A stretch of DNA of 64,000 bases from positions 11,837 to 75,836 of the forward strand of contig DATJNA010000207.1 in the NCBI GenBank assembly GCA_035508435.1, given 5' to 3'. Numbering within the stretch: position 1 is the first letter of the stretch; each line of letters starts with the position of its first letter. Both the position numbers and the translations under genes were made by a program. The notes beneath the pieces were generated by a model that had not been told where the DNA came from, ran no database searches, and saw nothing but the letters and a program-made list of their open reading frames with translations. Below, piece after piece: positions 1 through 64,000 of this stretch. Source of the stretch: Acetobacteraceae bacterium. Lineage in GTDB: Bacteria; Pseudomonadota; Alphaproteobacteria; Acetobacterales; Acetobacteraceae.

Positions 1-293
1 CGCCGAAAACCAGCGCGTGCTGCTGCATCGGGCACGCGGACGAATCCGTGCGGTGGTGGACAATCTGGTTGGCGCCCGGCCGGCGGCTGTCGCGCGAACC
101 GGATCTGGCCGGCGCGGCCGGTCGGCCGCCGATCAGGCAACTCGGTTCGTGGTTGTGGCTGGCCGCGTTCTCGCGTGGCAGCCGGCGTTGTGGCTCGCTC
201 GCTGCATCGGCCGCCCAAACCCCGGTGCCGCATGACTGCAGCCATGCTAATATGACGCTGACCCGACAAGTGGTCGAAGCAAGGGGAACGGAC

Positions 294-497
294 ATGGCAG
301 CCAGGAAAGGCAAAGAGGCGTCGCCGGCAGTCGATAAGTCAACGACCACCAACGGCGCAGCGGAGCGAACGGTTGCGGCGGCGTCGGTACCGGCAACGCC
401 GGAGGCGGCGGATAATCAGCGCCTGCTGCGCGAGGCGGCCTGGAGCCGCATGTTCGGCCGGACAGAAGCGAAGAACCCGTTCACCCGCACGCGATAG
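294..497 (+). CDS. hypothetical small protein (67 aa)
   Basis: ATG at 294 follows an AAGGGGA Shine-Dalgarno-like motif. The product (MAARKGKEASPAVDK...) is Ala/Thr-rich and matches no family I recognise. Coding status is uncertain. Confidence 0.3.
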   Translation: MAARKGKEASPAVDKSTTTNGAAERTVAAASVPATPEAADNQRLLREAAWSRMFGRTEAKNPFTRTR

Positions 498-673
498 CAA
501 GCTGGCACCCGATCTGACCCGTCGGGCGTCAGGGCCGCGGGCCTTGGTCGTCCGGTGACAGTGCTTCGCCGCCGCGGGCAGACAGCCGGGCGGTTCGACG
601 TCATCCCCGGCGAGGGCCCGGACCCATTGCGCCTGCCCTGCTATCCATCCCCATAATAAGGAGAGCGCCGGCG

Positions 674-1459
674 ATGGCCGATCTGATCGAGACCGCGGAG
701 GACGGCGTCGCGGTCCTGACCCTCAACCGACCCGAGCGTCTCAACGCTTTCTCCCCCGACCTGCTGGCCGGCTTGCGCGATGCCCTGCCGCGGCTGGCCG
801 CCGACGCATCGGTCGGTGCCATTGTACTGACGGGCAGCGGCCGCGGCTTCTGCGCTGGTGGCGACGTGAAGACCATGGCGGCGCGCGAGGCCGGACGGAC
901 TTTCGAGCAACGCCTGGAAGGCTACCGCTCGATGCATCAGATTCCGTTGCTGATGCGCACCCTACCAAAGGTCATCATCGGCATGGTGAACGGCCCGGCG
1001 GTCGGCGCCGGCCTGGGCCTCGCATTGGCCTGCGACCTGCGGATCGCGGGCCGCTCGGCGCGCTTCGCCACCGGCTTCGCCAACATGGGCTATTCCGGCG
1101 ATTTCGGCGGTTCCTGGCTGCTGACCCGACTGGTCGGCACCAGCAAGGCGAGGGAACTGTATTTCCTCAACGACATGCTGGACGGGGAGCAAGCAGCGGC
1201 GCTCGGGATCGCCAATCGTGTGGTGGACGACGCGGCGCTGCGCGAGGAAACCATGGCCCTGGCGCGCCGCATCGCCTCCGGGCCGCGCGTGGCATTGGGT
1301 TACATGAAGCGGAACCTGCACGCGGCGGAGACGGAGCCCTTCGCAACGGTGCTGGAGATGGAGGGCATCCACCAGGCCCGCGCCGGCCAGACCGAGGACC
1401 ACCGCGAGGCGGTTGCCGCGTTCGCCGAGAAGCGGAAGCCACGGTTTCAGGGCAGATAG
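674..1459 (+). CDS. enoyl-CoA hydratase/isomerase family protein
   Basis: 261-aa ORF with crotonase-fold motifs LTLNRPERLNAF, GSGRGFCAGGDVK and [21 protein letters not shown]. The C-terminal EKRKPRFQG is typical of the family. Confidence 0.9.
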   Translation: MADLIETAEDGVAVLTLNRPERLNAFSPDLLAGLRDALPRLAADASVGAIVLTGSGRGFCAGGDVKTMAAREAGRTFEQRLEGYRSMHQIPLLMRTLPKVIIGMVNGPAVGAGLGLALACDLRIAGRSARFATGFANMGYSGDFGGSWLLTRLVGTSKARELYFLNDMLDGEQAAALGIANRVVDDAALREETMALARRIASGPRVALGYMKRNLHAAETEPFATVLEMEGIHQARAGQTEDHREAVAAFAEKRKPRFQGR

Positions 1460-1637
1460 CAGCCGGACGGACCAGTTTGCGGACCGGAGTCCTCGCCGCC
1501 CGGCGAAGCCGTGGATGGCGAACCCGGGCCTGGTGTGACGCAGGACGTAACCGTGACGCCACCGCGCGCGGGCCGAGCTTGACCAGACCGGCGGCCATGG
1601 CAGCCTCGGCGCCAGGCAACGCCGAACGGAGACCGAC

Positions 1638-2489
1638 ATGGATCATCGCACAGCCATCGTGACGGGCGGACTGCGAGGCCTCGGCCGCGCCATGAGCCTT
1701 GGCCTTGCCCGCACCGGCGTCCGCGTGCTGGCGGTGGGGCATATCGAGACCGATGTGCCGGAGATGCAGACACTCGCCGCCAGCAACGGCGTTGGCGAAA
1801 CAGTCGCCTGCCTGGTCGCCGACATCCGCAAGCCGGCGGAGTGCGACCGGGTTGTCACCGCCTGCACCGACCGCTTCGGCGGCCCTGACATCCTGGTGAA
1901 CAACGCCGGCCTCACCTTCACCACCATCGCGCCCGACCGCTTCCGCCGCGCCACGCCGCAGAAATTCTGGGAGGTTTCGGACGCAGTCATCCAGGCGGTG
2001 ATGGACACCAACTACGTGGCCGCGGACCAGATGGCGCGGCGTGTGGCACCCGGCATGGTGGCACGCGAATGGGGGCGGATCGTCAACGTCACCACCAAGC
2101 TCAGCACCATGAACATGCATGGGGCGATGCCGTATGGCGCCTCCAAGGCGGCTTTGGAGATGGCGACGGAGGTTTGGGCGAAGGAACTGGCCGGCACCGC
2201 CGTCACGGTGAACATCGTCAACCCCGGCGCGGGGGCGAATACGCTCGGCATGGCGCAGGAGATGCGGGACCGCAGCGCCGCCGGCCTGGTTCCCCGCCTG
2301 GTGGAGCCGGAGGCGATGGTCCCCCCGCTCTTGTTCGTGGTTTCGCGCGCCGCGGACCGGATAAATGGCTACCGGTTCGATGCCAATACGTGGGATACAG
2401 CACTGTCGCCCGCCGAGGCGGCCCGCCAGGGGGGACGCCCGGCGGGATTCGAGTTGCATGCGCAGGATCGTGAGAGCTGGCCAGCCTAG
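1638..2489 (+). CDS. SDR family oxidoreductase
   Basis: 283-aa ORF with the Rossmann motif AIVTGGLRGLGRA, LVNNAGL, and the catalytic YGASKAAL (YxxxK). Confidence 0.9.
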   Translation: MDHRTAIVTGGLRGLGRAMSLGLARTGVRVLAVGHIETDVPEMQTLAASNGVGETVACLVADIRKPAECDRVVTACTDRFGGPDILVNNAGLTFTTIAPDRFRRATPQKFWEVSDAVIQAVMDTNYVAADQMARRVAPGMVAREWGRIVNVTTKLSTMNMHGAMPYGASKAALEMATEVWAKELAGTAVTVNIVNPGAGANTLGMAQEMRDRSAAGLVPRLVEPEAMVPPLLFVVSRAADRINGYRFDANTWDTALSPAEAARQGGRPAGFELHAQDRESWPA

Positions 2490-2559
2490 GGCGCCGCGCC
2501 TTGTGAAGCCGCTGGCCGTTCCTGCTCCGATAGCATGACGGAAGGGTCAGGAGTGGCCG

Positions 2560-2772
2560 ATGATCAGGGCGGTGCGCGTGCGTCGGGACGGGTCCATCGA
2601 TCTACCGACGCTGCTGTTTTTTGCGGTACCGATCCTCTTCGCCTATGCGGCTTGGCTGACCTCCGTGGTGTTCTGCGCCAACAACGGCCCGCGGCCGCTC
2701 CTGATCGCCGATGCGGCGTTCTTCCCGGTCGGCGTGGTCCACGGCATCGGGCTATGGTTCGGCGGCTGGTAG
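2560..2772 (+). CDS. hypothetical small membrane protein (70 aa)
   Basis: Two hydrophobic helices (LLFFAVPILFAYAAWLTSVVF and AAFFPVGVVHGIGLWFGGW). No family recognised. Confidence 0.4.
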   Translation: MIRAVRVRRDGSIDLPTLLFFAVPILFAYAAWLTSVVFCANNGPRPLLIADAAFFPVGVVHGIGLWFGGW

Positions 2773-2780
2773 CGGCGAGG

Positions 2781-3452
2781 CTACGACGCCAGCGCCTCGC
2801 CGACGGCCTGTCGTAGCGCGGGCAGAACTTCTGCCCCGAACCAAGGGTTCTTTCGCTCCCACCCGGTGGTCCGCCAGGACGGATGCGGCAGCGGGAAATA
2901 TCGCGGCAGATGGTCACGAAACCCTCGCACCCGGTCGGTCATTGCGCCAGGTCCGAGCGCGTGGGTCAGCGCGTAGCCACCCACGAGCACTGTGAGCCGG
3001 ATCGCGGGCATCGCCGCCGCCAGGCGCTCCCGCCATAGCGGGGCACATTCCGGACGCGGCGGCGCATCGCCGCCATTGGGCAGCCGGCCCGGATAGCACA
3101 GCCCCATGGGCACGATGGCGATGCGGGATTCGTCATAGAAGGCGTCACGCTCCATCTGCAGCCAGAGCCGCAGCCGCTCGCCGGAGGGGTCGTTCCAGGG
3201 GATTCCGGTCGCGTGCACTTTCGTGCCCGGTGCCTGTCCCACGATCAGCAGCCGCGCGGTGATGGAGGCGCGAAACACCGGCCGCGGCCCCAGCGGCAGG
3301 AAATCGGCACAGAGCCGACAGGCGCGGGCCGCGGCGACGATGCCAGCCAGGGTCGCGTCGCCGCCGGGCGACGTTTCGGTCCGTCGGGCGACGGTGACTC
3401 GTCCGCCGGAAGCAGGCGGGCCCGCACTCACCCTGAGTTGGTGTTGGCGCAT
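2781..3452 (-). CDS. uracil-DNA glycosylase superfamily protein
   Basis: The track ORF is 2781..3569; I trim it to the internal ATG at 3452. LIVGQAPG and the C-terminal FPLPHPSWR resemble UDG superfamily motifs A and B (family 4/5-like). The start is uncertain. Confidence 0.75.
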   Translation of the reverse strand: MRQHQLRVSAGPPASGGRVTVARRTETSPGGDATLAGIVAAARACRLCADFLPLGPRPVFRASITARLLIVGQAPGTKVHATGIPWNDPSGERLRLWLQMERDAFYDESRIAIVPMGLCYPGRLPNGGDAPPRPECAPLWRERLAAAMPAIRLTVLVGGYALTHALGPGAMTDRVRGFRDHLPRYFPLPHPSWRTTGWERKNPWFGAEVLPALRQAVGEALAS

Positions 3453-3549
3453 GGCGCGGACCACTGCCACCCGCGTCGACCTGCGGCAAGGCCGAGGCTG
3501 CGCTGGGCCTTTGACCGCCTCGCCAACCGGCTTTGGCGGCAGCGGGCCA

Positions 3550-3640
3550 CCGACCGGGTGCAGGAACACATGCGGACGCGGTACTACCGACCGGGCGCAG
3601 GAACACGAGCGGACGCGGTACTACCGACCGGGCGCAGGAA
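3550..3640. repeat. 37-bp tandem repeat, about 2.5 copies
   Basis: Read directly: ccgaccgggtgcaggaacacatgcggacgcggtacta / ccgaccgggcgcaggaacacgagcggacgcggtacta / ccgaccgggcgcaggaa. It is intergenic, between the divergent UDG-like and GFA genes. Confidence 0.85.
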
Positions 3641-3796
3641 TGCCGACCGGACGCACGACCGGAGACACACTCGGCCGTCCGGAGGCTCACGCAGCCATCC
3701 TGTTTCGTGCCCGGAAGTGGCTCGACATCCATGTTTGCGGTGCGGCGATGGGCGCAGGTAAGGATTGTGCACCGACGAGGTCCGACGAGGTGGCCC

Positions 3797-4204
3797 ATGA
3801 CGTCTCGAACAGCCGCTTGCTCCTGCGGGCAGTTGACCATTGAAGTTCATGGCGAGCCGCTGGCAGTTGGCATCTGCCATTGTCTCGCCTGTCAGCGTCG
3901 GACCGGCAGCGTCTTCGCGGCGCTGGCAAGGTTCGCTGCCCCGTACAAGGTTTCCGGCGGCGCGACCGAGTATGTACGCGTCGGCGACCAGGGCGCCCGG
4001 TTCAGGTTCCGCTTCTGCCCCGTCTGCGGCACCACCGTTTTCCACAGCGAGGAAGCAGACGCACACGGTTTCATCAGTGTCGCCGTGGGCGCCTTTGCCG
4101 ACCCCGACTTTCCGCCACCCCGGATTTCCATCTACGAGTGTCGCAGGCATCCCTGGGTGCAATTACCGCCAGGGACCATCTCACATGACAAGGATCCAGG
4201 TTAG
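3797..4204 (+). CDS. GFA family protein (glutathione-dependent formaldehyde-activating / CENP-V-like Zn-binding fold)
   Basis: Cys pattern CSCGQL...CHCLACQRRTG...FCPVCGT is typical of GFA. The start is placed at ATG 3797 within track ORF 3533..4204, because the upstream part lies in the tandem repeat. Confidence 0.8.
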   Translation: MTSRTAACSCGQLTIEVHGEPLAVGICHCLACQRRTGSVFAALARFAAPYKVSGGATEYVRVGDQGARFRFRFCPVCGTTVFHSEEADAHGFISVAVGAFADPDFPPPRISIYECRRHPWVQLPPGTISHDKDPG

Positions 4205-4223
4205 GCGTTCCTGGAGCGCGAAA

Positions 4224-4257
4224 GCGGGCACCCGATCCACGCGGGCACCCGATCCAC
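4224..4257. repeat. 17-bp perfect tandem duplication
   Basis: gcgggcacccgatccac occurs twice back to back, between the convergent GFA and cysNC 3' ends. Confidence 0.85.
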
Positions 4258-4276
4258 CGGTGACCGCCCGGCGCCG

Positions 4277-6118
4277 CTACCCGATGATGCCCTGGCGCTG
4301 CAGCTCCTGGACGACGTGTTCCGCCAGCGCCTCGGGCGACATTTCCAGCGTGCGCAGACGTATCTCGGGATCCAGCGGCTCCTCGTACGGCGCGTCCACT
4401 CCGGTAAAGTTGCGGATCTGCCCCGCATCGGCGCGGCGGTACAGTCCCTTGGGATCGCGGCGGCGGCACTCCTCGACCGGCGTATCGACAAAGATTTCCA
4501 GAAACTCCCCTTGCTCCACCGCCTCGCGCGCCAGCATGCGTTCGGCGCGGTAGGGCGAGATGAACGAGACCAGCACGATCAGCCCGGCCTCGATGAACAG
4601 TTTTGCCACTTCGGCGACGCGGCGGATGTTCTCCACGCGGTCGGCCTCGGCGAATCCGAGGTCGCGATTGAGCCCGTGGCGCACGTTGTCGCCATCCAGC
4701 ACCATCGTGTGGCGGCCGGAGGCATGCAGCCGCTTCTCCACCAAATTCGCGATGGTGGATTTGCCGGCGCCCGACAGCCCCGTGAACCACAGCACCGCCG
4801 GCTTCTGGCCGTTGAGTGACGCCCGGGCGCCTTTGTCCACATCGAGTTGGTGCCAGTAGACATTCTCCCGCGCGCCACGCAGCGCGGTGATCATGCCGCA
4901 GCCGGCGGTGTTGCGGGTCAGCCGGTCGATCAGGATGAAGCCGCCGAGTTCGCGGCTGTCGTTGTACGCCTCGCACGCCACGGGCTGCGACAGGGACAGC
5001 GACACGCGGCCGATCTCGTTCATATGCAGCTCGCGCACCGGCACTTCTTCCAGCGTGTCGATATCGAGCCGGGCAGTGATGTCTGTGATGGTGCCGATCA
5101 CGCTCTGGGTGCCGAGCATCACCTGATAGGCACGGCCGCGGAACAAGGCGGTATCGTCCATCCAGACCACGCGGGCTTCGAGGCGCTCGGCGAGCTGCGG
5201 CAGCGGGGCGGCGGCGAACACGTCGCCGCGGGAGGCGTCAATCTCGCGGTCGAGCACCAGCGTCACAGGCTGGCCCGCGCGTGCCACATCGAGGTCGCCG
5301 TCCATGGTGACGATGCGCGCGATCCTTGCCTCCACGTGGGAGGTCGCGTTCACCACCACATCGCCGGGTCGCAGCGCCCCGGCGGCCACGGCGCCCGCAT
5401 AGCCACGGAACGTGTGGTCCGGGCGATTCACGAGCTGCACGGGCATGCGGAACGGCCGTGCCAGCCCGTCATGCCCCGGCTCGGCGGTTTCCAGCGCGGC
5501 CAGCAGCGTGGTGCCCTGGTACCAGGGCATGCGTGTGCTGGCACGCGTCACGTTGTCGCCATCGCGGGCGCAGACTGGAATCGCGGTCACCGCCAGCGCG
5601 CGCAGATGGCCGAGCACGGCGTGGAAATCGGCCACGATATGTTCGAACACGGCCTGGTCGAAGCCAGCCAGGTCCATCTTGTTCACCGCCAGGATCACGT
5701 CGCGGATGCCCAGCAGGGAGGCGATCGCGGCGTGGCGGCGGGTCTGGTCCAGCACGCCCTTGCGCGCATCGATCAGCACGATCGCCAGGTCGGAATTCGA
5801 GGCGCCGGTGACCATGTTGCGCGTGTACTGCTGATGGCCCGGCGCGTCGGCCAGGATGAAGCGCCGGCGCGGGGTTTCGAAATAGCGGTAGGCGACGTCG
5901 ATGGTGATGCCCTGGTCGCGCTCGGCGGCCAGGCCATCGACCAGCAGCGCGTAATCCACGCCGCCCTCCACCGTGCCGAAGCGGCGCGAATCGCGTTCCA
6001 GCGTCGCCATCACGTCGTCGGGGATGGTGCCGCATTCATACAGCAGCCGGCCGATCAGCGTGGACTTGCCGTCGTCCACGCTGCCGCAGGCCAGCACGCG
6101 CAAGAGAGAATCGGGCAT
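4277..6118 (-). CDS. cysNC: bifunctional sulfate adenylyltransferase subunit 1 / adenylylsulfate kinase (CysN-CysC fusion, NodQ-like)
   Basis: 613 aa. GTPase motifs [14 protein letters not shown] and NKMD sit in the N-terminal part, and the APS-kinase P-loop GLSGAGKST in the C-terminal part. Confidence 0.92.
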
Positions 6119-7020
6119 CAGAAATATCCCTCGCGCTTCTTCGCTTCCATCGAGGCGTCCTGATCCTGGTCGATCAGCCGTCCCGCGCGTTCTGATACGC
6201 GCGTCGTGCGCATTTCCTCGACGATGTCTTCGAGCGTGGCGGCGGGAGATTCGATCGCGGCGGAGAGCGGGTAGCAGCCCAGCGAACGGAACCGCACCAG
6301 CCGTTGCACCGGCGTTTCGCCGGCGTCGAACCGCATGCGGTCGTCATCCACCACGATCAGCGCGCCGTCGCGGATCACGGTGGGGCGCTGGGCGGCGAAA
6401 TACAGCGGTACCACGTCGATGCGTTCGGTCAGGATGTAGCTCCACACGTCGAGCTCGGTCCAGTTGGACAGCGGGAACACGCGCAACGTCTCGCCGGGCG
6501 CTAAATTGCCGTTATAAAGATGCCAAAGTTCCGGCCGCTGCCGCTTTGGCTCCCAGGTGTGGCCCGGACCACGCACCGAGAAGACACGTTCCTTGGCGCG
6601 GGAGCGTTCCTCATCACGCCGCGCGCCGCCGATGGCGAGGTCGTATCGCCCATCCGTCAGCGCCTGCTTCAGCGCATCGGTCTTCATGATCTGAGTATAA
6701 CTGCTGCCATGGTCGAATGGGTTAACGCCCTGGCGCAGCCCGTCCGGGTTGGTGTGCACAATCAGCTCCAGCCCGAACTTCCGCACCGTCGCATCGCGGT
6801 GGCGGATCATGGCGCGGAACTTCCACGTGGTATCGATGTGCAGCAGCGGGAATGGCGGCCGGGCGGGGAAGAACGCCTTGCGCGCCAGGTGCAGCAGGAC
6901 CGAGGAGTCCTTGCCGATGGAATACAACAGCACCGGGCGCGTGGCCTGTGCCGCCACTTCGCGCAGGATGTGGATGCCTTCGGCCTCGAGTGCCTTCAGG
7001 TGCGCGGGCAGCGCTGTCAT
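6118..7020 (-). CDS. cysD: sulfate adenylyltransferase subunit 2 (CysD/NodP-like)
   Basis: 300 aa of the PAPS-reductase-like ATP sulfurylase small-subunit family ([18 protein letters not shown]). Its stop overlaps the cysNC start (ATGA at 6116-6120), which suggests translational coupling. Confidence 0.92.
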
Positions 7021-7203
7021 CGCGGAACGGTCCTGTAATGGATCACTCTACCAGCCATCATTGTTTGTGGCCGATTGCAAGCAAAACCCTGCGTGCACCT
7101 TGATCGTGGCGTTCATGGCGGCGGGCAGCGAGGGCGCACTATCAAGGTTAAGAGGATGCGAAACCGGAATCTACGCCATCCGGTATCGCCGGCCGTCCCG
7201 CCG

Positions 7204-8202
7204 CTACCCCTCGAGCTCGGGGCAGAGCGGCGCCAGGGATGTCTCCCGCACCACCGCCTGGATCCGGCGCTGATCCTCAGGTTTCAGCTCCTCGCGCCAG
7301 CGGTTCATCGCCGCCTGGGTGTTCTTGAACACCTGATAATAGCGGTCGCGCCCGCTGAACGTCGTGCTGCGGCGCAGGAAGTCTTCGGTCTGCCGATCCC
7401 ATTCCAGCCCGACCGAATCGAACAGGGCTCGAGCCTCGGGCAGCGGTGCCGCGCACAGCGCCTGGTAGCGCAAAACCGTCACCCCCGGGATACCGGCCAG
7501 GTCGTCGATCGCCTTCTCATTCAGGATCGCCCAGTTCCAGGCATATTGTTCGACCATCGGCAGCGCCTCGAACCGAGCGGCGGTCAGGCCGTAGCGTCGC
7601 GCTTGCTCCGTCATCAGCAATTCCTGCACCGGCACCGGCCCCTCGAACTTGCCCAGCGCCGCGCCCCGCAGCATGGAGGCCACCTGACCCCAGGGATCGC
7701 GCAGGATGAAGATGGTCCGCATCCCAGGCATTGCCTCGGCGAACAGTCGGGCGCGGCCACGGGAGCTGACCGATTTCAGCACCAGCCGCAGGTGCGGATG
7801 GGCCGCGATCCGGAACAAGTCCGGAATCCCTGCCCCGCGCAGAATCCGCCGCGTGCCCGGCACCTGCTCCATGGCGCGCAGGCCATAGATGATGCTGTTG
7901 CGCAGCACCGCGCCGCCGGTTCCGAGATACCGCTTGGGGAAGATCGGCAGCGAGCCGGCGGTCTTCAGCGTCGCCGTGTCAAACAGCCGGCGGAGATAGG
8001 CCTGGGCCGCGTCGCGGTAGGCCGGGACTTGCTCCGGCGGGCACATCCAGGGCAGGTCGAAATCGCGCAGCACGGTATCCGGCTCGTGCCGGTAGAGCAC
8101 GTCGGGGTGGCTGTCGAAGATCTTGGCCAGCCACGAGGTGCCGGAGCGGGGCGCTCCGAGGATCAGGATCACCCTGTCGGCGGCAATGTCGGAGGGTCTC
8201 AT
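7204..8202 (-). CDS. sulfotransferase family protein
   Basis: PAPS 5'-phosphosulfate-binding loop ILGAPRSGTSW (compare PKSGTTW) and a later ILRDPWGQVASM segment. It lies directly upstream of cysD in the same orientation. The start is trimmed to ATG 8202 (track ORF reaches 8343). Confidence 0.75.
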   Translation of the reverse strand: MRPSDIAADRVILILGAPRSGTSWLAKIFDSHPDVLYRHEPDTVLRDFDLPWMCPPEQVPAYRDAAQAYLRRLFDTATLKTAGSLPIFPKRYLGTGGAVLRNSIIYGLRAMEQVPGTRRILRGAGIPDLFRIAAHPHLRLVLKSVSSRGRARLFAEAMPGMRTIFILRDPWGQVASMLRGAALGKFEGPVPVQELLMTEQARRYGLTAARFEALPMVEQYAWNWAILNEKAIDDLAGIPGVTVLRYQALCAAPLPEARALFDSVGLEWDRQTEDFLRRSTTFSGRDRYYQVFKNTQAAMNRWREELKPEDQRRIQAVVRETSLAPLCPELEG

Positions 8203-8462
8203 CAACGTACCGGTCGCCGCAGCCCTGCGCTTGGCCGCGCGGATGATACCGGCTCCGCAGCGCCGGGGGCCAGCCAAAACGCCGCGGTCAAAGGCCCGGA
8301 AGGCCACCGGTGAGGGTGGAACGCGGTGCCGCAGCGGACACAATTACGGCATCGGTCCGCCGCGCGCCGCCGATCGTCACCTTCATCCGTCAGGGCGGCG
8401 CGCGGTCCTGACCGCCACCCGGCGAGGCGCGCGCTCGATCCTGACCGCCACGCGGCGACCGG

Positions 8463-8738
8463 TCAGGCCGCCAGCGGCCTCACGCGCGCGGCAATGTCCG
8501 CACCATGCTCCGCTTCGGCCACCGCCAGATCATAGGCTGTCTGCAGTCCGAGCCAGAACTGCGGGCTGGTGCGGAAGCAGCGCGCCAGCCGTAGTGCGAG
8601 ATCGGAAGTCACCGGCTGCTGGTCGGCGATCAGCGGCGCAATCGTGCCCGGCGCCACATCCAGGGCATGCGCCAGCGCGGCGGCATCCAGCCGCAACGGC
8701 TCCATGTATTCCTCACGCAACACCCGCCCCGGGTGCAT
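8463..8738 (-). CDS. higA: HigA-family antitoxin-like XRE helix-turn-helix protein
   Basis: The 91-aa product MHPGRVLREEYMEPLRLDAAALAHALDVAPGTIAPLI...FWLGLQTAYDL matches the HigA/VapI antidote pattern. An AGGA motif lies 8 nt upstream of ATG 8738. Confidence 0.75.
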   Translation of the reverse strand: MHPGRVLREEYMEPLRLDAAALAHALDVAPGTIAPLIADQQPVTSDLALRLARCFRTSPQFWLGLQTAYDLAVAEAEHGADIAARVRPLAA

Positions 8739-8900
8739 CCGGCGTCCTGCGCCTGCCATGGCGGCACCTGTCCCTGACGATGCCGGAATTGCTACCAGCC
8801 GACCATGGCAACACGAAGGCATGACGGGCGACCGATGCCCAGGTTCGCGAGGACGGCGAGCCATGTTCGCGACGGGGGATTGCGTCGGTCTTATCGCGCC

Positions 8901-8956
8901 CCGACACCGTGGGCCGACACCGTGGGCCGACACCGTGGGCCGACGCCGTGGGCCGA
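8901..8956. repeat. 13-bp tandem repeat, 4 full copies plus a partial
   Basis: ccgacaccgtggg x3, then ccgacgccgtggg, then ccga. The unit length is not a multiple of 3. It lies 27 nt upstream of the proposed GT25 start and 163 nt upstream of higA. Confidence 0.9.
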
Positions 8957-8982
8957 GTCGACACTGGTCGGTGCGCGGGCGT

Positions 8983-10047
8983 ATGATCCAGGGCGCCGAT
9001 GTTTCCTCGATCGCCTATGACCCGCGGGCGCAGCATACGCGACACATGCAGGATGATTCTTTTCGGGTGGTGAAGGCCCTGCATCCCCGTTGGCGGGGTG
9101 CATTGGCCCTGTCCACCGTCGATTGCTCCCTGGTGCATCGGGACCATGGAACCCGCGGAACCTACCGGCTTCACTCAGGAACGTTGTACGTGGCCTGGAA
9201 CGAGTTCCCCGGTGAGACCTTCATCGAAGTCCACGGCGTCTTTGTGCATGACAGCCTGGTACGGCGCCGCGTCGCGCCGATACCACAGACCGGTGCCCGG
9301 CAGCGGCTGCCGGGAGATCAGGCCGCCATCCAGGTTGTCAGCCTGCGCAGGACACCTGAGCGGCGGCAGGATTTCATCAGTTTGAACCCTGGCTTCGATT
9401 TTGACTTCTTTGATGCCGTGGACGGCAGCACCGTCGATCAGGCGCATTTCTTTGACAGCGGCCTCGCCGAGCGCGGCCTCCGCTACTCCGCTGGTGCCAT
9501 CGGCTGTGCCTTGTCCCACCTCGCGCTGTGGGAACGTGCCGCAACCGAGCAAGTGGTGCTGACGATCGTGGAAGACGATGCCGTGCTGCGGGGTGACTTC
9601 GAGGCAAAGACGCAGGACGTGATCGCCCGACTGCCGTCCGACTGGGACCTGATCATGTGGGGGTGGAATTTCGATTCTGTCCTGTCGATCAATGCCATGC
9701 CTGGCATATCGCCGGTGGTGATCTCCTGCGACCAGGAGAGCCTGCGGCGGTCGATCGACACGTTCCGTCTGACCCGGCTGGAACCGCACATCTTCCCCTT
9801 GGACAAGTGCTTCGGCACCTGCGCCTATTCGATCAGCCCGGCAGGCAGCAAGAAGTTCAAGGCCAATTGTTTTCCGTTGCGCAATGCGGGAGTCTGGTTC
9901 CCGTTGTTGAACCGCGTGCGGCCCAATGACGGCATCGACATCGCGATGAACCGCATCTATCCCGTGACGAACTCCTTTGTGTCGTTCCCGCCCATGGCGA
10001 TCACACCCAACGTCAATACCGAATCGCTGACCTTGCGACGGCAGTAG
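8983..10047 (+). CDS. glycosyltransferase family 25 protein (LPS/LOS glycosyltransferase-like) with an unassigned N-terminal extension
   Basis: The C-terminal ~250 aa show IQVVSLRRTPERR, FDAVDG, GAIGCALSHLALW and IVEDDAVL, as in GT25 (Lic2B/LgtB type). The start is ATG 8983 or 9046. The track start at 8569 is rejected because it runs antisense through higA. Confidence 0.75.
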   Translation: MIQGADVSSIAYDPRAQHTRHMQDDSFRVVKALHPRWRGALALSTVDCSLVHRDHGTRGTYRLHSGTLYVAWNEFPGETFIEVHGVFVHDSLVRRRVAPIPQTGARQRLPGDQAAIQVVSLRRTPERRQDFISLNPGFDFDFFDAVDGSTVDQAHFFDSGLAERGLRYSAGAIGCALSHLALWERAATEQVVLTIVEDDAVLRGDFEAKTQDVIARLPSDWDLIMWGWNFDSVLSINAMPGISPVVISCDQESLRRSIDTFRLTRLEPHIFPLDKCFGTCAYSISPAGSKKFKANCFPLRNAGVWFPLLNRVRPNDGIDIAMNRIYPVTNSFVSFPPMAITPNVNTESLTLRRQ

Positions 10048-10102
10048 CGGCGTTCGTCTCCGGTGAGGCACCCGCCGCGCGGCACCGGCCCCCGCCGGCA
10101 TC

Positions 10103-10126
10103 GGCGTTGGCGTTGGCGTTGGCGTT
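10103..10126. repeat. hexanucleotide repeat (GGCGTT)x4
   Basis: Read directly. It is intergenic between the GT25 and radical SAM genes. Confidence 0.85.
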
Positions 10127-10271
10127 GGCCGGTTGCACGGCCACATCCTGCTTGCAATGGCCGACGCGGCCGTGTTAACGACATGCCGATTCCGTGAACG
10201 GACAACGTCCGATATGATGGTTCAGCGTGGCGACCTGCCCGCTGGGGCCGTTGCCGAGGGGCACTGTCGTC

Positions 10272-11153
10272 ATGCCATCCCTTGAATTCACCTTGATGGT
10301 GGGCTGCCCGCTGATGTGTACATTTTGCCCGCAGGACAAATTGCGCGGCATGTACGGCAAGGCGACGAAGTACTTCACGCTGGAGAATTTCAAGGAGATC
10401 GTCAGGAAGGTTCCCAAGCACGTCCGGATCGACTTTTCCGGGATGGCGGAACCGTGGGCGAATCCCGACGCGACCGAGATGCTGCGCCATGTCCTGACCG
10501 AGGGCTACAGGTTCGCCCTCTATACGACCCTGTATGGCATGGAGCGGACCGATTGCGCGCAGGTGATCGACCTGCTGCGGCGCCACGCCCCGCAGGTGGA
10601 AGTGGTGTGCCTGCATCTGCCCGATCGCAACGGCAATATGCGCGGCTGGAAATACAACGCCGACTATGAGGCGAACCTGATCGACTTCATCAGGCTGGCA
10701 ATGCAGCGTGTGATGCCGAGTTTCGAAGTCATGACCATGGACGAGGGCGGCACACCTCACAAGGATCTCGATCATCTTGGCATCAAGCTCGGCCCCTGGA
10801 TCGGCCATACCCGCGCCGGCAATGTGAGCCTGGAGGATGTGCCCGGGCAGAAGATCTACGTGAAGCCGGAACATAACAGCGCCGTCAGTTGTTCATTCAC
10901 CCGCTTCTACGATCAGAATGTCTGCCTTCCCAATGGCGATGTCGTGCTGTGCTGCATGGATTACGGCATGCAGCACAAGATCGGGAATCTGTTAGAGCAA
11001 GATTATTATGAAATGTTCGCCTCGTCGGGAATTGCGAAGCTGATGGTGGAGAATATGCGGCCGCGGTTTTCGCACGAGTCGCTCTGCAAGACCTGCAATC
11101 GCGCCACGCTGCATGGCCAGCCCAACAGCTATCTGCGTTGGCAGCCGGTGTGA
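10272..11153 (+). CDS. radical SAM protein with Cys-rich (SPASM-like) C-terminal region
   Basis: CX3CX2C cluster GCPLMCTFCPQ near the N-terminus. C-terminal Cys cluster CSF...CLPNGDVVLCCMDYG...CKTCN. One 100-nt hand count (10321-10420) gives 53% G+C, lower than the flanks. The start is ATG 10272 or GTG 10227. Confidence 0.8.
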   Translation: MPSLEFTLMVGCPLMCTFCPQDKLRGMYGKATKYFTLENFKEIVRKVPKHVRIDFSGMAEPWANPDATEMLRHVLTEGYRFALYTTLYGMERTDCAQVIDLLRRHAPQVEVVCLHLPDRNGNMRGWKYNADYEANLIDFIRLAMQRVMPSFEVMTMDEGGTPHKDLDHLGIKLGPWIGHTRAGNVSLEDVPGQKIYVKPEHNSAVSCSFTRFYDQNVCLPNGDVVLCCMDYGMQHKIGNLLEQDYYEMFASSGIAKLMVENMRPRFSHESLCKTCNRATLHGQPNSYLRWQPV

Positions 11154-11352
11154 TCGACCGGTGCGCGCGCCAGGCCAAGGTTGATCCACGCCGCCGCCCG
11201 CAGAATCCTGGCTGCGCCCCGGCCTGGCTGCGCCCCGGGCACGACGATGCCAGCCCGCTACAGGCGGCTGCGTGCCACCATCGTGCCGGGTGCTCCGGCG
11301 GGACCCGACCGCTGCCCGATGGCCGCGCCCGTGTCGCCGTGCCGGGCGGCTG

Positions 11353-11541
11353 ATGTTCGGCCCCGCCAGCGCGGCGGAAATCCATGCCGCACAGATCCTC
11401 ACCGGCCTCGCCATGGCGTTGTTCCTGTCGGTCGGCCTGATCCCCGGTCTGCGGCGCCACGCCCGTACCATCCAGGCCGTCGTGCTCACGGCCTACCTGC
11501 TCGGCTGCGCCGCGTTCATCGGCTATGTACTGCTGCGATGA
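11353..11541 (+). CDS. hypothetical small membrane protein (62 aa)
   Basis: Two hydrophobic helices ([19 protein letters not shown] and [19 protein letters not shown]). No family recognised. Confidence 0.3.
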
Positions 11542-11585
11542 CAAGCAAGCCTCTCCCTGGGAGAGGCCCATTGGAGGAGTGCCCC

Positions 11586-11879
11586 ATGGTCCAACGCCTG
11601 ACCGACACCGAGCGTGCCGCCCTCGCCAGCGCCCTGCCCCACTGGCAGGTCCAGGCCTCGCCGGAGTCCATTCGCCGCGAGTTCCGCTTCAAGGACTTCA
11701 GCCACGCCTGGGGCTTCATGTCGCGCGTCGCGCTGCTGGCGGAGAAGCAAGACCACCATCCGGACTGGTCGAATGTGTGGAACACGGTCCGTGTCGTGCT
11801 GAACACGCACGACGCCGGCGGCCTCACGCAGAAGGACGTGGCGCTGGCGCGTGCGATCGACGCCGTGGTGGATGGCTGA
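11586..11879 (+). CDS. phhB: 4a-hydroxytetrahydrobiopterin (pterin-4a-carbinolamine) dehydratase
   Basis: 97 aa. [49 protein letters not shown] matches the PCD/DCoH pattern. Confidence 0.85.
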
Positions 11880-12342
11880 CCCGAGCCTTCCCCAACGCGC
11901 GCTGGTCATCCGCCGCGCCACCGCACGGCTGTGTGGCCGGCTGGGCTGGGCACCGCTGCACGAAGTGGCGCTGCCGAACGGTCGCCGCGCCGACATCCTG
12001 GCGCTGCGTCCGGACGGAAGCTTCGTCTGTATCGAGGTGAAATCCGGCCCACGCGATTTCCTCACCGACCTGAAATGGCCGGACTATCGCGCGTCCTCCG
12101 ATGCATTGTTCTTTGCCGTGGATGCAGACTTCCCGCGCGAGCTGCTGCCCGCGGAAACCGGCCTGATCGTCGCTGCCGGCCTGGAAGCCGACCTGCTGCG
12201 GGAAGCACCGACGCATCCCCTCCCCGCGCCGCGGCGCCGTGCGCTGCTGCATCGCTTCGCCATGCTCGCCGCGGGCCGGCTGGCCGCACTCGAAGACCCA
12301 GGCGGCGTCGCGGATCTGCGGGCAGCGCTCAGGGTGGAGTAG
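11872..12342 (+). CDS. MmcB-family DNA repair protein (PD-(D/E)xK-like)
   Basis: [20 protein letters not shown] core. The family name comes from my recollection of the Caulobacter mmcB family. The ATG overlaps the phhB stop by 8 nt. Confidence 0.65.
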
Positions 12343-12459
12343 CCGCCGCTATCAGACAAGCGCGGGCCAGACGCGCCATGTCATTGCAGCGCGAGCCGGA
12401 CGCGCCGTGTCACTGCGGGCAGCGAGAGCGGAACGTGGCGCGACGCGGCCATCTCACCG

Positions 12460-13671
12460 TCAACGCTCCGGCGCGCTCACCACCTTCCGGTCCAGCAGCC
12501 CGGCAATCTCGGCCGGACTGTAGCCATGCTCCGCGAGCACGGCGCGCGTATGCTCGCCCAGCACCGGTGCATGCGCCCGCTTCGTGCCGGATTCGAACGG
12601 CGCCAGACCGGGAATGTTGGGCATCGGCACCGGCTCCGGCACGCCCGGTTGCTGCAGCCAGGACATGATGCCGCTCGCCACCACCTGGTCCTCCCGCAGG
12701 AACTCGCGGTAGCTGTTCACCTTGCCGTTCATGATGCCGCGCTCGGTCAGCCGCGCCGCCAGCCAGTCGGTTTGCAGCCCTGCGATGGCCGGACGCACCA
12801 CCGCATAGAGCTCGTCCAGATTGTCCGCCCGCGCCGTGTGCGTGGCAAAACGCGGATCGTCGAGCAAACCCGGCTGATCGATTGCGTCGCAGAACGGCGG
12901 CCAGTCGCTGGGACGCACCATGGTGATGTTCAACTGCCCGTCAGCAGTGGTGTAGACCGCGTTCGGCATGCTGGTGCGCTGTGCCTTGCCATGCTCCAGG
13001 TACTGCGCCATCAGCCGGATCACCGACAGCATCGCGCCGCCATGCATCAGGCTGAGCTCGATGTATCGCCCGCGCTTCTGCTTCTGCTCTCGCCGCGCAT
13101 AGAGCGAGGTGGCGACGGCCTGGAAGCCAAGCAGTCCGCTGTACATGTCGATCAACGAGATCGCGATGCGGTGCGGATGGTTGTCATGCTCGCCGCGATT
13201 TTCATCGACGATGCCGGTCATCGCCTGCAGCACCGGATCCATCGCCGGCCGCTCCGCCAACGGGCCGGTCTGCCCGAAGCCGGAAATCGAGTAGTAGATG
13301 ATCTGCGGCTCGCGTTCGCTGACCTCGCCGTAGCCGAAGCCGTAGCGCCGGATGGTGCCGGGGCGAAATCCCTCGATGAACACGTCGGCGCCACGCAGCA
13401 GCCGCCACAGGATCTGCTTGCCCTCTTCGGTCTTCAGATCCAGCGCCAGGCTGCGCTTGCCCAGAGTGCCGAACAACGAATAGGCGGAATGGTCCTGGTA
13501 GCGCTTGCCAAGGATGCGCGACCAGTCGCCGCCGTTGTACGGCGTTTCCACCTTGATGACGTCCGCCCCGTGCTGCGCCAGGAACATGGCGCAGGACGGA
13601 CCGGCGACGCCGCCGCTGAGATCGATCACCTTCAAGCCGGCGAAGGCCGTGTCGTAGGACATGCTGCGCAA
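12460..13671 (-). CDS. CaiB/BaiF family III CoA-transferase
   Basis: 403 aa. The N-terminal GLKVIDLSGGVAGPSCAMFLAQHGADVIKVE is typical of the family. Confidence 0.9.
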   Translation of the reverse strand: MRSMSYDTAFAGLKVIDLSGGVAGPSCAMFLAQHGADVIKVETPYNGGDWSRILGKRYQDHSAYSLFGTLGKRSLALDLKTEEGKQILWRLLRGADVFIEGFRPGTIRRYGFGYGEVSEREPQIIYYSISGFGQTGPLAERPAMDPVLQAMTGIVDENRGEHDNHPHRIAISLIDMYSGLLGFQAVATSLYARREQKQKRGRYIELSLMHGGAMLSVIRLMAQYLEHGKAQRTSMPNAVYTTADGQLNITMVRPSDWPPFCDAIDQPGLLDDPRFATHTARADNLDELYAVVRPAIAGLQTDWLAARLTERGIMNGKVNSYREFLREDQVVASGIMSWLQQPGVPEPVPMPNIPGLAPFESGTKRAHAPVLGEHTRAVLAEHGYSPAEIAGLLDRKVVSAPER

Positions 13672-13678
13672 CCCCGTC

Positions 13679-14053
13679 TTATTCAGGCAGACGCGTGGAT
13701 TGCCACGTCACCATCTGCCACTGCCCGCCGCGCTTGCCCCATACGTCGGTGAAGCGGACGCCGAACGCGTTCGGCTTGCCGTTCGACAGAACGCTGATCC
13801 GCGCGATGCCGGTCACCACCACGGCATCGCCCAGGTCCTGCGCCTTCACCTCCGATGGTTCGACGCCGGTATAGACAGTGGCACCGGATTCCATCGCGCC
13901 GACCAGGCTCCGCTTGGTGTCGAGCCGCGCGGAGGAATGGCAGTAAATCAGGTCGTCAGCGAGCAATTTGTTCAGCGTGGCGACATCCTTCCCCGCCATC
14001 GCCTGCATGCGTTGACGATCCAGCCCGATGACATGATCCGCGTTGCCAGCCAT
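13679..14053 (-). CDS. SnoaL-like / DUF4440 (NTF2-fold) protein
   Basis: 124 aa. The pattern LLADDLIYCHSSARLDTK...RFTDVWGKRGGQWQMV is typical of NTF2-like domains. It lies 8 nt upstream of the CoA-transferase gene in the same orientation. Confidence 0.7.
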   Translation of the reverse strand: MAGNADHVIGLDRQRMQAMAGKDVATLNKLLADDLIYCHSSARLDTKRSLVGAMESGATVYTGVEPSEVKAQDLGDAVVVTGIARISVLSNGKPNAFGVRFTDVWGKRGGQWQMVTWQSTRLPE

Positions 14054-14227
14054 TGGTTTCTCTCCCCTCGAATGGTGTTTGGCAGGCAACCATATCGCGC
14101 TCGCGCGGAGCGGTCACGCCCGGCGCTGGGGCCGCGGTCACGCCCGCCGTTGGACGGGGCAAGGGGAGCGTCGTCCAACCCCTATCGAGGCATCATGGGC
14201 TCCCTTGTCGCGGCATCATGGGCGCCC

Positions 14228-14350
14228 TGTCATTGCGAGGCCGGCAGGCCGAAGCAACCTCGGTCGAATGCGTGTCAGAACGCCTGGTGCATCGCCTCGA
14301 CCGAGATTGCAGCGTCCCGCCACGCTTCGCCCGCGGTCTTCGCAAAGACA
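14228..14350. repeat. REP-like palindromic intergenic element (inverted pair)
   Basis: Forward arm tgtcattgcgaggccggcaggccgaagcaacctcggtc and inverted arm ending gcggtcttcgcaaagaca. The same family occurs at 18359, 35095 and 59316. Confidence 0.75.
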
Positions 14351-14368
14351 CTGGGCGCAGGCAGCCCA

Positions 14369-16996
14369 TCACGCCTCGTCCAGCACCTGGCGGATCTTTG
14401 CTCCGAGAGCGGCAAAGGTGAACGGCTTGGTGATCAACTGCACCCCCGGATCCAGCCGGCCGTGATGCACGATCGCATTGCGCGCGTAGCCGCTGGTGAA
14501 CAACACCTTCAACAGGGCGCGGCGCCGTAGCGCCTCGTCGGCAAGCCGGCGGCCATTCATGCCGCCGGGCAGGCCGATATCGGTGAACAACAGCGCAACA
14601 TCGGGATGCGCGTCGATCATCCGCAGTGCCGTGGTGCCGTCCGATGCCGCCAGCACGCGATAGCCCAGTTCCTGCAACATCTCGACGGAGAAGCTGCGCA
14701 CGTCGGCCTGATCCTCCACCACCAGGATCATCTCGCCATGACCGCGCGGCACGGCGGGAACCGCCGGCTGCGTTTCGGTGGATACCGGCTCGTGCAGCCG
14801 TGGCAGATAGAGCTTCACGGTGGTGCCGGCGCCAACCTCGCTGTAGATGCGCACATGCCCACCTGACTGTCTTACGAAACCATAGACCTGCGACAGCCCA
14901 AGCCCGGTACCCTGGCCCACTTCCTTGGTGGTGAAAAACGGTTCGAAGGCTTTCGCTACCACCTCCTCCGGCATCCCCGTACCGGTATCGCTGACGAAGA
15001 TGCCGACATACTGCCCGGACACGACATCCGCCGTGGCCGCGTAGCTGTCGTCGAGATAGACATTGGCCGCCTCGATCGTCAGCTTGCCGCCATCCGGCAT
15101 GGCATCGCGCGCGTTCACCGCCAGGTTGAGCAATGAGTTCTCGAGCTGGTTGGCGTCGGCGAAGATTGGCCAAACGCCGCCGGCCAGCACCGTTTCGATC
15201 GCGATACTCTCCGGCAGGGTGCGGCGCAGCATCTCCGAAACCCCGCCAATCAAGGCATTGGTCGAGATCGACCGCGGCTCCAGCGGCTGGCGGCGCGAGA
15301 ACGCCAGCAACTGATGCGTCAGGACGGCGGCACGCGAGGTCGCGCGCGTCGCGGCGTTGGTCAGCCGCAACAGCGACTCGTTCCCACCCTCCTTCAGCCG
15401 CCGCTGCAAGGTTTCCAGGTTGCCACCGATCACCGTGAGCAAATTGTTGAAATCATGCGCGACGCCGCCGGTGAGCTGGCCGATCGCCTCCATCTTCTGC
15501 GCCTGCCGCAAGCGCTCCTCTGCCACGCGCTTCTCGGTCAGGTCGCGCGTCACCTTGGCGAAGCCGAGCAATTGTCCCAGCGGATCGCGGATCGCATGCA
15601 GCACCACGCTGGCCCAGAAGCGGCTGCCATCCTTGCGTACTCGCCAACCCTCGCCCTCATAGCTGCCGGTCTTCATCGCGGTTGCCATCACAACGTCCGG
15701 CACGCCCGCCTTCCGATCGTCCTCGGTATAGAACCGCGACAGATGCTCGCCGAGAATCTCTTGCTCCGTGTAGCCTTTCAGGCGCTGGGCGCCCGGATTC
15801 CATTTTATCACGTGGCCGGTTGGATCGAGCATGTAGATCGCATAGTCGGTCACCGCTTCCACCAGCAACCGGAACCGGCGCTCGCTTTCGCGCAATTCGG
15901 CGTAGCTTGCTTCCAACTGCCGCGCACGCTCGTTGACGCGTTGCTCCAGCGTGTCATTCAGGGTTTGCAGCGCTTCCTCGGTACGTCGGCGTGCCGCGAT
16001 GTCCTGCTGGCTGGTCTGGTAGAGCAATGCGTTGTCGAGCGCGACCGCGGCCTGTGCCGCGATCCCGGCCAGGATGTGGTCGGCGCGGCCGCTGAACACG
16101 CCAGGATCGGAGTGGCCCAGGAACAGACCGCCCAGCACGTCGCCGGACCGCGAAACGACAGGCACCGCGAGCAAGCTGCGCAGCCGTCGCGCGGCGGCAC
16201 CAAACAACGGCAGAACCATCGCGCGCCGTTGCGGGGGTTCGACATCCCCGAAGCGCAGCGGCTGGGCGCCATGGAAGATGGACCCCAGCATGGCCGCATC
16301 CGGCGCGCCCGAGCCCGAGAACATGTCGCGCGGCAGGCCGACTACGGCATACAGCGTCCGGGGATTGTCCCTGCGGTCTATCGCCCGACAGATAAACACG
16401 GCGAACTCCGCACCCGAGATCTCGACACCGGCATCGGTCAGGGCCTGCGCCAGGCGTTCCAGATCGAGGTCGGCGGCAAGCGCGATGCCGGTGCGGTTCA
16501 GCGCCTCGAGCGCCCGAGCCTCTTCGCGCAGTTCCGTGACGCGTGCTTCCAGCGTCTCGGTCATGGCCAGCAGGCGCGCCTCCAGCGTCTTTCGCTCGGT
16601 GATTTCGTAGCAGGCACCACGCAGCCAGCGCATTTGTCCCTCGGTGTCGCTGGCAACGTCGCCCTTCAGCGCCAGCCAATGAACGCTGTCGTCGCCATGC
16701 CTGACCCGAATCTCAACGTTGGCAGCGCCGGTTTGTGTGACGCTCTGCAATGCGTTGCGCAGCTTGAGCCGGTCGTCGGGGAAGATCGGCGGTTCCCAAT
16801 CGGCAAAGGCCGGTCGCGATACCGTGGGATCCAGGCCGAATAATACGGCGACCTGTGGCGTGGCGATCCAACGGTTCGTCACCAGGTCGAGTTCGAACGC
16901 CCCGATCCCGGTGCTGGCCTCCGCCAGCCGCAATTGCTCCTCGGTAAGCCGACTGTCCGGGCGCGTCTGCGCAAGATCGTTTGCCGACTGGCCCAT
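14369..16996 (-). CDS. hybrid sensor histidine kinase/response regulator (PAS-GAF-PAS-HisKA-HATPase-REC)
   Basis: 875 aa. H-box [11 protein letters not shown]; ATPase boxes [16 protein letters not shown] and GTGLGLS; C-terminal receiver [11 protein letters not shown]...[14 protein letters not shown]. Confidence 0.92.
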
Positions 16997-17009
16997 TTCC
17001 TACGGTCCG

Positions 17010-18071
17010 TTATGCCGCGCGGCCGGACAGAATGGCCTTGGCCTCCGTCATCGCCCGCATCTTACCAAGAGCGACATGGCGCGGCAGGTGGTTGAAGCCG
17101 CACGAGCTTGTGACAATGGTTTGCTCGGCCGCCAGCCACGGGTTGGCGAGGATCCGCGCGGCGACCTCCTCACCGCTCTCCACATTGGGATCCTGCACGT
17201 CCACGGCGCCAACGCCGAGCTGCCGATCCCCCAGCAGGCCCTCGTAGTGTGGCGCCATGTCGTACTCCACCAGGAAGCCGTCGCAATCAATGGTACAAAT
17301 GATATCGGCCTTGTAGCGCCCGGTATCAAAATAGCGATGGCCGATCTGACCGTCGTAATCCGAACCGACGGCATAATTTCCCTGGCAGATATGCACCAAC
17401 ACGTGTACGTCGTCCGGCAATCCATCGAGCGCCAGGTTGATGGCATCCACCGCGGCCCGCGCCTCAGCGTCCTCCGCTACGGTGAAATACGGTTCGTCGA
17501 TCTGGATATGCTTGCAGCCTGCCTCGGCCAGACGATGGAAATTGTGCCGCAGCAGACGGGCAAGATCGGTCATCATGCGGGACAGGTCGTTATAGTATTC
17601 GTCATAGGCCACCGCCGCGAGCAAATGCGGACCGGTCATGGTGATCTTGACGGGCCGCCGGGCGAAGGTGGCGACCATGCGAAACTCGTCGACCAGGCCG
17701 AGATCGGTCGCCGGGTCGATCGCACCGCGACAAACCGCGGCGGGATGGAACACATTCGGGTCATGTGCGCTGATCGGGCGTGGCCGGTTGGCGGCATGGA
17801 ACGCCGCGATCTTCTGCCAGAAATAGTTCAGCATCGCGTTCGGCGGCGAGTGCCTGTTATGGGTGCGCCGATGCATCTCGCCGCCGGTGATCACGTCGAT
17901 TCCAGCCACTTCTTGCTCCAGAATCGCCGCCTGCGTCACACGAAACTGTGCATCCGCCAGGTCGCCCGCGGCGAGCTGCCCGAGCGTCACCTGGCGGTCG
18001 AGCGCTTCGTACCAACGCGGCACGCTATGAGCGCCGATCACCGTCGTGGTGTACGCCGGATAACGCGGCAC
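17010..18071 (-). CDS. cobalamin-independent methionine synthase II (MetE C-terminal domain-like) family protein
   Basis: The MetE-like pattern is visible (VIGAHSVPRWYEAL..., HICQGNY). I prefer the GTG at 18071 because a strong AAGGAGA lies 5 nt upstream. The track start is 18098. Confidence 0.8.
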   Translation of the reverse strand: MPRYPAYTTTVIGAHSVPRWYEALDRQVTLGQLAAGDLADAQFRVTQAAILEQEVAGIDVITGGEMHRRTHNRHSPPNAMLNYFWQKIAAFHAANRPRPISAHDPNVFHPAAVCRGAIDPATDLGLVDEFRMVATFARRPVKITMTGPHLLAAVAYDEYYNDLSRMMTDLARLLRHNFHRLAEAGCKHIQIDEPYFTVAEDAEARAAVDAINLALDGLPDDVHVLVHICQGNYAVGSDYDGQIGHRYFDTGRYKADIICTIDCDGFLVEYDMAPHYEGLLGDRQLGVGAVDVQDPNVESGEEVAARILANPWLAAEQTIVTSSCGFNHLPRHVALGKMRAMTEAKAILSGRAA

Positions 18072-18358
18072 TGCTATCTCCTTGTGGGTTTGCGCCACGC
18101 AAAGTTGCCATTCGGGTTAGAGAGCGAACCTCCCGCCCCGGGCAAGACAACCGATCGGCAACTCGGAACCGGAGCGGTAACAATGACGATAGCGCGTGTG
18201 CCGGGCGACGGTGGCGCCCCATCACGCCAGGTGGCTGACCGGCAGCAGTTTGCTGCCGAGGCTGCCACTTCCCGGACATCGATCCGCTGGCATTGCCCGC
18301 CGGGCGAGGCAATCCCGGCCGTCAAGGTGTGGCAATGGTCGGCGCTCCACCTTGCCGC

Positions 18359-18480
18359 TGTCACTGCGAGGCCCAGCGGGGCCGAAGCAATCCCGGTCGG
18401 AACCACGTGAAATTGGTTCGCGCTTCGCCTCGACCGAGGGCGCCGCGTCCAGCCGCGCTTCGCTCGCGATCCTCGTACTG
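18359..18480. repeat. REP-like palindromic intergenic element (inverted pair)
   Basis: tgtcactgcgaggcccagcggggccgaagcaatcccggtc plus an inverted arm ending ctcgcgatcctcgtactg. It lies between the 3' end of ssb and the 5' region of the MetE-like gene. Confidence 0.7.
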
Positions 18481-18495
18481 CCGGAAGGGTGCGCC

Positions 18496-18996
18496 CTAGA
18501 ACGGAATTTCGTCGTCCAGATCGCCGCCCTTCGGCGCATCCCAGGAAGGCCCGCCACTCCGCGACGGCCCGCCGGCAGCCGGGCGCGATGCCGGCGCGCG
18601 CTGTGCAAAGCCGCCGGGCTCGCCGGTCCCCGCATCCTCGCCACGCTGGCTGTCAATCAGCACCAGTTCACCCCGGAATCGACCGATCACCACTTCAGTG
18701 GTGTAGCGTTCCTGTCCGCTCTGGTCCGTCCACTTGCGCGTTTGCAACGACCCTTCGACATAAACCTTGCGGCCCTTGCGCAAATAGCGCTCCGCCACCT
18801 CGCCAATCCGGTCGTTGAAAATCACCACCCGGTGCCACTCGGTGCGTTCCTTGCGCTCCCCCGAATTGCGGTCAGTCCAATTATCGCTGGTCGCCAGCGT
18901 GAGGTTGACGATTTTCGTGCCGTCTTGCGTGGTACGCACCTCCGGATCCTTGCCGAGGTTGCCCACCAGGATCACCTTGTTCACGCTGCCGGCCAT
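18496..18996 (-). CDS. ssb: single-stranded DNA-binding protein
   Basis: 166 aa. OB-fold N-terminus [21 protein letters not shown], a Gly/Pro-rich linker, and the acidic tail DLDDEIPF. Confidence 0.96.
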
Positions 18997-19101
18997 GACC
19001 TAATCCCCATTACCAAAGGAGTGACGTTACTCCCTCCCATCGTGGATCGCTATCGGTTAACCAACCCCTTCCAGGCGGCCCGGAAATTGCCTATACACCG
19101 G

Positions 19102-19116
19102 GAACATCCCGTGAAC
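19102..19116. promoter_or_regulatory. candidate LexA (SOS) box GAAC-N7-GAAC
   Basis: gaacatcccgtgaac lies 14 nt upstream of the uvrA ATG, in the divergent ssb-uvrA intergenic region. It matches the direct-repeat SOS box described for alphaproteobacteria. Confidence 0.6.
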
Positions 19117-19129
19117 AAGCAGGACAGTC

Positions 19130-21985
19130 ATGCCCGGCTCCATCCATGTGCGCGGCGCGCGCGAGCATAACCTCAAGAGCGTGGATGTCGTCATTCCGCG
19201 CGACAGCCTGACCGTGCTCACCGGCCTGTCGGGATCGGGCAAGTCCTCGCTGGCGTTCGACACGATCTATGCCGAGGGCCAGCGCCGCTATGTCGAGTCG
19301 CTGTCCGCCTACGCGCGGCAGTTCCTGGAGCTCATGGGCAAGCCGGACGTCGACAGCATCGAGGGCCTGTCGCCGGCCATTTCGATCGAGCAAAAGACCA
19401 CGTCGCGGAACCCGCGCTCCACCGTGGGCACCGTGACCGAAATCCACGACTACATGCGGCTGCTGTGGGCGCGTGTCGGCGTGCCGTATTCGCCCGCCAC
19501 CGGCCTGCCGATCGAGGCGCAGACCGTTTCGCAGATGGTCGATCGTGTGATGGCGATGCCGGAGGGCACCCGCCTGTTGTTGCTGGCACCGGTGGTGCGC
19601 GACCGCAAGGGCGAATATCGCAAGGAACTGGCGGAGCTGCAGCGCAAGGGCTTCACCCGTGTGAAGGTCGATGGCCAGCTCTACGAAATCGGCGACGTTC
19701 CGACACTGAATCGCAAAATCAAGCACGAGATCGAGGCGGTGGTGGACCGCATCGTGGTGCGTGACGGCATCGCGCCGCGGCTCGCCGACAGTTTCGAAAC
19801 CGCGCTCGCGCTGTCCGACGGCGTCGCCTACGCGGAAAACGCCGATGGCGGCGAGCGCACGGTGTTTTCCTCGCGCTTCGCCTGTCCCGTTTCCGGCTTC
19901 ACCATCGAGGAAATCGAGCCGCGGCTGTTCTCCTTCAACTCGCCCCACGGGGCGTGCCCGGCCTGCGGCGGCATCGGCACCGAGACGTTCTTCGATCCGG
20001 CACTGGTGGTGCCGGACGAACGCCTGTCGATCGCCGACGGCGTCATCGCGCCGTGGCGCGGCGCGCAAAGCCCCTACTACGACCAGACACTGCAAAGCCT
20101 CGCCAAACATTTCAAGGTCACCACCAAAACTCCCTGGCAGAGCCTGCCGAAACGAGTCCGCGACGCAATCCTGCACGGCACCGGCGAGGAGCCGGTGGCA
20201 ATGACCTATAAGGACGGCGTGCGCGCCTACACGGTGACCAAGCCGTTTGAAGGCGTGCTGCATAATCTGCAACGCCGATTCCAGGAGACCGACAGCGTCT
20301 GGGTGCGCGAGGAACTCACGCGCTACCAGGCGGAGAAGCCCTGCGCTGCCTGCAACGGCGCGCGCCTGAAACCGGAGGCGCTGGCGGTGCGCGTCGCCGG
20401 CAATAACATCGCCGAAGCGTCCGCCTTGTCGATCCGCGACGCGCTGGGCTGGTTCGATGACGTGATGCCGACACTGACGCCGCAACGCGCCGAGATCGCC
20501 CGTCGCATCCTGCGCGAGATTCTCGACCGGCTGCAGTTCCTGGTCGATGTCGGACTGGATTACCTGACGCTGGCGCGCTCCTCCGCCACGCTCTCCGGCG
20601 GCGAATCGCAACGCATCCGCCTGGCAAGCCAGATCGGTTCCGGTCTCACCGGCGTGTTGTACGTGCTGGACGAACCCTCCATCGGCCTGCATCAGCGCGA
20701 CAACGAGCGTCTCCTCACCACGCTGCGCCGGCTGCGTGACCTCGGCAATACTGTTCTTGTAGTGGAACATGACGAGGACGCAATTCGCGCCGCCGACCAT
20801 GTGATCGACATGGGGCCGGCAGCGGGGATCAACGGCGGCCACGTCATTGCCGAGGGGCCGCCGGCCGCGATCGCTGCCAACCCGAAATCGCTGACCGGCG
20901 ACTATCTCTCCGGCCGCCGCCGCATCGCGGTGCCGCTGCTGCGACGCCCGGTGCAGGAGGATCGCCTGGTGCGCGTGGTCGGCGCGCGCGGCAACAACCT
21001 CAAGCGCCTCACAGCGGAATTTCCCCTGGGCACCTTCACCTGCGTCACCGGTGTATCCGGCGGCGGCAAATCGACGCTGGTGGTGGACACGCTGTACAAG
21101 GCGGCGGCGCGCCGGCTGATGGGCTCGGGCGAAGTGCCCGCGCCGCACGACCGCATCGAGAATCTGGAATTGCTCGACAAGATCATCGACATCGACCAGT
21201 CGCCGATCGGTCGCACGCCGCGTTCCAATCCCGCCACCTACACGGATCTGTTCGCCCCGATCCGAGACTGGTTCGCCGAGCTGCCGGAGTCCCGCGCCCG
21301 CGGCTACAAGCCCGGCCGCTTCAGCTTCAACGTCAAAGGCGGGCGCTGCGAGGCATGCCAGGGCGACGGCGTGCTGAAGATCGAAATGCACTTCCTGCCG
21401 GACGTCTACGTCACCTGCGACGTCTGCAAGGGTCGGCGCTATAATCGCGAGACGCTGGAAATCAAGTTCCGCGACAAGTCGATCGCCGAGGTGCTGGCGA
21501 TGACGGTCGACGAAGCGGTGCCCTATTTCAGCGCCCAGCAGCGCATCCACGACCGGCTGAAGATCCTGCAACAAGTGGGGCTGGGGTATATCGCGCTGGG
21601 CCAGCAGGCGACGACGCTGTCCGGCGGCGAGGCGCAGCGGATCAAGCTGTCGAAGGAGCTGGCGCGGCGCGCGACCGGCCGCACATTGTACATTTTGGAC
21701 GAACCCACCACCGGCCTGCACTTCGAGGATGTGCGCAAGCTGCTTGAAGTGCTGCACGCGCTGGTGGAACAAGGCAATACGGTGGTGGTGATCGAGCATA
21801 ATCTGGAAGTGATCAAGACGGCGGATTGGATTCTGGACCTGGGCCCGGAAGGCGGTGATGGCGGCGGCCGCATCGTCGCGGAAGGCATGCCGGAGGATGT
21901 GGCCGCAAATCCGGACAGCTACACGGGGCGATTCCTGGCGCCGCTACTGGTGCGCGATACCAAACCGGCAAGACGTAGGGCGTAA
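19130..21985 (+). CDS. uvrA: excinuclease ABC subunit A
   Basis: 951 aa. Two ABC modules ([13 protein letters not shown] and [11 protein letters not shown]), CxxC zinc-finger pairs, and LSGGE signature motifs. Confidence 0.97.
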
Positions 21986-21988
21986 CAA

Positions 21989-22016
21989 AACCTCTCCCGC
22001 GCTGGCGAGAGAGGTT
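21989..22016. terminator. candidate bidirectional stem-loop terminator between uvrA and acnA
   Basis: An 8-bp stem aacctctc/gagaggtt with a 12-nt loop. Read on the minus strand it is followed by TTTTG, which fits acnA termination better than uvrA. Confidence 0.45.
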
Positions 22017-22034
22017 CTCGTTCGGGGCGCCTCA

Positions 22035-24728
22035 TTACGCCGCCTTCGCCATCCCGCGCAGCACGTATTGCAGGATGCCGCCGTGCTTGTAGTACTCCAC
22101 CTCGTCGGCGGTATCGATCCGGCAGCGCACTGGCAGTTCGTCGGTCTTGCCGTCGGCGCGGTGGATCACCAGCGTCAGATCCATGCCGGGCCGCAGGTTA
22201 TCCAATCCGATCACGTCGATCATCTCCTCGCCGGTGATGTTCAGCGACTTGCGATCCGTGCCGGGGGAAAAAGTCAGCGGCAGCACGCCCATACCCACCA
22301 GATTCGAACGATGGATGCGTTCGAAGCTCTCAACGACCACCGCCTTGATGCCGAGCAAGAAGGTGCCCTTCGCCGCCCAGTCGCGGGATGAGCCGGTGCC
22401 GTATTCCTTGCCGCCGAACACCACCAGCGGCACGCCCTCCTGCTTGTACTTCATCGCCGCGTCATAGATCGGCATTTGCTCGCCGTCCGGCAGGTGGCGC
22501 GTCATGCCGCCTTCCACCCCCGCCACCAGCTCGTTGCGGATGCGGATGTTGGCGAACGTGCCGCGCATCATCACTTCGTGGTTGCCGCGGCGCGATCCGT
22601 AGCTGTTGAAATTCGCCTGCGTGACCTGCCGCTCCAGCAGGTAGTCGCCGGCCGGCGAGACTTTCCGAATCGAACCGGCCGGGCTGATGTGGTCAGTGGT
22701 GATAGAATCGCCCAGCTCCGCCAGGATGCGCGCGCCCTTCACGTCGCCGATCGGCGGCAGCTCCATCGTCATGCCGTCGAAATACGGCGGATTGCGCACA
22801 TAGGTGGACCCGTCGGACCAGCGATAGGTCTCGCTGTCGGCATCGACCTGGATGGTCTGCCACTGCTTCGGACCGGTGAACACCTCGCCGTAGCGCTTCA
22901 GGAACTGGTCGCGCGACAGCGACGCGGCGATGACGTCGGCAATCTCCTTGTTGGTCGGCCACACGTCTTTCAAATACACCGGCTGCCCATCGGAACCCGT
23001 ACCCAGCGGCGCCGTGGTGATGTCCTGCGTCACCTTGCCAAGCAGCGAATACGCCACCACCAGCGGCGGCGACGCCAGGTAGTTCGCGCGCACGTTGGCA
23101 TGCACGCGGCCCTCGAAATTGCGGTTGCCGGAGATCACCGCGGCGCCGACCAGCTTGTGGTCCTCGATCGCATCCACGATCGCATCATCCAGCGGGCCGG
23201 AGTTGCCGATACAGGTGGTGCAGCCATAGCCCACCAGCTCGAAGCCGATCGCATCCAGGTCCTTTTGCAGCCCCGACTTCTCCAGGTACTCCGTCACCAC
23301 CTGCGATCCCGGCGCCAGCGAGGTTTTTACCCATGGCTTCGGCTGCAGGCCCTTCGCATGTGCCTTCCGCGCCACCAGCCCCGCGGCCACCAGCACGTTG
23401 GGGTTCGACGTGTTGGTGCACGATGTGATTGCCGCGATCACCACGTCGCCATGGGTCAGTTCGAAGTTCTTGCCTTCCACCTTCACCGACAGCCCGGCGT
23501 CCTTCTCCGGCACGCCCAGGCCCTTGGTCAGGTCCGCCTTGAACGACGACGCGACATCCGTCAGCGCCACGCGATCCTGCGGCCGCTTCGGCCCCGCCAT
23601 CGACGGCACCACGGTACCAAGGTCCAGTTCCAGCGTGTCGCTGAACACCGGGTCCGGCATGCCCGCCTCGCGGAACATGCCCTGCTCTTTCAGATACGCC
23701 TCGACCAGCCGGATCTGGTGCTCGTCGCGTCCGGTCAGGTGGAGATAGTGCAACGCCACCTGGTCCACCGGGAAGAAGCCGCAGGTCGCGCCGTATTCCG
23801 GCGCCATGTTGCCGAGCGTGGCACGGTCCGCCAGGCCCAACTGATCCAGTCCAGGTCCGAAATATTCGACGAATTTGCCGACGACGCCCTTGCGCCGCAG
23901 CATCTGCGTGACGGTCAGCACCAGGTCGGTGGCGGTGGCGCCCTCGGGCAGGCGGCCGGTCAGTTTGAAGCCGATCACGTCGGGGATCAGCATGGCAATC
24001 GGCTGGCCGAGCATGGCCGCTTCCGCTTCGATACCGCCGACGCCCCAGCCCAGGATGCCCAGCCCGTTCACCATCGTGGTGTGGCTGTCGGTGCCATACA
24101 GCGTGTCGGGATAGGCGAAGGTCGTACCTGCGTCGGTTGAGGTCCACACGCACTGGCCGAGATATTCCAGATTCACCTGATGGCAGATGCCGGTGCCCGG
24201 CGGCACCACGCGGAAATTGTCGAACGCCTCCTGGCCCCAGCGCAGGAAGCGATAGCGCTCGCCGTTGCGCTCGAATTCGATTTCCACATTCTTCTGCAGC
24301 GCGTCGGGGCGGGCGAACACGTCAACCATCACCGAGTGGTCGATCACCAGATCGACCGGCACCAGCGGGTTCACCTTCTGCGGGCTGCCGCCGAGCTTCA
24401 CGATGCCGTCGCGCATCGCGGCGAGGTCCACTACCGCGGGAACGCCGGTGAAGTCCTGCATCAGGATGCGGGCGGGCTTGAATGGCACTTCCTTGTCGGA
24501 ATGCGCGCCGTTCTGCCAGCCGGCGATCGCCTTGGCATCATCCACCTTGTAGCTGGATCCGTTCTCGAACCGCAGCACGTTCTCGAGCAGGATTTTGAGG
24601 CTGACCGGCAGGCGCGATATGTCGCCGAGCGTTTTCGCCGCTGCCGGCAGCGAAAAATAATCGTATTGCTTGCAGTCCACTGTCAGGGTGCGGCGCGTCT
24701 TGAGGGAGTCCTGCCCGATCGTGGTCAT
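22035..24728 (-). CDS. acnA: aconitate hydratase A
   Basis: About 897 aa of clear aconitase/IRP-type sequence ([17 protein letters not shown]). The start is placed at ATG 24728 ([10 protein letters not shown]); the track ORF begins at TTG 24788. Confidence 0.95.
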
Positions 24729-24893
24729 GCAATGCGTCGTCCTGTGTTGGCAGGACGCCTCTTTCGTTGTGCGGTCCCGGGGGCGCAATGGTGGCGGGGT
24801 TCAGCGCCGGGGCCGCCTGTGCAAGTGTCCCGGCATTGGCGCTTTAACCATACCAGCCTGGGATCGTCCACCGGCCGATAGATAGGAAGCGAC

Positions 24894-25487
24894 GTGCTGC
24901 AAGCCGAGGGACTGGCCGCGTTTCGCGGCGAACGGCTGGTGTTCCGCGACCTGGGTTTTGCCGTGGCGGCGGGCGGGGCGTTGGTGCTGGTAGGCGCCAA
25001 CGGTTCCGGCAAGTCGACGCTGCTCCGCCTGTTGGCCGGGCTGGTGCGGCCGATCGCCGGCCGCCTGCTGTGGAACGGCGAGGATGCGCTGGCCGATCTG
25101 CCGACACATGCGGCGCGGGTCACCTATGTCGGGCATCTCGACGCCGTGAAGCCCGGCCTGACAGCGGCCGAGAACCTGGCCTTTGCCGCACGGATGGGCC
25201 GCGGCTCGGTGGCCGCCGCGCTGGAGGCGCTGGGGCTCGGAGATCTGGCCGACGTGCCGGCGCGCTATCTCTCGGCCGGACAGAAGCGTCGGCTGGCGCT
25301 GGCGCGGCTGGCGCTGAGCGCCGCGCCGCTGTGGTTGCTCGACGAGCCTACCGTGGGGCTGGACACGGCATCCCAGGCGCTGGTCGGCGCGGTGCTGACC
25401 GCCCACCGCGCCCGCGGCGGCATCATCGTCGCCGCCACCCATGTGCCGTTGCCGATCCAGGACGTGGCGGAATTCCGCCTGGGATGA
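24894..25487 (+). CDS. ccmA: heme exporter ATP-binding protein CcmA
   Basis: 197-aa single-NBD ABC protein with Walker [10 protein letters not shown], signature LSAGQKRR and Walker B LWLLDEP. Size and sequence are typical of CcmA. GTG start preceded by AGGAAG. Confidence 0.8.
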
Positions 25488-25493
25488 CCCGAA

Positions 25494-26324
25494 TCAGGCG
25501 CCCTGCGCGGCCTGCCTGGCCGCCGACGCCTCGCCCCCGCGCAGGATCAGTTGCGCCGCCGGCGAGAAGGCGCGCGTCCGCAGCAGCAGCGTCACCGCCA
25601 GCCCGGCAATGCCGGAGGCGGTCAGGATCATCACCACCAGGATGAACTGGTATATCCCGGCGTAGATCGGGCTGGCACCCGACACCATCATGCCGGCCAT
25701 CACGCCCGGGATCCAAACCAGCCCCAACGACTTCAGCATGTCGAGCCGCGGCAGCAGGCTGGCGTAGACCGCGCTCTGGACATAGGGCGCCACCGTAACG
25801 GCGGGATCGGCACCCAGCGCCAGCCCCGCCTCCACCTGGCCGACATGCGAGGCCACGTCGGCGCGAAAGCGCTCCGCCGCCTGGGCGCAGGCATTCATCG
25901 CATTGGCGATGATCATGCTGCCGACGGGCACCAGCATGGCGATGCGTGTCTCCAATGTGCCCATCGCGATCATGGCTGCGATCACCACACCCGAACTGGC
26001 GGCGATGGACCAGAAACAGACCAGCAGCGCGCCCTGGATGTTGCGCGCCCGCCGCGCGGCCGTCACCGCAGCCGCGAACATCATGCCGAGCAAGATCAGC
26101 GCGCCGACCAGCAGGCCGCCATGCAGGAGCAATGCCAGCACCACCCCCACCCCCACCATCTGCACCAGGCCACGCGCCAGAGAAATCACCGCCTCGCGTT
26201 CCACGCGCACGGCGAACCGCCGGCACAGGGCGATAACCGCCAGGCACAGGATGATGGCGCCGCCCGCCTGGGCCAGCCCCACTGCGACGCCCCGGCCGAG
26301 ATGGCCCAGCAGATCAATCGGCAT
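25494..26324 (-). CDS. fetB: iron export ABC transporter permease FetB (UPF0014/YbbM family)
   Basis: A polytopic membrane protein of about 276 aa. Its start overlaps the stop of the upstream ATPase gene. Family assignment is by recollection of the YbbM/FetB pattern. Confidence 0.75.
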   Translation of the reverse strand: MPIDLLGHLGRGVAVGLAQAGGAIILCLAVIALCRRFAVRVEREAVISLARGLVQMVGVGVVLALLLHGGLLVGALILLGMMFAAAVTAARRARNIQGALLVCFWSIAASSGVVIAAMIAMGTLETRIAMLVPVGSMIIANAMNACAQAAERFRADVASHVGQVEAGLALGADPAVTVAPYVQSAVYASLLPRLDMLKSLGLVWIPGVMAGMMVSGASPIYAGIYQFILVVMILTASGIAGLAVTLLLRTRAFSPAAQLILRGGEASAARQAAQGA

Positions 26325-27087
26325 GCAGCACCTCACTGGTCGGACCGCTGGCAACCAGCCGGCCCGCTTCCAGCACCATCGTGCGGCTGGCGATGCGTGC
26401 CGCCTGGGGACGGTTATGGGTAACGATCACGCAGGTGATCCGATGCTCGGCGACGATGCCCAGCAGCAGTTCCTCGATGCCGCGCACCGAGGCCTCATCG
26501 AGGGCCGAGGTCGGTTCGTCGAGCAATAGGCCCTCAGGCGCATTGGCCAGCGTGCGGGCGAAGGAAACGCGCTGCGCCTCGCCGCCGGACAGGGTGCGCA
26601 CGTCGCGATCCTGGTAGCCCGGCAGGCCGACACGCTCCAGCAAGGCGGCGATCTGGCCGGCGGCCATCGTCTCATCGCGCTGTTTCGGTCCGAAGCCGAT
26701 ATTCGCCGCGACCGTTCCGGGAAACAGATAAGCCATCTGCATCACCATGCCGAGCCGTCGTCGCAGCGTGCGCGGCGGGACGGCGCGGTAATCCTGCCCG
26801 TTCAGCAGGACGCTGCCGCCGGTCGGCTCGTCCAGGCGGTTCAGCAGCCGCAGGAAGGTCGATTTGCCGGCACCGCTCGGCCCCACCACCGCCGTGATCT
26901 CCCCCGGCGGGATCAGCACGCTGACATCATTCAACAGGATCTTGCCGGCAACCGCGCGCGACAGCCGGCTCGTCTCCAGGGTGAGCGCAGCCACGGCCGC
27001 TGTCCCGGCATCGCTGCCGCGCGGCGCTGCGTTGCGATGGCCATGATCGGCGCAATCCGAAGCTGCGAGGCCGGTCGTCACGGACAT
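26314..27087 (-). CDS. fetA: ABC transporter ATP-binding protein FetA-like
   Basis: 257 aa. Walker A GPSGAGKST, signature LSGGEAQR, Walker B LLLDEPTSALD. It is coupled to the fetB-like permease. Confidence 0.8.
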   Translation of the reverse strand: MSVTTGLAASDCADHGHRNAAPRGSDAGTAAVAALTLETSRLSRAVAGKILLNDVSVLIPPGEITAVVGPSGAGKSTFLRLLNRLDEPTGGSVLLNGQDYRAVPPRTLRRRLGMVMQMAYLFPGTVAANIGFGPKQRDETMAAGQIAALLERVGLPGYQDRDVRTLSGGEAQRVSFARTLANAPEGLLLDEPTSALDEASVRGIEELLLGIVAEHRITCVIVTHNRPQAARIASRTMVLEAGRLVASGPTSEVLHAD

Positions 27088-27230
27088 GTCTGGCTCCCTG
27101 CGATCACAGCTTGCGGCGTTCCTGTCGCATCAGGTAGCGGTCCGGCCGTGGCGCGGGAAATGAACGCTGTTCACCGCCGCATGACAGTCATCGATGCCGG
27201 CCGAGCGCCCGGCGTGAAGCCGCGGTCCGT

Positions 27231-28133
27231 CTACGCCTCCGCGACGCAGGCGCGCAGTGTTGCGCGCAGCCAGCGATGGGCCGGATCATGATCCAGCCGG
27301 CGATGCCAGATCAGCGACAGCGACACATGCGGCGAGGCGAATGGCAATGGCCGGACGGTCAACGGCCGAAATTTGGCGATGTCCATGGCGACCCGTCGCG
27401 GCACGACCGCCAGGGCGGCAGAACCGATCACCACCGATGCAAGCGAATGCAGCGGCACCATCGCCATGATCCGGCGCGACAGCCCATGCTCGTTCAACGC
27501 CGCATCGACGAAATCCGTATCGTCGCCGCTGGACGTTACGCCGATATGCGGCAGGCGCGCGACTTGCTCCAACGACAGCGCCGGCTCATCTGCCTCCGGG
27601 AGTTCGCAGGGCAGCATCGCCGCATAGTCGTCGTCGAGCAAGCCGCTGCATTTGAATCGCTCGCCGCCATCGGCCAGTGCCGACAGTCCCAGTGAGACTG
27701 TACCGCGATCCAACTGATCGAGCACGGGCATCAACCCGATCGGCCGGACCTCCAGTGCGACCGAAGGCGCCAGCCGCGCCACGCGGTGCACCAAGGCAGG
27801 CACCACAGCGCGCGCGGCGTAGTTGTTGGCGGCGATGATGAAGCGTCCCGCCGCATGCGCGGCATCGAATTCACCGGATTCCAGCGTGACCCGCATGTCC
27901 TGCAACGCGTCATGGATCGGCGTCGCGATGCGCTCGGCGCGTGGCGTCGGCTGCATCCCGTCGGGCGTGCGCACGAACAATTCGTCGTCCAGCGTGTGGC
28001 GCAGCCGCGCCAGCGTGTGGCTGATCGCGGATTGGCTGAGCCCCAGACGCTGGCCCGCACGCGTGAGGTTCTTCTCCTGCACCACGGCGTCGAAAATCAC
28101 CAGAAGGTTCAGATCGAACGTATTCCAGTTCAT
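27231..28133 (-). CDS. LysR family transcriptional regulator
   Basis: N-terminal wHTH MNWNTFDLNLLVIFDAVVQEKNLTRAGQRLGLSQSAISHTLARLR. The start is trimmed to ATG 28133. Confidence 0.9.
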   Translation of the reverse strand: MNWNTFDLNLLVIFDAVVQEKNLTRAGQRLGLSQSAISHTLARLRHTLDDELFVRTPDGMQPTPRAERIATPIHDALQDMRVTLESGEFDAAHAAGRFIIAANNYAARAVVPALVHRVARLAPSVALEVRPIGLMPVLDQLDRGTVSLGLSALADGGERFKCSGLLDDDYAAMLPCELPEADEPALSLEQVARLPHIGVTSSGDDTDFVDAALNEHGLSRRIMAMVPLHSLASVVIGSAALAVVPRRVAMDIAKFRPLTVRPLPFASPHVSLSLIWHRRLDHDPAHRWLRATLRACVAEA

Positions 28134-28430
28134 CGCAGCCCCCAACCAGACCAGCGGCCACTTATAAGGCCAGGCGTTGCACGTGTTGATTCGGGTCGGT
28201 GCATCACCGCGGCAGGGCTGGTGTCCGAGGCGGCAAACGCCAGCAGGGCAATCCATCAATCGGAGTTTGGCACCGGGTGATGAGCCGCGTGCATCGTCCG
28301 CGGAGGGATCCGCGCGTCCGGCACGACCCAATGCGCTGTGCCGGACGCACGGCGCCCGGGTTTACCAGCGGCACTGCCGCGGGCATACGCGCAGCACCAC
28401 GCTGCCCCGCCAGCGAAACCGGAGAGCCCC

Positions 28431-29222
28431 ATGATCGCCCGCTTCCTCCCCTGGCGCCGGCCGCGCATCAACGTCGTGGAACTGCACGGGCTGATCGCCG
28501 CGCGCGCCGGCATGCTGTCGATCACCGCCGCCAAGCCGCTGATCGAGCGCGCCTTCCGCAGCGCCGGCGGCAAGCCGGTGATCCTGGAAATCGAAAGTCC
28601 CGGCGGTTCTCCCGTGCAGTCCGACCTGATCGCGTCGCTGATTCGCCGCCGGGCAGAGCGGCACAAGGTGCGCGTGGTGGCGGCGATCGGGGAAGTGGCC
28701 GCCTCCGGCGGCTATTGGCTCGCCTGCGCCGCCGACGAGATCCACGCCAATCCGATGAGCATTGTCGGCTCGATCGGCGTGCGCGGCGGCGGGTTCGGCT
28801 TTCCCGATTTGCTCCGGCGCATCGGGGTGGAACGCCGGCTCTACACCGCCGGCGAGAACAAGGCGCGGCTCGATCCGTTCAGCCCCGAGAATCCAAACGA
28901 CGTCGCGTTCGTGCAGGCGCTGCTGGACACTCTGCACGCGCGGTTCAAAGACTGGGTACGCACCCGCCGCGGCAACCGGTTGCAGGCAGACGAAACGGGA
29001 TTGTTCGATGGCAGCTTCATGTTGGGCGAGCAAGCGCTGGCAGCGGGCCTGATCGACGGACTCGGCGACGTCGATTCCCTGGTGCGCACACTGGGCGGCG
29101 AGAAGGCCGTGGCGCGGCGGTTCGCACCGCGGCGGCGCGGGCTGTTGCGGGCACTGCCGAGGCTGATGGTGGACGCGATGCTCGATGCGGCGGCAGAACG
29201 GCGCTGGCGGATGGAGATATAG
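28431..29222 (+). CDS. S49 family peptidase (SppA-like)
   Basis: LEIESPGGSPVQS and the catalytic-serine context EVAASGGYWLACAAD. ATG 28431 is preceded by GGAGAG. Confidence 0.85.
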   Translation: MIARFLPWRRPRINVVELHGLIAARAGMLSITAAKPLIERAFRSAGGKPVILEIESPGGSPVQSDLIASLIRRRAERHKVRVVAAIGEVAASGGYWLACAADEIHANPMSIVGSIGVRGGGFGFPDLLRRIGVERRLYTAGENKARLDPFSPENPNDVAFVQALLDTLHARFKDWVRTRRGNRLQADETGLFDGSFMLGEQALAAGLIDGLGDVDSLVRTLGGEKAVARRFAPRRRGLLRALPRLMVDAMLDAAAERRWRMEI

Positions 29223-29385
29223 CGCCAACCGATCGAACGGGCGACCGCCCGCGGCGCTTCATCCGGGCGGGCGTCCCCCGCGAGGCCGGTGGTCGGGCCC
29301 CAACGACATGACTCTGCTTCAGAAATGACGTAGCAGCGGGGCCCATCGCCGGCCACCCGGCACATCGGCACGAAGGACAGGCTGC

Positions 29386-30036
29386 TTGGGTCCCGCTTTC
29401 GCGTTCATTGCGATCTTCCTCAGCATGCTGGCTCCCCCATTGATCGGGGCGATGCTCGCCGATCTCACCCGCCTTCAGGTGATCCTGCTGTCCGCCGTTG
29501 GATCGCTGATCGCCGGCTATTTCGTCGTGACCAACATGGAGTCCTTCCAGACCGCCTATTGGCGCTGGACCATGCCCGCCACGCCGGCGGCCGAGCGCCA
29601 ATTCATCGCCGCGGCCGAGGCAATGCACGCCTTGCGTCTGCAGGCGGTGACCGATGCCGGCGATCGCGCCGCCCTGCGCCAGGCCGAGGCAAAGCTCTGC
29701 GCCCTGCCGACCGACGTGTCCGGCTGGACCGGCCGGCTGGAGCAGAAGTACCTGGATGACGCGGGACAGCACGAGATGCTGGCAGTGGCGATCTGGCCGC
29801 ATTTGATGGTGCGCACTGCGTTGTTCCCCGATGCGACCAGAACCATGATCCGGGCCGGCACACCGATCTTCACACAGACCGAAACACTGGCGCCTGGCGC
29901 TTCGGTGCGGTTCAACGGCCGTATCGTCGGCCATGCCGGCGCCTGCCCCGGCGATCCCCCCACCGACCCCAACGAGAAACTGCGCGACCCCGAGCTCCTG
30001 TTCTGGTTTACCCAACTGGAGAAGCTTCCCGGCTGA
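29386..30036 (+). CDS. hypothetical membrane protein
   Basis: 216-aa ORF (TTG start; alternative ATG at 29425). Two N-terminal TM helices followed by a soluble domain. No family recognised. Confidence 0.5.
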   Translation: MGPAFAFIAIFLSMLAPPLIGAMLADLTRLQVILLSAVGSLIAGYFVVTNMESFQTAYWRWTMPATPAAERQFIAAAEAMHALRLQAVTDAGDRAALRQAEAKLCALPTDVSGWTGRLEQKYLDDAGQHEMLAVAIWPHLMVRTALFPDATRTMIRAGTPIFTQTETLAPGASVRFNGRIVGHAGACPGDPPTDPNEKLRDPELLFWFTQLEKLPG

Positions 30037-30173
30037 GTGGCAGCGGAACACGTTACCAATTCTTCACATCAGTGCCATTCGGCCCGTTGACCAAACAATT
30101 GACGCATCCGATAGTGCCTGACGATGGCAAACTTGAATTTTGCCAAACAACAGCTTGCTCCGGGAGATACTCC

Positions 30174-31583
30174 ATGAGTTCGACAACGATGCCCCAGCGC
30201 GGCGGCAGCCCGCCCGGCCTGCTGAGTCGCGACCGCATCATGGCCCGCCCGGGATTCAGCCGCTGGATGGTGCCGCCGGCGGCGCTTTGCGTCCATCTCT
30301 GTATCGGCCAGGCGTACGCCTTCAGCGTGTTCAACCTGCCAATGACCAGGCTGATCGGTATTACCAAGTCGGCCCCGGATGACTGGAGGCTGACAGATCT
30401 TGGCTGGATCTTTTCGATCGCCATTGTCGTGCTCGGCCTCTCCGCCGCGGTTATGGGGCGCTGGGTGGAAGAAGGCGGACCGCGCCGCGCCATGGCCACC
30501 GCGGCATTCTGCTGGGGCGGCGGGTTCCTGGTATCCGCACTTGGCGTCAGCATTCATAATATCTGGCTGGTCTATTTCGGCTACGGCGTGCTCGGCGGAT
30601 GCGGACTTGGCATCGGCTATATTTCGCCGGTCTCGACGTTGATCAAATGGTTTCCGGACCGGCCAGGCATGGCAACCGGGATGGCGATCATGGGCTTCGG
30701 CGGCGGCGCCTTCATCGCCTCGCCACTGTCGGTCGCACTGATGCGCTACTTCTCCACGGCGACGCATGTCGGCGTGGCGGAGACCTTCGTGGTGCTGGGG
30801 ATCATTTATTTCTGCTTCATGATGGTGGGAGCAGCGATCGTGCGCCTGCCGCCACCCGGCTGGGCGCCGGTCGGCTACCGCGCCCCGGCACAACCGAAGC
30901 GGCTGATCACCACGCGCCACGTCTTCGTCTACCAGGCGTTGAAGACGCCGCAGTTCTGGCTGATCTGGTGGGTACTGTGCCTCAACGTCACCGCCGGGAT
31001 CGGCGTGCTGGGACAGGCCTCGGCGATGAGCCAGGAGATGTTTCCCGGCCGGGTCAGCGCCGTCGCTGCCGCCGGCTTTGTCGGGCTGATGAGCTTGTTC
31101 AACATGGGCGGACGGTTCTTCTGGGCGTCCGTCTCCGACTTCATCGGCCGCAAGAACACCTATTTCGTCTTCTTTACCCTGGGCTTCGTGCTGTACGCGC
31201 TGGTGCCCTATGCCGGCGGAGCCGGCAGCGTCGGATTGTTCGTGCTGTGCTTCGTCGTCATCATCAGCATGTATGGCGGCGGCTTCGCCACCGTGCCGGC
31301 CTATCTGAAAGACATGTTCGGCACCCGCTACGTCGGTGCCATCCACGGCTGGTTGCTCACCGCGTGGTCGGCGGCCGGCATCTTCGGTCCGGCGCTGGTG
31401 AACTACATCCGACAGTACAACGTCGATCACGGCGTGCCGAAGGCGCAAGCCTACAACAACACAATGTATATCATGGCCGCACTGCTGGTCGTTGGTTTCC
31501 TCTGCAACCTGTTCGTGCGGGCGGTGCACGAGCGGCACTATATGGCGGAAGACACGGCCGATGCGGTCGGCGTGGCGAATTGA
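30174..31583 (+). CDS. OFA (oxalate:formate antiporter) family MFS transporter
   Basis: A 469-aa polytopic protein. The N-terminal RWMVPPAALCVHLCIGQAYAFSVFNLPM is typical of OFA-type MFS. ATG 30174 is preceded by GGGAGA. Confidence 0.85.
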   Translation: MSSTTMPQRGGSPPGLLSRDRIMARPGFSRWMVPPAALCVHLCIGQAYAFSVFNLPMTRLIGITKSAPDDWRLTDLGWIFSIAIVVLGLSAAVMGRWVEEGGPRRAMATAAFCWGGGFLVSALGVSIHNIWLVYFGYGVLGGCGLGIGYISPVSTLIKWFPDRPGMATGMAIMGFGGGAFIASPLSVALMRYFSTATHVGVAETFVVLGIIYFCFMMVGAAIVRLPPPGWAPVGYRAPAQPKRLITTRHVFVYQALKTPQFWLIWWVLCLNVTAGIGVLGQASAMSQEMFPGRVSAVAAAGFVGLMSLFNMGGRFFWASVSDFIGRKNTYFVFFTLGFVLYALVPYAGGAGSVGLFVLCFVVIISMYGGGFATVPAYLKDMFGTRYVGAIHGWLLTAWSAAGIFGPALVNYIRQYNVDHGVPKAQAYNNTMYIMAALLVVGFLCNLFVRAVHERHYMAEDTADAVGVAN

Positions 31584-31595
31584 GGGAGGCAAGCC

Positions 31596-31724
31596 ATGAC
31601 ACAAGCGCAGGCGCAACACCGCACCACACCGCTGCATCTGATCCTGGCCTGGGGGTTCGTCGGGATCCCCCTCGCGTGGGGCGTGATCCAGACGGTTCTG
31701 AACGCGCTGAAGTTGTTCCGGTAG
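31596..31724 (+). CDS. MFS transporter small subunit-like peptide (42 aa); too short for the ORF track
   Basis: The ATG lies 13 nt after the transporter stop, preceded by GAGGGAGG. The product MTQAQAQHRTTPLHLILAWGFVGIPLAWGVIQTVLNALKLFR has one TM helix. I recall such small partners downstream of OFA transporters. Confidence 0.6.
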   Translation: MTQAQAQHRTTPLHLILAWGFVGIPLAWGVIQTVLNALKLFR

Positions 31725-31763
31725 TGCCGCGGTCAAATACCGCGACGCCCGCCCCCCTCGCAT

Positions 31764-31820
31764 AAGAGGACCGGGGCTGTTTCAGAGGACCGAGGCTTTT
31801 TCAGAGGACCGAGGCTCTTT
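31764..31820. repeat. 19-bp tandem repeat x3
   Basis: aagaggaccggggctgttt / cagaggaccgaggcttttt / cagaggaccgaggctcttt. Intergenic. Confidence 0.8.
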
Positions 31821-31904
31821 CGCCGCCCCTGGTGTCCCGCGCCCGGCCTGCCGGTTTCCCCCGGTGCCATGCCGTGCCAGCATCGCGGCACGAGGAGATG
31901 CGCC

Positions 31905-32714
31905 ATGCCCGACCGCTACGCCAGCTATCAGCGCCTACGCTTTGACCGCCCGCACCCGCGCGTGCTGCGCATTACCATGAGCAATCCCGGCCGGCTGAAC
32001 GCCGCCGACCGCGCAATGCACGGCGAGCTTGGCCAGATCTGGCGCGACATCGATGCCGACGCGTCGGTCTCCGCGGCGCTGCTGCAAGGCGAGGGCCGCG
32101 CCTTCTCCGCCGGCGGCGACTTCCGAATGATCGAACGCATCATGGCGGATTTTGACACCCGCGCCGCCGTTTGGAAGGAAGCGCGCGACCTCGTCTACAA
32201 CATCATCAATTGCTCGAAGCCGGTGGTCAGCGCCATGCGTGGCCCTGCGGTCGGCGCCGGACTGGTCTGCGGATTGCTGGCCGACATCTCCATCGCCAGC
32301 AAGGACGCGCGGCTGATCGACGGCCATACCCGCCTCGGCGTCGCCGCCGGCGACCATGCGGCGATCGTCTGGCCCTTGCTCTGCGGCCTGGCGAAGGCGA
32401 AATATTACCTGTTGCTGTGCGATCCCCTCAGCGGTGAGGAGGCCGAACGCATCGGCCTGATCTCGCTCGCGGTGGCAGATGCAGACCTCGATGCCAGGTC
32501 ACTGGAGATCGCGACGCGCCTGGCGGAAGGCGCGCCAAACGCCATCCGCTGGACCAAATACGCGCTGAACAACTGGCTGCGCGCCGCGGGACCGACCTTC
32601 GATACCTCGCTGGCATTGGAGTTCATGGGGTTCAGTTCGCCCGACGTGCAGGAAGGGCTTGCCGCCCACCAGGAGAAACGCCGTCCGGTATTCCGGCCGG
32701 ACTCGCCGCTATAA
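31905..32714 (+). CDS. enoyl-CoA hydratase/isomerase family protein
   Basis: Crotonase motifs [12 protein letters not shown] and [24 protein letters not shown] 31905 is preceded by GAGGAG. Confidence 0.9.
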
Positions 32715-32849
32715 TGCGCCGCGCCGCACGATAGATCGGTTTCCCTATCCGGTTAGCGCAGGCGGACCCGGCCGCGGTCGGCGCACCATGGTCAGGGGCT
32801 GGCAGCCTGCGCTAACCGGATAGAGACATAGATCGGAGACAGCGCAGCC

Positions 32850-33596
32850 ATGGACATGGAAGGCCGCTCGGTCATCGTGACTGGTGGTGCCTCGGGGATT
32901 GGGCGCGCCACCACCTTGTTGCTTTCCAGGAACGGCGCCCGCGTGTTGATTGGCGACGTCGATGCGATCCGCGGCCGACAGGTCGCGGAAGACGCATCGC
33001 GCGACGGTCTTGCGGTGGAATACCTGGCGCTGGACCTCGCGGACCCCGCCTCGATCGCTGTTTTCGCCGCCGCCGTGCATGCGCGCGTGCCGCGCGTGGA
33101 CGTGCTGGTGAACGCGGCCGGCTGGGACCAGCCGGGGCCGTTCATGGACAGTCCGCCGGAGATCTGGGAGCGGCTGATCGCGGTCAACCTGACCGGCGCC
33201 ATCAGGCTCACCCGCGCCGTGCTGCCCGCGATGATCGCAGCGGAGCAAGGCAAGATCGTCATCATCGCCTCCGACGCCGGGCGCGTCGGCAGCGCGGGCG
33301 AGACGGTCTATGCCTCGGCGAAAGGCGGGCTGATCGCGTTCACCAAGTCCTGCGCGCGCGAAATGGCGCGCTACCGCATCAATGTGAACTGCGTCTGCCC
33401 TGGGCCGACGGACACCCCCTTGTTTCGCTCGTTGGCGGAGAAACTGCAGGACGCGCTGACGCGTGCCATCCCGTTCCGCCGCGTCGCCACGCCGGAGGAA
33501 ATCGCCGAGGCGGTGATGTTCTTCGCCGGCCCGCGTTCCGACTACATCACCGGCCAGGTGCTGAGCGTGAACGGCGGCCTGACCATGGTGGGATGA
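32850..33596 (+). CDS. SDR family oxidoreductase (3-oxoacyl-ACP reductase-like)
   Basis: VIVTGGASGIGRA, NAAG, YASAKGGL, and the C-terminal GQVLSVNGGLTM. Confidence 0.9.
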   Translation: MDMEGRSVIVTGGASGIGRATTLLLSRNGARVLIGDVDAIRGRQVAEDASRDGLAVEYLALDLADPASIAVFAAAVHARVPRVDVLVNAAGWDQPGPFMDSPPEIWERLIAVNLTGAIRLTRAVLPAMIAAEQGKIVIIASDAGRVGSAGETVYASAKGGLIAFTKSCAREMARYRINVNCVCPGPTDTPLFRSLAEKLQDALTRAIPFRRVATPEEIAEAVMFFAGPRSDYITGQVLSVNGGLTMVG

Positions 33597-33679
33597 GACC
33601 ACCGCACAGAGGATCCGCCGGCCAGCGGCGGCGCATATCTGCCGAGGCCATCACCGCACGCGCTACGCCAGGGCGCGCG

Positions 33680-34849
33680 CTACGCCGGGCCGGCGGCACG
33701 TGACCGCGCGCGAATCTCGGATGAGGATGTGTCGAGGCGGAAGCGATGCTCGGGTATTTCGGTGAACAGATCCGCGTACCGCCATGGCATGGGGATGTCG
33801 TTCAGGGTGCGCAGGCGCCCCGCCGCGTCGACGCGAGCGGCCACCAGAAAGCTGGACCCGGCGTTGCCGATTTCCTCCAGCGCGACCTGCATCCGAGCTT
33901 CGTCATCGCCATAATATCGCGCCGCAATCAGCCGCTCCGCGGTGTCCGCGCCGATCACGAACGTCGTCCCAGGGAACAGGCGGGACTTTTCCAGGAAAGT
34001 CGGCGCTCTCGTCAGTTCGACCGTCGACCGCCAGGCAAATTGCATGAGCCGGTCTCTCACCGTCTCGGCCGCCAGCGGCGGCTTGTCGACGTTGGCGACG
34101 GAAATTTCGAACGCCACCGCCTGTTGGGTGACCTCGGTGGCGACCTGCGCCAGCGAGATGTGTCCCTCATGCATCGGATTGAACGAACCGGGGAACAGTA
34201 CCGGCGGACGCGGCGCGGACAGCATCATCTGGCCATCCGGCTGAACGGTGATGCGCGCGAGTTCGCCTGCCACAAGCCGATCGACGGGATCGACCGTCGC
34301 AACGACTGCCTCCGCGAAATGCTCATCCACATCGAGCAAGCTGCGCGGCGACGGGGCGGCAACCCCGCACGCCTTGGCCAGCCATAACACGATGGAACGC
34401 GACACAAGATCTTCTTCGCCGGCGCGATCGCGCCGTCCCTTGGCGAGCATGCAAGTGCAATGCGCGACGGTAGCGGAATTGGCGAATGCGATGTGAAATC
34501 GATGCTCGCCTCGGCGCGGGCGATCGCTCACCAGTGCCGCCGTCGCGCCAAGACCGACATGATCGCTGCCGGCCGGCGCCAACCTGGCCGCGCGCGCCCG
34601 TGCAATCCGTGCCATCGCGATCGCGGTGTCGGTATTGCTCGCCTGTGCCGGCGCGAAGCCGATATAAGTCGCCAGCGCTTGCTCATCATAGGGAACCTGC
34701 GCCTCGACCAGCAGTCGGGAGCCGCCGGGAACACGCAGCAATTCACCGATCGCGCCGCTGCCGCCCCCGGTGATCGCGAGCGCGGCCTTGCGGCCGGAGG
34801 CGTGCAATGCGGAGATCAATGGTCGCCATGCAGCGTCGGATGGGCTCAT
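33680..34849 (-). CDS. two-domain protein: CinA-C/PncC-like N-terminal domain fused to an HxGH cytidylyltransferase-like (NMN/NaMN adenylyltransferase-like) domain
   Basis: The N-terminal ALAITGGGSGAIGELLRVPGGSRLLVEAQVPY resembles the CinA-type fold signature. The C-terminal FPGSFNPMHEGH is the nucleotidyltransferase (H/T)xGH motif. The assignment is tentative. Confidence 0.65.
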   Translation of the reverse strand: MSPSDAAWRPLISALHASGRKAALAITGGGSGAIGELLRVPGGSRLLVEAQVPYDEQALATYIGFAPAQASNTDTAIAMARIARARAARLAPAGSDHVGLGATAALVSDRPRRGEHRFHIAFANSATVAHCTCMLAKGRRDRAGEEDLVSRSIVLWLAKACGVAAPSPRSLLDVDEHFAEAVVATVDPVDRLVAGELARITVQPDGQMMLSAPRPPVLFPGSFNPMHEGHISLAQVATEVTQQAVAFEISVANVDKPPLAAETVRDRLMQFAWRSTVELTRAPTFLEKSRLFPGTTFVIGADTAERLIAARYYGDDEARMQVALEEIGNAGSSFLVAARVDAAGRLRTLNDIPMPWRYADLFTEIPEHRFRLDTSSSEIRARSRAAGPA

Positions 34850-34910
34850 GGTGCGTCTTCGTTCCAAGGCTGAAAATCAGATCGTGAATGGTGAAAGCCG
34901 CTTCCGACAG

Positions 34911-34955
34911 AGTCAAGTGAGTGCGAGTCAAGTGAGTGCGAGTCAAGTGAGTGCG
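34911..34955. repeat. 15-bp perfect tandem repeat x3
   Basis: agtcaagtgagtgcg occurs three times without mismatch, 62 nt upstream of the 33680..34849 gene start. Confidence 0.9.
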
Positions 34956-35094
34956 CGGGCGAACCGGCAACGCTGGCGGATGCGAATGACCTCACGCCCT
35001 GTCGGTGTGGCGAGCCCGATCTTCGGTGCTGCAGAAGTTGTACGAATGGCGATCGGATTTTCATAACCACGTTGGAAACTATGCTCGGACGGTT

Positions 35095-35143
35095 GGGGCC
35101 TTGCTGCGTCCCGCCACGCTTCGCTCGCGGTCCTGGCAATGCC
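35095..35143. repeat. REP-like element, single arm
   Basis: The reverse complement ggcattgccaggaccgcgagcgaagcgtggcgggacgcagcaaggcccc aligns with the arm at 59316 (cattgcgaggaccgcgagcggagcgtggcgggaccaagcaa). Confidence 0.65.
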
Positions 35144-35157
35144 GGGGGGCGGGTTGA

Positions 35158-36633
35158 TCAGCGGGTCTGGCGGACCGCCGCCGGCGCAGGCAACACCGCG
35201 GCCGACAGCGATGGCAGGGCACCGGCCACGCGCCACAGGCCGAAACGCTGCACCAACGCACCGTCGCTGGTGCGTGCCGCCACCCCGATCGACCGAGCTT
35301 CCCGCCAGCCGGTCGGCGATACGTCACTCGGGCGCCCGACCATGATGCAAGGTCTCGTATCCAACGCGGGAGATTCCAGCGAGAACAGGTGCCAGCGCGG
35401 CCCAACACCCAACACCATCACATCGGGCGGCAACGCGCGAGCCAACTCGGAGGCGACGCCATACTCATCCGAGGCGACGCAGTGGGCGCCCTGTTGGCGG
35501 CGCACCGCGTCGACGGCGCCGGCGAGTCCTTGCCAGCCCGCGAGCTGCCGCGCGAGCGGATCGGCGCGGGCCGGCAGCGGCAAAGCGAACGTCGCCGCCT
35601 GGATGTAGACCAGCAGCGTCATCGCCGCGCCCAGCCCGACGGCGGGCCAGCGCAGGCGGCACCAGCGGCGCCCCGGCAATCCTGCCGCGGCAATCGCAGC
35701 CGCAGGGTAAAGGATGGCCGGCCAGTTCCCCTGCACCCGATCCCCGAGCGCGTGCTGAAGGAAGACCACGGCGCCGGGCAGCGTCAGCGTGCACAGCAGG
35801 CTGGCCGCAGGATCCCGGTCACGCCAGGCGCGCCGGGTCGCCCAGGCGAGGCCGGCGACGAACAACGGGAACAATAAAGGCGTGGCCAGGCCGAGCTGGC
35901 CGCCGATCAGTTCGGCGATGAACTGCACCGCGCGCGACGGGTGCCAGGAGTCCACCCGGCCGCCCTGGCGCAGGAAGCTTACCCAATCGTGCTGCGCGTT
36001 CCAGGCTACCACCGGCAGGAACACCAGAGCCCCCAGACTCGCTCCTGCCCATGGCATCGGCGATCGCCACCAGCGGCGCAGCGACGGCACCCACAGCAGC
36101 CACAGCGCGATGCCGGGCCACAACAACAGCGCGGTGTATTTGCTGGCCAGCGCCAGGCCGGCAAACAGACCGATTGCCAGCCACCAGGCCGGACGGCCGC
36201 CGTCCAGCAGCCGGACCAGCGCCCACAGGCACGCGGTCCAGAACAACAACAGTGGCGTGTCTGGCGTCATGATGACCGCGCCGACGCCGCACAAGAGTGT
36301 GGCGTTCAGGAAGGCCGCAGCGGCCGCGCCTGCCTGGCGATCGGGCCAGATCCGGTTGGCGGCGTCGTGCAGCAACAGCGTGCCGAACAATCCCGACAGC
36401 GGTCCCAGCAGGCGCACGCCCAAGGCACTCGGACCCGCGATGGCCGTGCCGGCCCAGACCCACAGCGCGACCATTGGCGGATGGTCCAGATAACCGGGGG
36501 CGAGCGCGCGCGAGAACACCCAATAGTACGTTTCGTCGGGTGCCAGCGGCACGACGGCGGCCGCGACCAGGCGGAGCGCGGTCAGCGCGATGAGACACCC
36601 TACCAACGCGGCGCCGCGGCGGCGCACGGTCAT
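35158..36633 (-). CDS. glycosyltransferase family 39 (ArnT/PMT-like) membrane protein
   Basis: A polytopic protein with the N-terminal loop motif LAPDETYYW...YLDHPPM typical of GT39/ArnT-like enzymes. The start is trimmed to ATG 36633. Confidence 0.85.
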   Translation of the reverse strand: MTVRRRGAALVGCLIALTALRLVAAAVVPLAPDETYYWVFSRALAPGYLDHPPMVALWVWAGTAIAGPSALGVRLLGPLSGLFGTLLLHDAANRIWPDRQAGAAAAAFLNATLLCGVGAVIMTPDTPLLLFWTACLWALVRLLDGGRPAWWLAIGLFAGLALASKYTALLLWPGIALWLLWVPSLRRWWRSPMPWAGASLGALVFLPVVAWNAQHDWVSFLRQGGRVDSWHPSRAVQFIAELIGGQLGLATPLLFPLFVAGLAWATRRAWRDRDPAASLLCTLTLPGAVVFLQHALGDRVQGNWPAILYPAAAIAAAGLPGRRWCRLRWPAVGLGAAMTLLVYIQAATFALPLPARADPLARQLAGWQGLAGAVDAVRRQQGAHCVASDEYGVASELARALPPDVMVLGVGPRWHLFSLESPALDTRPCIMVGRPSDVSPTGWREARSIGVAARTSDGALVQRFGLWRVAGALPSLSAAVLPAPAAVRQTR

Positions 36634-36833
36634 CCGCGGGATGGCTCGCTTCCCGGTATTGGTGTCATGTCCTGATCCGGTTGGCGCAGGTGGGCACCAG
36701 CGAGGTGGCGGTGTCGGGCACGTCGTGTTTTCGGCCAGACGCGGCCCCCGCGCCAGCCGGATCTCGTGCGCCAACCGGACGGCGACGCGCCTTCATGGGC
36801 GCGGCTTCGCCGTTATGGCGGCGGGTTTCGCGG

Positions 36834-38411
36834 TCATCGCGGCAGGTTCGCGGCGGGGACCGCCAGAGGCTCGCGGAATTGGGTGCGGACGCCCAGCATC
36901 ATGGCGCCCACCACCGGGCGGGAGATCTGGAAGCCTTGCGCGTAGTCGCAACCGAGGTTCGCCAGGGCGTCCAGCGACGCCTCGTCTTCCACCCCCTCGG
37001 CGGTGACCGCGAAGCCCAGACCGTGGCCGAGCTCGATCACCGACCGAACGATCTTGCGGTCTTCGGCATCGTTCGCGAGATGCAGGACAAATGACTTGTC
37101 GATCTTCAGCTCGCGCACCGGCATGCGGCGCAGATAGGTCAATGAGGTCTGGCCGATGCCGAAATCGTCGACGGCGATCCAGAACCCCTGCGCCGCGAGC
37201 CCGCGCAGCACCGCCATGGCGGCGTCCGGATCGGCCATGACGGCGCTTTCGGTCACTTCCAGGGAAATTGCGCGGCTGTCGAGATCATGCTCCGCGAGCA
37301 AGCGGGTGACTTCCGCCGGCAGTCGGGCGTCGGTGAGGTCGCGGACGGAGAGGTTGATGGCGATCCGCAGGCACAGCCCGGCGTCACGCCAGCGCGCCGC
37401 CTGTGCCACCCCCGCGCGGAGCGCCCAGCGGGTGAGGTGGCGGATATTGCCGGTTTCCTCGGCAAGACCGATGAATCCGTCGGGCGGGACCAAGCCGCGG
37501 CGCGGGTGATGCCATCGCACCAGCGCCTCGGCCCCGGTGATGGCGCCGGTGGGGATGTGCAGCTTGGGCTGGAACAGCAGGCTGAACTCGTTGGCGAGCA
37601 AACCGCGGCGCAGGTCGCTCATCAGCGACAGCCGTTCCGGCCGGTACGGGTCGGCGGCGGGATCGTAGATCGCCCAGTGGCTTTCGCTGTGCAGCGCCGC
37701 GGTCAGCGCCACCTGTGCGCGGTGCAGCAGCTCCGCGCCGTCCGTACCGTTCAGCGGCTTCAGTGCGATACCCACCGCGACACCGGTATCAATGGTCATC
37801 TCACCATCGCTATACGGTTCGTCGCACAGCTCGATGACGGCGCTGGCGACCGAGCGGGCCCTCGGCTCGCCCGCGTCACGCAGGAACGTAGCAAAGCTGC
37901 GATTGTCGAGGCAGGCAACCGGCGCCTCCCGCAGCAGTCCGCCAAGCCGCTGCGATACGTCGCGGAGCACGCAGTCGGCGACGTCGCGCCCGACGGTATT
38001 GGCGACCTCGTTGGCGCGCACCAGCCCCACCACCAGGATGGCGCCACGCTGGCCGTCCTGCCATGGCGCGATCGTGTCCAGGAAGCTGGCGCGGTTCGGC
38101 CGGTTGGTGATCGGTTCGCGCGTCGCCAGTCGCTGGATGCGTTGCTCACGTTCCGCCAACGCCTCGGTCATGTCCGACAGGGCGAGGCTGAGCTTGCCGA
38201 TCTCGTCGTCACGCGGGAGCGGCGGGGCAGGGCTGTAGTCGCCGACACCGACGCGCCGTACCTGTGCCACCATCTCGCCGAGCAAGCGTGCGATACGCCG
38301 GCGAACCACGGCAGCCGTCGCAATGACCGCAAGGACGACGATGCAAACCGCCACCGCGGCAAGTGCGACCTGCTGCAGATCGGCGAGGCCAACCTGGTGG
38401 AGCCGGGTCAT
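36834..38411 (-). CDS. membrane-anchored HAMP / degenerate GGDEF / EAL phosphodiesterase
   Basis: EAL motifs are intact (EALVRW, DDFGIGQTSL, KIDKSFV, AEGVEDE). The GGDEF position reads LDNRSF and the upstream DxD region reads GLVRAN, so the cyclase domain looks inactive. Confidence 0.9.
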   Translation of the reverse strand: MTRLHQVGLADLQQVALAAVAVCIVVLAVIATAAVVRRRIARLLGEMVAQVRRVGVGDYSPAPPLPRDDEIGKLSLALSDMTEALAEREQRIQRLATREPITNRPNRASFLDTIAPWQDGQRGAILVVGLVRANEVANTVGRDVADCVLRDVSQRLGGLLREAPVACLDNRSFATFLRDAGEPRARSVASAVIELCDEPYSDGEMTIDTGVAVGIALKPLNGTDGAELLHRAQVALTAALHSESHWAIYDPAADPYRPERLSLMSDLRRGLLANEFSLLFQPKLHIPTGAITGAEALVRWHHPRRGLVPPDGFIGLAEETGNIRHLTRWALRAGVAQAARWRDAGLCLRIAINLSVRDLTDARLPAEVTRLLAEHDLDSRAISLEVTESAVMADPDAAMAVLRGLAAQGFWIAVDDFGIGQTSLTYLRRMPVRELKIDKSFVLHLANDAEDRKIVRSVIELGHGLGFAVTAEGVEDEASLDALANLGCDYAQGFQISRPVVGAMMLGVRTQFREPLAVPAANLPR

Positions 38412-38992
38412 GGCGGTGCCATCGAACGCGGCACCGCGGCCCGTCGTTGCGGTTCACCATCGGATATCCTACCGAACTCAAGCGGCACGGTCGATCCGAA
38501 TGATTGCGGTATTCATGTCAGCGTAGCCTCGTCGCGACATGGCGCAGCGAACTCCCCGATCGATTGCAACATGGCGGTTTGTTCCAATACCGCCAATTTG
38601 TCTCAATATACGACACGGCCTTCGCTAAAGTGTGCCGCTTGCTTGCTGATATTGCATGAAAGCAGGCACCAGACAATGGGGAATGGGGCGGCGATCGCGC
38701 CGCAATTTTGAGACAGATGGCACAAACATAGCCGCGCCATCTGGGTTGTCTGTATCACCTGGATGGTGGCGGTCGGCGGTTTGTGGCCGTCCCAACGCCT
38801 TGTCGTTTGGCAGGGCGGAGCAACGGAGCAATGCCGCCCGGGCAGACGGCATCGCCATCGCCTTGCTTTACGGCATGGCGGCCGTCAGGCGATTCAAATC
38901 CTCGTAACAACGCGCGGGGGAACCCGGCCCGCGCCCCGTTGCATGCGGGGCTGCGGGAGCCGCGCGACGGGGAACTGCCTGGCTCCGACCGA

Positions 38993-39778
38993 TCAGGTCT
39001 TGCCCAGCCGGAAATCGGGCTTCCGCTTGTCCACGAACGCGGCCATCCCTTCCTGCTGGTCCGGGGTACCGAACAGGGGCATGAACAAGGCCCGCTCATG
39101 GCGGACGCCCTCGGCCAGGGTGGTCTCGAAGGCGCGGTTCACCGCCTGCTTCGCCAGCGCCAGCGCGACAGGCGACATGTTGGCGATGCGGTCGGCGATC
39201 TTCAGCGCTTCCGCCATGAGCTGGTCGGCGGGAAACACGCGGGACACCAGGCTGCAACGTTCCGCCTCGGCGGCATCCATCATCCGCGCGGTCAGGATCA
39301 TGTCCATCGCCTTGGACTTGCCCACCGCGCGTGTCAGCCGCTGGGTGCCACCGGCGCCGGGGAAGATGCCGAGGTTGATTTCGGGCTGGCCGAACTTCGC
39401 GGTGTCGGCGGCGAGAATGATATCGCACATCATCGCCAGTTCGCAGCCGCCGCCGAGGGCAAAGCCTGCCACCGCGGCGATCACCGGCTTCTTCACCTGC
39501 AGCACGGTCTCCCAGCGGGTGCCGATGAAGTCCTCCATGATCGCCTCGGGATGGGTGCGCGAGCGCATTTCCTTGATGTCGGCGCCGGCGGCGAAGGCCT
39601 TCTCGCTGCCGGTCAACACGATGGCGCCGATGCCCGGATCGGCATCCCAGGCCAGCAATTGTTCGCCGAGTTCGGCCATCAGCGCGTCGCATAGCGCGTT
39701 GAGCGCCTGCGGGCGGTTGAGGCGGATCACCCCGACGCGGCCATGTGTTTCGACCAGGATGTTCTGATAGTCGGGCAT
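38993..39778 (-). CDS. enoyl-CoA hydratase (short-chain, crotonase-type)
   Basis: [59 protein letters not shown] and the C-terminal FVDKRKPDF. Confidence 0.93.
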
Positions 39779-39913
39779 CAGCGTCCCTCCGGCTGGCATG
39801 CAGCGCCATTATGCGGCAGCACCCGGCACGCGGCTACGGCGCGGTTGGTACGAGGAGAGTTGCGCTCGCCGCACCCTGGCCCCTGCCCCCGACATCTGCT
39901 TCAACCTGCCGCC

Positions 39914-40870
39914 ATGCTTCGCCCGATTCTGTTGCTCCTGCCGTTGCTCGCGTTGGTTGGCTGCGGTGACCTTCCGGAACCGTTCCTTGGCAATCCTGGC
40001 CGTGTGGGCCGCATCCTGGCGCAGCCGCCGGCGCCGCGGCTGGCGGTGGCGCCGCCGGGCGACGCGCTCCTGCCCGACGCCGGCAGCAAGGCGCTGGCCG
40101 GCGACCTTGCCCAGGCGTTGCAAGCGCGGGCGGTTCCGGCGGTGGCCGCCGAGCCCGGCCAATCCGACTGGCGGCTGGTCGCGACCGCGGCCCTGCATGG
40201 CAATACGGTCGTTCCGACCTTCACCGTGGTGGACCCGTTCGGCAAGGATCGCGGCCACACCGAAGGGGCGCCCGTCCCGACCGCCGCCTGGGCCGCCGCC
40301 GGCTCCGGCACGTTGCAGCAGTCGGCGACCACCGCCGCCCCGCAGATTGCCGCCTTGCTCACCGCCATCCAGACCCAGCAGGAGATGGCGGACCCGAACA
40401 GTCTGTATCACCGCCGCGCCAAGGTGATGGTGGCGGACGTGACCGGCGCTCCCGGCGACGGTGACGAGTCGCTGACCAGGCAGATGCGCATGCGTCTGGG
40501 ATTGCTGGGGCCGCAGGTGCAGACCGCGTCGACCGGTGCCGATTTCACCGTGCAGGGCCAGGTGCGCGCGGTGGCCGTGCCCGGCAACAAGCAGCGCATC
40601 GAGATTCAGTGGATCATCAAGAACGCCAAGGGCCAGGACCTGGGCCGCGTGATCCAGCTCAACGAGATTCCCGCGGGAACCCTGGACCACTATTGGGGTG
40701 ACGTGGCGGTGGTGGTGGCGACCGAGGCCTCGGGCGGCGTGAACGATGTGATCAAGAAGCAGACGCCGCCGGCGGCCGAGCCACCGAGCGCACAAAACGC
40801 GGCGATTCGTGGACAGACCGGGACGCCGTTGCTAGAAGGCGCTGGTTCCGGCGTCGAACGCGTTCAATGA
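39914..40870 (+). CDS. hypothetical lipoprotein
   Basis: Signal peptide with lipobox [17 protein letters not shown]. The mature part is Ala/Pro-rich and matches no family I recognise. Its stop overlaps the track ORF of prs. Confidence 0.6.
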
Positions 40871-40893
40871 CCTCCAGTCGGGGCTCCCCACGC

Positions 40894-41826
40894 ATGAAGA
40901 TCGTCGCCTGCAATGCCAACCGCCCGCTCGCCGAGGCGGTCGCAGCGCAGTTGAACCTGCCATTGACCAAGGCCTCCATCCGCCGGTTCGCGGATATGGA
41001 GGTGTTCGTCGAGATCCTGGAGAACGTACGCGGCGAAGACGTGTTCGTGGTGCAGCCCACCTCGTTTCCCGCCAACGACAATCTGATGGAACTGCTGATC
41101 ACGCTGGACGCGCTGCGCCGGTCTTCGGCGCGGCGGGTGACCGCCGTGGTGCCGTATTTCGGCTATGCGCGGCAGGATCGGAAGACCGCGTCGCGCTCAC
41201 CCATCAGCGCCAAGCTGGTGGCGAATTTGATCACCGAGGCAGGCGCCAACCGGGTGCTGACCATGGACCTGCATGCCGGGCAGATCCAGGGATTCTTCGA
41301 TATCCCGGTGGACAATCTGTCGGCTGCGCCGCTGTACAGCCGCGACATCCAGGAGCAATACGAGGGACGCGACATCATGATCGTGTCGCCGGATGTCGGC
41401 GGCGTGGTGCGGGCGCGCATGATCGCCACGCGGCTGAACTGCGATCTGGCAATCATCGACAAGCGGCGGGAACGCGCGGGCGTGTCCGAAGTGATGAACG
41501 TGATCGGCGACGTGGCGGGGCGCGACTGCATTTTGGTGGACGACATGGTGGATTCCGGCGGCACGCACTGCAATGCCGCCGATGCGCTGATGCGGCATGG
41601 GGCGCGCTCGGTCGGTGCCTATGTGACGCATGGCGTGTTGTCAGGCGGCGCGGTGGCGCGGATCACGTCCTCGCCGATCGAGATGATGACCATCACGGAT
41701 TCGATCCTGGCGACCGAGGCGGTGAAGCAGGCGCATAACATCCGCGAACTGACGATTGCGCCGCTGCTGGCGGAGGCGATGCGGCGGATCAGCGAGGAGA
41801 GTTCGGTCAGTTCATTGTTCGATTAG
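40894..41826 (+). CDS. prs: ribose-phosphate pyrophosphokinase
   Basis: 310 aa. [34 protein letters not shown], and the PRPP-binding loop [10 protein letters not shown]. Confidence 0.95.
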
Positions 41827-42327
41827 AGCCGCAGTCTTGCACCACACCGCCATGGCAAGCAGCGCGATCCTGCATCGTTGACCGGCCGGGGATGACCTCG
41901 AAGCTGGTTTTGCGGCCTGCCAATTTCGGACCTGGCCAGCATCGAAACCGGTCACGCCGCGGTCTTCCCGGGTAGCCGGCATGGCCCGGTCCGCCGGCGG
42001 CCATCGATAACGGACGAGCGCCTCCGGCGAGCCAGGCCTCCACGCACGCTGCCACCCGCGGCGTAAGGCTGCGTCGCGCGGCGAAACTTGCCTTCGCGAC
42101 GGTGCGCACTGCGGCGTGGCATCGCCGTGCGCAGCCTCGCAGAGAGCACCCCGCCTGACAGACGATCACACTACGGAAGAATGTATTTCATCTACCGGGG
42201 AGGTGCACGCCCGTCGACCGCCATTACTTTGTAGCTGGGCGACTGCTGCGTCAGACAAGGCAGGGGTCCGCGGCGTCAGAGACGCCGGTCGTCCGGGGGG
42301 AAATACGGTGGGAATTCGAGGCACAAG

Positions 42328-43836
42328 ATGGCTGAACTGAGCTCGGCGTCGGGTTCGCCCATCCTCGAATTGCATGGAATCAGCAAAACCTTTCACGGCG
42401 TGAAAGTCCTGGATCAGGTCGGTCTCAGGATTCTCCCAGGCGAGGTGATGGCACTTCTCGGAGAGAATGGCGCCGGCAAGTCGACGCTGATGAAAATTGT
42501 GAGTGGCATTACCGAGGCCGACGCGGGCGGCACGATTCGCCTGGGCGGAACCGAGGTTCGGTTCACCAATCCTCGCCAGTCGGTGGCGGCCGGCATTTCC
42601 ATGATTCATCAGGATTTGAACCTCCTGCCTGGCCTGAGCGTGGCCGAGAACCTGTTTCTCGGCCGCGAGCCGTTGAACCGATTTGGGCTGATCGACTGGG
42701 CCATCCTTGATGCGCAGGCGCGCAAGCTGCTTGCCGTCGTGCACCAAAAGATCGACCCGACGACCCCAGTCCATCGTCTGGGTGTCGGACAGCAGCAGAT
42801 GGTCGAGATTGCTCGCGCCCTGTCGCTGAATGCCAGCCTGATCATCATGGATGAGCCTACCGATTCGCTGACCGACGTCGAAACGGATATCTTGTTCGAC
42901 GCGATCCGTCAGCTCCGCGCTCAGGGCAAGGGCGTCATCTATATCTCGCACCGGCTGAGCGAGATCTTCAGGATCTGCGACTCCGTCACCGTGCTGCGCA
43001 ACGGCCATACGGTTGCCGCCGAACCCGTGGCGGGCCTCGACGAGGCGACCCTGATCCATCACATGGTCGGCCGCGAGATCGGCGAACAATACCCGCATAA
43101 ACCTGCCGCCAACGGGCCCGTCGGACTGCGTGTCGATCACCTCTCGGCACCGGGGATCGAGGATATCTCGTTCGAAGTGCACAAGGGCGAAGTCGTCGGC
43201 TTCGCCGGTTTGATGGGTGCCGGCACCCCGCAGCTTGGCAGGACTTTGTATGGCGCGCTGGCCGCCCGATCAGGGTCGATCGAAGTCGATGGGCAAAGAT
43301 TGTCGTTGCGCACCCCGGCAGAGGGAGTGCGCGCCGGGATCGCCTATGTCCCCGAGGATCGCAAATCCGAGGGCCTGATCCAGATCCATTCCGTGCTGAG
43401 GAACATGACGCTCACCGGGCTGGCGCGTTTCGCCGCGCTGCTTGGTTTCATCGTCCATCGCCGGGAACGAGACACCGTGGATCACTATATCAAGACGTTC
43501 AGTATCCGCACCCCGGGTGCGGACGCGGTGGTTGCGACCCTGAGCGGCGGCAATCAACAAAAGGTGGCGCTGGCAAAGGCGCTGATAACCAAGCCGAGGA
43601 TACTCATCCTGGATGAACCGACCCGCGGCGTCGATGTTGGCGTTCGCCGCGAAATATACAGCCTCATCAGCGATCTCAAGGCCGAGGGCCTCGTGATCCT
43701 GTTCATTTCGTCGGACCTGCGCGAGTTGCTTGGCATCGCGGACCGGATCCTCGTCCTGTCACGCGGTCGCCTGTCCGGGGTGTTCAATCAAGGCGAGGCG
43801 ACCCAGGACGCAATCATGCAGCGTGCGGTGGCTTAG
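42328..43836 (+). CDS. rbsA: sugar (ribose-type) ABC transporter ATP-binding protein
   Basis: 502 aa with two NBDs. Walker A GENGAGKST; a degenerate second P-loop; signatures LGVGQQQMVE and LSGGNQQKV. Confidence 0.9.
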   Translation: MAELSSASGSPILELHGISKTFHGVKVLDQVGLRILPGEVMALLGENGAGKSTLMKIVSGITEADAGGTIRLGGTEVRFTNPRQSVAAGISMIHQDLNLLPGLSVAENLFLGREPLNRFGLIDWAILDAQARKLLAVVHQKIDPTTPVHRLGVGQQQMVEIARALSLNASLIIMDEPTDSLTDVETDILFDAIRQLRAQGKGVIYISHRLSEIFRICDSVTVLRNGHTVAAEPVAGLDEATLIHHMVGREIGEQYPHKPAANGPVGLRVDHLSAPGIEDISFEVHKGEVVGFAGLMGAGTPQLGRTLYGALAARSGSIEVDGQRLSLRTPAEGVRAGIAYVPEDRKSEGLIQIHSVLRNMTLTGLARFAALLGFIVHRRERDTVDHYIKTFSIRTPGADAVVATLSGGNQQKVALAKALITKPRILILDEPTRGVDVGVRREIYSLISDLKAEGLVILFISSDLRELLGIADRILVLSRGRLSGVFNQGEATQDAIMQRAVA

Positions 43837-43849
43837 GAGATCCCGGCAA

Positions 43850-44794
43850 ATGCACCCACTGCTACGCCTGCTGTCAAAAAACAAGTCACTGATCGGATTG
43901 ATCGTCCTGGTCGCGGCCATCTCCGTCGCCAGCCCGAACTTCCTCGACATTGGGAATTTGCTCAACGTACTGCGGCAAACCTCGATCAACGCGGTCATTG
44001 CCATGGGCATGACGTTTGTCATTCTCACCGCGGGCATCGATCTTTCCGTCGGCGCCATCCTTGCACTGTGCGGCGCGTTCGCGGCGAGCCTGATCGCAGC
44101 CGGACACGGACTCGGCAGCACAATTCCGATCGTCCTGCTGTGCGGGATCGCGCTGGGCAGCCTGTCCGGACTGGTGATCACCTATGGTGCCGTGCAACCG
44201 TTCATCGCCACATTGGTCAGCATGACCATTTTACGCGGCGTGGTGCTTGTCTACAGCGGCGGCAGGCCGATCGACGCAAGCAGTGCCGCCGCTTCCGATG
44301 CCTTCGGCAGCCTCGGCGAAGGCTATCTTATTGGCATACCGATCCCCGTCGTCGTCGCCGCAATCGCCTTTGCCGGATGCTGGGTGGTTCTTACCCAGAC
44401 ACGCTTCGGCCGCTACGTCTATGCCATCGGCGGCAATGAAAGCGTCGCGCGGCTCTCGGGCGTCAATGTCGCATTGATCACGATCAGCGTGTACGCTGTA
44501 TCCGGGCTGCTTTCCGCCGTCGCCGGAATTATCCTGACCGCACGACTCGAAAGCGCCCAACCGACCGCCGGAACCGGCTACGAGCTCGATGCCATTGCCG
44601 CTGTCGTCGTCGGCGGCACGAGCCTTGCGGGCGGGATCGGCAGCATGTCAGGCACATTGCTCGGCGCGCTCATCATCGGCGTGCTGAACAATGCGCTCAA
44701 TCTGTTGGACGTGTCGTCATATTATCAGGCGATTGCCAAAGGATCGGTGATTTTACTCGCCGTGCTCGTTGATCGGCGCGGCAAGCTTGGATAA
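43850..44794 (+). CDS. rbsC: ribose-type ABC transporter permease
   Basis: A 314-aa polytopic protein of the RbsC/AraH family (TAGIDLSVGAI, GGTSLAGGIGS). Confidence 0.9.
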   Translation: MHPLLRLLSKNKSLIGLIVLVAAISVASPNFLDIGNLLNVLRQTSINAVIAMGMTFVILTAGIDLSVGAILALCGAFAASLIAAGHGLGSTIPIVLLCGIALGSLSGLVITYGAVQPFIATLVSMTILRGVVLVYSGGRPIDASSAAASDAFGSLGEGYLIGIPIPVVVAAIAFAGCWVVLTQTRFGRYVYAIGGNESVARLSGVNVALITISVYAVSGLLSAVAGIILTARLESAQPTAGTGYELDAIAAVVVGGTSLAGGIGSMSGTLLGALIIGVLNNALNLLDVSSYYQAIAKGSVILLAVLVDRRGKLG

Positions 44795-44849
44795 CGGCCA
44801 ATGCACGCCGCATTCGCGGAAGCACTGCGTTCAGGAAAGGAGAGTTGCC

Positions 44850-45776
44850 ATGAGCCGGAAACTGGTTCCGTTGATCGCCATTGTCGGGCTGCTCTGCGCG
44901 GCGACAGGCGTGGCGCGAGCGGCGGACAAGATCGCGCTTGTCGTCTCGACGCTCGACAATCCATTCTTCGTTACCCTGGCCGATGGCGCCAAGGCGAAGG
45001 CCAAGGCACTGGGGCTGGATCTGGTCGTCGTCGATAGCGAGAACGATCCGGCGAAAGAATTGTCTAACGTCGAGGACGTCCTCGATCAGAACGTCAAAGT
45101 GCTGTTGCTCAATCCGGTCGATTCCGACGCTGCCAGGGCGGCGGTCCGCGCGGCGAACATCGGCAAGGTACCCGTCATTACGCTCGATCGGGCGGCCAAA
45201 GGGGCAAAGGTCATCTGCCATATCGCCTCCGACAATGTGGGAGGCGGTAAGCTCGCCGGCGAGCTGATCGTCAAGCGACTTGGCGGCCATGGCAATGTCG
45301 CCGAACTCGAAGGCCAGCCAGGCACGGACGCGGCGCGCGATCGCAGCAATGGGTTCCGCGAGGCGATAGCCGGATCGCCCGGAATCAAGCTCGTGGCCAG
45401 TCAGCCAGCAAATTTCGATCGCACCCAGGGCCTGAACGTCATGGAAAACATCCTTCAGGCGCACCCTGATATCGACGCCGTCTTTGCGGCCAATGACGAG
45501 ATGGCGTTGGGTGCTACCAAGGCGATACAGGCCGGAGGGCGCAAGATCGCCGTGGTGGGCTTCGACGGAACCAGAGACGGCATCGCGGCTGTCAAGAATG
45601 GATCGATGTACGCGACGATTGCTCAGCAGCCGGCACTCATTGGCAGCCTCGGGGTCGAACAAGCGAGCAATGTGATAAGCGGCCACCAGGTACCGGCCAG
45701 CATTCCCGTTCCGTTGAAAGTGATTACCAATGGAGCGGCAACAGTGCATGATCGGGATCAGGCTTCGACACATTAG
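44850..45776 (+). CDS. rbsB: ribose-type ABC transporter substrate-binding protein
   Basis: Signal peptide ending ARAADK, then IALVVSTLDNPFF, typical of RbsB-like periplasmic binding proteins. AGGAAAGGAGAG lies upstream. Confidence 0.9.
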   Translation: MSRKLVPLIAIVGLLCAATGVARAADKIALVVSTLDNPFFVTLADGAKAKAKALGLDLVVVDSENDPAKELSNVEDVLDQNVKVLLLNPVDSDAARAAVRAANIGKVPVITLDRAAKGAKVICHIASDNVGGGKLAGELIVKRLGGHGNVAELEGQPGTDAARDRSNGFREAIAGSPGIKLVASQPANFDRTQGLNVMENILQAHPDIDAVFAANDEMALGATKAIQAGGRKIAVVGFDGTRDGIAAVKNGSMYATIAQQPALIGSLGVEQASNVISGHQVPASIPVPLKVITNGAATVHDRDQASTH

Positions 45777-45851
45777 CCTGCCATTCACAGGACACGCACA
45801 GCACACCATCCCTCGATACGAGGGCAAGACTGATAAGGTGGAGGTACGTCC

Positions 45852-46040
45852 ATGGCTGACCCATCGCAGCGGCAACTTGCCGTCTTCGGGAGCGTCAACG
45901 TCGATTTTTCCGGTCTTGCCAGCCATCTTGCGAAAGCCGGAGAGACGCTGCGAGGGATGCGATATCGCATTGGGTGCAGGGATCAGGTGACCGAGCGGGC
46001 GGGCGCGGCCGCGCGCGTGCAGGTCTTCGCGCATTGGCTC
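45852..46040 (+). pseudogene. ribokinase N-terminal remnant (about 60 codons, degraded)
   Basis: The translation QLAVFGSVNVDFSGLASHLAKAGETLRG mirrors the ribokinase N-terminus (compare the intact copy at 47569: IAVVGSSNADLVTYITRMPARGETLEA), after which similarity decays. It is read in frame into the porin track ORF. Confidence 0.4.
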
Positions 46041-46118
46041 GATCGCGCCGGCATGGCTGCCGTTGCCCCAATGCTACGCACGGGCCTCAGTGCACCTGGT
46101 GTCTGGCAGGATCATCTG

Positions 46119-47513
46119 GTGCGTATTTTGACCAGGGCCGCGCCGACAAGGATCGCCGCTTTTGCCGTCGCGGCAATGCTGCTGGCCGCGCCCGCCGTCG
46201 CACAGCAAGCCAGCAGCCCCGGCGTCACGCCGAGCCTCGAGGCATCGACACCGAAAGTCGCACCCCCGGACCCGACAGCGGACAACCATTTGTTCGGCGA
46301 CTGGGGAGGCATGCGCAGCTATCTCAACAATCTTGGCATCGACTTCAACCTCGACTACGTGACCGAGACCGCCGGCAACGTCACCGGCGGATTGCGGAAG
46401 GGGGTCGACTACGCCGACCAGTTCGGCTTTCAGCTCGACATCGATTGGGAGAAGTTAGCCGGAATCACCGGCTTCTCGACCCACCTCAACATCGTCCACC
46501 GCGACGGCCGCAACCTCAGCAGCGACTACATCGGCGACAACGTCATTCAGGCGCAGGAAATCTACGGCGCCGGGTTCGGCACGGCGCTGCGCGATGTATG
46601 GCTCTATGGGGAAGAAAAGGCATTCAACGACCGCCTGGACTTCGTGTTCGGCCGCGTGTTTCCCGGCATGGATTTCGCCGCCTCGCCGCTGTACTGCCAT
46701 TTCATGACCCTGACGATCTGCGGCCATCCGCGCGCATTGACCCAGGAGCAAGGCTTCATCGACTGGCCGCTGAGCACCTGGGGCGGCCGGCTCAAGGCAC
46801 GTCCAACGACCGACACGTACGTGATGTTCGGCGTCTATGCATCCGAGCCGTTCCCTGCCGGCGGGCCGACCGGCTGGAACTGGTCCACGAACGTGGTCAC
46901 CGGTGCCTACTACGCCATGGAACTCGGATGGGAGCCGGTGTTCGGCCCCTCGCAGCTTTCGGGCCACTATAAGATCGGCTTCGCTTACGACACCAGCGCC
47001 TTTCCCGACAACCTGGCGGACACCAACGGTCAACCGTTCGTGCTGACCGGACTGCCGCCGCGGATGCAACACGGACGCGGACAGTTCTGGGTCACCTTCG
47101 ACCAGATGCTGCTGCGCACCGGGCCGGGGCCGAACGAAGGCCTGACCGTGCTCGCGGCCTACGCGCACGACGACGGCGACAACTCGCTCTACCAGCACTT
47201 CGTCTGGGCAGGCCTGCTGTATTCCGGCTTCTGGCGGGACCGCCCGCACGATCAGATCGGCCTTGGGATCACGTACTACAAGATCGCGCCGAGCCTGACG
47301 CAGACCGAGACGCTGGAGCAGGAGTTCGATCTGGCGCCAACCTATGCCTACGGCGTGCAGACGCACGCGACGGTTTTCGAACTCAACTACCAGCTTCCTG
47401 TCTACCGCGGCGTGACGCTGCAGCCGGAAATGGAATACTTCCTGCGCCCGGGCGGCGTTTCCAGGGTGCCGAGCGCATTCGTGCTCGGGTTGAAGACGCA
47501 TGTGGTGTTCTGA
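46119..47513 (+). CDS. carbohydrate-selective porin, OprB family
   Basis: GDWGGMRSYLNNLGIDFNLDYVTETAGNVTGGL is typical of OprB porins, with a C-terminal beta-signal ending VVF. I prefer GTG 46119, which gives the signal peptide VRILTRAAPTRIAAFAVAAMLLAAPAVAQQ. Alternative ATGs are at 46053 and 46071. Confidence 0.85.
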   Translation: MRILTRAAPTRIAAFAVAAMLLAAPAVAQQASSPGVTPSLEASTPKVAPPDPTADNHLFGDWGGMRSYLNNLGIDFNLDYVTETAGNVTGGLRKGVDYADQFGFQLDIDWEKLAGITGFSTHLNIVHRDGRNLSSDYIGDNVIQAQEIYGAGFGTALRDVWLYGEEKAFNDRLDFVFGRVFPGMDFAASPLYCHFMTLTICGHPRALTQEQGFIDWPLSTWGGRLKARPTTDTYVMFGVYASEPFPAGGPTGWNWSTNVVTGAYYAMELGWEPVFGPSQLSGHYKIGFAYDTSAFPDNLADTNGQPFVLTGLPPRMQHGRGQFWVTFDQMLLRTGPGPNEGLTVLAAYAHDDGDNSLYQHFVWAGLLYSGFWRDRPHDQIGLGITYYKIAPSLTQTETLEQEFDLAPTYAYGVQTHATVFELNYQLPVYRGVTLQPEMEYFLRPGGVSRVPSAFVLGLKTHVVF

Positions 47514-47568
47514 CAGCATCGTCGCGGCCACGGCCAGGCTGGACGAGACAATCCGGAGCGTTTGAATC

Positions 47569-48504
47569 ATGGCGCGCATCGCGGTCGTCGGCAGCAGCAA
47601 CGCCGATCTCGTCACCTACATCACGCGGATGCCGGCGCGCGGCGAGACCCTCGAGGCTCCACGGTTCGAGATGGGGCCGGGCGGCAAGGGGGCCAACCAG
47701 GCCGTGGCGGCCGCGCGGCTCGGCAGCGAAGTGCTGATGGTCGGTCAGGTCGGCAATGACATGTTCGGCCGCGACCTGTTGGCCAACTTCAAGGCGCAAG
47801 GCGTCGATACCCGCCATGTCGGCGTCGCCGACAGCGTCTCCACCGGAATCGCAACGATCCTGGTCGAGCCATCCGGCGAAAATTCGATCCTGATTGTCAA
47901 GGGCGCCAACAACCACGTGCTGCCGCCGCACATCGATGCGGCGGCGGCGGACCTGCTGGCCTGCGAGTTGATCCTGCTGCAACTCGAAGTGCCGTTGCCG
48001 ACGATCTATCACACCGTGGCGCTGGCGACACGGCACGGCCGCCGCGTGATCCTCAATCCCGCGCCGGCCACGCTCGATCTCGATCTGGCGCAACTACAGG
48101 ACGTTGCGTTTCTCATGCCCAATCGCGGCGAGCTGTCGCTGTTGACCGGAATGCCGACCGACTCGCTCGCCGAGATCGAGGCCGCATCGCAGAAACTGCG
48201 GGACGGTGGCATCCGCGCGGTGATCACGACCCTGGGGCACGACGGCGCGTTGCTGGTGGCGCCCGATGAGGTCGCGCACGTCCCGAGCGTGCCGGTCGCG
48301 GCCGTCGACACGACGGGCGCAGGCGATGCGTTCATCGGCAGCTTTGCGCATTGCCTCGCCGACGGAGCCCCGGTGAAGCAGGCTCTGCACTCGGCGGTGC
48401 GCTACGCCGCGCTCTCGGTCACCGCGCGCGGCGCGCAGCGATCCTACGGCGACGCTGCGGCGTTTCGGGCGTTCTGCGCGACGCTACCCGGAGGCGTGCC
48501 ATGA
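47569..48504 (+). CDS. rbsK: ribokinase
   Basis: 311 aa. GGKGANQAVAAARLG and the anion-hole motif DTTGAGDAFIGSF. Confidence 0.92.
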   Translation: MARIAVVGSSNADLVTYITRMPARGETLEAPRFEMGPGGKGANQAVAAARLGSEVLMVGQVGNDMFGRDLLANFKAQGVDTRHVGVADSVSTGIATILVEPSGENSILIVKGANNHVLPPHIDAAAADLLACELILLQLEVPLPTIYHTVALATRHGRRVILNPAPATLDLDLAQLQDVAFLMPNRGELSLLTGMPTDSLAEIEAASQKLRDGGIRAVITTLGHDGALLVAPDEVAHVPSVPVAAVDTTGAGDAFIGSFAHCLADGAPVKQALHSAVRYAALSVTARGAQRSYGDAAAFRAFCATLPGGVP

Positions 48505-48595
48505 CGGACAGTATGCTCACAAGTTGAGGGTGTTGCGCGCCGGCCCGATCACCCTCACCCTGCCTCGCCCGCTGCCGCGGGAGAGGGAGAAGTTG

Positions 48596-49951
48596 ATGCG
48601 CCAGATGACTCTTGTCGGCTTCTTGCAGGCCCAGAACTGCACCAATTTCGTCGGTTCCTGGCGCCATCCGGAAGCCGCCCCCGATTTCATGTCCGCCGAT
48701 TATTACCGCCGCGTCGGCCGCGCACTGGAAGCGGGAAAATTCCATCTCGGCTTCTTCGACGACCGTCTCGCCATGCCGGACCGTTACGGCGGCGACCACG
48801 CCCACACCGTCGCCAACGGCATCCGCTGCGTGAAAATGGACCCGGTCACCATCCTCACCGTGATGGGGATGGCGACCGAAAAGCTCGGCCTCGGGTCAAC
48901 CTACACCACCAGCTATTACGAACCCTTCCACGTCGCCCGCGTGTTCGCGACGCTGGACCTGATGAGCAATGGCCGCGCCGCCTGGAACGTGGTCACGTCG
49001 ATGAACGACGGCGAAGCGCTGAACATGGGCCAGCCCTCGCATGGCGACCACGACGGCCGCTACGACCGCGCCGACGAGTTCATGGAAGTCGTGCTCGGGC
49101 ACTGGGATGCCTGGGACGACGACGCCATCGTCTGCGACAAGACCACCGGCTTGTTCGCCCATCCCGACAAGGTGCGGCGCCTGGACTACGGGGGAAGATT
49201 CTTCCGCTCACGCGGGCCGTTCACCGTACCGCGCTCGGCGCAAGGCCATCCGGTGATCATCCAGGCCGGCCAAAGCGGCCGCGGCCGCCGCTTTGCCGCG
49301 CGATGGGCGGAACTGGTGTTCGTCAACTACCACAATTTGGCAGCCGCCAGGCAAGACTACGCCGCCTTCAAGACCCAGATCGCCGAGGCGGGACGCGATC
49401 CCGACAAGGTGCATGTCGCCGCCGGCACCTATTACGTCGTTGCGCCGACCCGCTCCGAGGCGGAAGACAAGGTGGCGCTGATCGACAGGCTGCCCAAGGA
49501 AATCGACCAGCTTTCGCTGTTGTGCGAAGTGCTGAACGTCGATCTGTCGCAGAAGCCGCTGGACGAACCCTGGACCGAGGATGAGATCCAGACCTGGACC
49601 GGCGCACAGGGCCTGCGCGATCGCATCTATCGTGTGCTGGGCAAGCGCAATCCGACCACCCGCGACTTCATGGAGGTGTCGCAGCGCGGCACCTTCCGCG
49701 ACCATCCGCGCTTCGTCGGCAGCCCGAAGGATGTCGCGGACGGGATGGAGGAATGGTTCGCCGGCCGCGCCTGCGACGGGTTCGTGGTGGCGGCTTCGCA
49801 TGTGCCGGGCACCTATGAGGATTTCGCCCGCCTGATCACGCCGGAGCTGCAACGCCGCGGCCTGCTGCAGCAGGACTATCGCGGCACCACGCTGCGGCAG
49901 AATCTCGGCCTCGACCGGCCGGCGATCGGTGACTGGCGGCGGGCGCGGTAA
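48596..49951 (+). CDS. NtaA/SnaA/DszA-family FMN-dependent (LLM class) monooxygenase
   Basis: 451 aa. The N-terminal MTLVGFLQAQNCTNFVGSWRHPE and the TYTTSYYEPFHVARVFATLDLMSNGRAAWNVVTS segment are typical of this family. GAGAGGGAGAAG lies upstream. Confidence 0.88.
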   Translation: MRQMTLVGFLQAQNCTNFVGSWRHPEAAPDFMSADYYRRVGRALEAGKFHLGFFDDRLAMPDRYGGDHAHTVANGIRCVKMDPVTILTVMGMATEKLGLGSTYTTSYYEPFHVARVFATLDLMSNGRAAWNVVTSMNDGEALNMGQPSHGDHDGRYDRADEFMEVVLGHWDAWDDDAIVCDKTTGLFAHPDKVRRLDYGGRFFRSRGPFTVPRSAQGHPVIIQAGQSGRGRRFAARWAELVFVNYHNLAAARQDYAAFKTQIAEAGRDPDKVHVAAGTYYVVAPTRSEAEDKVALIDRLPKEIDQLSLLCEVLNVDLSQKPLDEPWTEDEIQTWTGAQGLRDRIYRVLGKRNPTTRDFMEVSQRGTFRDHPRFVGSPKDVADGMEEWFAGRACDGFVVAASHVPGTYEDFARLITPELQRRGLLQQDYRGTTLRQNLGLDRPAIGDWRRAR

Positions 49952-50006
49952 CAGTGCCCAATCGGTCGTACCCGCAGGCGTCGCTGGGCGACCCGCCGAG
50001 AGAGCA

Positions 50007-50453
50007 ATGATGCGCAAGACGCTGCTGCGTGTGATGGGCGGGCTGAACACCTGGATCTACCGCAGCAGCAAAGGGCGGCTGTTGGGGCGGTTCCCGTCGG
50101 GAGCGCCGGTGTGCCTGCTGACCACCATCGGCCGGCGCTCGGGCCAGCCGCGTACCGTGCCATTGCTGTATTTGCAGGATGGCGCGGATTACGTCGTGGT
50201 AGCCTCGCAGGGCGGCGCACCGGAGCATCCGGGCTGGTTCCATAATTTGCAAGTGCAGCCGCGCGCGGAGATCGAACTGGGTACCCGGCGTCTGGCGGTC
50301 ATCGCGCAGCAGGTCAGCGAAGCGGAACGCAACGCGCTCTGGCCCCGGTTGGTGGCGATCTATCCGCCCTACGAGACCTACCAGCGCCGCACCACGCGTC
50401 GCATCCCGGTCCTGCGGCTGACGCCCGTCCCGGTTGGAAACGCCACGCCTTGA
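50007..50453 (+). CDS. DUF385 / Ddn-like nitroreductase-family (deazaflavin-dependent-type, split beta-barrel) protein
   Basis: 149 aa. The pattern LLTTIGRRSGQPRTVPLLY...VVVASQGGAPEHPGWFHNL...LWPRLVAIYPPYETYQ matches the family. Confidence 0.8.
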   Translation: MMRKTLLRVMGGLNTWIYRSSKGRLLGRFPSGAPVCLLTTIGRRSGQPRTVPLLYLQDGADYVVVASQGGAPEHPGWFHNLQVQPRAEIELGTRRLAVIAQQVSEAERNALWPRLVAIYPPYETYQRRTTRRIPVLRLTPVPVGNATP

Positions 50454-50608
50454 AGCGCTTCTCACGCTCCCTGCCACCAATCATGTCTGGCGTGACGGCC
50501 GGCAAGCGGCCGGCCATGTGGCACCGGCACTGGCGCTGCCGGGGCAGCGCTACCGAATGCCGTGACAGCGCTGCCCGACACCAAGGCAGTCAGGCAGAAC
50601 CGGGCCTG

Positions 50609-51220
50609 GTGTCGCGATGGCTCATGGCCGCGCTGCTGTCAGGTCTGGCGACGGCCGCGGCACACGGCCCCGCCGCAGCGGCAGCGCCGCCGCTGACGCA
50701 TTTGACCTGCGAGGGCGCCATCCTGGGCTTCCAACAGCTCGGCGACCACCGATTGGCATCCTACCAGGATGCGCACGGACACCGCATCGAGCTCTGGTGC
50801 ACCAGACGCGTCTTCGACTCCCAGTTTGATCTGCGCGTCGCCGTTGCGGCACCGGCGCATGGCGGCGATGGTCGTCCAGACCCGGTCGCGCCCGGCCGCC
50901 TGGCCACCGTGGGCGGGTGCTTTTTCGATAACGGCGACAATCAAGGCCCGATCTTCGTCGTCGATCCAGGCGGTGGCTATGTGACGGTCGCATGGGTCAC
51001 CCAGGATCCCGCCGATCGGCGGAAATATCGTTTCAGCTACGATTTTGCCAGCAAACTCGTCACGGTCACGGCGACGGTTGCCGGCTGCGCTCCGGTGTCG
51101 AAGGTCGTCGCGCCGCAGCCCAGCTATCGGCGGCTGGCAAAGTTGCTGCCACATCCGGAGACCCAGTCCTGCGCGCTCCCCCCCATGGGCGGCTTCAATC
51201 CGACAGCACCCACACCGTGA
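50609..51220 (+). CDS. hypothetical, probably secreted Cys-containing protein
   Basis: The in-frame GTG at 50609 gives the signal-like VSRWLMAALLSGLATAAAHGPAAAAA. Alternative starts are at 50516 and 50624. No family recognised. Confidence 0.5.
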   Translation: MSRWLMAALLSGLATAAAHGPAAAAAPPLTHLTCEGAILGFQQLGDHRLASYQDAHGHRIELWCTRRVFDSQFDLRVAVAAPAHGGDGRPDPVAPGRLATVGGCFFDNGDNQGPIFVVDPGGGYVTVAWVTQDPADRRKYRFSYDFASKLVTVTATVAGCAPVSKVVAPQPSYRRLAKLLPHPETQSCALPPMGGFNPTAPTP

Positions 51221-51370
51221 CGGAAACCGCCGGCCGGGAGCCGGCGCCGGTGTCAGGGATGCAACCGACATTGACAGTTCGCGCGGCACGCGAGACCATA
51301 CCGGCAAAATCGACCCAAAGAGCATGCAGACTGTGATGCTGAGATGACCGCAAGCTAGGGAGTGTCCGAT

Positions 51371-52894
51371 ATGCTGGAACGGGTGAAGTATCCCGAATCG
51401 ATTGAGCCGTTGGTGCGATTTATCGAGGAAACACCACGCGATCAGATCCTTGACCTCACGCTGGAGAAGCTGCGCGACGGGGTGCCGATCAAGACCATGC
51501 TGACCGCCTCGGCCCTGGCGGTCACCCGGTCCGCCGATCTGCCGCCCGGCCACCACGGGGGCCCGCTGCACCCGCTGGCCGGCCTCTACGCGATCTCGAG
51601 GCTGGTGGATCGCCTGGAAGGCGAGGACAAGTTCCTCCCCGTGCTGCAGCACGTGGCGCTGTCCAACAAGCACATCCACGACCCGGTCACCTCGCCGTTC
51701 CAGTTGCTGGAATTCGCGCCGCTGGATGCCACCGTTGGCATGAACCGTCTGGAAGACATGGCCTATGACGGTTCCGGCGACGTGGTCACCGCCGCGGGCG
51801 TCGAAGCCGCCAAGGCCGCCTTCTTCCGTTGCTGCGAGCGCGGCGAAAGCAACAAGGCCGATCACCTTTTCCAGTGGCTGTGGCAGCATGTCCCGCCGAT
51901 CGAGGCGTTCGACCTGCTGATGACCGTCGCGATTCCGAAGAACGGCCTCGACGACCACTATTTCCTGTTCCCCGCCTATCTGTGGCGCGGCATGGATCAA
52001 TACCTGGGCTGGGAGCATATGTCGCTGCTGATGCGGCCGGCGGTGCGCTATGTCACCCGCTTCCCGCAGGCGCGCATTGTCCCCGAGGCCGAAGCGCTGA
52101 TCGAGAAGCACAACTTGCTCGGCCGCATCCTGCGCCAGCGCACCGGTGACGACGAGACCGCGGCGATCGGCAAGCTGGGCGAGGGCATCCGCGACGTCAC
52201 CGCCTACAGCGAAATCCCGGTGCTGATTGCCGAGGCGCTGGTGGACGGGCTGTCGATGGAAGGCGCGGGCGAGGCGCTGTCGATCGGCGCCGCTGGCTTG
52301 TTCCTGCGCTCGCTCACCGGCAATCCGATGGATGTGCACCTGCACACCTCAGCCAATGTGCGCCGCTGGCTGCTGAAGCTCGACGGCCTCAGCATCAAGA
52401 ACAAGCTGCTGGTGCTGCTGACCTGGCACACCGGGCCGGAGGTGAAATCGACCCAGCACCGCATGGAGCCAACGGCGCAGCCCGATCCGGAAGCGGTGGC
52501 CGCGCTGCCGGTGCGGTCGCAGGAGGAGCTGCTGGAGGCGATCACCCAGAGCATCTACACCCAGCCGCCGACGGACTGGTCGACCGTGTCGAACCTGGGC
52601 CGCATGCGCGCGGTGCCCGAGGTGAAGATGACGGTGAACCTGGCGCAGCAATACGTGAACCTGCGCTACGATCCGGAGGCGCTGATCAAGCGCCTGGCCG
52701 ACATCGTCTGCCACGACAGCTTCACCGAGATGCACGCGTTCAAGCATCACCAGGCGGTGGTTGAGGAATTCCGCACCACCCGCGAACCGTGGCGCTGGAT
52801 GCATCTGGTGTGCGGCTGCCAGGCGGCGGCGATTTCCTTCGGCAAGAACATGGAAGTGTTCGAGGAAGTGCTGGAGCTGCTGCACGCGGCGTAG
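51371..52894 (+). CDS. hypothetical protein (507 aa), no recognisable family
   Basis: A long ORF with balanced, protein-like composition. AGGGAG lies 8 nt upstream of ATG 51371 (the track start GTG 51362 sits too close to the SD). Host-like high GC. Confidence 0.7.
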   Translation: MLERVKYPESIEPLVRFIEETPRDQILDLTLEKLRDGVPIKTMLTASALAVTRSADLPPGHHGGPLHPLAGLYAISRLVDRLEGEDKFLPVLQHVALSNKHIHDPVTSPFQLLEFAPLDATVGMNRLEDMAYDGSGDVVTAAGVEAAKAAFFRCCERGESNKADHLFQWLWQHVPPIEAFDLLMTVAIPKNGLDDHYFLFPAYLWRGMDQYLGWEHMSLLMRPAVRYVTRFPQARIVPEAEALIEKHNLLGRILRQRTGDDETAAIGKLGEGIRDVTAYSEIPVLIAEALVDGLSMEGAGEALSIGAAGLFLRSLTGNPMDVHLHTSANVRRWLLKLDGLSIKNKLLVLLTWHTGPEVKSTQHRMEPTAQPDPEAVAALPVRSQEELLEAITQSIYTQPPTDWSTVSNLGRMRAVPEVKMTVNLAQQYVNLRYDPEALIKRLADIVCHDSFTEMHAFKHHQAVVEEFRTTREPWRWMHLVCGCQAAAISFGKNMEVFEEVLELLHAA

Positions 52895-52903
52895 CCAACG
52901 AAA

Positions 52904-52959
52904 CTCCCTCCCCCCTAGCGAGATCGAGCCGTTAGCCTGGTGAAGGCGGGGGGAGGGAG
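52904..52959. repeat. 12-bp perfect inverted repeat (stem-loop) just after the 507-aa gene
   Basis: ctccctcccccc (52904-52915) pairs with ggggggagggag (52948-52959) across a 32-nt loop. It starts 10 nt after the stop codon and has no T-tract. Confidence 0.7.
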
Positions 52960-53352
52960 CGTTACGAGACACTTGCACCGCGCCCTCTAACGATTGGCAC
53001 TAATCTCAAAAGCATTGACCAGCCGCAAGTTGCCGTGCCACCACTGAAGAAGGGCGGCGCCTGGAGGCAGAGAGGGCCAACCGCGTAGCCGCGGCACGGA
53101 ACAGGCACTTTTCGCCATCCCAGCGTGTGGGGCAACTCTGAACAGTGGGACCGCGGTGGCGGCGCGCGCTGGTGTTCTGACCCTAACGCTTCGATGCCAT
53201 TGGGCATCGACAATCGGCATCGTTACCAGGGCCCGCGTGGGATACAAGCGCCAGAGTCACAGCACTAGCATGCCGGCGCGACAGGTGCGACCGCTCGGAT
53301 GCAGCGACCGCCAGGGCTAGGGCTCCGCGTCGGCTGGACGTCTGGGCTATCA

Positions 53353-53459
53353 CGGCAGTAAACGAACCGCGCAGCGGCCAAGGCATGGGAAACGTCGGTC
53401 CCGCCGGCATCCCCGGGGAAACCGACCACTGGCAAATTGCTGAAAAGCGTTTACTGCCG
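53353..53459. repeat. nested inverted repeats in the non-coding leader of the islet
   Basis: Outer 12-bp perfect pair cggcagtaaacg (53353-53364) / cgtttactgccg (53448-53459). Inner pair gtcggt (53394-53399) / accgac (53421-53426) around the palindrome ccccgggg (53411-53418). Confidence 0.7.
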
Positions 53460-53969
53460 GCTAACGGCGCAAGGTTAGGTTGCCGAACCATCATACTGCG
53501 CGACAACATTGCGTAAAAGGCACCGCCTCGCTTGCCTTTCGACTTTCGTTGCGCACGCGTGGAGATTTTCAGCGACCGCCAGTCTACCTGCCAAACAAGC
53601 CGTGTGAGCAGCGCACGCAATCGAAGCGCGAAGAGCCGCATCACGGCGATAAAGGTGACAAGCCGGCAAGCGCAGATCGGCCGGTTCGACCGGGTAGGTG
53701 CAACAATGCCTAGCTCGTCGTCGGTCATCTGATTGCGGATTATGTCAATGCCGAACCTCGCACAGGGAATCCGAGCCAAGCACTATGCCGGACCTGGTAC
53801 AGGCCATTCTTTATTGGCGTCGCTCCCTGCAAGCCCAAATCGCTTTCGCTGCCGGTCTTGTCCACGCTCAAAGATGCCCAAGGTTAATACAGTTGCGCAT
53901 TTGTCCGCAGGTCGTAAGATACCCCAGCCACGCCGCAACGGGAGAAGAAGCTTATCAAGGGGGGAGACG

Positions 53970-56528
53970 ATGGCCAGACCTATAATGTCGGCGATGGAAA
54001 ATCCTGCGGCCGAAATCAAGGATAGAGTGCAGCTTCTGTTTAGTATCCACCACGCAGTACCTCGTAGCCTGCCGGGGCCGTTCCTTGCGACCCATTTTGT
54101 GAGACTTAACGAGTCCCCGGAAGATCGGTCGTTTGCGCGTGCTGCCAAGTTAGCGCAAAAGTGCTTTGGGGAAGATATAGATCAGGACCACCCTGAGCTC
54201 TTCCGGTCGATGGCTGGTATTCGGTCGAAAATTGTCACGACTATTCGGTCCCATTATGAGTCGATTTTAGAGAATGCGCCGGCAATGTTCGTCTTTGGCT
54301 CTGAGGCTGCCGTCATCGACCTCCTTGCTCGGCGCGTTACTGACGAACTTGGTCATCCGGAAGGATTGGTCGAAGCATTCCGAGTTTTTATGCCTCGGTT
54401 TCGAGAATTCTGGAAAGAAACCTACAAGGATTATCTATCAAAACTCGGCAGGGAGATCGCCGGCATTCGTTTTGATGCAGACCCGAAAGTCGCTGAACTC
54501 GGGGGCATACGTCACTGGCTAGAGGAAAACGAACGATTGGATCAGCGCCAATCCGAGATAGAGACAGCCCTTGGAGACTTTCGCTACCTGAGACTCCGCT
54601 CCCACGCCGCCGACGAATTTGTAAGAAACAACGTCCGTTATCACGTCCGTTGGGAGAGAATACCTCAAGGGTGGAATTATTCGTTTATAGAGACTCTCAA
54701 CCTCAGCCCCCGCGCTATACGGCATCGTGATCTGTTAGCACAGCGGCAGCAGAAGCTGGACTATATCGAATACATAACCGGTATGGTGACCTGCTTCGCG
54801 GTAGACCCCAACGTTCCGAATGCGGCTGGATTGGCCGAGGTACCGGACGATGTGTGGTTTCCGGGGGCGACGTTGGCGGGTGCGCACTACCTAATGCTCG
54901 GCGTTGATGCGCTGATCGCTATCTGCGTAGCATGGCGCCGTATATCGGGCTTCCCTGACGTGGCCAGTGAAGGCGAAGACGAGTTCAGGGAGTACGCAAG
55001 CTTCCCCGGACTAGCACCCAGCGTGAATGCGAGAACTGACAGGGTCGCCGAAACGGTGAAAAGGTTTCGTAAGATTGGAGCGGAAACAGGGATAGATGAA
55101 AAAGAACTTCATCGGCGGGCCCGAGAATTTATAAGGTCTATGGATGGAGGGCACGTCAGACGAAGGGCCGCGGTAGCAGAACTCATCCGGATCTGCCTCG
55201 TAACACTGCGGCCGGAACGGATCTCTGAGACGCTTCGGCTGCATACTATGTCCACCGTCCCTAAGGAAGCGATCAACGCCATACTTGAACTGGACATCGT
55301 TCCGGCCAGCTACGATCTCACACTGGCTGAGTATCAAAGTTTGGCTATTGTTCGTTTGATTGAGAGAGACGGGACCGCAATAACGGATCCGTCCGTCTAT
55401 GACTTTCTTGGATCGATGGTCATAGAAGGTGTTCAAAGCCACAACACGTCAAAAGAGGTCCGCTGCGCAATCTTCACAGCACTGGCACACCTTACCCGCG
55501 AATTCTGGGTATCGGCGATGGGTGGTTCTGCACACTCAATGATGCACGATGCGGATGATGATTACGTCGCGAGCTCAATGGCTGACTTCCAATGCCTATA
55601 CTTTTCGAACTTTGTGCCGCTCGGCAAGGAGCTGTTCACGCGCACCATCTTTGTGGACGTGGGTTTGGGGCCCTATCAGAGAGCGCGCATGCTGCAACGC
55701 TTTGCCAATATTCTCAGTTATCGCTCACTGGCGATTAGAGATCTGGCCCGCGTCCGTAACGCGGTGGATGGTCTATTGGATGTGAGCAGAGGACTAAACG
55801 ACATCCAATCGATCATGGCAATACCGCGAGCATTCGGGGACGGAGAGGAGCCTCGATTTCTCGAACTGAACCTCGGACGAGTCATTGAAATGGCGGCGCG
55901 GGCAGGTTACATGAACTCGTTTCTGACCTACGGTATAGTCGGGCGTCGGATGTCGGCAGCCAGTTACGTAGAGCAAATACGCGAACGTTGCGCAGACGTT
56001 CGGGAGGAACGACTCCGGAATTACCCCATGCTGATAGACTTCTTGGAACGGAGGCTGATGCACTCAGTACGCAATTATGATCGGATGGAGATGCACTATA
56101 ATGCGGTGACCCACAGGATAAATGCTTTAATGGACATGATTCGTACACGCCTCAACGCAGTCCAAACGCATGAGATGTCTGACAACATCGGTGAGATGGC
56201 ACGAACGGCAAGGACAATGACAGTAGCTTCCGAAAATCTCCAGCGGGCAGCCGACCGTGTAGATATCAATCTGCGGGCTCAGCTGGACTTGCAAGTGGCT
56301 GCGGAAGTAATTGTTTTGTTTGGCGGCAGCTACTATGCTTTCGAGATCGTTCGTGCGGTATCCAGCTCTGTGCCTAGACTCCAACAAGTTTCTGATTGGG
56401 CCCTCGTATGCATCGGTGTGGTTGCTGCCGTTGGTGCCCGGATCGCGGTTGCTCCGGTGACCCGGCATGCGATTCATCTCAGTCACCGTTCTGTTGGCAG
56501 ATTACTGCGTATCCTAAGACTGCGCTAG
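53970..56528 (+). CDS. orphan 852-aa protein: unassigned N-terminal ~520 aa plus a DUF3422-like long-helix / 2-TM C-terminal module
   Basis: ATG 53970 is preceded by AAGGGGGGAGA. Hand counts of two 100-nt samples give 50% and 47% G+C, and the codon usage is atypical for this window. The C-terminal segments GPYQRARMLQRFANILSYRSLAIRDL, VREERLRNYPMLIDFLERRLMHSV and MIRTRLNAVQ, plus two terminal hydrophobic helices, resemble DUF3422 as I recall it. Confidence 0.75.
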   Translation: MARPIMSAMENPAAEIKDRVQLLFSIHHAVPRSLPGPFLATHFVRLNESPEDRSFARAAKLAQKCFGEDIDQDHPELFRSMAGIRSKIVTTIRSHYESILENAPAMFVFGSEAAVIDLLARRVTDELGHPEGLVEAFRVFMPRFREFWKETYKDYLSKLGREIAGIRFDADPKVAELGGIRHWLEENERLDQRQSEIETALGDFRYLRLRSHAADEFVRNNVRYHVRWERIPQGWNYSFIETLNLSPRAIRHRDLLAQRQQKLDYIEYITGMVTCFAVDPNVPNAAGLAEVPDDVWFPGATLAGAHYLMLGVDALIAICVAWRRISGFPDVASEGEDEFREYASFPGLAPSVNARTDRVAETVKRFRKIGAETGIDEKELHRRAREFIRSMDGGHVRRRAAVAELIRICLVTLRPERISETLRLHTMSTVPKEAINAILELDIVPASYDLTLAEYQSLAIVRLIERDGTAITDPSVYDFLGSMVIEGVQSHNTSKEVRCAIFTALAHLTREFWVSAMGGSAHSMMHDADDDYVASSMADFQCLYFSNFVPLGKELFTRTIFVDVGLGPYQRARMLQRFANILSYRSLAIRDLARVRNAVDGLLDVSRGLNDIQSIMAIPRAFGDGEEPRFLELNLGRVIEMAARAGYMNSFLTYGIVGRRMSAASYVEQIRERCADVREERLRNYPMLIDFLERRLMHSVRNYDRMEMHYNAVTHRINALMDMIRTRLNAVQTHEMSDNIGEMARTARTMTVASENLQRAADRVDINLRAQLDLQVAAEVIVLFGGSYYAFEIVRAVSSSVPRLQQVSDWALVCIGVVAAVGARIAVAPVTRHAIHLSHRSVGRLLRILRLR

Positions 56529-56752
56529 AGCTGGCGGTTTTGCTGACCATACTTCGGGAAAATGGATGTTCGACGGTAATGGCAAAACCTAGAGCATTGC
56601 CCCGCAGAATAGCGATATGGATTGCTACTATCAGCGGTTCCACGGATGCTGCTGTAAGTTCGATGCGAGCTTTATCCGCGGGGGAAGGGAGAGTCGATTC
56701 GCTGACGGCAAATATGGAACTGACCGAGGCGCCGATCGCCTCCGCGTTGCCG

Positions 56753-58141
56753 TTACGCCCGCCGCGGCCGTGTGCCGGGCTCCTGTCGCGGCATCGCCTG
56801 CTGCAACGGCACGCTCGGCTGCGGCAAACTCGTTGCGTTCGCCGCGGCGCGCCGCAAGGCCGCCGCCGTCTCGGGTAGCATCGGCACGTCCATCCGTGCC
56901 GGCTCGCCGAAGCCAAAGGCATGCGTCAGGTCGCCGCAGGTGCGCCGCCGCCAATCGCTCAGGTTTGGAATTTCCACCCCGAAACGGGTTTCCATCAGCC
57001 GCAGTGTGGAGGTGTGGTCGAACGTCTCGCCGCACACATAGCCGCCGCGGCTGAACGGCGAGATCACCAGGCACGGCACGCGGAATCCCAAGCCTACCGG
57101 CTTCCCATCGACGAACTCGCCCGGCGTTCCGGGCTCCGGCAGCGGCGGCACGACATGGTCGAACAAGCCGTCGTTCTCGTCGTAGTTCAGGATCAGCGCG
57201 CTGCGCGCCCAGAGCGACGGGTTTGACCACAGCGCCGCCAGCACCTGCGCCGTATGATGCTCGCCCGCGGCGGGCAGGTAGGACGGGTGCTCTGTCACCG
57301 TCGAGGGCGGCACGATCCACGTCACCTGCGGGATGTTGCCGCTGCGCAGATCGGCGAGCAATTCGTCGAAGCCACGATTGCGCATCAGGTTGTCGAACAG
57401 GTCCGATGTCGGCGAGGCTGCGGCGAAAGCGGGGAACCATTTGCAGACGTTGCAGCCGTAGTCGTCGACGTCGTGATAGACCCGCCACGTGATGCCGGCG
57501 CGTTGCAGACGCTGCGGATAGGTCTCCCACCAGTAGTGCGTGCCGCGGTTGTCGAGCGCGGGACCGCCTGCCTTGCCCTCCGGGTCGATCGTCGCGGTCA
57601 TCAGGTAGAAGCGGTTCGGATGCGTCGGCCCCAGCATGGAGCAATGATAGCCGTCGCAGATCGTGAATGCGTCGGCGAGCGCGTGGTAGAAGGGCAGATC
57701 GTCGCGCGTCAGATACCCCATGGTCAGTGGCGCGACATCGCCGTTCACCTTGCGATGTGCCGGAATCCACGCATCCATCGCGCCGTGGTTCAGGCAGCCG
57801 TGCAGCGGCCCCCAACTGTGGCTCAGGTCGTGCAGGCGTTGCGCGCTGGTGGTGGCGCAGTTCAGCCGGAACGCCAGCACGTAACCGTCGGCGTTCCCTG
57901 GGTCGGGCTGAAAGAACACGCTGCGGCCGGAGGCGAGCCGCAGTGCCAGCGGATCATCGAACCCGCGCACGCCGCGCAGCGTGCCGAAATAGTGGTCGAA
58001 GGAGCGGTTCTCCTTCATCAGGATGATGATGTGGTCGATATCTCTCAGTTGTGCCGGCGCCGCGGCGGCTGATGCAGCCGCAGGCAGCCCGGCCAGCGCG
58101 GCGGAAGCCCGGAGGAAATGGCGGCGGGAAATCTCGGTCAT
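56753..58141 (-). CDS. Tat-signal phosphoesterase-family protein (phospholipase C/PlcN-type catalytic domain only, possibly truncated)
   Basis: Twin-arginine signal MTEISRRHFLRASAALAGL, then DHIIILMKENRSFDHYFGTLRGVRGFDDP, typical of phosphocholine-specific PLC/acid phosphatase. The product is 462 aa and ends at ...QEPGTRPRRA. Confidence 0.85.
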   Translation of the reverse strand: MTEISRRHFLRASAALAGLPAAASAAAAPAQLRDIDHIIILMKENRSFDHYFGTLRGVRGFDDPLALRLASGRSVFFQPDPGNADGYVLAFRLNCATTSAQRLHDLSHSWGPLHGCLNHGAMDAWIPAHRKVNGDVAPLTMGYLTRDDLPFYHALADAFTICDGYHCSMLGPTHPNRFYLMTATIDPEGKAGGPALDNRGTHYWWETYPQRLQRAGITWRVYHDVDDYGCNVCKWFPAFAAASPTSDLFDNLMRNRGFDELLADLRSGNIPQVTWIVPPSTVTEHPSYLPAAGEHHTAQVLAALWSNPSLWARSALILNYDENDGLFDHVVPPLPEPGTPGEFVDGKPVGLGFRVPCLVISPFSRGGYVCGETFDHTSTLRLMETRFGVEIPNLSDWRRRTCGDLTHAFGFGEPARMDVPMLPETAAALRRAAANATSLPQPSVPLQQAMPRQEPGTRPRRA

Positions 58142-58319
58142 GGCGGCAGCCTATGCCCGCGCGCCGCACTTGCCCACGGAAAATGCCGGCCCGCATCGAG
58201 CTTTCACACCGCATCGGCGGCCGCGCGTCCGATCTCACCGCGTGTCCCGCCCCACTTGTGGAAGCCGGGCCACGGCGCGATCCTGCCGCCAGTCAACGCA
58301 ACAACCGGAGGAAGCGCGC

Positions 58320-59258
58320 ATGTCCATTTTCGTTGTCGGCGGTGCCGGCTTCATCGGCATTCGCCTGATCCCTCTGCTGGTGTCACGCGGCGAGCAAGTC
58401 ACCTGCATGGACATCAACCCGCAATCACCGGTGCTGACCGCGCTGGGCGAGAAGGTGAAGCTGGTGCGCGGCGATGTGACGCAGTTCGACGACGTGATGG
58501 CCGCCATGGCCGTGGCGCGGCCGGACCGCGCGATCAACCTGTCCTACATGCTGGGCAGCGAGCATGCCCCGCATGTCGCGCTGAAGCTGAACATCCTCGG
58601 TATGGACAACTGCTTCGAGGCAGCGCGGCTGTGCGGCGTGAAGCACGTCGTGTACGCCAGCTCACTGGCTGTGAACGGCGAGCAATTCCATTATGGCGAT
58701 CGTGCCATCACCGAGGACGATTTCCGCCACGGCCACGTGCAATACGCCATGCACAAGATCTTCAACGAGTTCCAGGCGCAGGACTATCGGGAAAAGTTCG
58801 GCATCACGATCACCGGCATCCGCCCGGCGAACGTGACGGGACCGGACAAGGTGCGCGGCTCGGTGGATCATGTGAACTGCATCACCCAGCCGGCGCGCGG
58901 CAAGCCGATCAGCTTCCCGTTTGCCGATGCGATGCGCTGCCCCATCCACGTGGACGACGTGGCGGAAGTCTTCGCCCGCGTATTGCTGTCGGACAAGCCG
59001 AAGCACGCGGTCTACAGCACCGGCGGCACGCCGATCAGCCTGGGTGAACTGTCCGACATCGTCCGCGGCTTTCTGCCCGACGCGCGCATCAGCTTTGACA
59101 AGCCGACCGGCGGCAAGGAGATCTCCGGCAACTACCTGATCGACAATACCCGTCTGGTGCAGGAGTTCGGCGTGCAATACCGCCCCTACCGCGAGCGCGT
59201 ATTGCAGATCATCAACGAAGTCCGGACCCAGGAGGGATTGCCCGTGGTGCGGGCGTGA
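58320..59258 (+). CDS. NAD-dependent epimerase/dehydratase family protein
   Basis: MSIFVVGGAGFIGIRL Rossmann motif and YAMHK (YxxxK). ATG 58320 is preceded by GGAGGA. Confidence 0.88.
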   Translation: MSIFVVGGAGFIGIRLIPLLVSRGEQVTCMDINPQSPVLTALGEKVKLVRGDVTQFDDVMAAMAVARPDRAINLSYMLGSEHAPHVALKLNILGMDNCFEAARLCGVKHVVYASSLAVNGEQFHYGDRAITEDDFRHGHVQYAMHKIFNEFQAQDYREKFGITITGIRPANVTGPDKVRGSVDHVNCITQPARGKPISFPFADAMRCPIHVDDVAEVFARVLLSDKPKHAVYSTGGTPISLGELSDIVRGFLPDARISFDKPTGGKEISGNYLIDNTRLVQEFGVQYRPYRERVLQIINEVRTQEGLPVVRA

Positions 59259-59315
59259 TCGGTCGGCTTTCGCCCAAAGTCGGACCAGTGCGCCGCACGT
59301 ACGCGATTGTGCACC

Positions 59316-59438
59316 TGTCATTGCGAGGACCGCGAGCGGAGCGTGGCGGGACCAAGCAATTCCGGTCACGCCGCACACGGACCGGCGGAGTCCTGCCATG
59401 ACCGGGATTGCTTCAACGCTGCGCGTCTCGCAATGACA
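59316..59438. repeat. REP-like palindromic intergenic element (inverted pair)
   Basis: tgtcattgcgaggaccgcgagcggagcgtggcgggaccaagcaattccggtc ... gaccgggattgcttcaacgctgcgcgtctcgcaatgaca. It ends 16 nt before the SDR start codon. Confidence 0.8.
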
Positions 59439-59453
59439 GCACGGGAGGCCACC

Positions 59454-60143
59454 ATGACATTCGATAACCGCACTGTCGTCGTCACCGGCGGTACCGGTGC
59501 TCTCGGCCGCGCGGTCGTGGAGCGATTGCTCGCGCAGGGCGCGCGCTGTGTCGTGCCGTACATCATCGCGCGGGAACTCGAGGATTTCCCCTTCACCGAC
59601 ACGGTCACGCTGATCGGGCCGTGCGAGCTGACCGACGAAGCCCAGGTCGCACAGCTCTATCAGCAGGCGGGCGAGCTCTGGGCCTCGATCCACATCGCCG
59701 GCGGCTTCGAAATGAGCATGCTCGCCGACACGACCAAGGCCGGGCTGATGCACATGCTGAGCATGAACCTGGTCACCTGCCACCTGTGCAGTCGCGCCGC
59801 GCTGGGGCAGTTCGGCGCGGCGGGCGGGCGCATCGTCAACATCGCCTCGCGCCCCGCGCTGGAGCCGCGCATGGGCGCCGGCATGACCGCCTATACCGCC
59901 GCCAAGGGCGCGGTCGCGGCGTTCACCCAGGCGCTCGCGGGGGAACTCGCGCCTCGCCACATCCTGGTCAACGCCATCGCCCCCTCGATCATCGATACGC
60001 CTGCGAACCGCGCGGCGATGCCGCAGGCGAACCATGCGACGTGGCCGAAGCCAGCCGAGATCGCGCCGACCATCACCTTCCTCGCCTCGCCCGAGAACAA
60101 GGTCACCACCGGCGCGATCGTGCCGGTGCCGGGAGGAACCTGA
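59454..60143 (+). CDS. SDR family oxidoreductase
   Basis: VVVTGGTGALGRAV and YTAAKGAV, 229 aa. GGGAGG lies upstream of ATG 59454. Confidence 0.88.
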   Translation: MTFDNRTVVVTGGTGALGRAVVERLLAQGARCVVPYIIARELEDFPFTDTVTLIGPCELTDEAQVAQLYQQAGELWASIHIAGGFEMSMLADTTKAGLMHMLSMNLVTCHLCSRAALGQFGAAGGRIVNIASRPALEPRMGAGMTAYTAAKGAVAAFTQALAGELAPRHILVNAIAPSIIDTPANRAAMPQANHATWPKPAEIAPTITFLASPENKVTTGAIVPVPGGT

Positions 60144-60777
60144 TCCGGCGCTAACGTCGGCCTCTATATGTCGCCACTATGCCGCCAACGCCGGCCTGAT
60201 ATGGCATTTATATCGCTCCGCCGCCCATATCTGCCCGCTCCCCCAGCCAATGGAGTGCGTCGTGGAGCGGCTCCGCGATACCGCGTTTGGTGCGCCAAGG
60301 TCACAAGATGACGCTGCGCCATTGCGTCTGGACGAACTCGAATCCTGTCCGACACCGGGCCAGATCGTATCGCAGATCGGCCTGGTGATCGCCGTCTGCC
60401 TGGGCCTGGGTTTGCTTGCGCGCATGCTCGTGGCAATCGTCGGCGTCTACTAGCCGCTTGACATAGATCAATGCCGGCAACGGCCCCATGGTTGCAAATG
60501 CATGCAGCCTTCAGTGCTTCGATCTGGTTGCCGCCGGCCTGACCCGTGCGCTGCGCACGCGCCGCGAGTCGGCCGGAATCGCCGCGGACAGCAGACGGAG
60601 GCGCAAGAGCAGTACGGTTTATATGGCGCGTATATGTGCGATCGCTGCGGGAGATATCGAAAATATACGGCGCAGCGGCTAGCTCACCGCACCGAACAAT
60701 GGCCGCGCTCGGAGGATGAGCGCGCCTGTGTCATGGCCGTTGGCCAGGGCGCCCGGCCACTGAAAAGGACCGCTTCA

Positions 60778-60861
60778 ATGTTGGATATCGTCTACCTGCT
60801 GATCGGCGCCGTCTTCCTCGGTGCCTGCGTGCTTTACACCTACGCCTGCGACCACCTGTGA
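60778..60861 (+). CDS. 27-aa hydrophobic peptide upstream of kdpF (not listed as its own ORF in the track)
   Basis: MLDIVYLLIGAVFLGACVLYTYACDHL, with AAAGGA 10 nt upstream. It ends 10 nt before kdpF. Coding status is unproven. Confidence 0.45.
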   Translation: MLDIVYLLIGAVFLGACVLYTYACDHL

Positions 60862-60871
60862 GGGCCGTGCC

Positions 60872-60961
60872 ATGATCTTCGACTACGTGCTGGGCGGCAT
60901 CGTCACCATCGGACTGCTTGGCTATCTGGTGTTTGCCCTGGTCCGCCCCGAGCGCTTCTGA
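60872..60961 (+). CDS. kdpF: K+-transporting ATPase subunit F
   Basis: The 29-aa peptide MIFDYVLGGIVTIGLLGYLVFALVRPERF is typical of KdpF (ending RPERF) and lies immediately upstream of kdpA. Confidence 0.7.
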   Translation: MIFDYVLGGIVTIGLLGYLVFALVRPERF

Positions 60962-61072
60962 CACCGCGTGCGGATTCTGGCCGCGCCGTCAGCGGATTGC
61001 GTGTCCAGAGCAATGCCGAACCCTGCTGTGCTGTCGGCGCCTTAGAAACTTCAAGCCGGAAGGCTCTTGGTC

Positions 61073-62800
61073 ATGACTGTCAACGGATGGCTGCAGATCG
61101 CGCTGTACTGCGTCCTGCTGCTGCTGATCACCCGCCCAGTCGGCGGCTACATGGCGCGCGTGTTCTCTGGCGAGCGCACATTGCTTTCTCCCGTGCTGCG
61201 CCCGGTGGAGCGCGTGACATATGCGCTCTGCGGCGTCGATGAGACGCAGGAGCAATATTGGGTGAGCTACGCGGTCGCCATGCTGGCGTTCAGCTTCGCC
61301 GGTTTCGTCGTGCTGTACGGATTGCAGCGGCTGCAGGCGCTGCTGCCGTTCAATCCCGCGGGCCAGACCGCGGTGGGGCAGGACCTCGCCTTCAACACCT
61401 CGGTCAGCTTCGTCACCAACACCAACTGGCAGTCGTACACGCCAGAAACGACGATGAGCTACCTCACGCAGATGGCCGGGCTGACGGTGCACAATTTCGC
61501 CTCGGCCGCCACCGGCATCGCTCTGGCGGTGGCGCTGGTGCGCGGCTTCGCGCGGCGCTCGGCGCGGACCATCGGCAATTTCTGGGTCGATCTGACCCGC
61601 TGCACGCTCTACATCCTGCTGCCGATCTCGATCGTCGTGGCGCTGGTGTTCATCTGGCAGGGCATGCCGCAGAATCTGAACGCCTACACCGACGCAACGA
61701 CGCTGGAAGGCGCCAAGCAGGTGATCGCCCAGGGACCGGTGGCGTCCCAGGAAGTCATCAAGATGCTGGGCACCAATGGCGGCGGCTTCTTCAACGCCAA
61801 CTCGTCGCATCCCTATGAGAACCCGACCGCGCTCACCAATCTGATCCAGATCCTGCTGATCTTCTCGCTCGGTGCCGGTCTGACCAACATGTTCGGCCGC
61901 ATGGTCGGCAGCGAGCGCCAGGGCTGGGCCATTTTCAGTGTGATGTTCGTACTGTTCCTGGCCGGCGTGGTGGTCTGCTTCTCTGCCGAAGCGCCAGGCA
62001 ATCCGGCCTTCGCCGCATTCCATGTCGACCAGACCGCGAGCGCCTTGCAGGCCGGCGGCAACATGGAAGGCAAGGAAGTCCGCTTCGGCATCGCCAACTC
62101 CGCATTGTTCACCACCATCACCACCGACGCGTCCTGCGGTGCGGTCAACAACATGCACGACAGCCTGCTGCCGCTCGCCGGCGCGGTGCCGATGGTCAAC
62201 ATCATGCTGGGCGAGATCATCTTCGGCGGCGTCGGCTCCGGCCTCTACGGCATGCTGTTGTTCGTCATCGTGGCGATGTTCGTCGCCGGCCTGATGGTCG
62301 GGCGAACCCCCGAGTATCTCGGCAAGAAGCTGGAGGCGAAGGAGGTCAAGATGGCGATGCTGGCCATCCTGGTGCTGTCGCTCTCCATGCTCGGCTGGAC
62401 CGCGTTGGCGGCGGTGCTGCCGGTGGGCACCGGTGCGACGAACAACAGCGGCCCGCACGGCTTCAGCGAGATGCTGTATGCCTACACCTCCGCCACCGGC
62501 AACAACGGCAGCGCCTTTGCCGGCCTGTCCGCTAACGTGCCATTCTGGAACGACACGCTGGGCCTGGCGATGTTCATGGGCCGCTTCCTGGTGATCATCC
62601 CGGCGCTCGCCGTCGCCGGATCGCTGGTGCAGAAAAAGATCGTGCCGGTCTCTGCCGGCACCTTCCCCACCGACGGCCCGTTGTTCGTCGGCCTGGTGAT
62701 CGGCGTGATCCTGATCACCGGCGGCCTGATCTTCTTCCCGGCGGTATCGCTCGGCCCGATCGTCGAGAGCTACGCGATGCATGCCGGCACACTCTACTAA
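61073..62800 (+). CDS. kdpA: potassium-transporting ATPase subunit A
   Basis: About 575 aa. [31 protein letters not shown] and NTNWQSY... are typical of KdpA. Confidence 0.95.
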
Positions 62801-62819
62801 CACAGGCAGTCCCAGTCCC

Positions 62820-64000
62820 ATGGAACACCATATCAACAAGCGGGCGGGCCGGTCCTCGATGCTGGACACCGCCATCCTGGTACCAGCCATCGGCGAGGCT
62901 TTCGCCAAGCTGAATCCGCGCGTGATGCTGAAGAACCCGGTGATGTTCGTGGTCGAGATCGTCGCCGCGCTCACCACAATCATCTTCTTGCGCGAGCTGA
63001 TCACCGGCGGCGGCACGCATCTCGGCGTCACCTTCCAGATCATCGTCTGGCTGTGGCTGACCGTGGTGTTCGCCAACTTCGCCGAGGCCGTCGCGGAAGG
63101 TCGCGGCAAGGCGCAGGCCGCCACGCTGCGCCGCGCGCGCACCGAGACGATGGCCAAGCGCCTCGCCACAATCAACGCGACCAGCTACGAGGAAGTGGGC
63201 GCGCCGCGGCTCCAGCCTGGCGATATCGTGCTGGTGGAAGCCGGCGACCTGATCCCCAGCGACGGCGATGTGGTGGAAGGCATCGCCTCGGTCGACGAAT
63301 CCGCGATCACCGGTGAATCCGCGCCGGTGATCCGCGAAAGCGGCGGCGACCGCTCCGCCGTCACCGGCGGTACGCGCGTGCTGTCGGACTGGGTGAAGGT
63401 GCGCATCACCGCAGCCCAGGGATCGACCTTCCTCGATCGCATGATCGCGTTGGTGGAAGGCGCCGAACGCCAGAAGACCCCGAACGAGATCGCGCTCAAC
63501 ATCTTGCTGGCCGGCCTGACCATCATCTTCGTCATCGCGGTGGCGACCATCCCGAGCTTCGCCACCTATGCGGGCGGTTTCGTCCCCGTGGTGATCCTGG
63601 TCGCCTTGTTCGTCGCGCTGATCCCGACAACGATCGGCGCCTTGCTCTCGGCCATCGGCATCGCCGGCATGGACCGCCTGGTGCGCTTCAACGTGCTGGC
63701 GATGTCCGGCCGCGCGGTGGAGGCCGCGGGTGACGTCGATACCCTCTTGCTCGACAAGACCGGCACCATCACGCTCGGCAATCGCCAGGCGACGGAATTC
63801 TTCCCGCTCACCGGCGTCAGCGAGAGCGAACTGGCGGACGCGGCGCAGCTTGCCTCATTGCCCGATGAGACGCCGGAAGGCCGCTCGATCGTCGTGCTCG
63901 CGAAGGAGAAGTACAACATCCGCGGCCGCGACATGGCGCCGATGGACGCGCACTTCATCGCCTTCTCGGCACAGACGCGCCTCTCGGGCATCGATGTTGA
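62820..64000 (+). CDS. kdpB: potassium-transporting ATPase subunit B (P-type ATPase), 3'-truncated by the window edge
   Basis: The open frame from ATG 62820 runs to the window end. [16 protein letters not shown] and the phosphorylation motif [10 protein letters not shown] are present. It is not in the ORF track because no stop lies inside the window. Confidence 0.95.

Follow-up and report, generated by a model that had tools for sequence, protein, structure and literature searches.

An enlarged DUF3422 protein encoded by a compositionally foreign segment of an Acetobacteraceae chromosome

Proteins of the DUF3422 family (PF11902; COG4949, 'uncharacterized membrane-anchored protein') are about 430 residues long, and no experiment or publication on the family was found in the literature. 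Some type III CRISPR systems use a CorA-family membrane protein as an effector, which SAM-AMP activates (PMC12255297). The protein considered here is a complete DUF3422 protein enlarged by two helical insertions, at residues ~68 - 195 and ~331 - 525. Its gene, acquired horizontally and alone, occupies a low-G+C segment of the chromosome of a soil Acetobacteraceae bacterium. The window is the whole 64-kb stretch of this chromosome that was analysed.

The foreign segment and its boundaries

The gene (53970 - 56528, forward strand, stop codon included; 852 codons) has a G+C content of 0.534 and a GC3 of 0.565, compared to GC3 values of 0.755 - 0.883 in seven neighboring genes. It is the sole strong compositional outlier in the window. 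Sliding-window analyses at 2.5 kb agree on this: the G+C of the gene is 6.5 standard deviations (z = -6.5) under the background of 0.660 ± 0.019, its tetranucleotide distance is as high as z = 10.5, and all seven of the most deviant tetranucleotide windows overlap positions 52895 - 56752. The codons AGA, ATA, TTA and AGT, whose enrichment had earlier been judged by eye, occur 17.6, 22.3, 5.9 and 7.0 times per 1000 codons in the gene and 1.5, 0.4, 0 and 1.9 times in its neighbors. The hand-counted G+C of three samples (0.50 at 54181 - 54280, 0.47 at 55261 - 55360 and 0.70 at 52501 - 52600) turned out to be exact on recount. The segment is compositionally foreign, as the original prediction held.

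The extent of the insertion or deletion became apparent on comparison with the closest relative (L003), in which the segment is missing and the flanking genes are joined directly. A flanking gene there is 92% identical to its counterpart in the window, and the distance from the conserved 510-aa gene to the epimerase gene is 168 - 180 bp, compared to 5.4 kb in the window. The window junction 52894|58307 corresponds to 11526|11694 of the relative, which lacks both the foreign gene and the adjacent phosphoesterase-family gene (56753 - 58141, reverse strand; PF04185, E = 8e-104). The earlier proposal of a foreign islet was right; measured against this relative, the insertion or deletion is larger than the proposed bounds of 52895 - 56752. 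It spans 52895 - 58306 and takes in the phosphoesterase gene, which is host-like in composition (GC3 0.844). Low G+C itself begins near 53400 and ends near 56650, and the proposed islet opens with 500 bp (52895 - 53399) of host-like G+C, 0.642.

A spacer of 1075 bp (52895 - 53969) separates the conserved 510-aa gene from the foreign gene, and its G+C drops from 0.64 in this first part to 0.58 in the remainder (53400 - 53969). The spacer has no match in Rfam and no similarity to the examined homologue loci or plasmids. Its only long open reading frame (53183 - 53779, reverse strand) has no Pfam match, and neither an integrase nor a transposase domain was detected in it. Directly past the upstream stop codon there is a perfect inverted repeat of 12 bp (52904 - 52915 and 52948 - 52959). 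At the other end, a tail of 224 bp with a G+C of 0.549 (56529 - 56752) lies between the convergent stops of the gene and the phosphoesterase gene, and there is a weak terminator-like hairpin at 56523 - 56536.

Three gene callers assigned three different start codons to the foreign gene. The conserved EIHYRVPR motif begins 15 - 40 residues after the starts of the homologues, and for this reason ATG 53970, or NCBI's start at 53985, is favored over the JGI start at 53748, which would give a protein of 926 residues. A Shine-Dalgarno-like sequence, AAGGGGGGAGA (53957 - 53967, forward strand), ends 2 nt ahead of ATG 53970. The reading frame, this start with its ribosome-binding site and every peptide quoted in the original prediction are present. 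Searches of the window agree, too, that it holds no integrase, transposase or tRNA, and no mobility gene, element remnant or recombinase fragment was found in it, nor any convincing flanking repeat or att duplication around the gene.

Anatomy of the protein

The identical protein is deposited in GenBank (HUB15021.1) as a 'DUF3422 family protein', and the earlier assignment of the C-terminal part to this family was correct. PF11902 matches residues 527 - 748 with E = 5.9e-21 (75.5 bits, cut-off 25), although only positions 142 - 351 of the 418 in the model are detected. Profile-profile alignment (hhalign) relates residues 526 - 801 to canonical DUF3422 at a probability of 100% and E = 2.3e-42. 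The first ~520 residues had been taken for a large region, sensor-like and without a match, that was joined to a membrane module. This is not the case, however, because residues 1 - 67 and 196 - 330 are the canonical DUF3422 N-domain, which hhalign detects at a probability of 96% and E = 3.6e-9 once the first insertion is excised (reversed control, E = 0.11). The order of secondary structure elements is one-to-one between the AlphaFold models of the target (AlphaFold2; pLDDT 85.3, pTM 0.80) and of canonical DUF3422 (pLDDT 92.2). The N-domain match and the agreement of the models show the protein to be a single, complete DUF3422 fold into which two helical modules are inserted. Its homology to this uncharacterised family extends along the whole canonical length.

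The first part of the N-domain (residues 1 - 67; 53970 - 54170) consists of a helix, a strand (38 - 46) and a second helix (50 - 67), and contains IHHAVPRSLPGPFLATHF, the counterpart of canonical E.HARP...P..H.A. It is followed by insertion 1 (residues 68 - 195; 54171 - 54554), which falls in a gap of the canonical profile and is all-helical in the model (helices 70 - 200). This insertion is specific to the long-form family, in which LFVFG and VTDE.G are conserved, and has no Pfam or PDB sequence match. The second part of the N-domain (residues 196 - 330; 54555 - 54959) is built of strands 204 - 209, 222 - 231, 234 - 243 and 300 - 311; here VRWERIPQGWNYSFIE and FPGATLAGAHY correspond to canonical LKWERHTEF.YT and LPG.L.VA. 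Insertion 2 (residues 331 - 525; 54960 - 55544) is modelled as a disordered linker (333 - 346) and helices 352 - 517. It has no Pfam or PDB sequence match and no canonical DUF3422 counterpart, and its R398 and W513 are invariant across the close family.

The DUF3422 core (residues 526 - 775; 55545 - 56294) comprises three strands (533 - 563) carrying the motif CLYFSNFVP...FTRTIFVD, a helical bundle (568 - 676) and the cytoplasmic part of a long stalk helix (688 - 775). Hydropathy confirms the two terminal hydrophobic helices proposed earlier. Predicted TM1 (residues 776 - 796; 56295 - 56357) is continuous with the stalk helix (688 - 800) and has the family motif A-[D/E]779-x5-G-G-[T/S]-Y788-Y789, with D/E in 31 of 37 sequences and YY in 28 - 29 of 35. 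Predicted TM2 (residues 808 - 830; 56391 - 56459), also seen in the model, and a basic C-terminal tail (residues 831 - 852; 56460 - 56525) complete the chain. All these parts are encoded on the forward strand. The target retains all 22 invariant and 29 near-invariant positions of the family.

Long and canonical forms have in common the N-domain motifs E.H.R.P...P..H, W.R....YT and PG..L.A, the core block GR..QRL.EI.TYR, the stalk helix, the E...YY pattern of TM1, which is kept in the canonical alignment too, TM2 and the basic tail. The long form is twice the canonical length (852 versus ~430 residues) because of the insertions (~128 and ~195 residues) and a stalk that is ~25 residues longer.

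With the canonical model as query, the five highest-ranking PDB matches (8q8p, 8ip4, 8tmi, 8zah and 8tul) are all CorA/Mrs2 channels. The alignments cover 283 - 456 columns, the full length for four of the five, with a Foldseek E-value of 2.8e-3 for 8q8p. The target model independently retrieves eleven chains of T. maritima CorA (E = 0.05 - 0.34). Foldseek matches to CorA never reached E ≤ 1e-3, and the TM-scores are 0.16 - 0.31; no sequence link to PF01544 was detected and the GMN motif after TM1 is absent. The fold may thus be CorA-like, as these sub-significant matches suggest, and the predicted architecture resembles that of a CorA/Mrs2 channel without the GMN signature.

Relatives and their genomic surroundings

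A full HMMER scan found 195 relatives. The long forms number about 40 and are metagenome singletons, and the target has no close homologue outside its own 100%-identical cluster. Hence the protein is an orphan, as it had been called, at close range only; the 195 relatives and the existing GenBank name speak against the term overall. No relative was found in IMG/VR (2.9 million contigs) or among the INPHARED phages (50,697 genomes), there is no match in PHROGs, and the plasmid collection contains short canonical forms only. PADLOC (5027 models) does not recognize the protein, its best match being ZorA at E = 0.026.

In 16 of the 16 long-form loci examined, in hosts of 54 - 70% G+C, the G+C of the gene is 5 - 26 points below that of its flanks. 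The long form is foreign in composition wherever examined, whereas two canonical short forms have the same G+C as their flanks and are native.

Genes for restriction-modification, a PD-T4-6-like kinase or an SNF2 helicase, toxin-antitoxin-like genes, transposases or prophage genes occur in six of ten close contexts, which is a raw count rather than a measure of enrichment. At L088-90 and L099 the gene follows a type I restriction-modification system and precedes a resolvase. The L086 homologue lies inside a podovirus-like prophage straight after the virion genes, with a PD-T4-6-like kinase (E = 1.7e-47) on one side and a DpdE/ZorD-like SNF2 helicase (E = 3.5e-57) on the other. Others are positioned beside RadC and mad8/HerA-like ATPases (L087), between an IS transposase and a RES pair with a Mu-like transposase (L092), after an rve integrase (L094) and ahead of a DUF2442/DUF4160 pair (L083). 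A distant long form has the duplicated 3' end of lon on both sides, an att-like scar. The other four close contexts (L091, L095, L096 and L098) and the window itself contain ordinary chromosomal genes only, and two distant long forms, L102 and L103, have housekeeping genes around them. No cas gene, signal synthase or lyase is present near the gene in the window or in the examined homologue contexts. The long forms are rare, patchily distributed and without a conserved partner gene, and their neighborhoods give circumstantial support to a role in defence or abortive infection.

Canonical genes have been placed beside formaldehyde detoxification genes (Sphingobium) and ETF and GABA permease genes (Burkholderia). 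Being native in composition and located in metabolic neighborhoods, they suggest that the fold itself is probably physiological.

Possible functions and comparison with known systems

Since the long forms are rare, patchy, always lower in G+C than their surroundings, partnerless and repeatedly located in defence islands or on mobile elements, the likeliest role appears to be that of a conflict effector that moves and works by itself. We tentatively favor a membrane channel of CorA-like build that is mobile, acts alone and has an enlarged cytoplasmic sensor; it may be an effector of abortive infection. A cytoplasmic N-terminal α/β domain would be followed by a helical bundle and by a stalk helix of ~110 residues leading straight into TM1; a short outside loop, TM2 and the basic cytoplasmic tail would come next, with the two family-specific helical insertions grafted on the cytoplasmic domain. 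We infer that the protein assembles as an oligomeric inner-membrane channel, perhaps pentameric by analogy. TM1 would line the pore, with one ring formed by the conserved acidic residue (D/E779) and another by the tyrosine pair (Y788-Y789), and the enlarged cytoplasmic domain would govern its opening. The insertions might sense a cue, upon which the membrane would be permeabilised or depolarised, as in abortive infection.

It is somewhat less likely that the same anatomy serves physiology, as an accessory channel for ions or small solutes or as a regulator in the membrane, helping a soil bacterium against metal, pH or osmotic stress, the insertions being regulatory ligand-binding modules. The defence-island neighbors would then reflect chance, integration hotspots being where any gene that moves horizontally ends up. 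The native canonical genes among metabolic and transport genes agree with such a role, as do the best structural matches, which are Mg2+ channels, the ordinary genes in the window and in 4 of 10 homologue contexts, the housekeeping surroundings of two distant long forms, and the failure of PADLOC's defence models to recognize the protein. However, an accessory transporter is not expected to be below flank G+C at 16 of 16 loci or to occur almost only as singleton clusters. Furthermore, GMN, the ion-selectivity motif of CorA, is missing, and three of the close contexts, independent of one another, are genuine defence islands.

The gene is unlikely to be cargo serving a mobile element rather than the host, for instance as a superinfection-exclusion or entry-blocking membrane protein, or as the addiction module of such an element, be it a prophage or an integrative one. 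The element would since have decayed here, leaving the gene and ~1 kb of non-coding remnant. The featureless upstream spacer of intermediate G+C would fit this, and so would the homologue behind the virion genes of a prophage, those flanked by transposases, integrase or resolvase, and the duplicated lon end, of the kind that integrative elements leave. Nevertheless, the phage, viral and plasmid collections yielded no long form, the window shows no trace of an element, and the association of the same gene with very different elements fits independently exchanged defence-type cargo better. That an old transfer has left a gene which no longer functions and is decaying, as its isolation within a 100%-identical cluster and the discordant start codons might hint, is very improbable, because the frame of 852 codons is intact, the Shine-Dalgarno sequence is strong, every conserved family position is kept, the AlphaFold model is confident, and the composition, not being ameliorated, speaks for a recent rather than an old arrival.

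The favored reading, a stand-alone channel-type effector, can be set against known systems. Like the CorA/Mrs2/ZntB superfamily (PF01544), the protein has a cytoplasmic N-terminal α/β domain and long helices; its stalk helix passes without a break into TM1, a short loop outside the membrane, TM2 and a basic C-terminus follow, and the predicted topology is N-in/C-in. Unlike that superfamily, to which it has no detectable sequence relationship and whose structures match only at Foldseek E-values of 2.8e-3 to 0.3, it has a conserved acidic position and two adjacent tyrosines within TM1 instead of G-M-N (GxN) after it. The type III CRISPR CorA effector belongs to a different sequence family, lies within a CRISPR-Cas locus and needs SAM-AMP made by Cas10, whereas the present protein stands alone. 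The cytoplasmic domain of that immune effector takes the activating signal (PMC12255297), and this is the functional analogy behind the favored reading. Defence-island cargo differs in that none of the 5027 PADLOC models matches the protein and ~40% of contexts lack a defence or mobile-element gene. Nevertheless, like single-gene membrane abortive-infection or exclusion proteins, this is a lone, patchily distributed gene, AT-rich relative to its host, with restriction-modification, PD-T4-6-like, SNF2-helicase and toxin-antitoxin-like genes and recombinases as neighbors. Its rare relatives are likewise inserts of one AT-rich gene, some of which lie within islands of anti-phage defence.

A recently acquired single gene

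The foreign gene extends on the forward strand from an ATG at 53970 to a stop codon at 56526-56528 and encodes 852 amino acids. The Shine-Dalgarno-like sequence AAGGGGGGAGA (53957-53967, +) precedes the start codon, so that both the long reading frame and its ribosome-binding site are where the original prediction placed them. The G+C content of the gene is 53.4%, and its GC3 is 0.565 compared to 0.755-0.883 in seven neighbouring genes. The codons AGA, ATA, TTA and AGT, which had appeared by eye to be in excess, are 4- to 50-fold more frequent than in the neighbouring genes. In 2.5-kb windows the G+C of the gene lies 6.5 standard deviations under the background (z -6.5), the tetranucleotide distance to the remaining sequence has a z of up to 10.5, and the top seven deviant windows in the entire 64 kb all overlap the foreign stretch. 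The three earlier 100-nt hand counts (0.50, 0.47 and 0.70) turned out to be exact, and the claim of foreign composition is borne out by the sliding-window, tetranucleotide and codon analyses. Low G+C extends from about 53400 to about 56650, and the initial 500 bp 3' of the upstream gene are host-like (G+C 0.64). Both the deviant composition and the deviant codon usage of a genomic island are present. Two secondary outliers are much weaker: at 42001-46000 the tetranucleotide distance is 0.023-0.026 and includes the background maximum (z ~3), and at about 10251-11250 there is one 1-kb window, starting at 10251, with a G+C of 0.598.

The upstream gene (51362-52894, +) encodes a 510-aa protein for which GTDB genomes contain 333 relatives, almost exclusively in Acetobacteraceae/Rhodopila soil MAGs, with identities of 69-92% across the 333 stretches. 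It matched nothing in Pfam, PHROGs or PADLOC, and it represents a conserved lineage-specific family located at a synteny break: sequence upstream of position 51268 has no match in L003, the locus of the closest relative. In L003 the 510-aa gene (92% protein and 88% DNA identity) is followed directly by an epimerase gene, which in the window starts at 58320. The junction 52894/58307 of the window corresponds to L003 11526/11694; the downstream flanking gene is 86% identical at the DNA level, and the gene order further downstream is shared. L003 is the sole informative relative, the L004 contig ending right at the junction. Because the flanking genes are joined in L003, the window holds 5.4 kb of extra DNA, which besides the foreign gene includes a spacer of 1075 bp, a low-GC tail of 224 bp and a phosphoesterase gene. 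The foreign gene is therefore polymorphic in presence and absence, as judged from this one relative. The phosphoesterase-family gene (PF04185, phospholipase C/acid phosphatase type; 56753-58141, -) has a host-like GC3 of 0.844; it either came with the foreign gene, or was a second, composition-matched acquisition, or was deleted in L003.

The window has none of the other hallmarks of an island, namely an integrase or transposase, a tRNA target and flanking att repeats, in agreement with the original prediction. A tRNA scan of the window found no tRNA, a search for direct and inverted repeats gave short chance-level matches only, and the sole long ORF of the spacer has no recombinase domain. 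Neither end of the flanking genes was found duplicated inside the islet (52895-56752), an Rfam scan of 52800-58400 returned no family, and the spacer has no similarity to the other loci or to plasmids. A promoter scan gave no excess of matches and none on the forward strand. The foreign gene is a single gene of recent acquisition.

Several smaller features of the locus can be described. A 12-bp perfect inverted repeat, CTCCCTCCCCCC ... GGGGGGAGGGAG (52904-52915 and 52948-52959, 32-nt loop), which the repeat finder missed, begins 10 nt past the end of the 510-aa gene and has no T-run after it; it could act as a terminator or bind a protein. The intergenic region between the 510-aa and epimerase genes of L003 contains at 11594-11630 a palindromic, REP-type-like element, CATTGCGAGGAGCGAAGCGACGAAGCAATC, which is missing at the equivalent site of the window. 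The region 48524-50453 contains a luciferase-like monooxygenase gene that overlaps a gene of the F420H2-dependent quinone reductase family (PF04075) at the latter's start; the pair may point to F420-linked redox chemistry in this member of the Acetobacteraceae. A 256-aa ORF (50450-51220, +) has a hydrophobic N-terminal stretch, a host-like GC3 of 0.755 and no family match, and the relatives retrieved contained no counterpart of it.

One DUF3422 fold interrupted by two insertions

DUF3422 (COG4949) is a widespread proteobacterial membrane family, and to our knowledge none of its members has a solved structure. A literature search for DUF3422 (PF11902, COG4949, IPR021830) found no paper. The protein encoded by the foreign gene, referred to as the target, matches PF11902 with 75.5 bits (E 5.9e-21; the Pfam gathering cut-off is 25 bits), its residues 527-748 being aligned with positions 142-351 of the 418-position profile. 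The original assignment of the C-terminal part to DUF3422 was thus right. The target is identical to GenBank HUB15021.1, 'DUF3422 family protein [Acetobacteraceae bacterium]'. No significant family was found in NCBIfam or PHROGs.

The target was originally described as an orphan. A word-indexed protein search indeed returned only the target itself, and its 90% cluster contains only start-codon variants of one sequence (847, 852 and 926 aa); an exact-sequence contig look-up with the 926-aa and 847-aa versions gave nothing. A HMMER scan of 1.84 billion representatives found 195 relatives at E <= 1e-3, of which 27 are at E <= 1e-30, and therefore the target is not an orphan. The relatives include full-length proteins of 770-960 aa with 28-40% identity; about 40 of the matches listed are 600-970 aa long, and the canonical DUF3422 proteins (about 430 aa) score no better than E 1e-9 to 1e-5. 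The long-form clade is rare, consisting nearly entirely of singleton metagenome clusters, and a metagenome scan with the 15 closest sequences yielded 7 loci. The single member with a name comes from Candidatus Acidoferrum. Since this member belongs to the Acidobacteriota and the gene contexts are bacterial, a eukaryotic (fungal) origin, to which the appearance of some homologue sequences had pointed, was rejected.

The profile of the long form aligns by hhalign with that of 40 canonical proteins with a probability of 100% and an E of 2.3e-42, target residues 526-801 corresponding to canonical residues 150-393, that is the core, the stalk and the first transmembrane helix (TM1). The N-terminal domains share three motifs: R..L.EIH.RVP..L..P..ATHF, LRW.R.PQ.WNYTF.E and FPG..LAGAHY in the long form are equivalent to R..L..E.HARP...P..H.A, LKWERHTEF.YT and LPG.L.VA in the canonical form. 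With nothing excised, the N-domain profile alignment has an E of 3.6e-4 and a probability of 37%. When residues 68-195 are excised these values become 3.6e-9 and 96% (reversed control, E 0.11), the E value being somewhat optimistic because the excision boundaries were picked after the unexcised alignment.

AlphaFold2 models of the target (pLDDT 85.3, pTM 0.80) and of the canonical protein P0061 (pLDDT 92.2, pTM 0.79) have the same order of elements: a helix, a strand, a helix, three strands, one long strand and three strands, followed by two long helical hairpins, a very long stalk helix, a turn and a last helix. In the target model, additional helical blocks occupy about 68-203 and 326-532, and the stalk helix has 113 residues compared to 88 in P0061. 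Hydropathy places TM1 at about 776-796, where the stalk helix ends; TM2 spans about 808-830, and a basic tail comes after it. The two-helix membrane hairpin expected at the C terminus is thereby located. Since there is no signal peptide, the positive-inside rule would put the bulk of the target and its tail in the cytoplasm.

The shared motifs, profile alignments and matching models thus identify the target as one complete DUF3422 fold with two inserted helical modules (residues 68-195 and 331-525). The first ~520 residues, once thought to match nothing, are the DUF3422 N-domain broken up by the insertions; with its profile matches and the common order of secondary structure elements, the idea of a novel sensor domain in this region was rejected. 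The target has the score, the full-length homology and the membrane motif of the family and departs from it in size and contiguity: canonical DUF3422 proteins are contiguous domains of ~420-450 aa, whereas the target has 852 residues and is interrupted twice. The findings on composition and architecture are solid.

A possible resemblance to CorA/Mrs2 channels

TM1 of the long form carries the motif A-[D/E]-x5-GG[T/S]YY, with D/E779 in 31 of 37 sequences and Y788-Y789 in 28-29 of 35. The canonical TM1 motif, VEGLS..A..YY, is nearly invariant and matches the acidic residue and the Tyr-Tyr pair of the long form, so that two C-terminal TM helices with E...YY in the first, as in DUF3422, are present in the target.

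CorA/Mrs2 proteins are homopentameric, funnel-shaped channels for divalent cations, and their defining signature is G-M-N (GxN) at the outer end of TM1. Neither the target nor the consensus has a GxN after TM1, and positions 795-801 are not conserved. The target has no match to PF01544 (CorA) at E <= 1, and CorA is absent among the matches listed for the 40 canonical members scanned. PDB sequence searches with the target and both family profiles returned nothing, hence no CorA chain; sequence methods linked DUF3422 to no solved structure and to no other Pfam family.

The canonical model, compared to the PDB by Foldseek, has as its best five matches CorA/Mrs2 Mg2+ channels exclusively, with E values of 2.8e-3 to 1.2e-2: CtMrs2 (8q8p, E 2.8e-3), human MRS2 (8ip4 and 8tul), T. 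maritima CorA (8tmi) and C. jejuni CorA (8zah). These alignments comprise 283-456 columns and span the full length in four of the five. The target model separately retrieves eleven T. maritima CorA chains (E 0.05-0.34). None of the CorA/Mrs2 structural matches is at E <= 1e-3, and their TM-scores are 0.16-0.31. A Foldseek search of viral structures gave long-helix noise only. The models are consistent with an architectural resemblance of DUF3422 to CorA/Mrs2, which is unproven. The likeness would lie in the alpha/beta cytoplasmic domain, the stalk running into TM1 and the two-helix membrane hairpin. The target has no sequence match to CorA/Mrs2 and no GMN, and has an acidic residue and a Tyr-Tyr pair inside TM1 instead.

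Mobility of the long form and its possible function

The G+C of the long-form gene is below that of its flanks in all 16 loci (~14 of them independent), by 5-26 points, for instance 0.42 vs 0.68 in L094, 0.52 vs 0.69 in L091 and 0.50 vs 0.64 in L104. Both canonical short-form genes examined have the G+C of their flanks. No partner gene is conserved across the long-form loci examined. Three more distant long forms are low-GC single-gene inserts amid housekeeping genes. In one of them, L104 (5609-11036), the long-form gene (8001-10595) has a complete lon gene on one side and a 63-codon duplicate of the lon 3' end (89% aa identity) on the other, and the insert carries no recombinase. The duplication looks like an att-like scar, which would point to site-specific integration at the 3' end of lon. 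The long-form clade behaves as mobile, singleton cargo.

Of the ten close contexts, three (L086, L087 and L088/L099) have adjacent genes recognised as defence genes by PADLOC or Pfam, as a raw count. In L086 (7562-15771) a podovirus-like prophage (GP7, Bbp16, T7_gp14) encloses the long-form gene, which has a 733-aa PD-T4-6-like kinase upstream (PADLOC E 1.7e-47) and an 820-aa DpdE/ZorD/DrmD-like SNF2 helicase downstream (E 3.5e-57); this site may be a prophage defence hotspot. L087 contains RadC, mad8/HerA-like ATPases and a trypsin-endonuclease protein. In L088-90 and L099 a type I restriction-modification system (HsdS, HsdR, YgjP-like peptidase) lies upstream and a serine resolvase downstream. 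Three further close contexts of the ten, again a raw count, have toxin-antitoxin-like or mobile-element genes. The long-form gene is followed by a DUF2442/DUF4160 pair in L083-85; an IS transposase precedes it in L092, with a RES pair and a Mu-like transposase downstream, and an rve integrase lies upstream in L094. The proximity to defence genes is suggestive of enrichment, and the case for a putative defence role stands on a small number of neighbourhoods. The window's own context has no defence or mobility genes, and the target has no significant match in PADLOC-DB v2 (best ZorA, E 0.026, 10.9 bits).

These neighbourhoods and the models suggest a mechanism in which the target would assemble as an oligomeric CorA-like channel with TM1 lining the pore, its enlarged cytoplasmic domain would gate the channel, and the protein would act as a self-contained effector in conflicts, making the membrane permeable upon a cue such as phage infection. 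As a whole this mechanism is put forward tentatively, at somewhat less than even chances.

The same protein might instead be a physiological accessory channel, a reading only slightly less probable. L091, L095, L096 and L098 have nothing but ordinary chromosomal genes around the long form, which fits such a role; the deviant composition and the defence-associated sites fit it less well. That the target served a mobile element which has since decayed is improbable: the transposases, integrase and resolvase near some homologues would suit it, and on the other side no relative was found in the IMG/VR and INPHARED phage genomes, and a plasmid collection contained short canonical forms only (coverage <= 49%). 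A dead relic is very unlikely, given the intact 852-codon reading frame.

For DUF3422 the new elements are an architecture that, on the models, would be CorA/Mrs2-like, a rare long form with two inserted cytoplasmic modules, and the behaviour of this form like mobile conflict cargo, with lower G+C, singleton occurrence and an occasional place in defence islands. They lead to a testable hypothesis, the gated membrane channel as a self-contained effector. If true, it would add a single-gene defence family and a second case of CorA-type channels in immunity. Were it refuted, the long form would remain of use as a natural 'domain-insertion' variant for finding what DUF3422 channels sense. A more specific version, by analogy, is that long-form DUF3422 proteins would be a new stand-alone mobile abortive-infection family, forming CorA-like pentamers with the sensor in the two insertions and depolarising the cell membrane upon infection. 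This version is unlikely as it stands; were it true, the CorA architecture would have been recruited for immunity independently of the CorA that SAM-AMP gates in type III CRISPR systems. The latter, a CorA-family effector activated by SAM-AMP, provides the precedent (PMC12255297). It requires a signal made by the CRISPR system, whereas the long-form DUF3422 gene stands alone.
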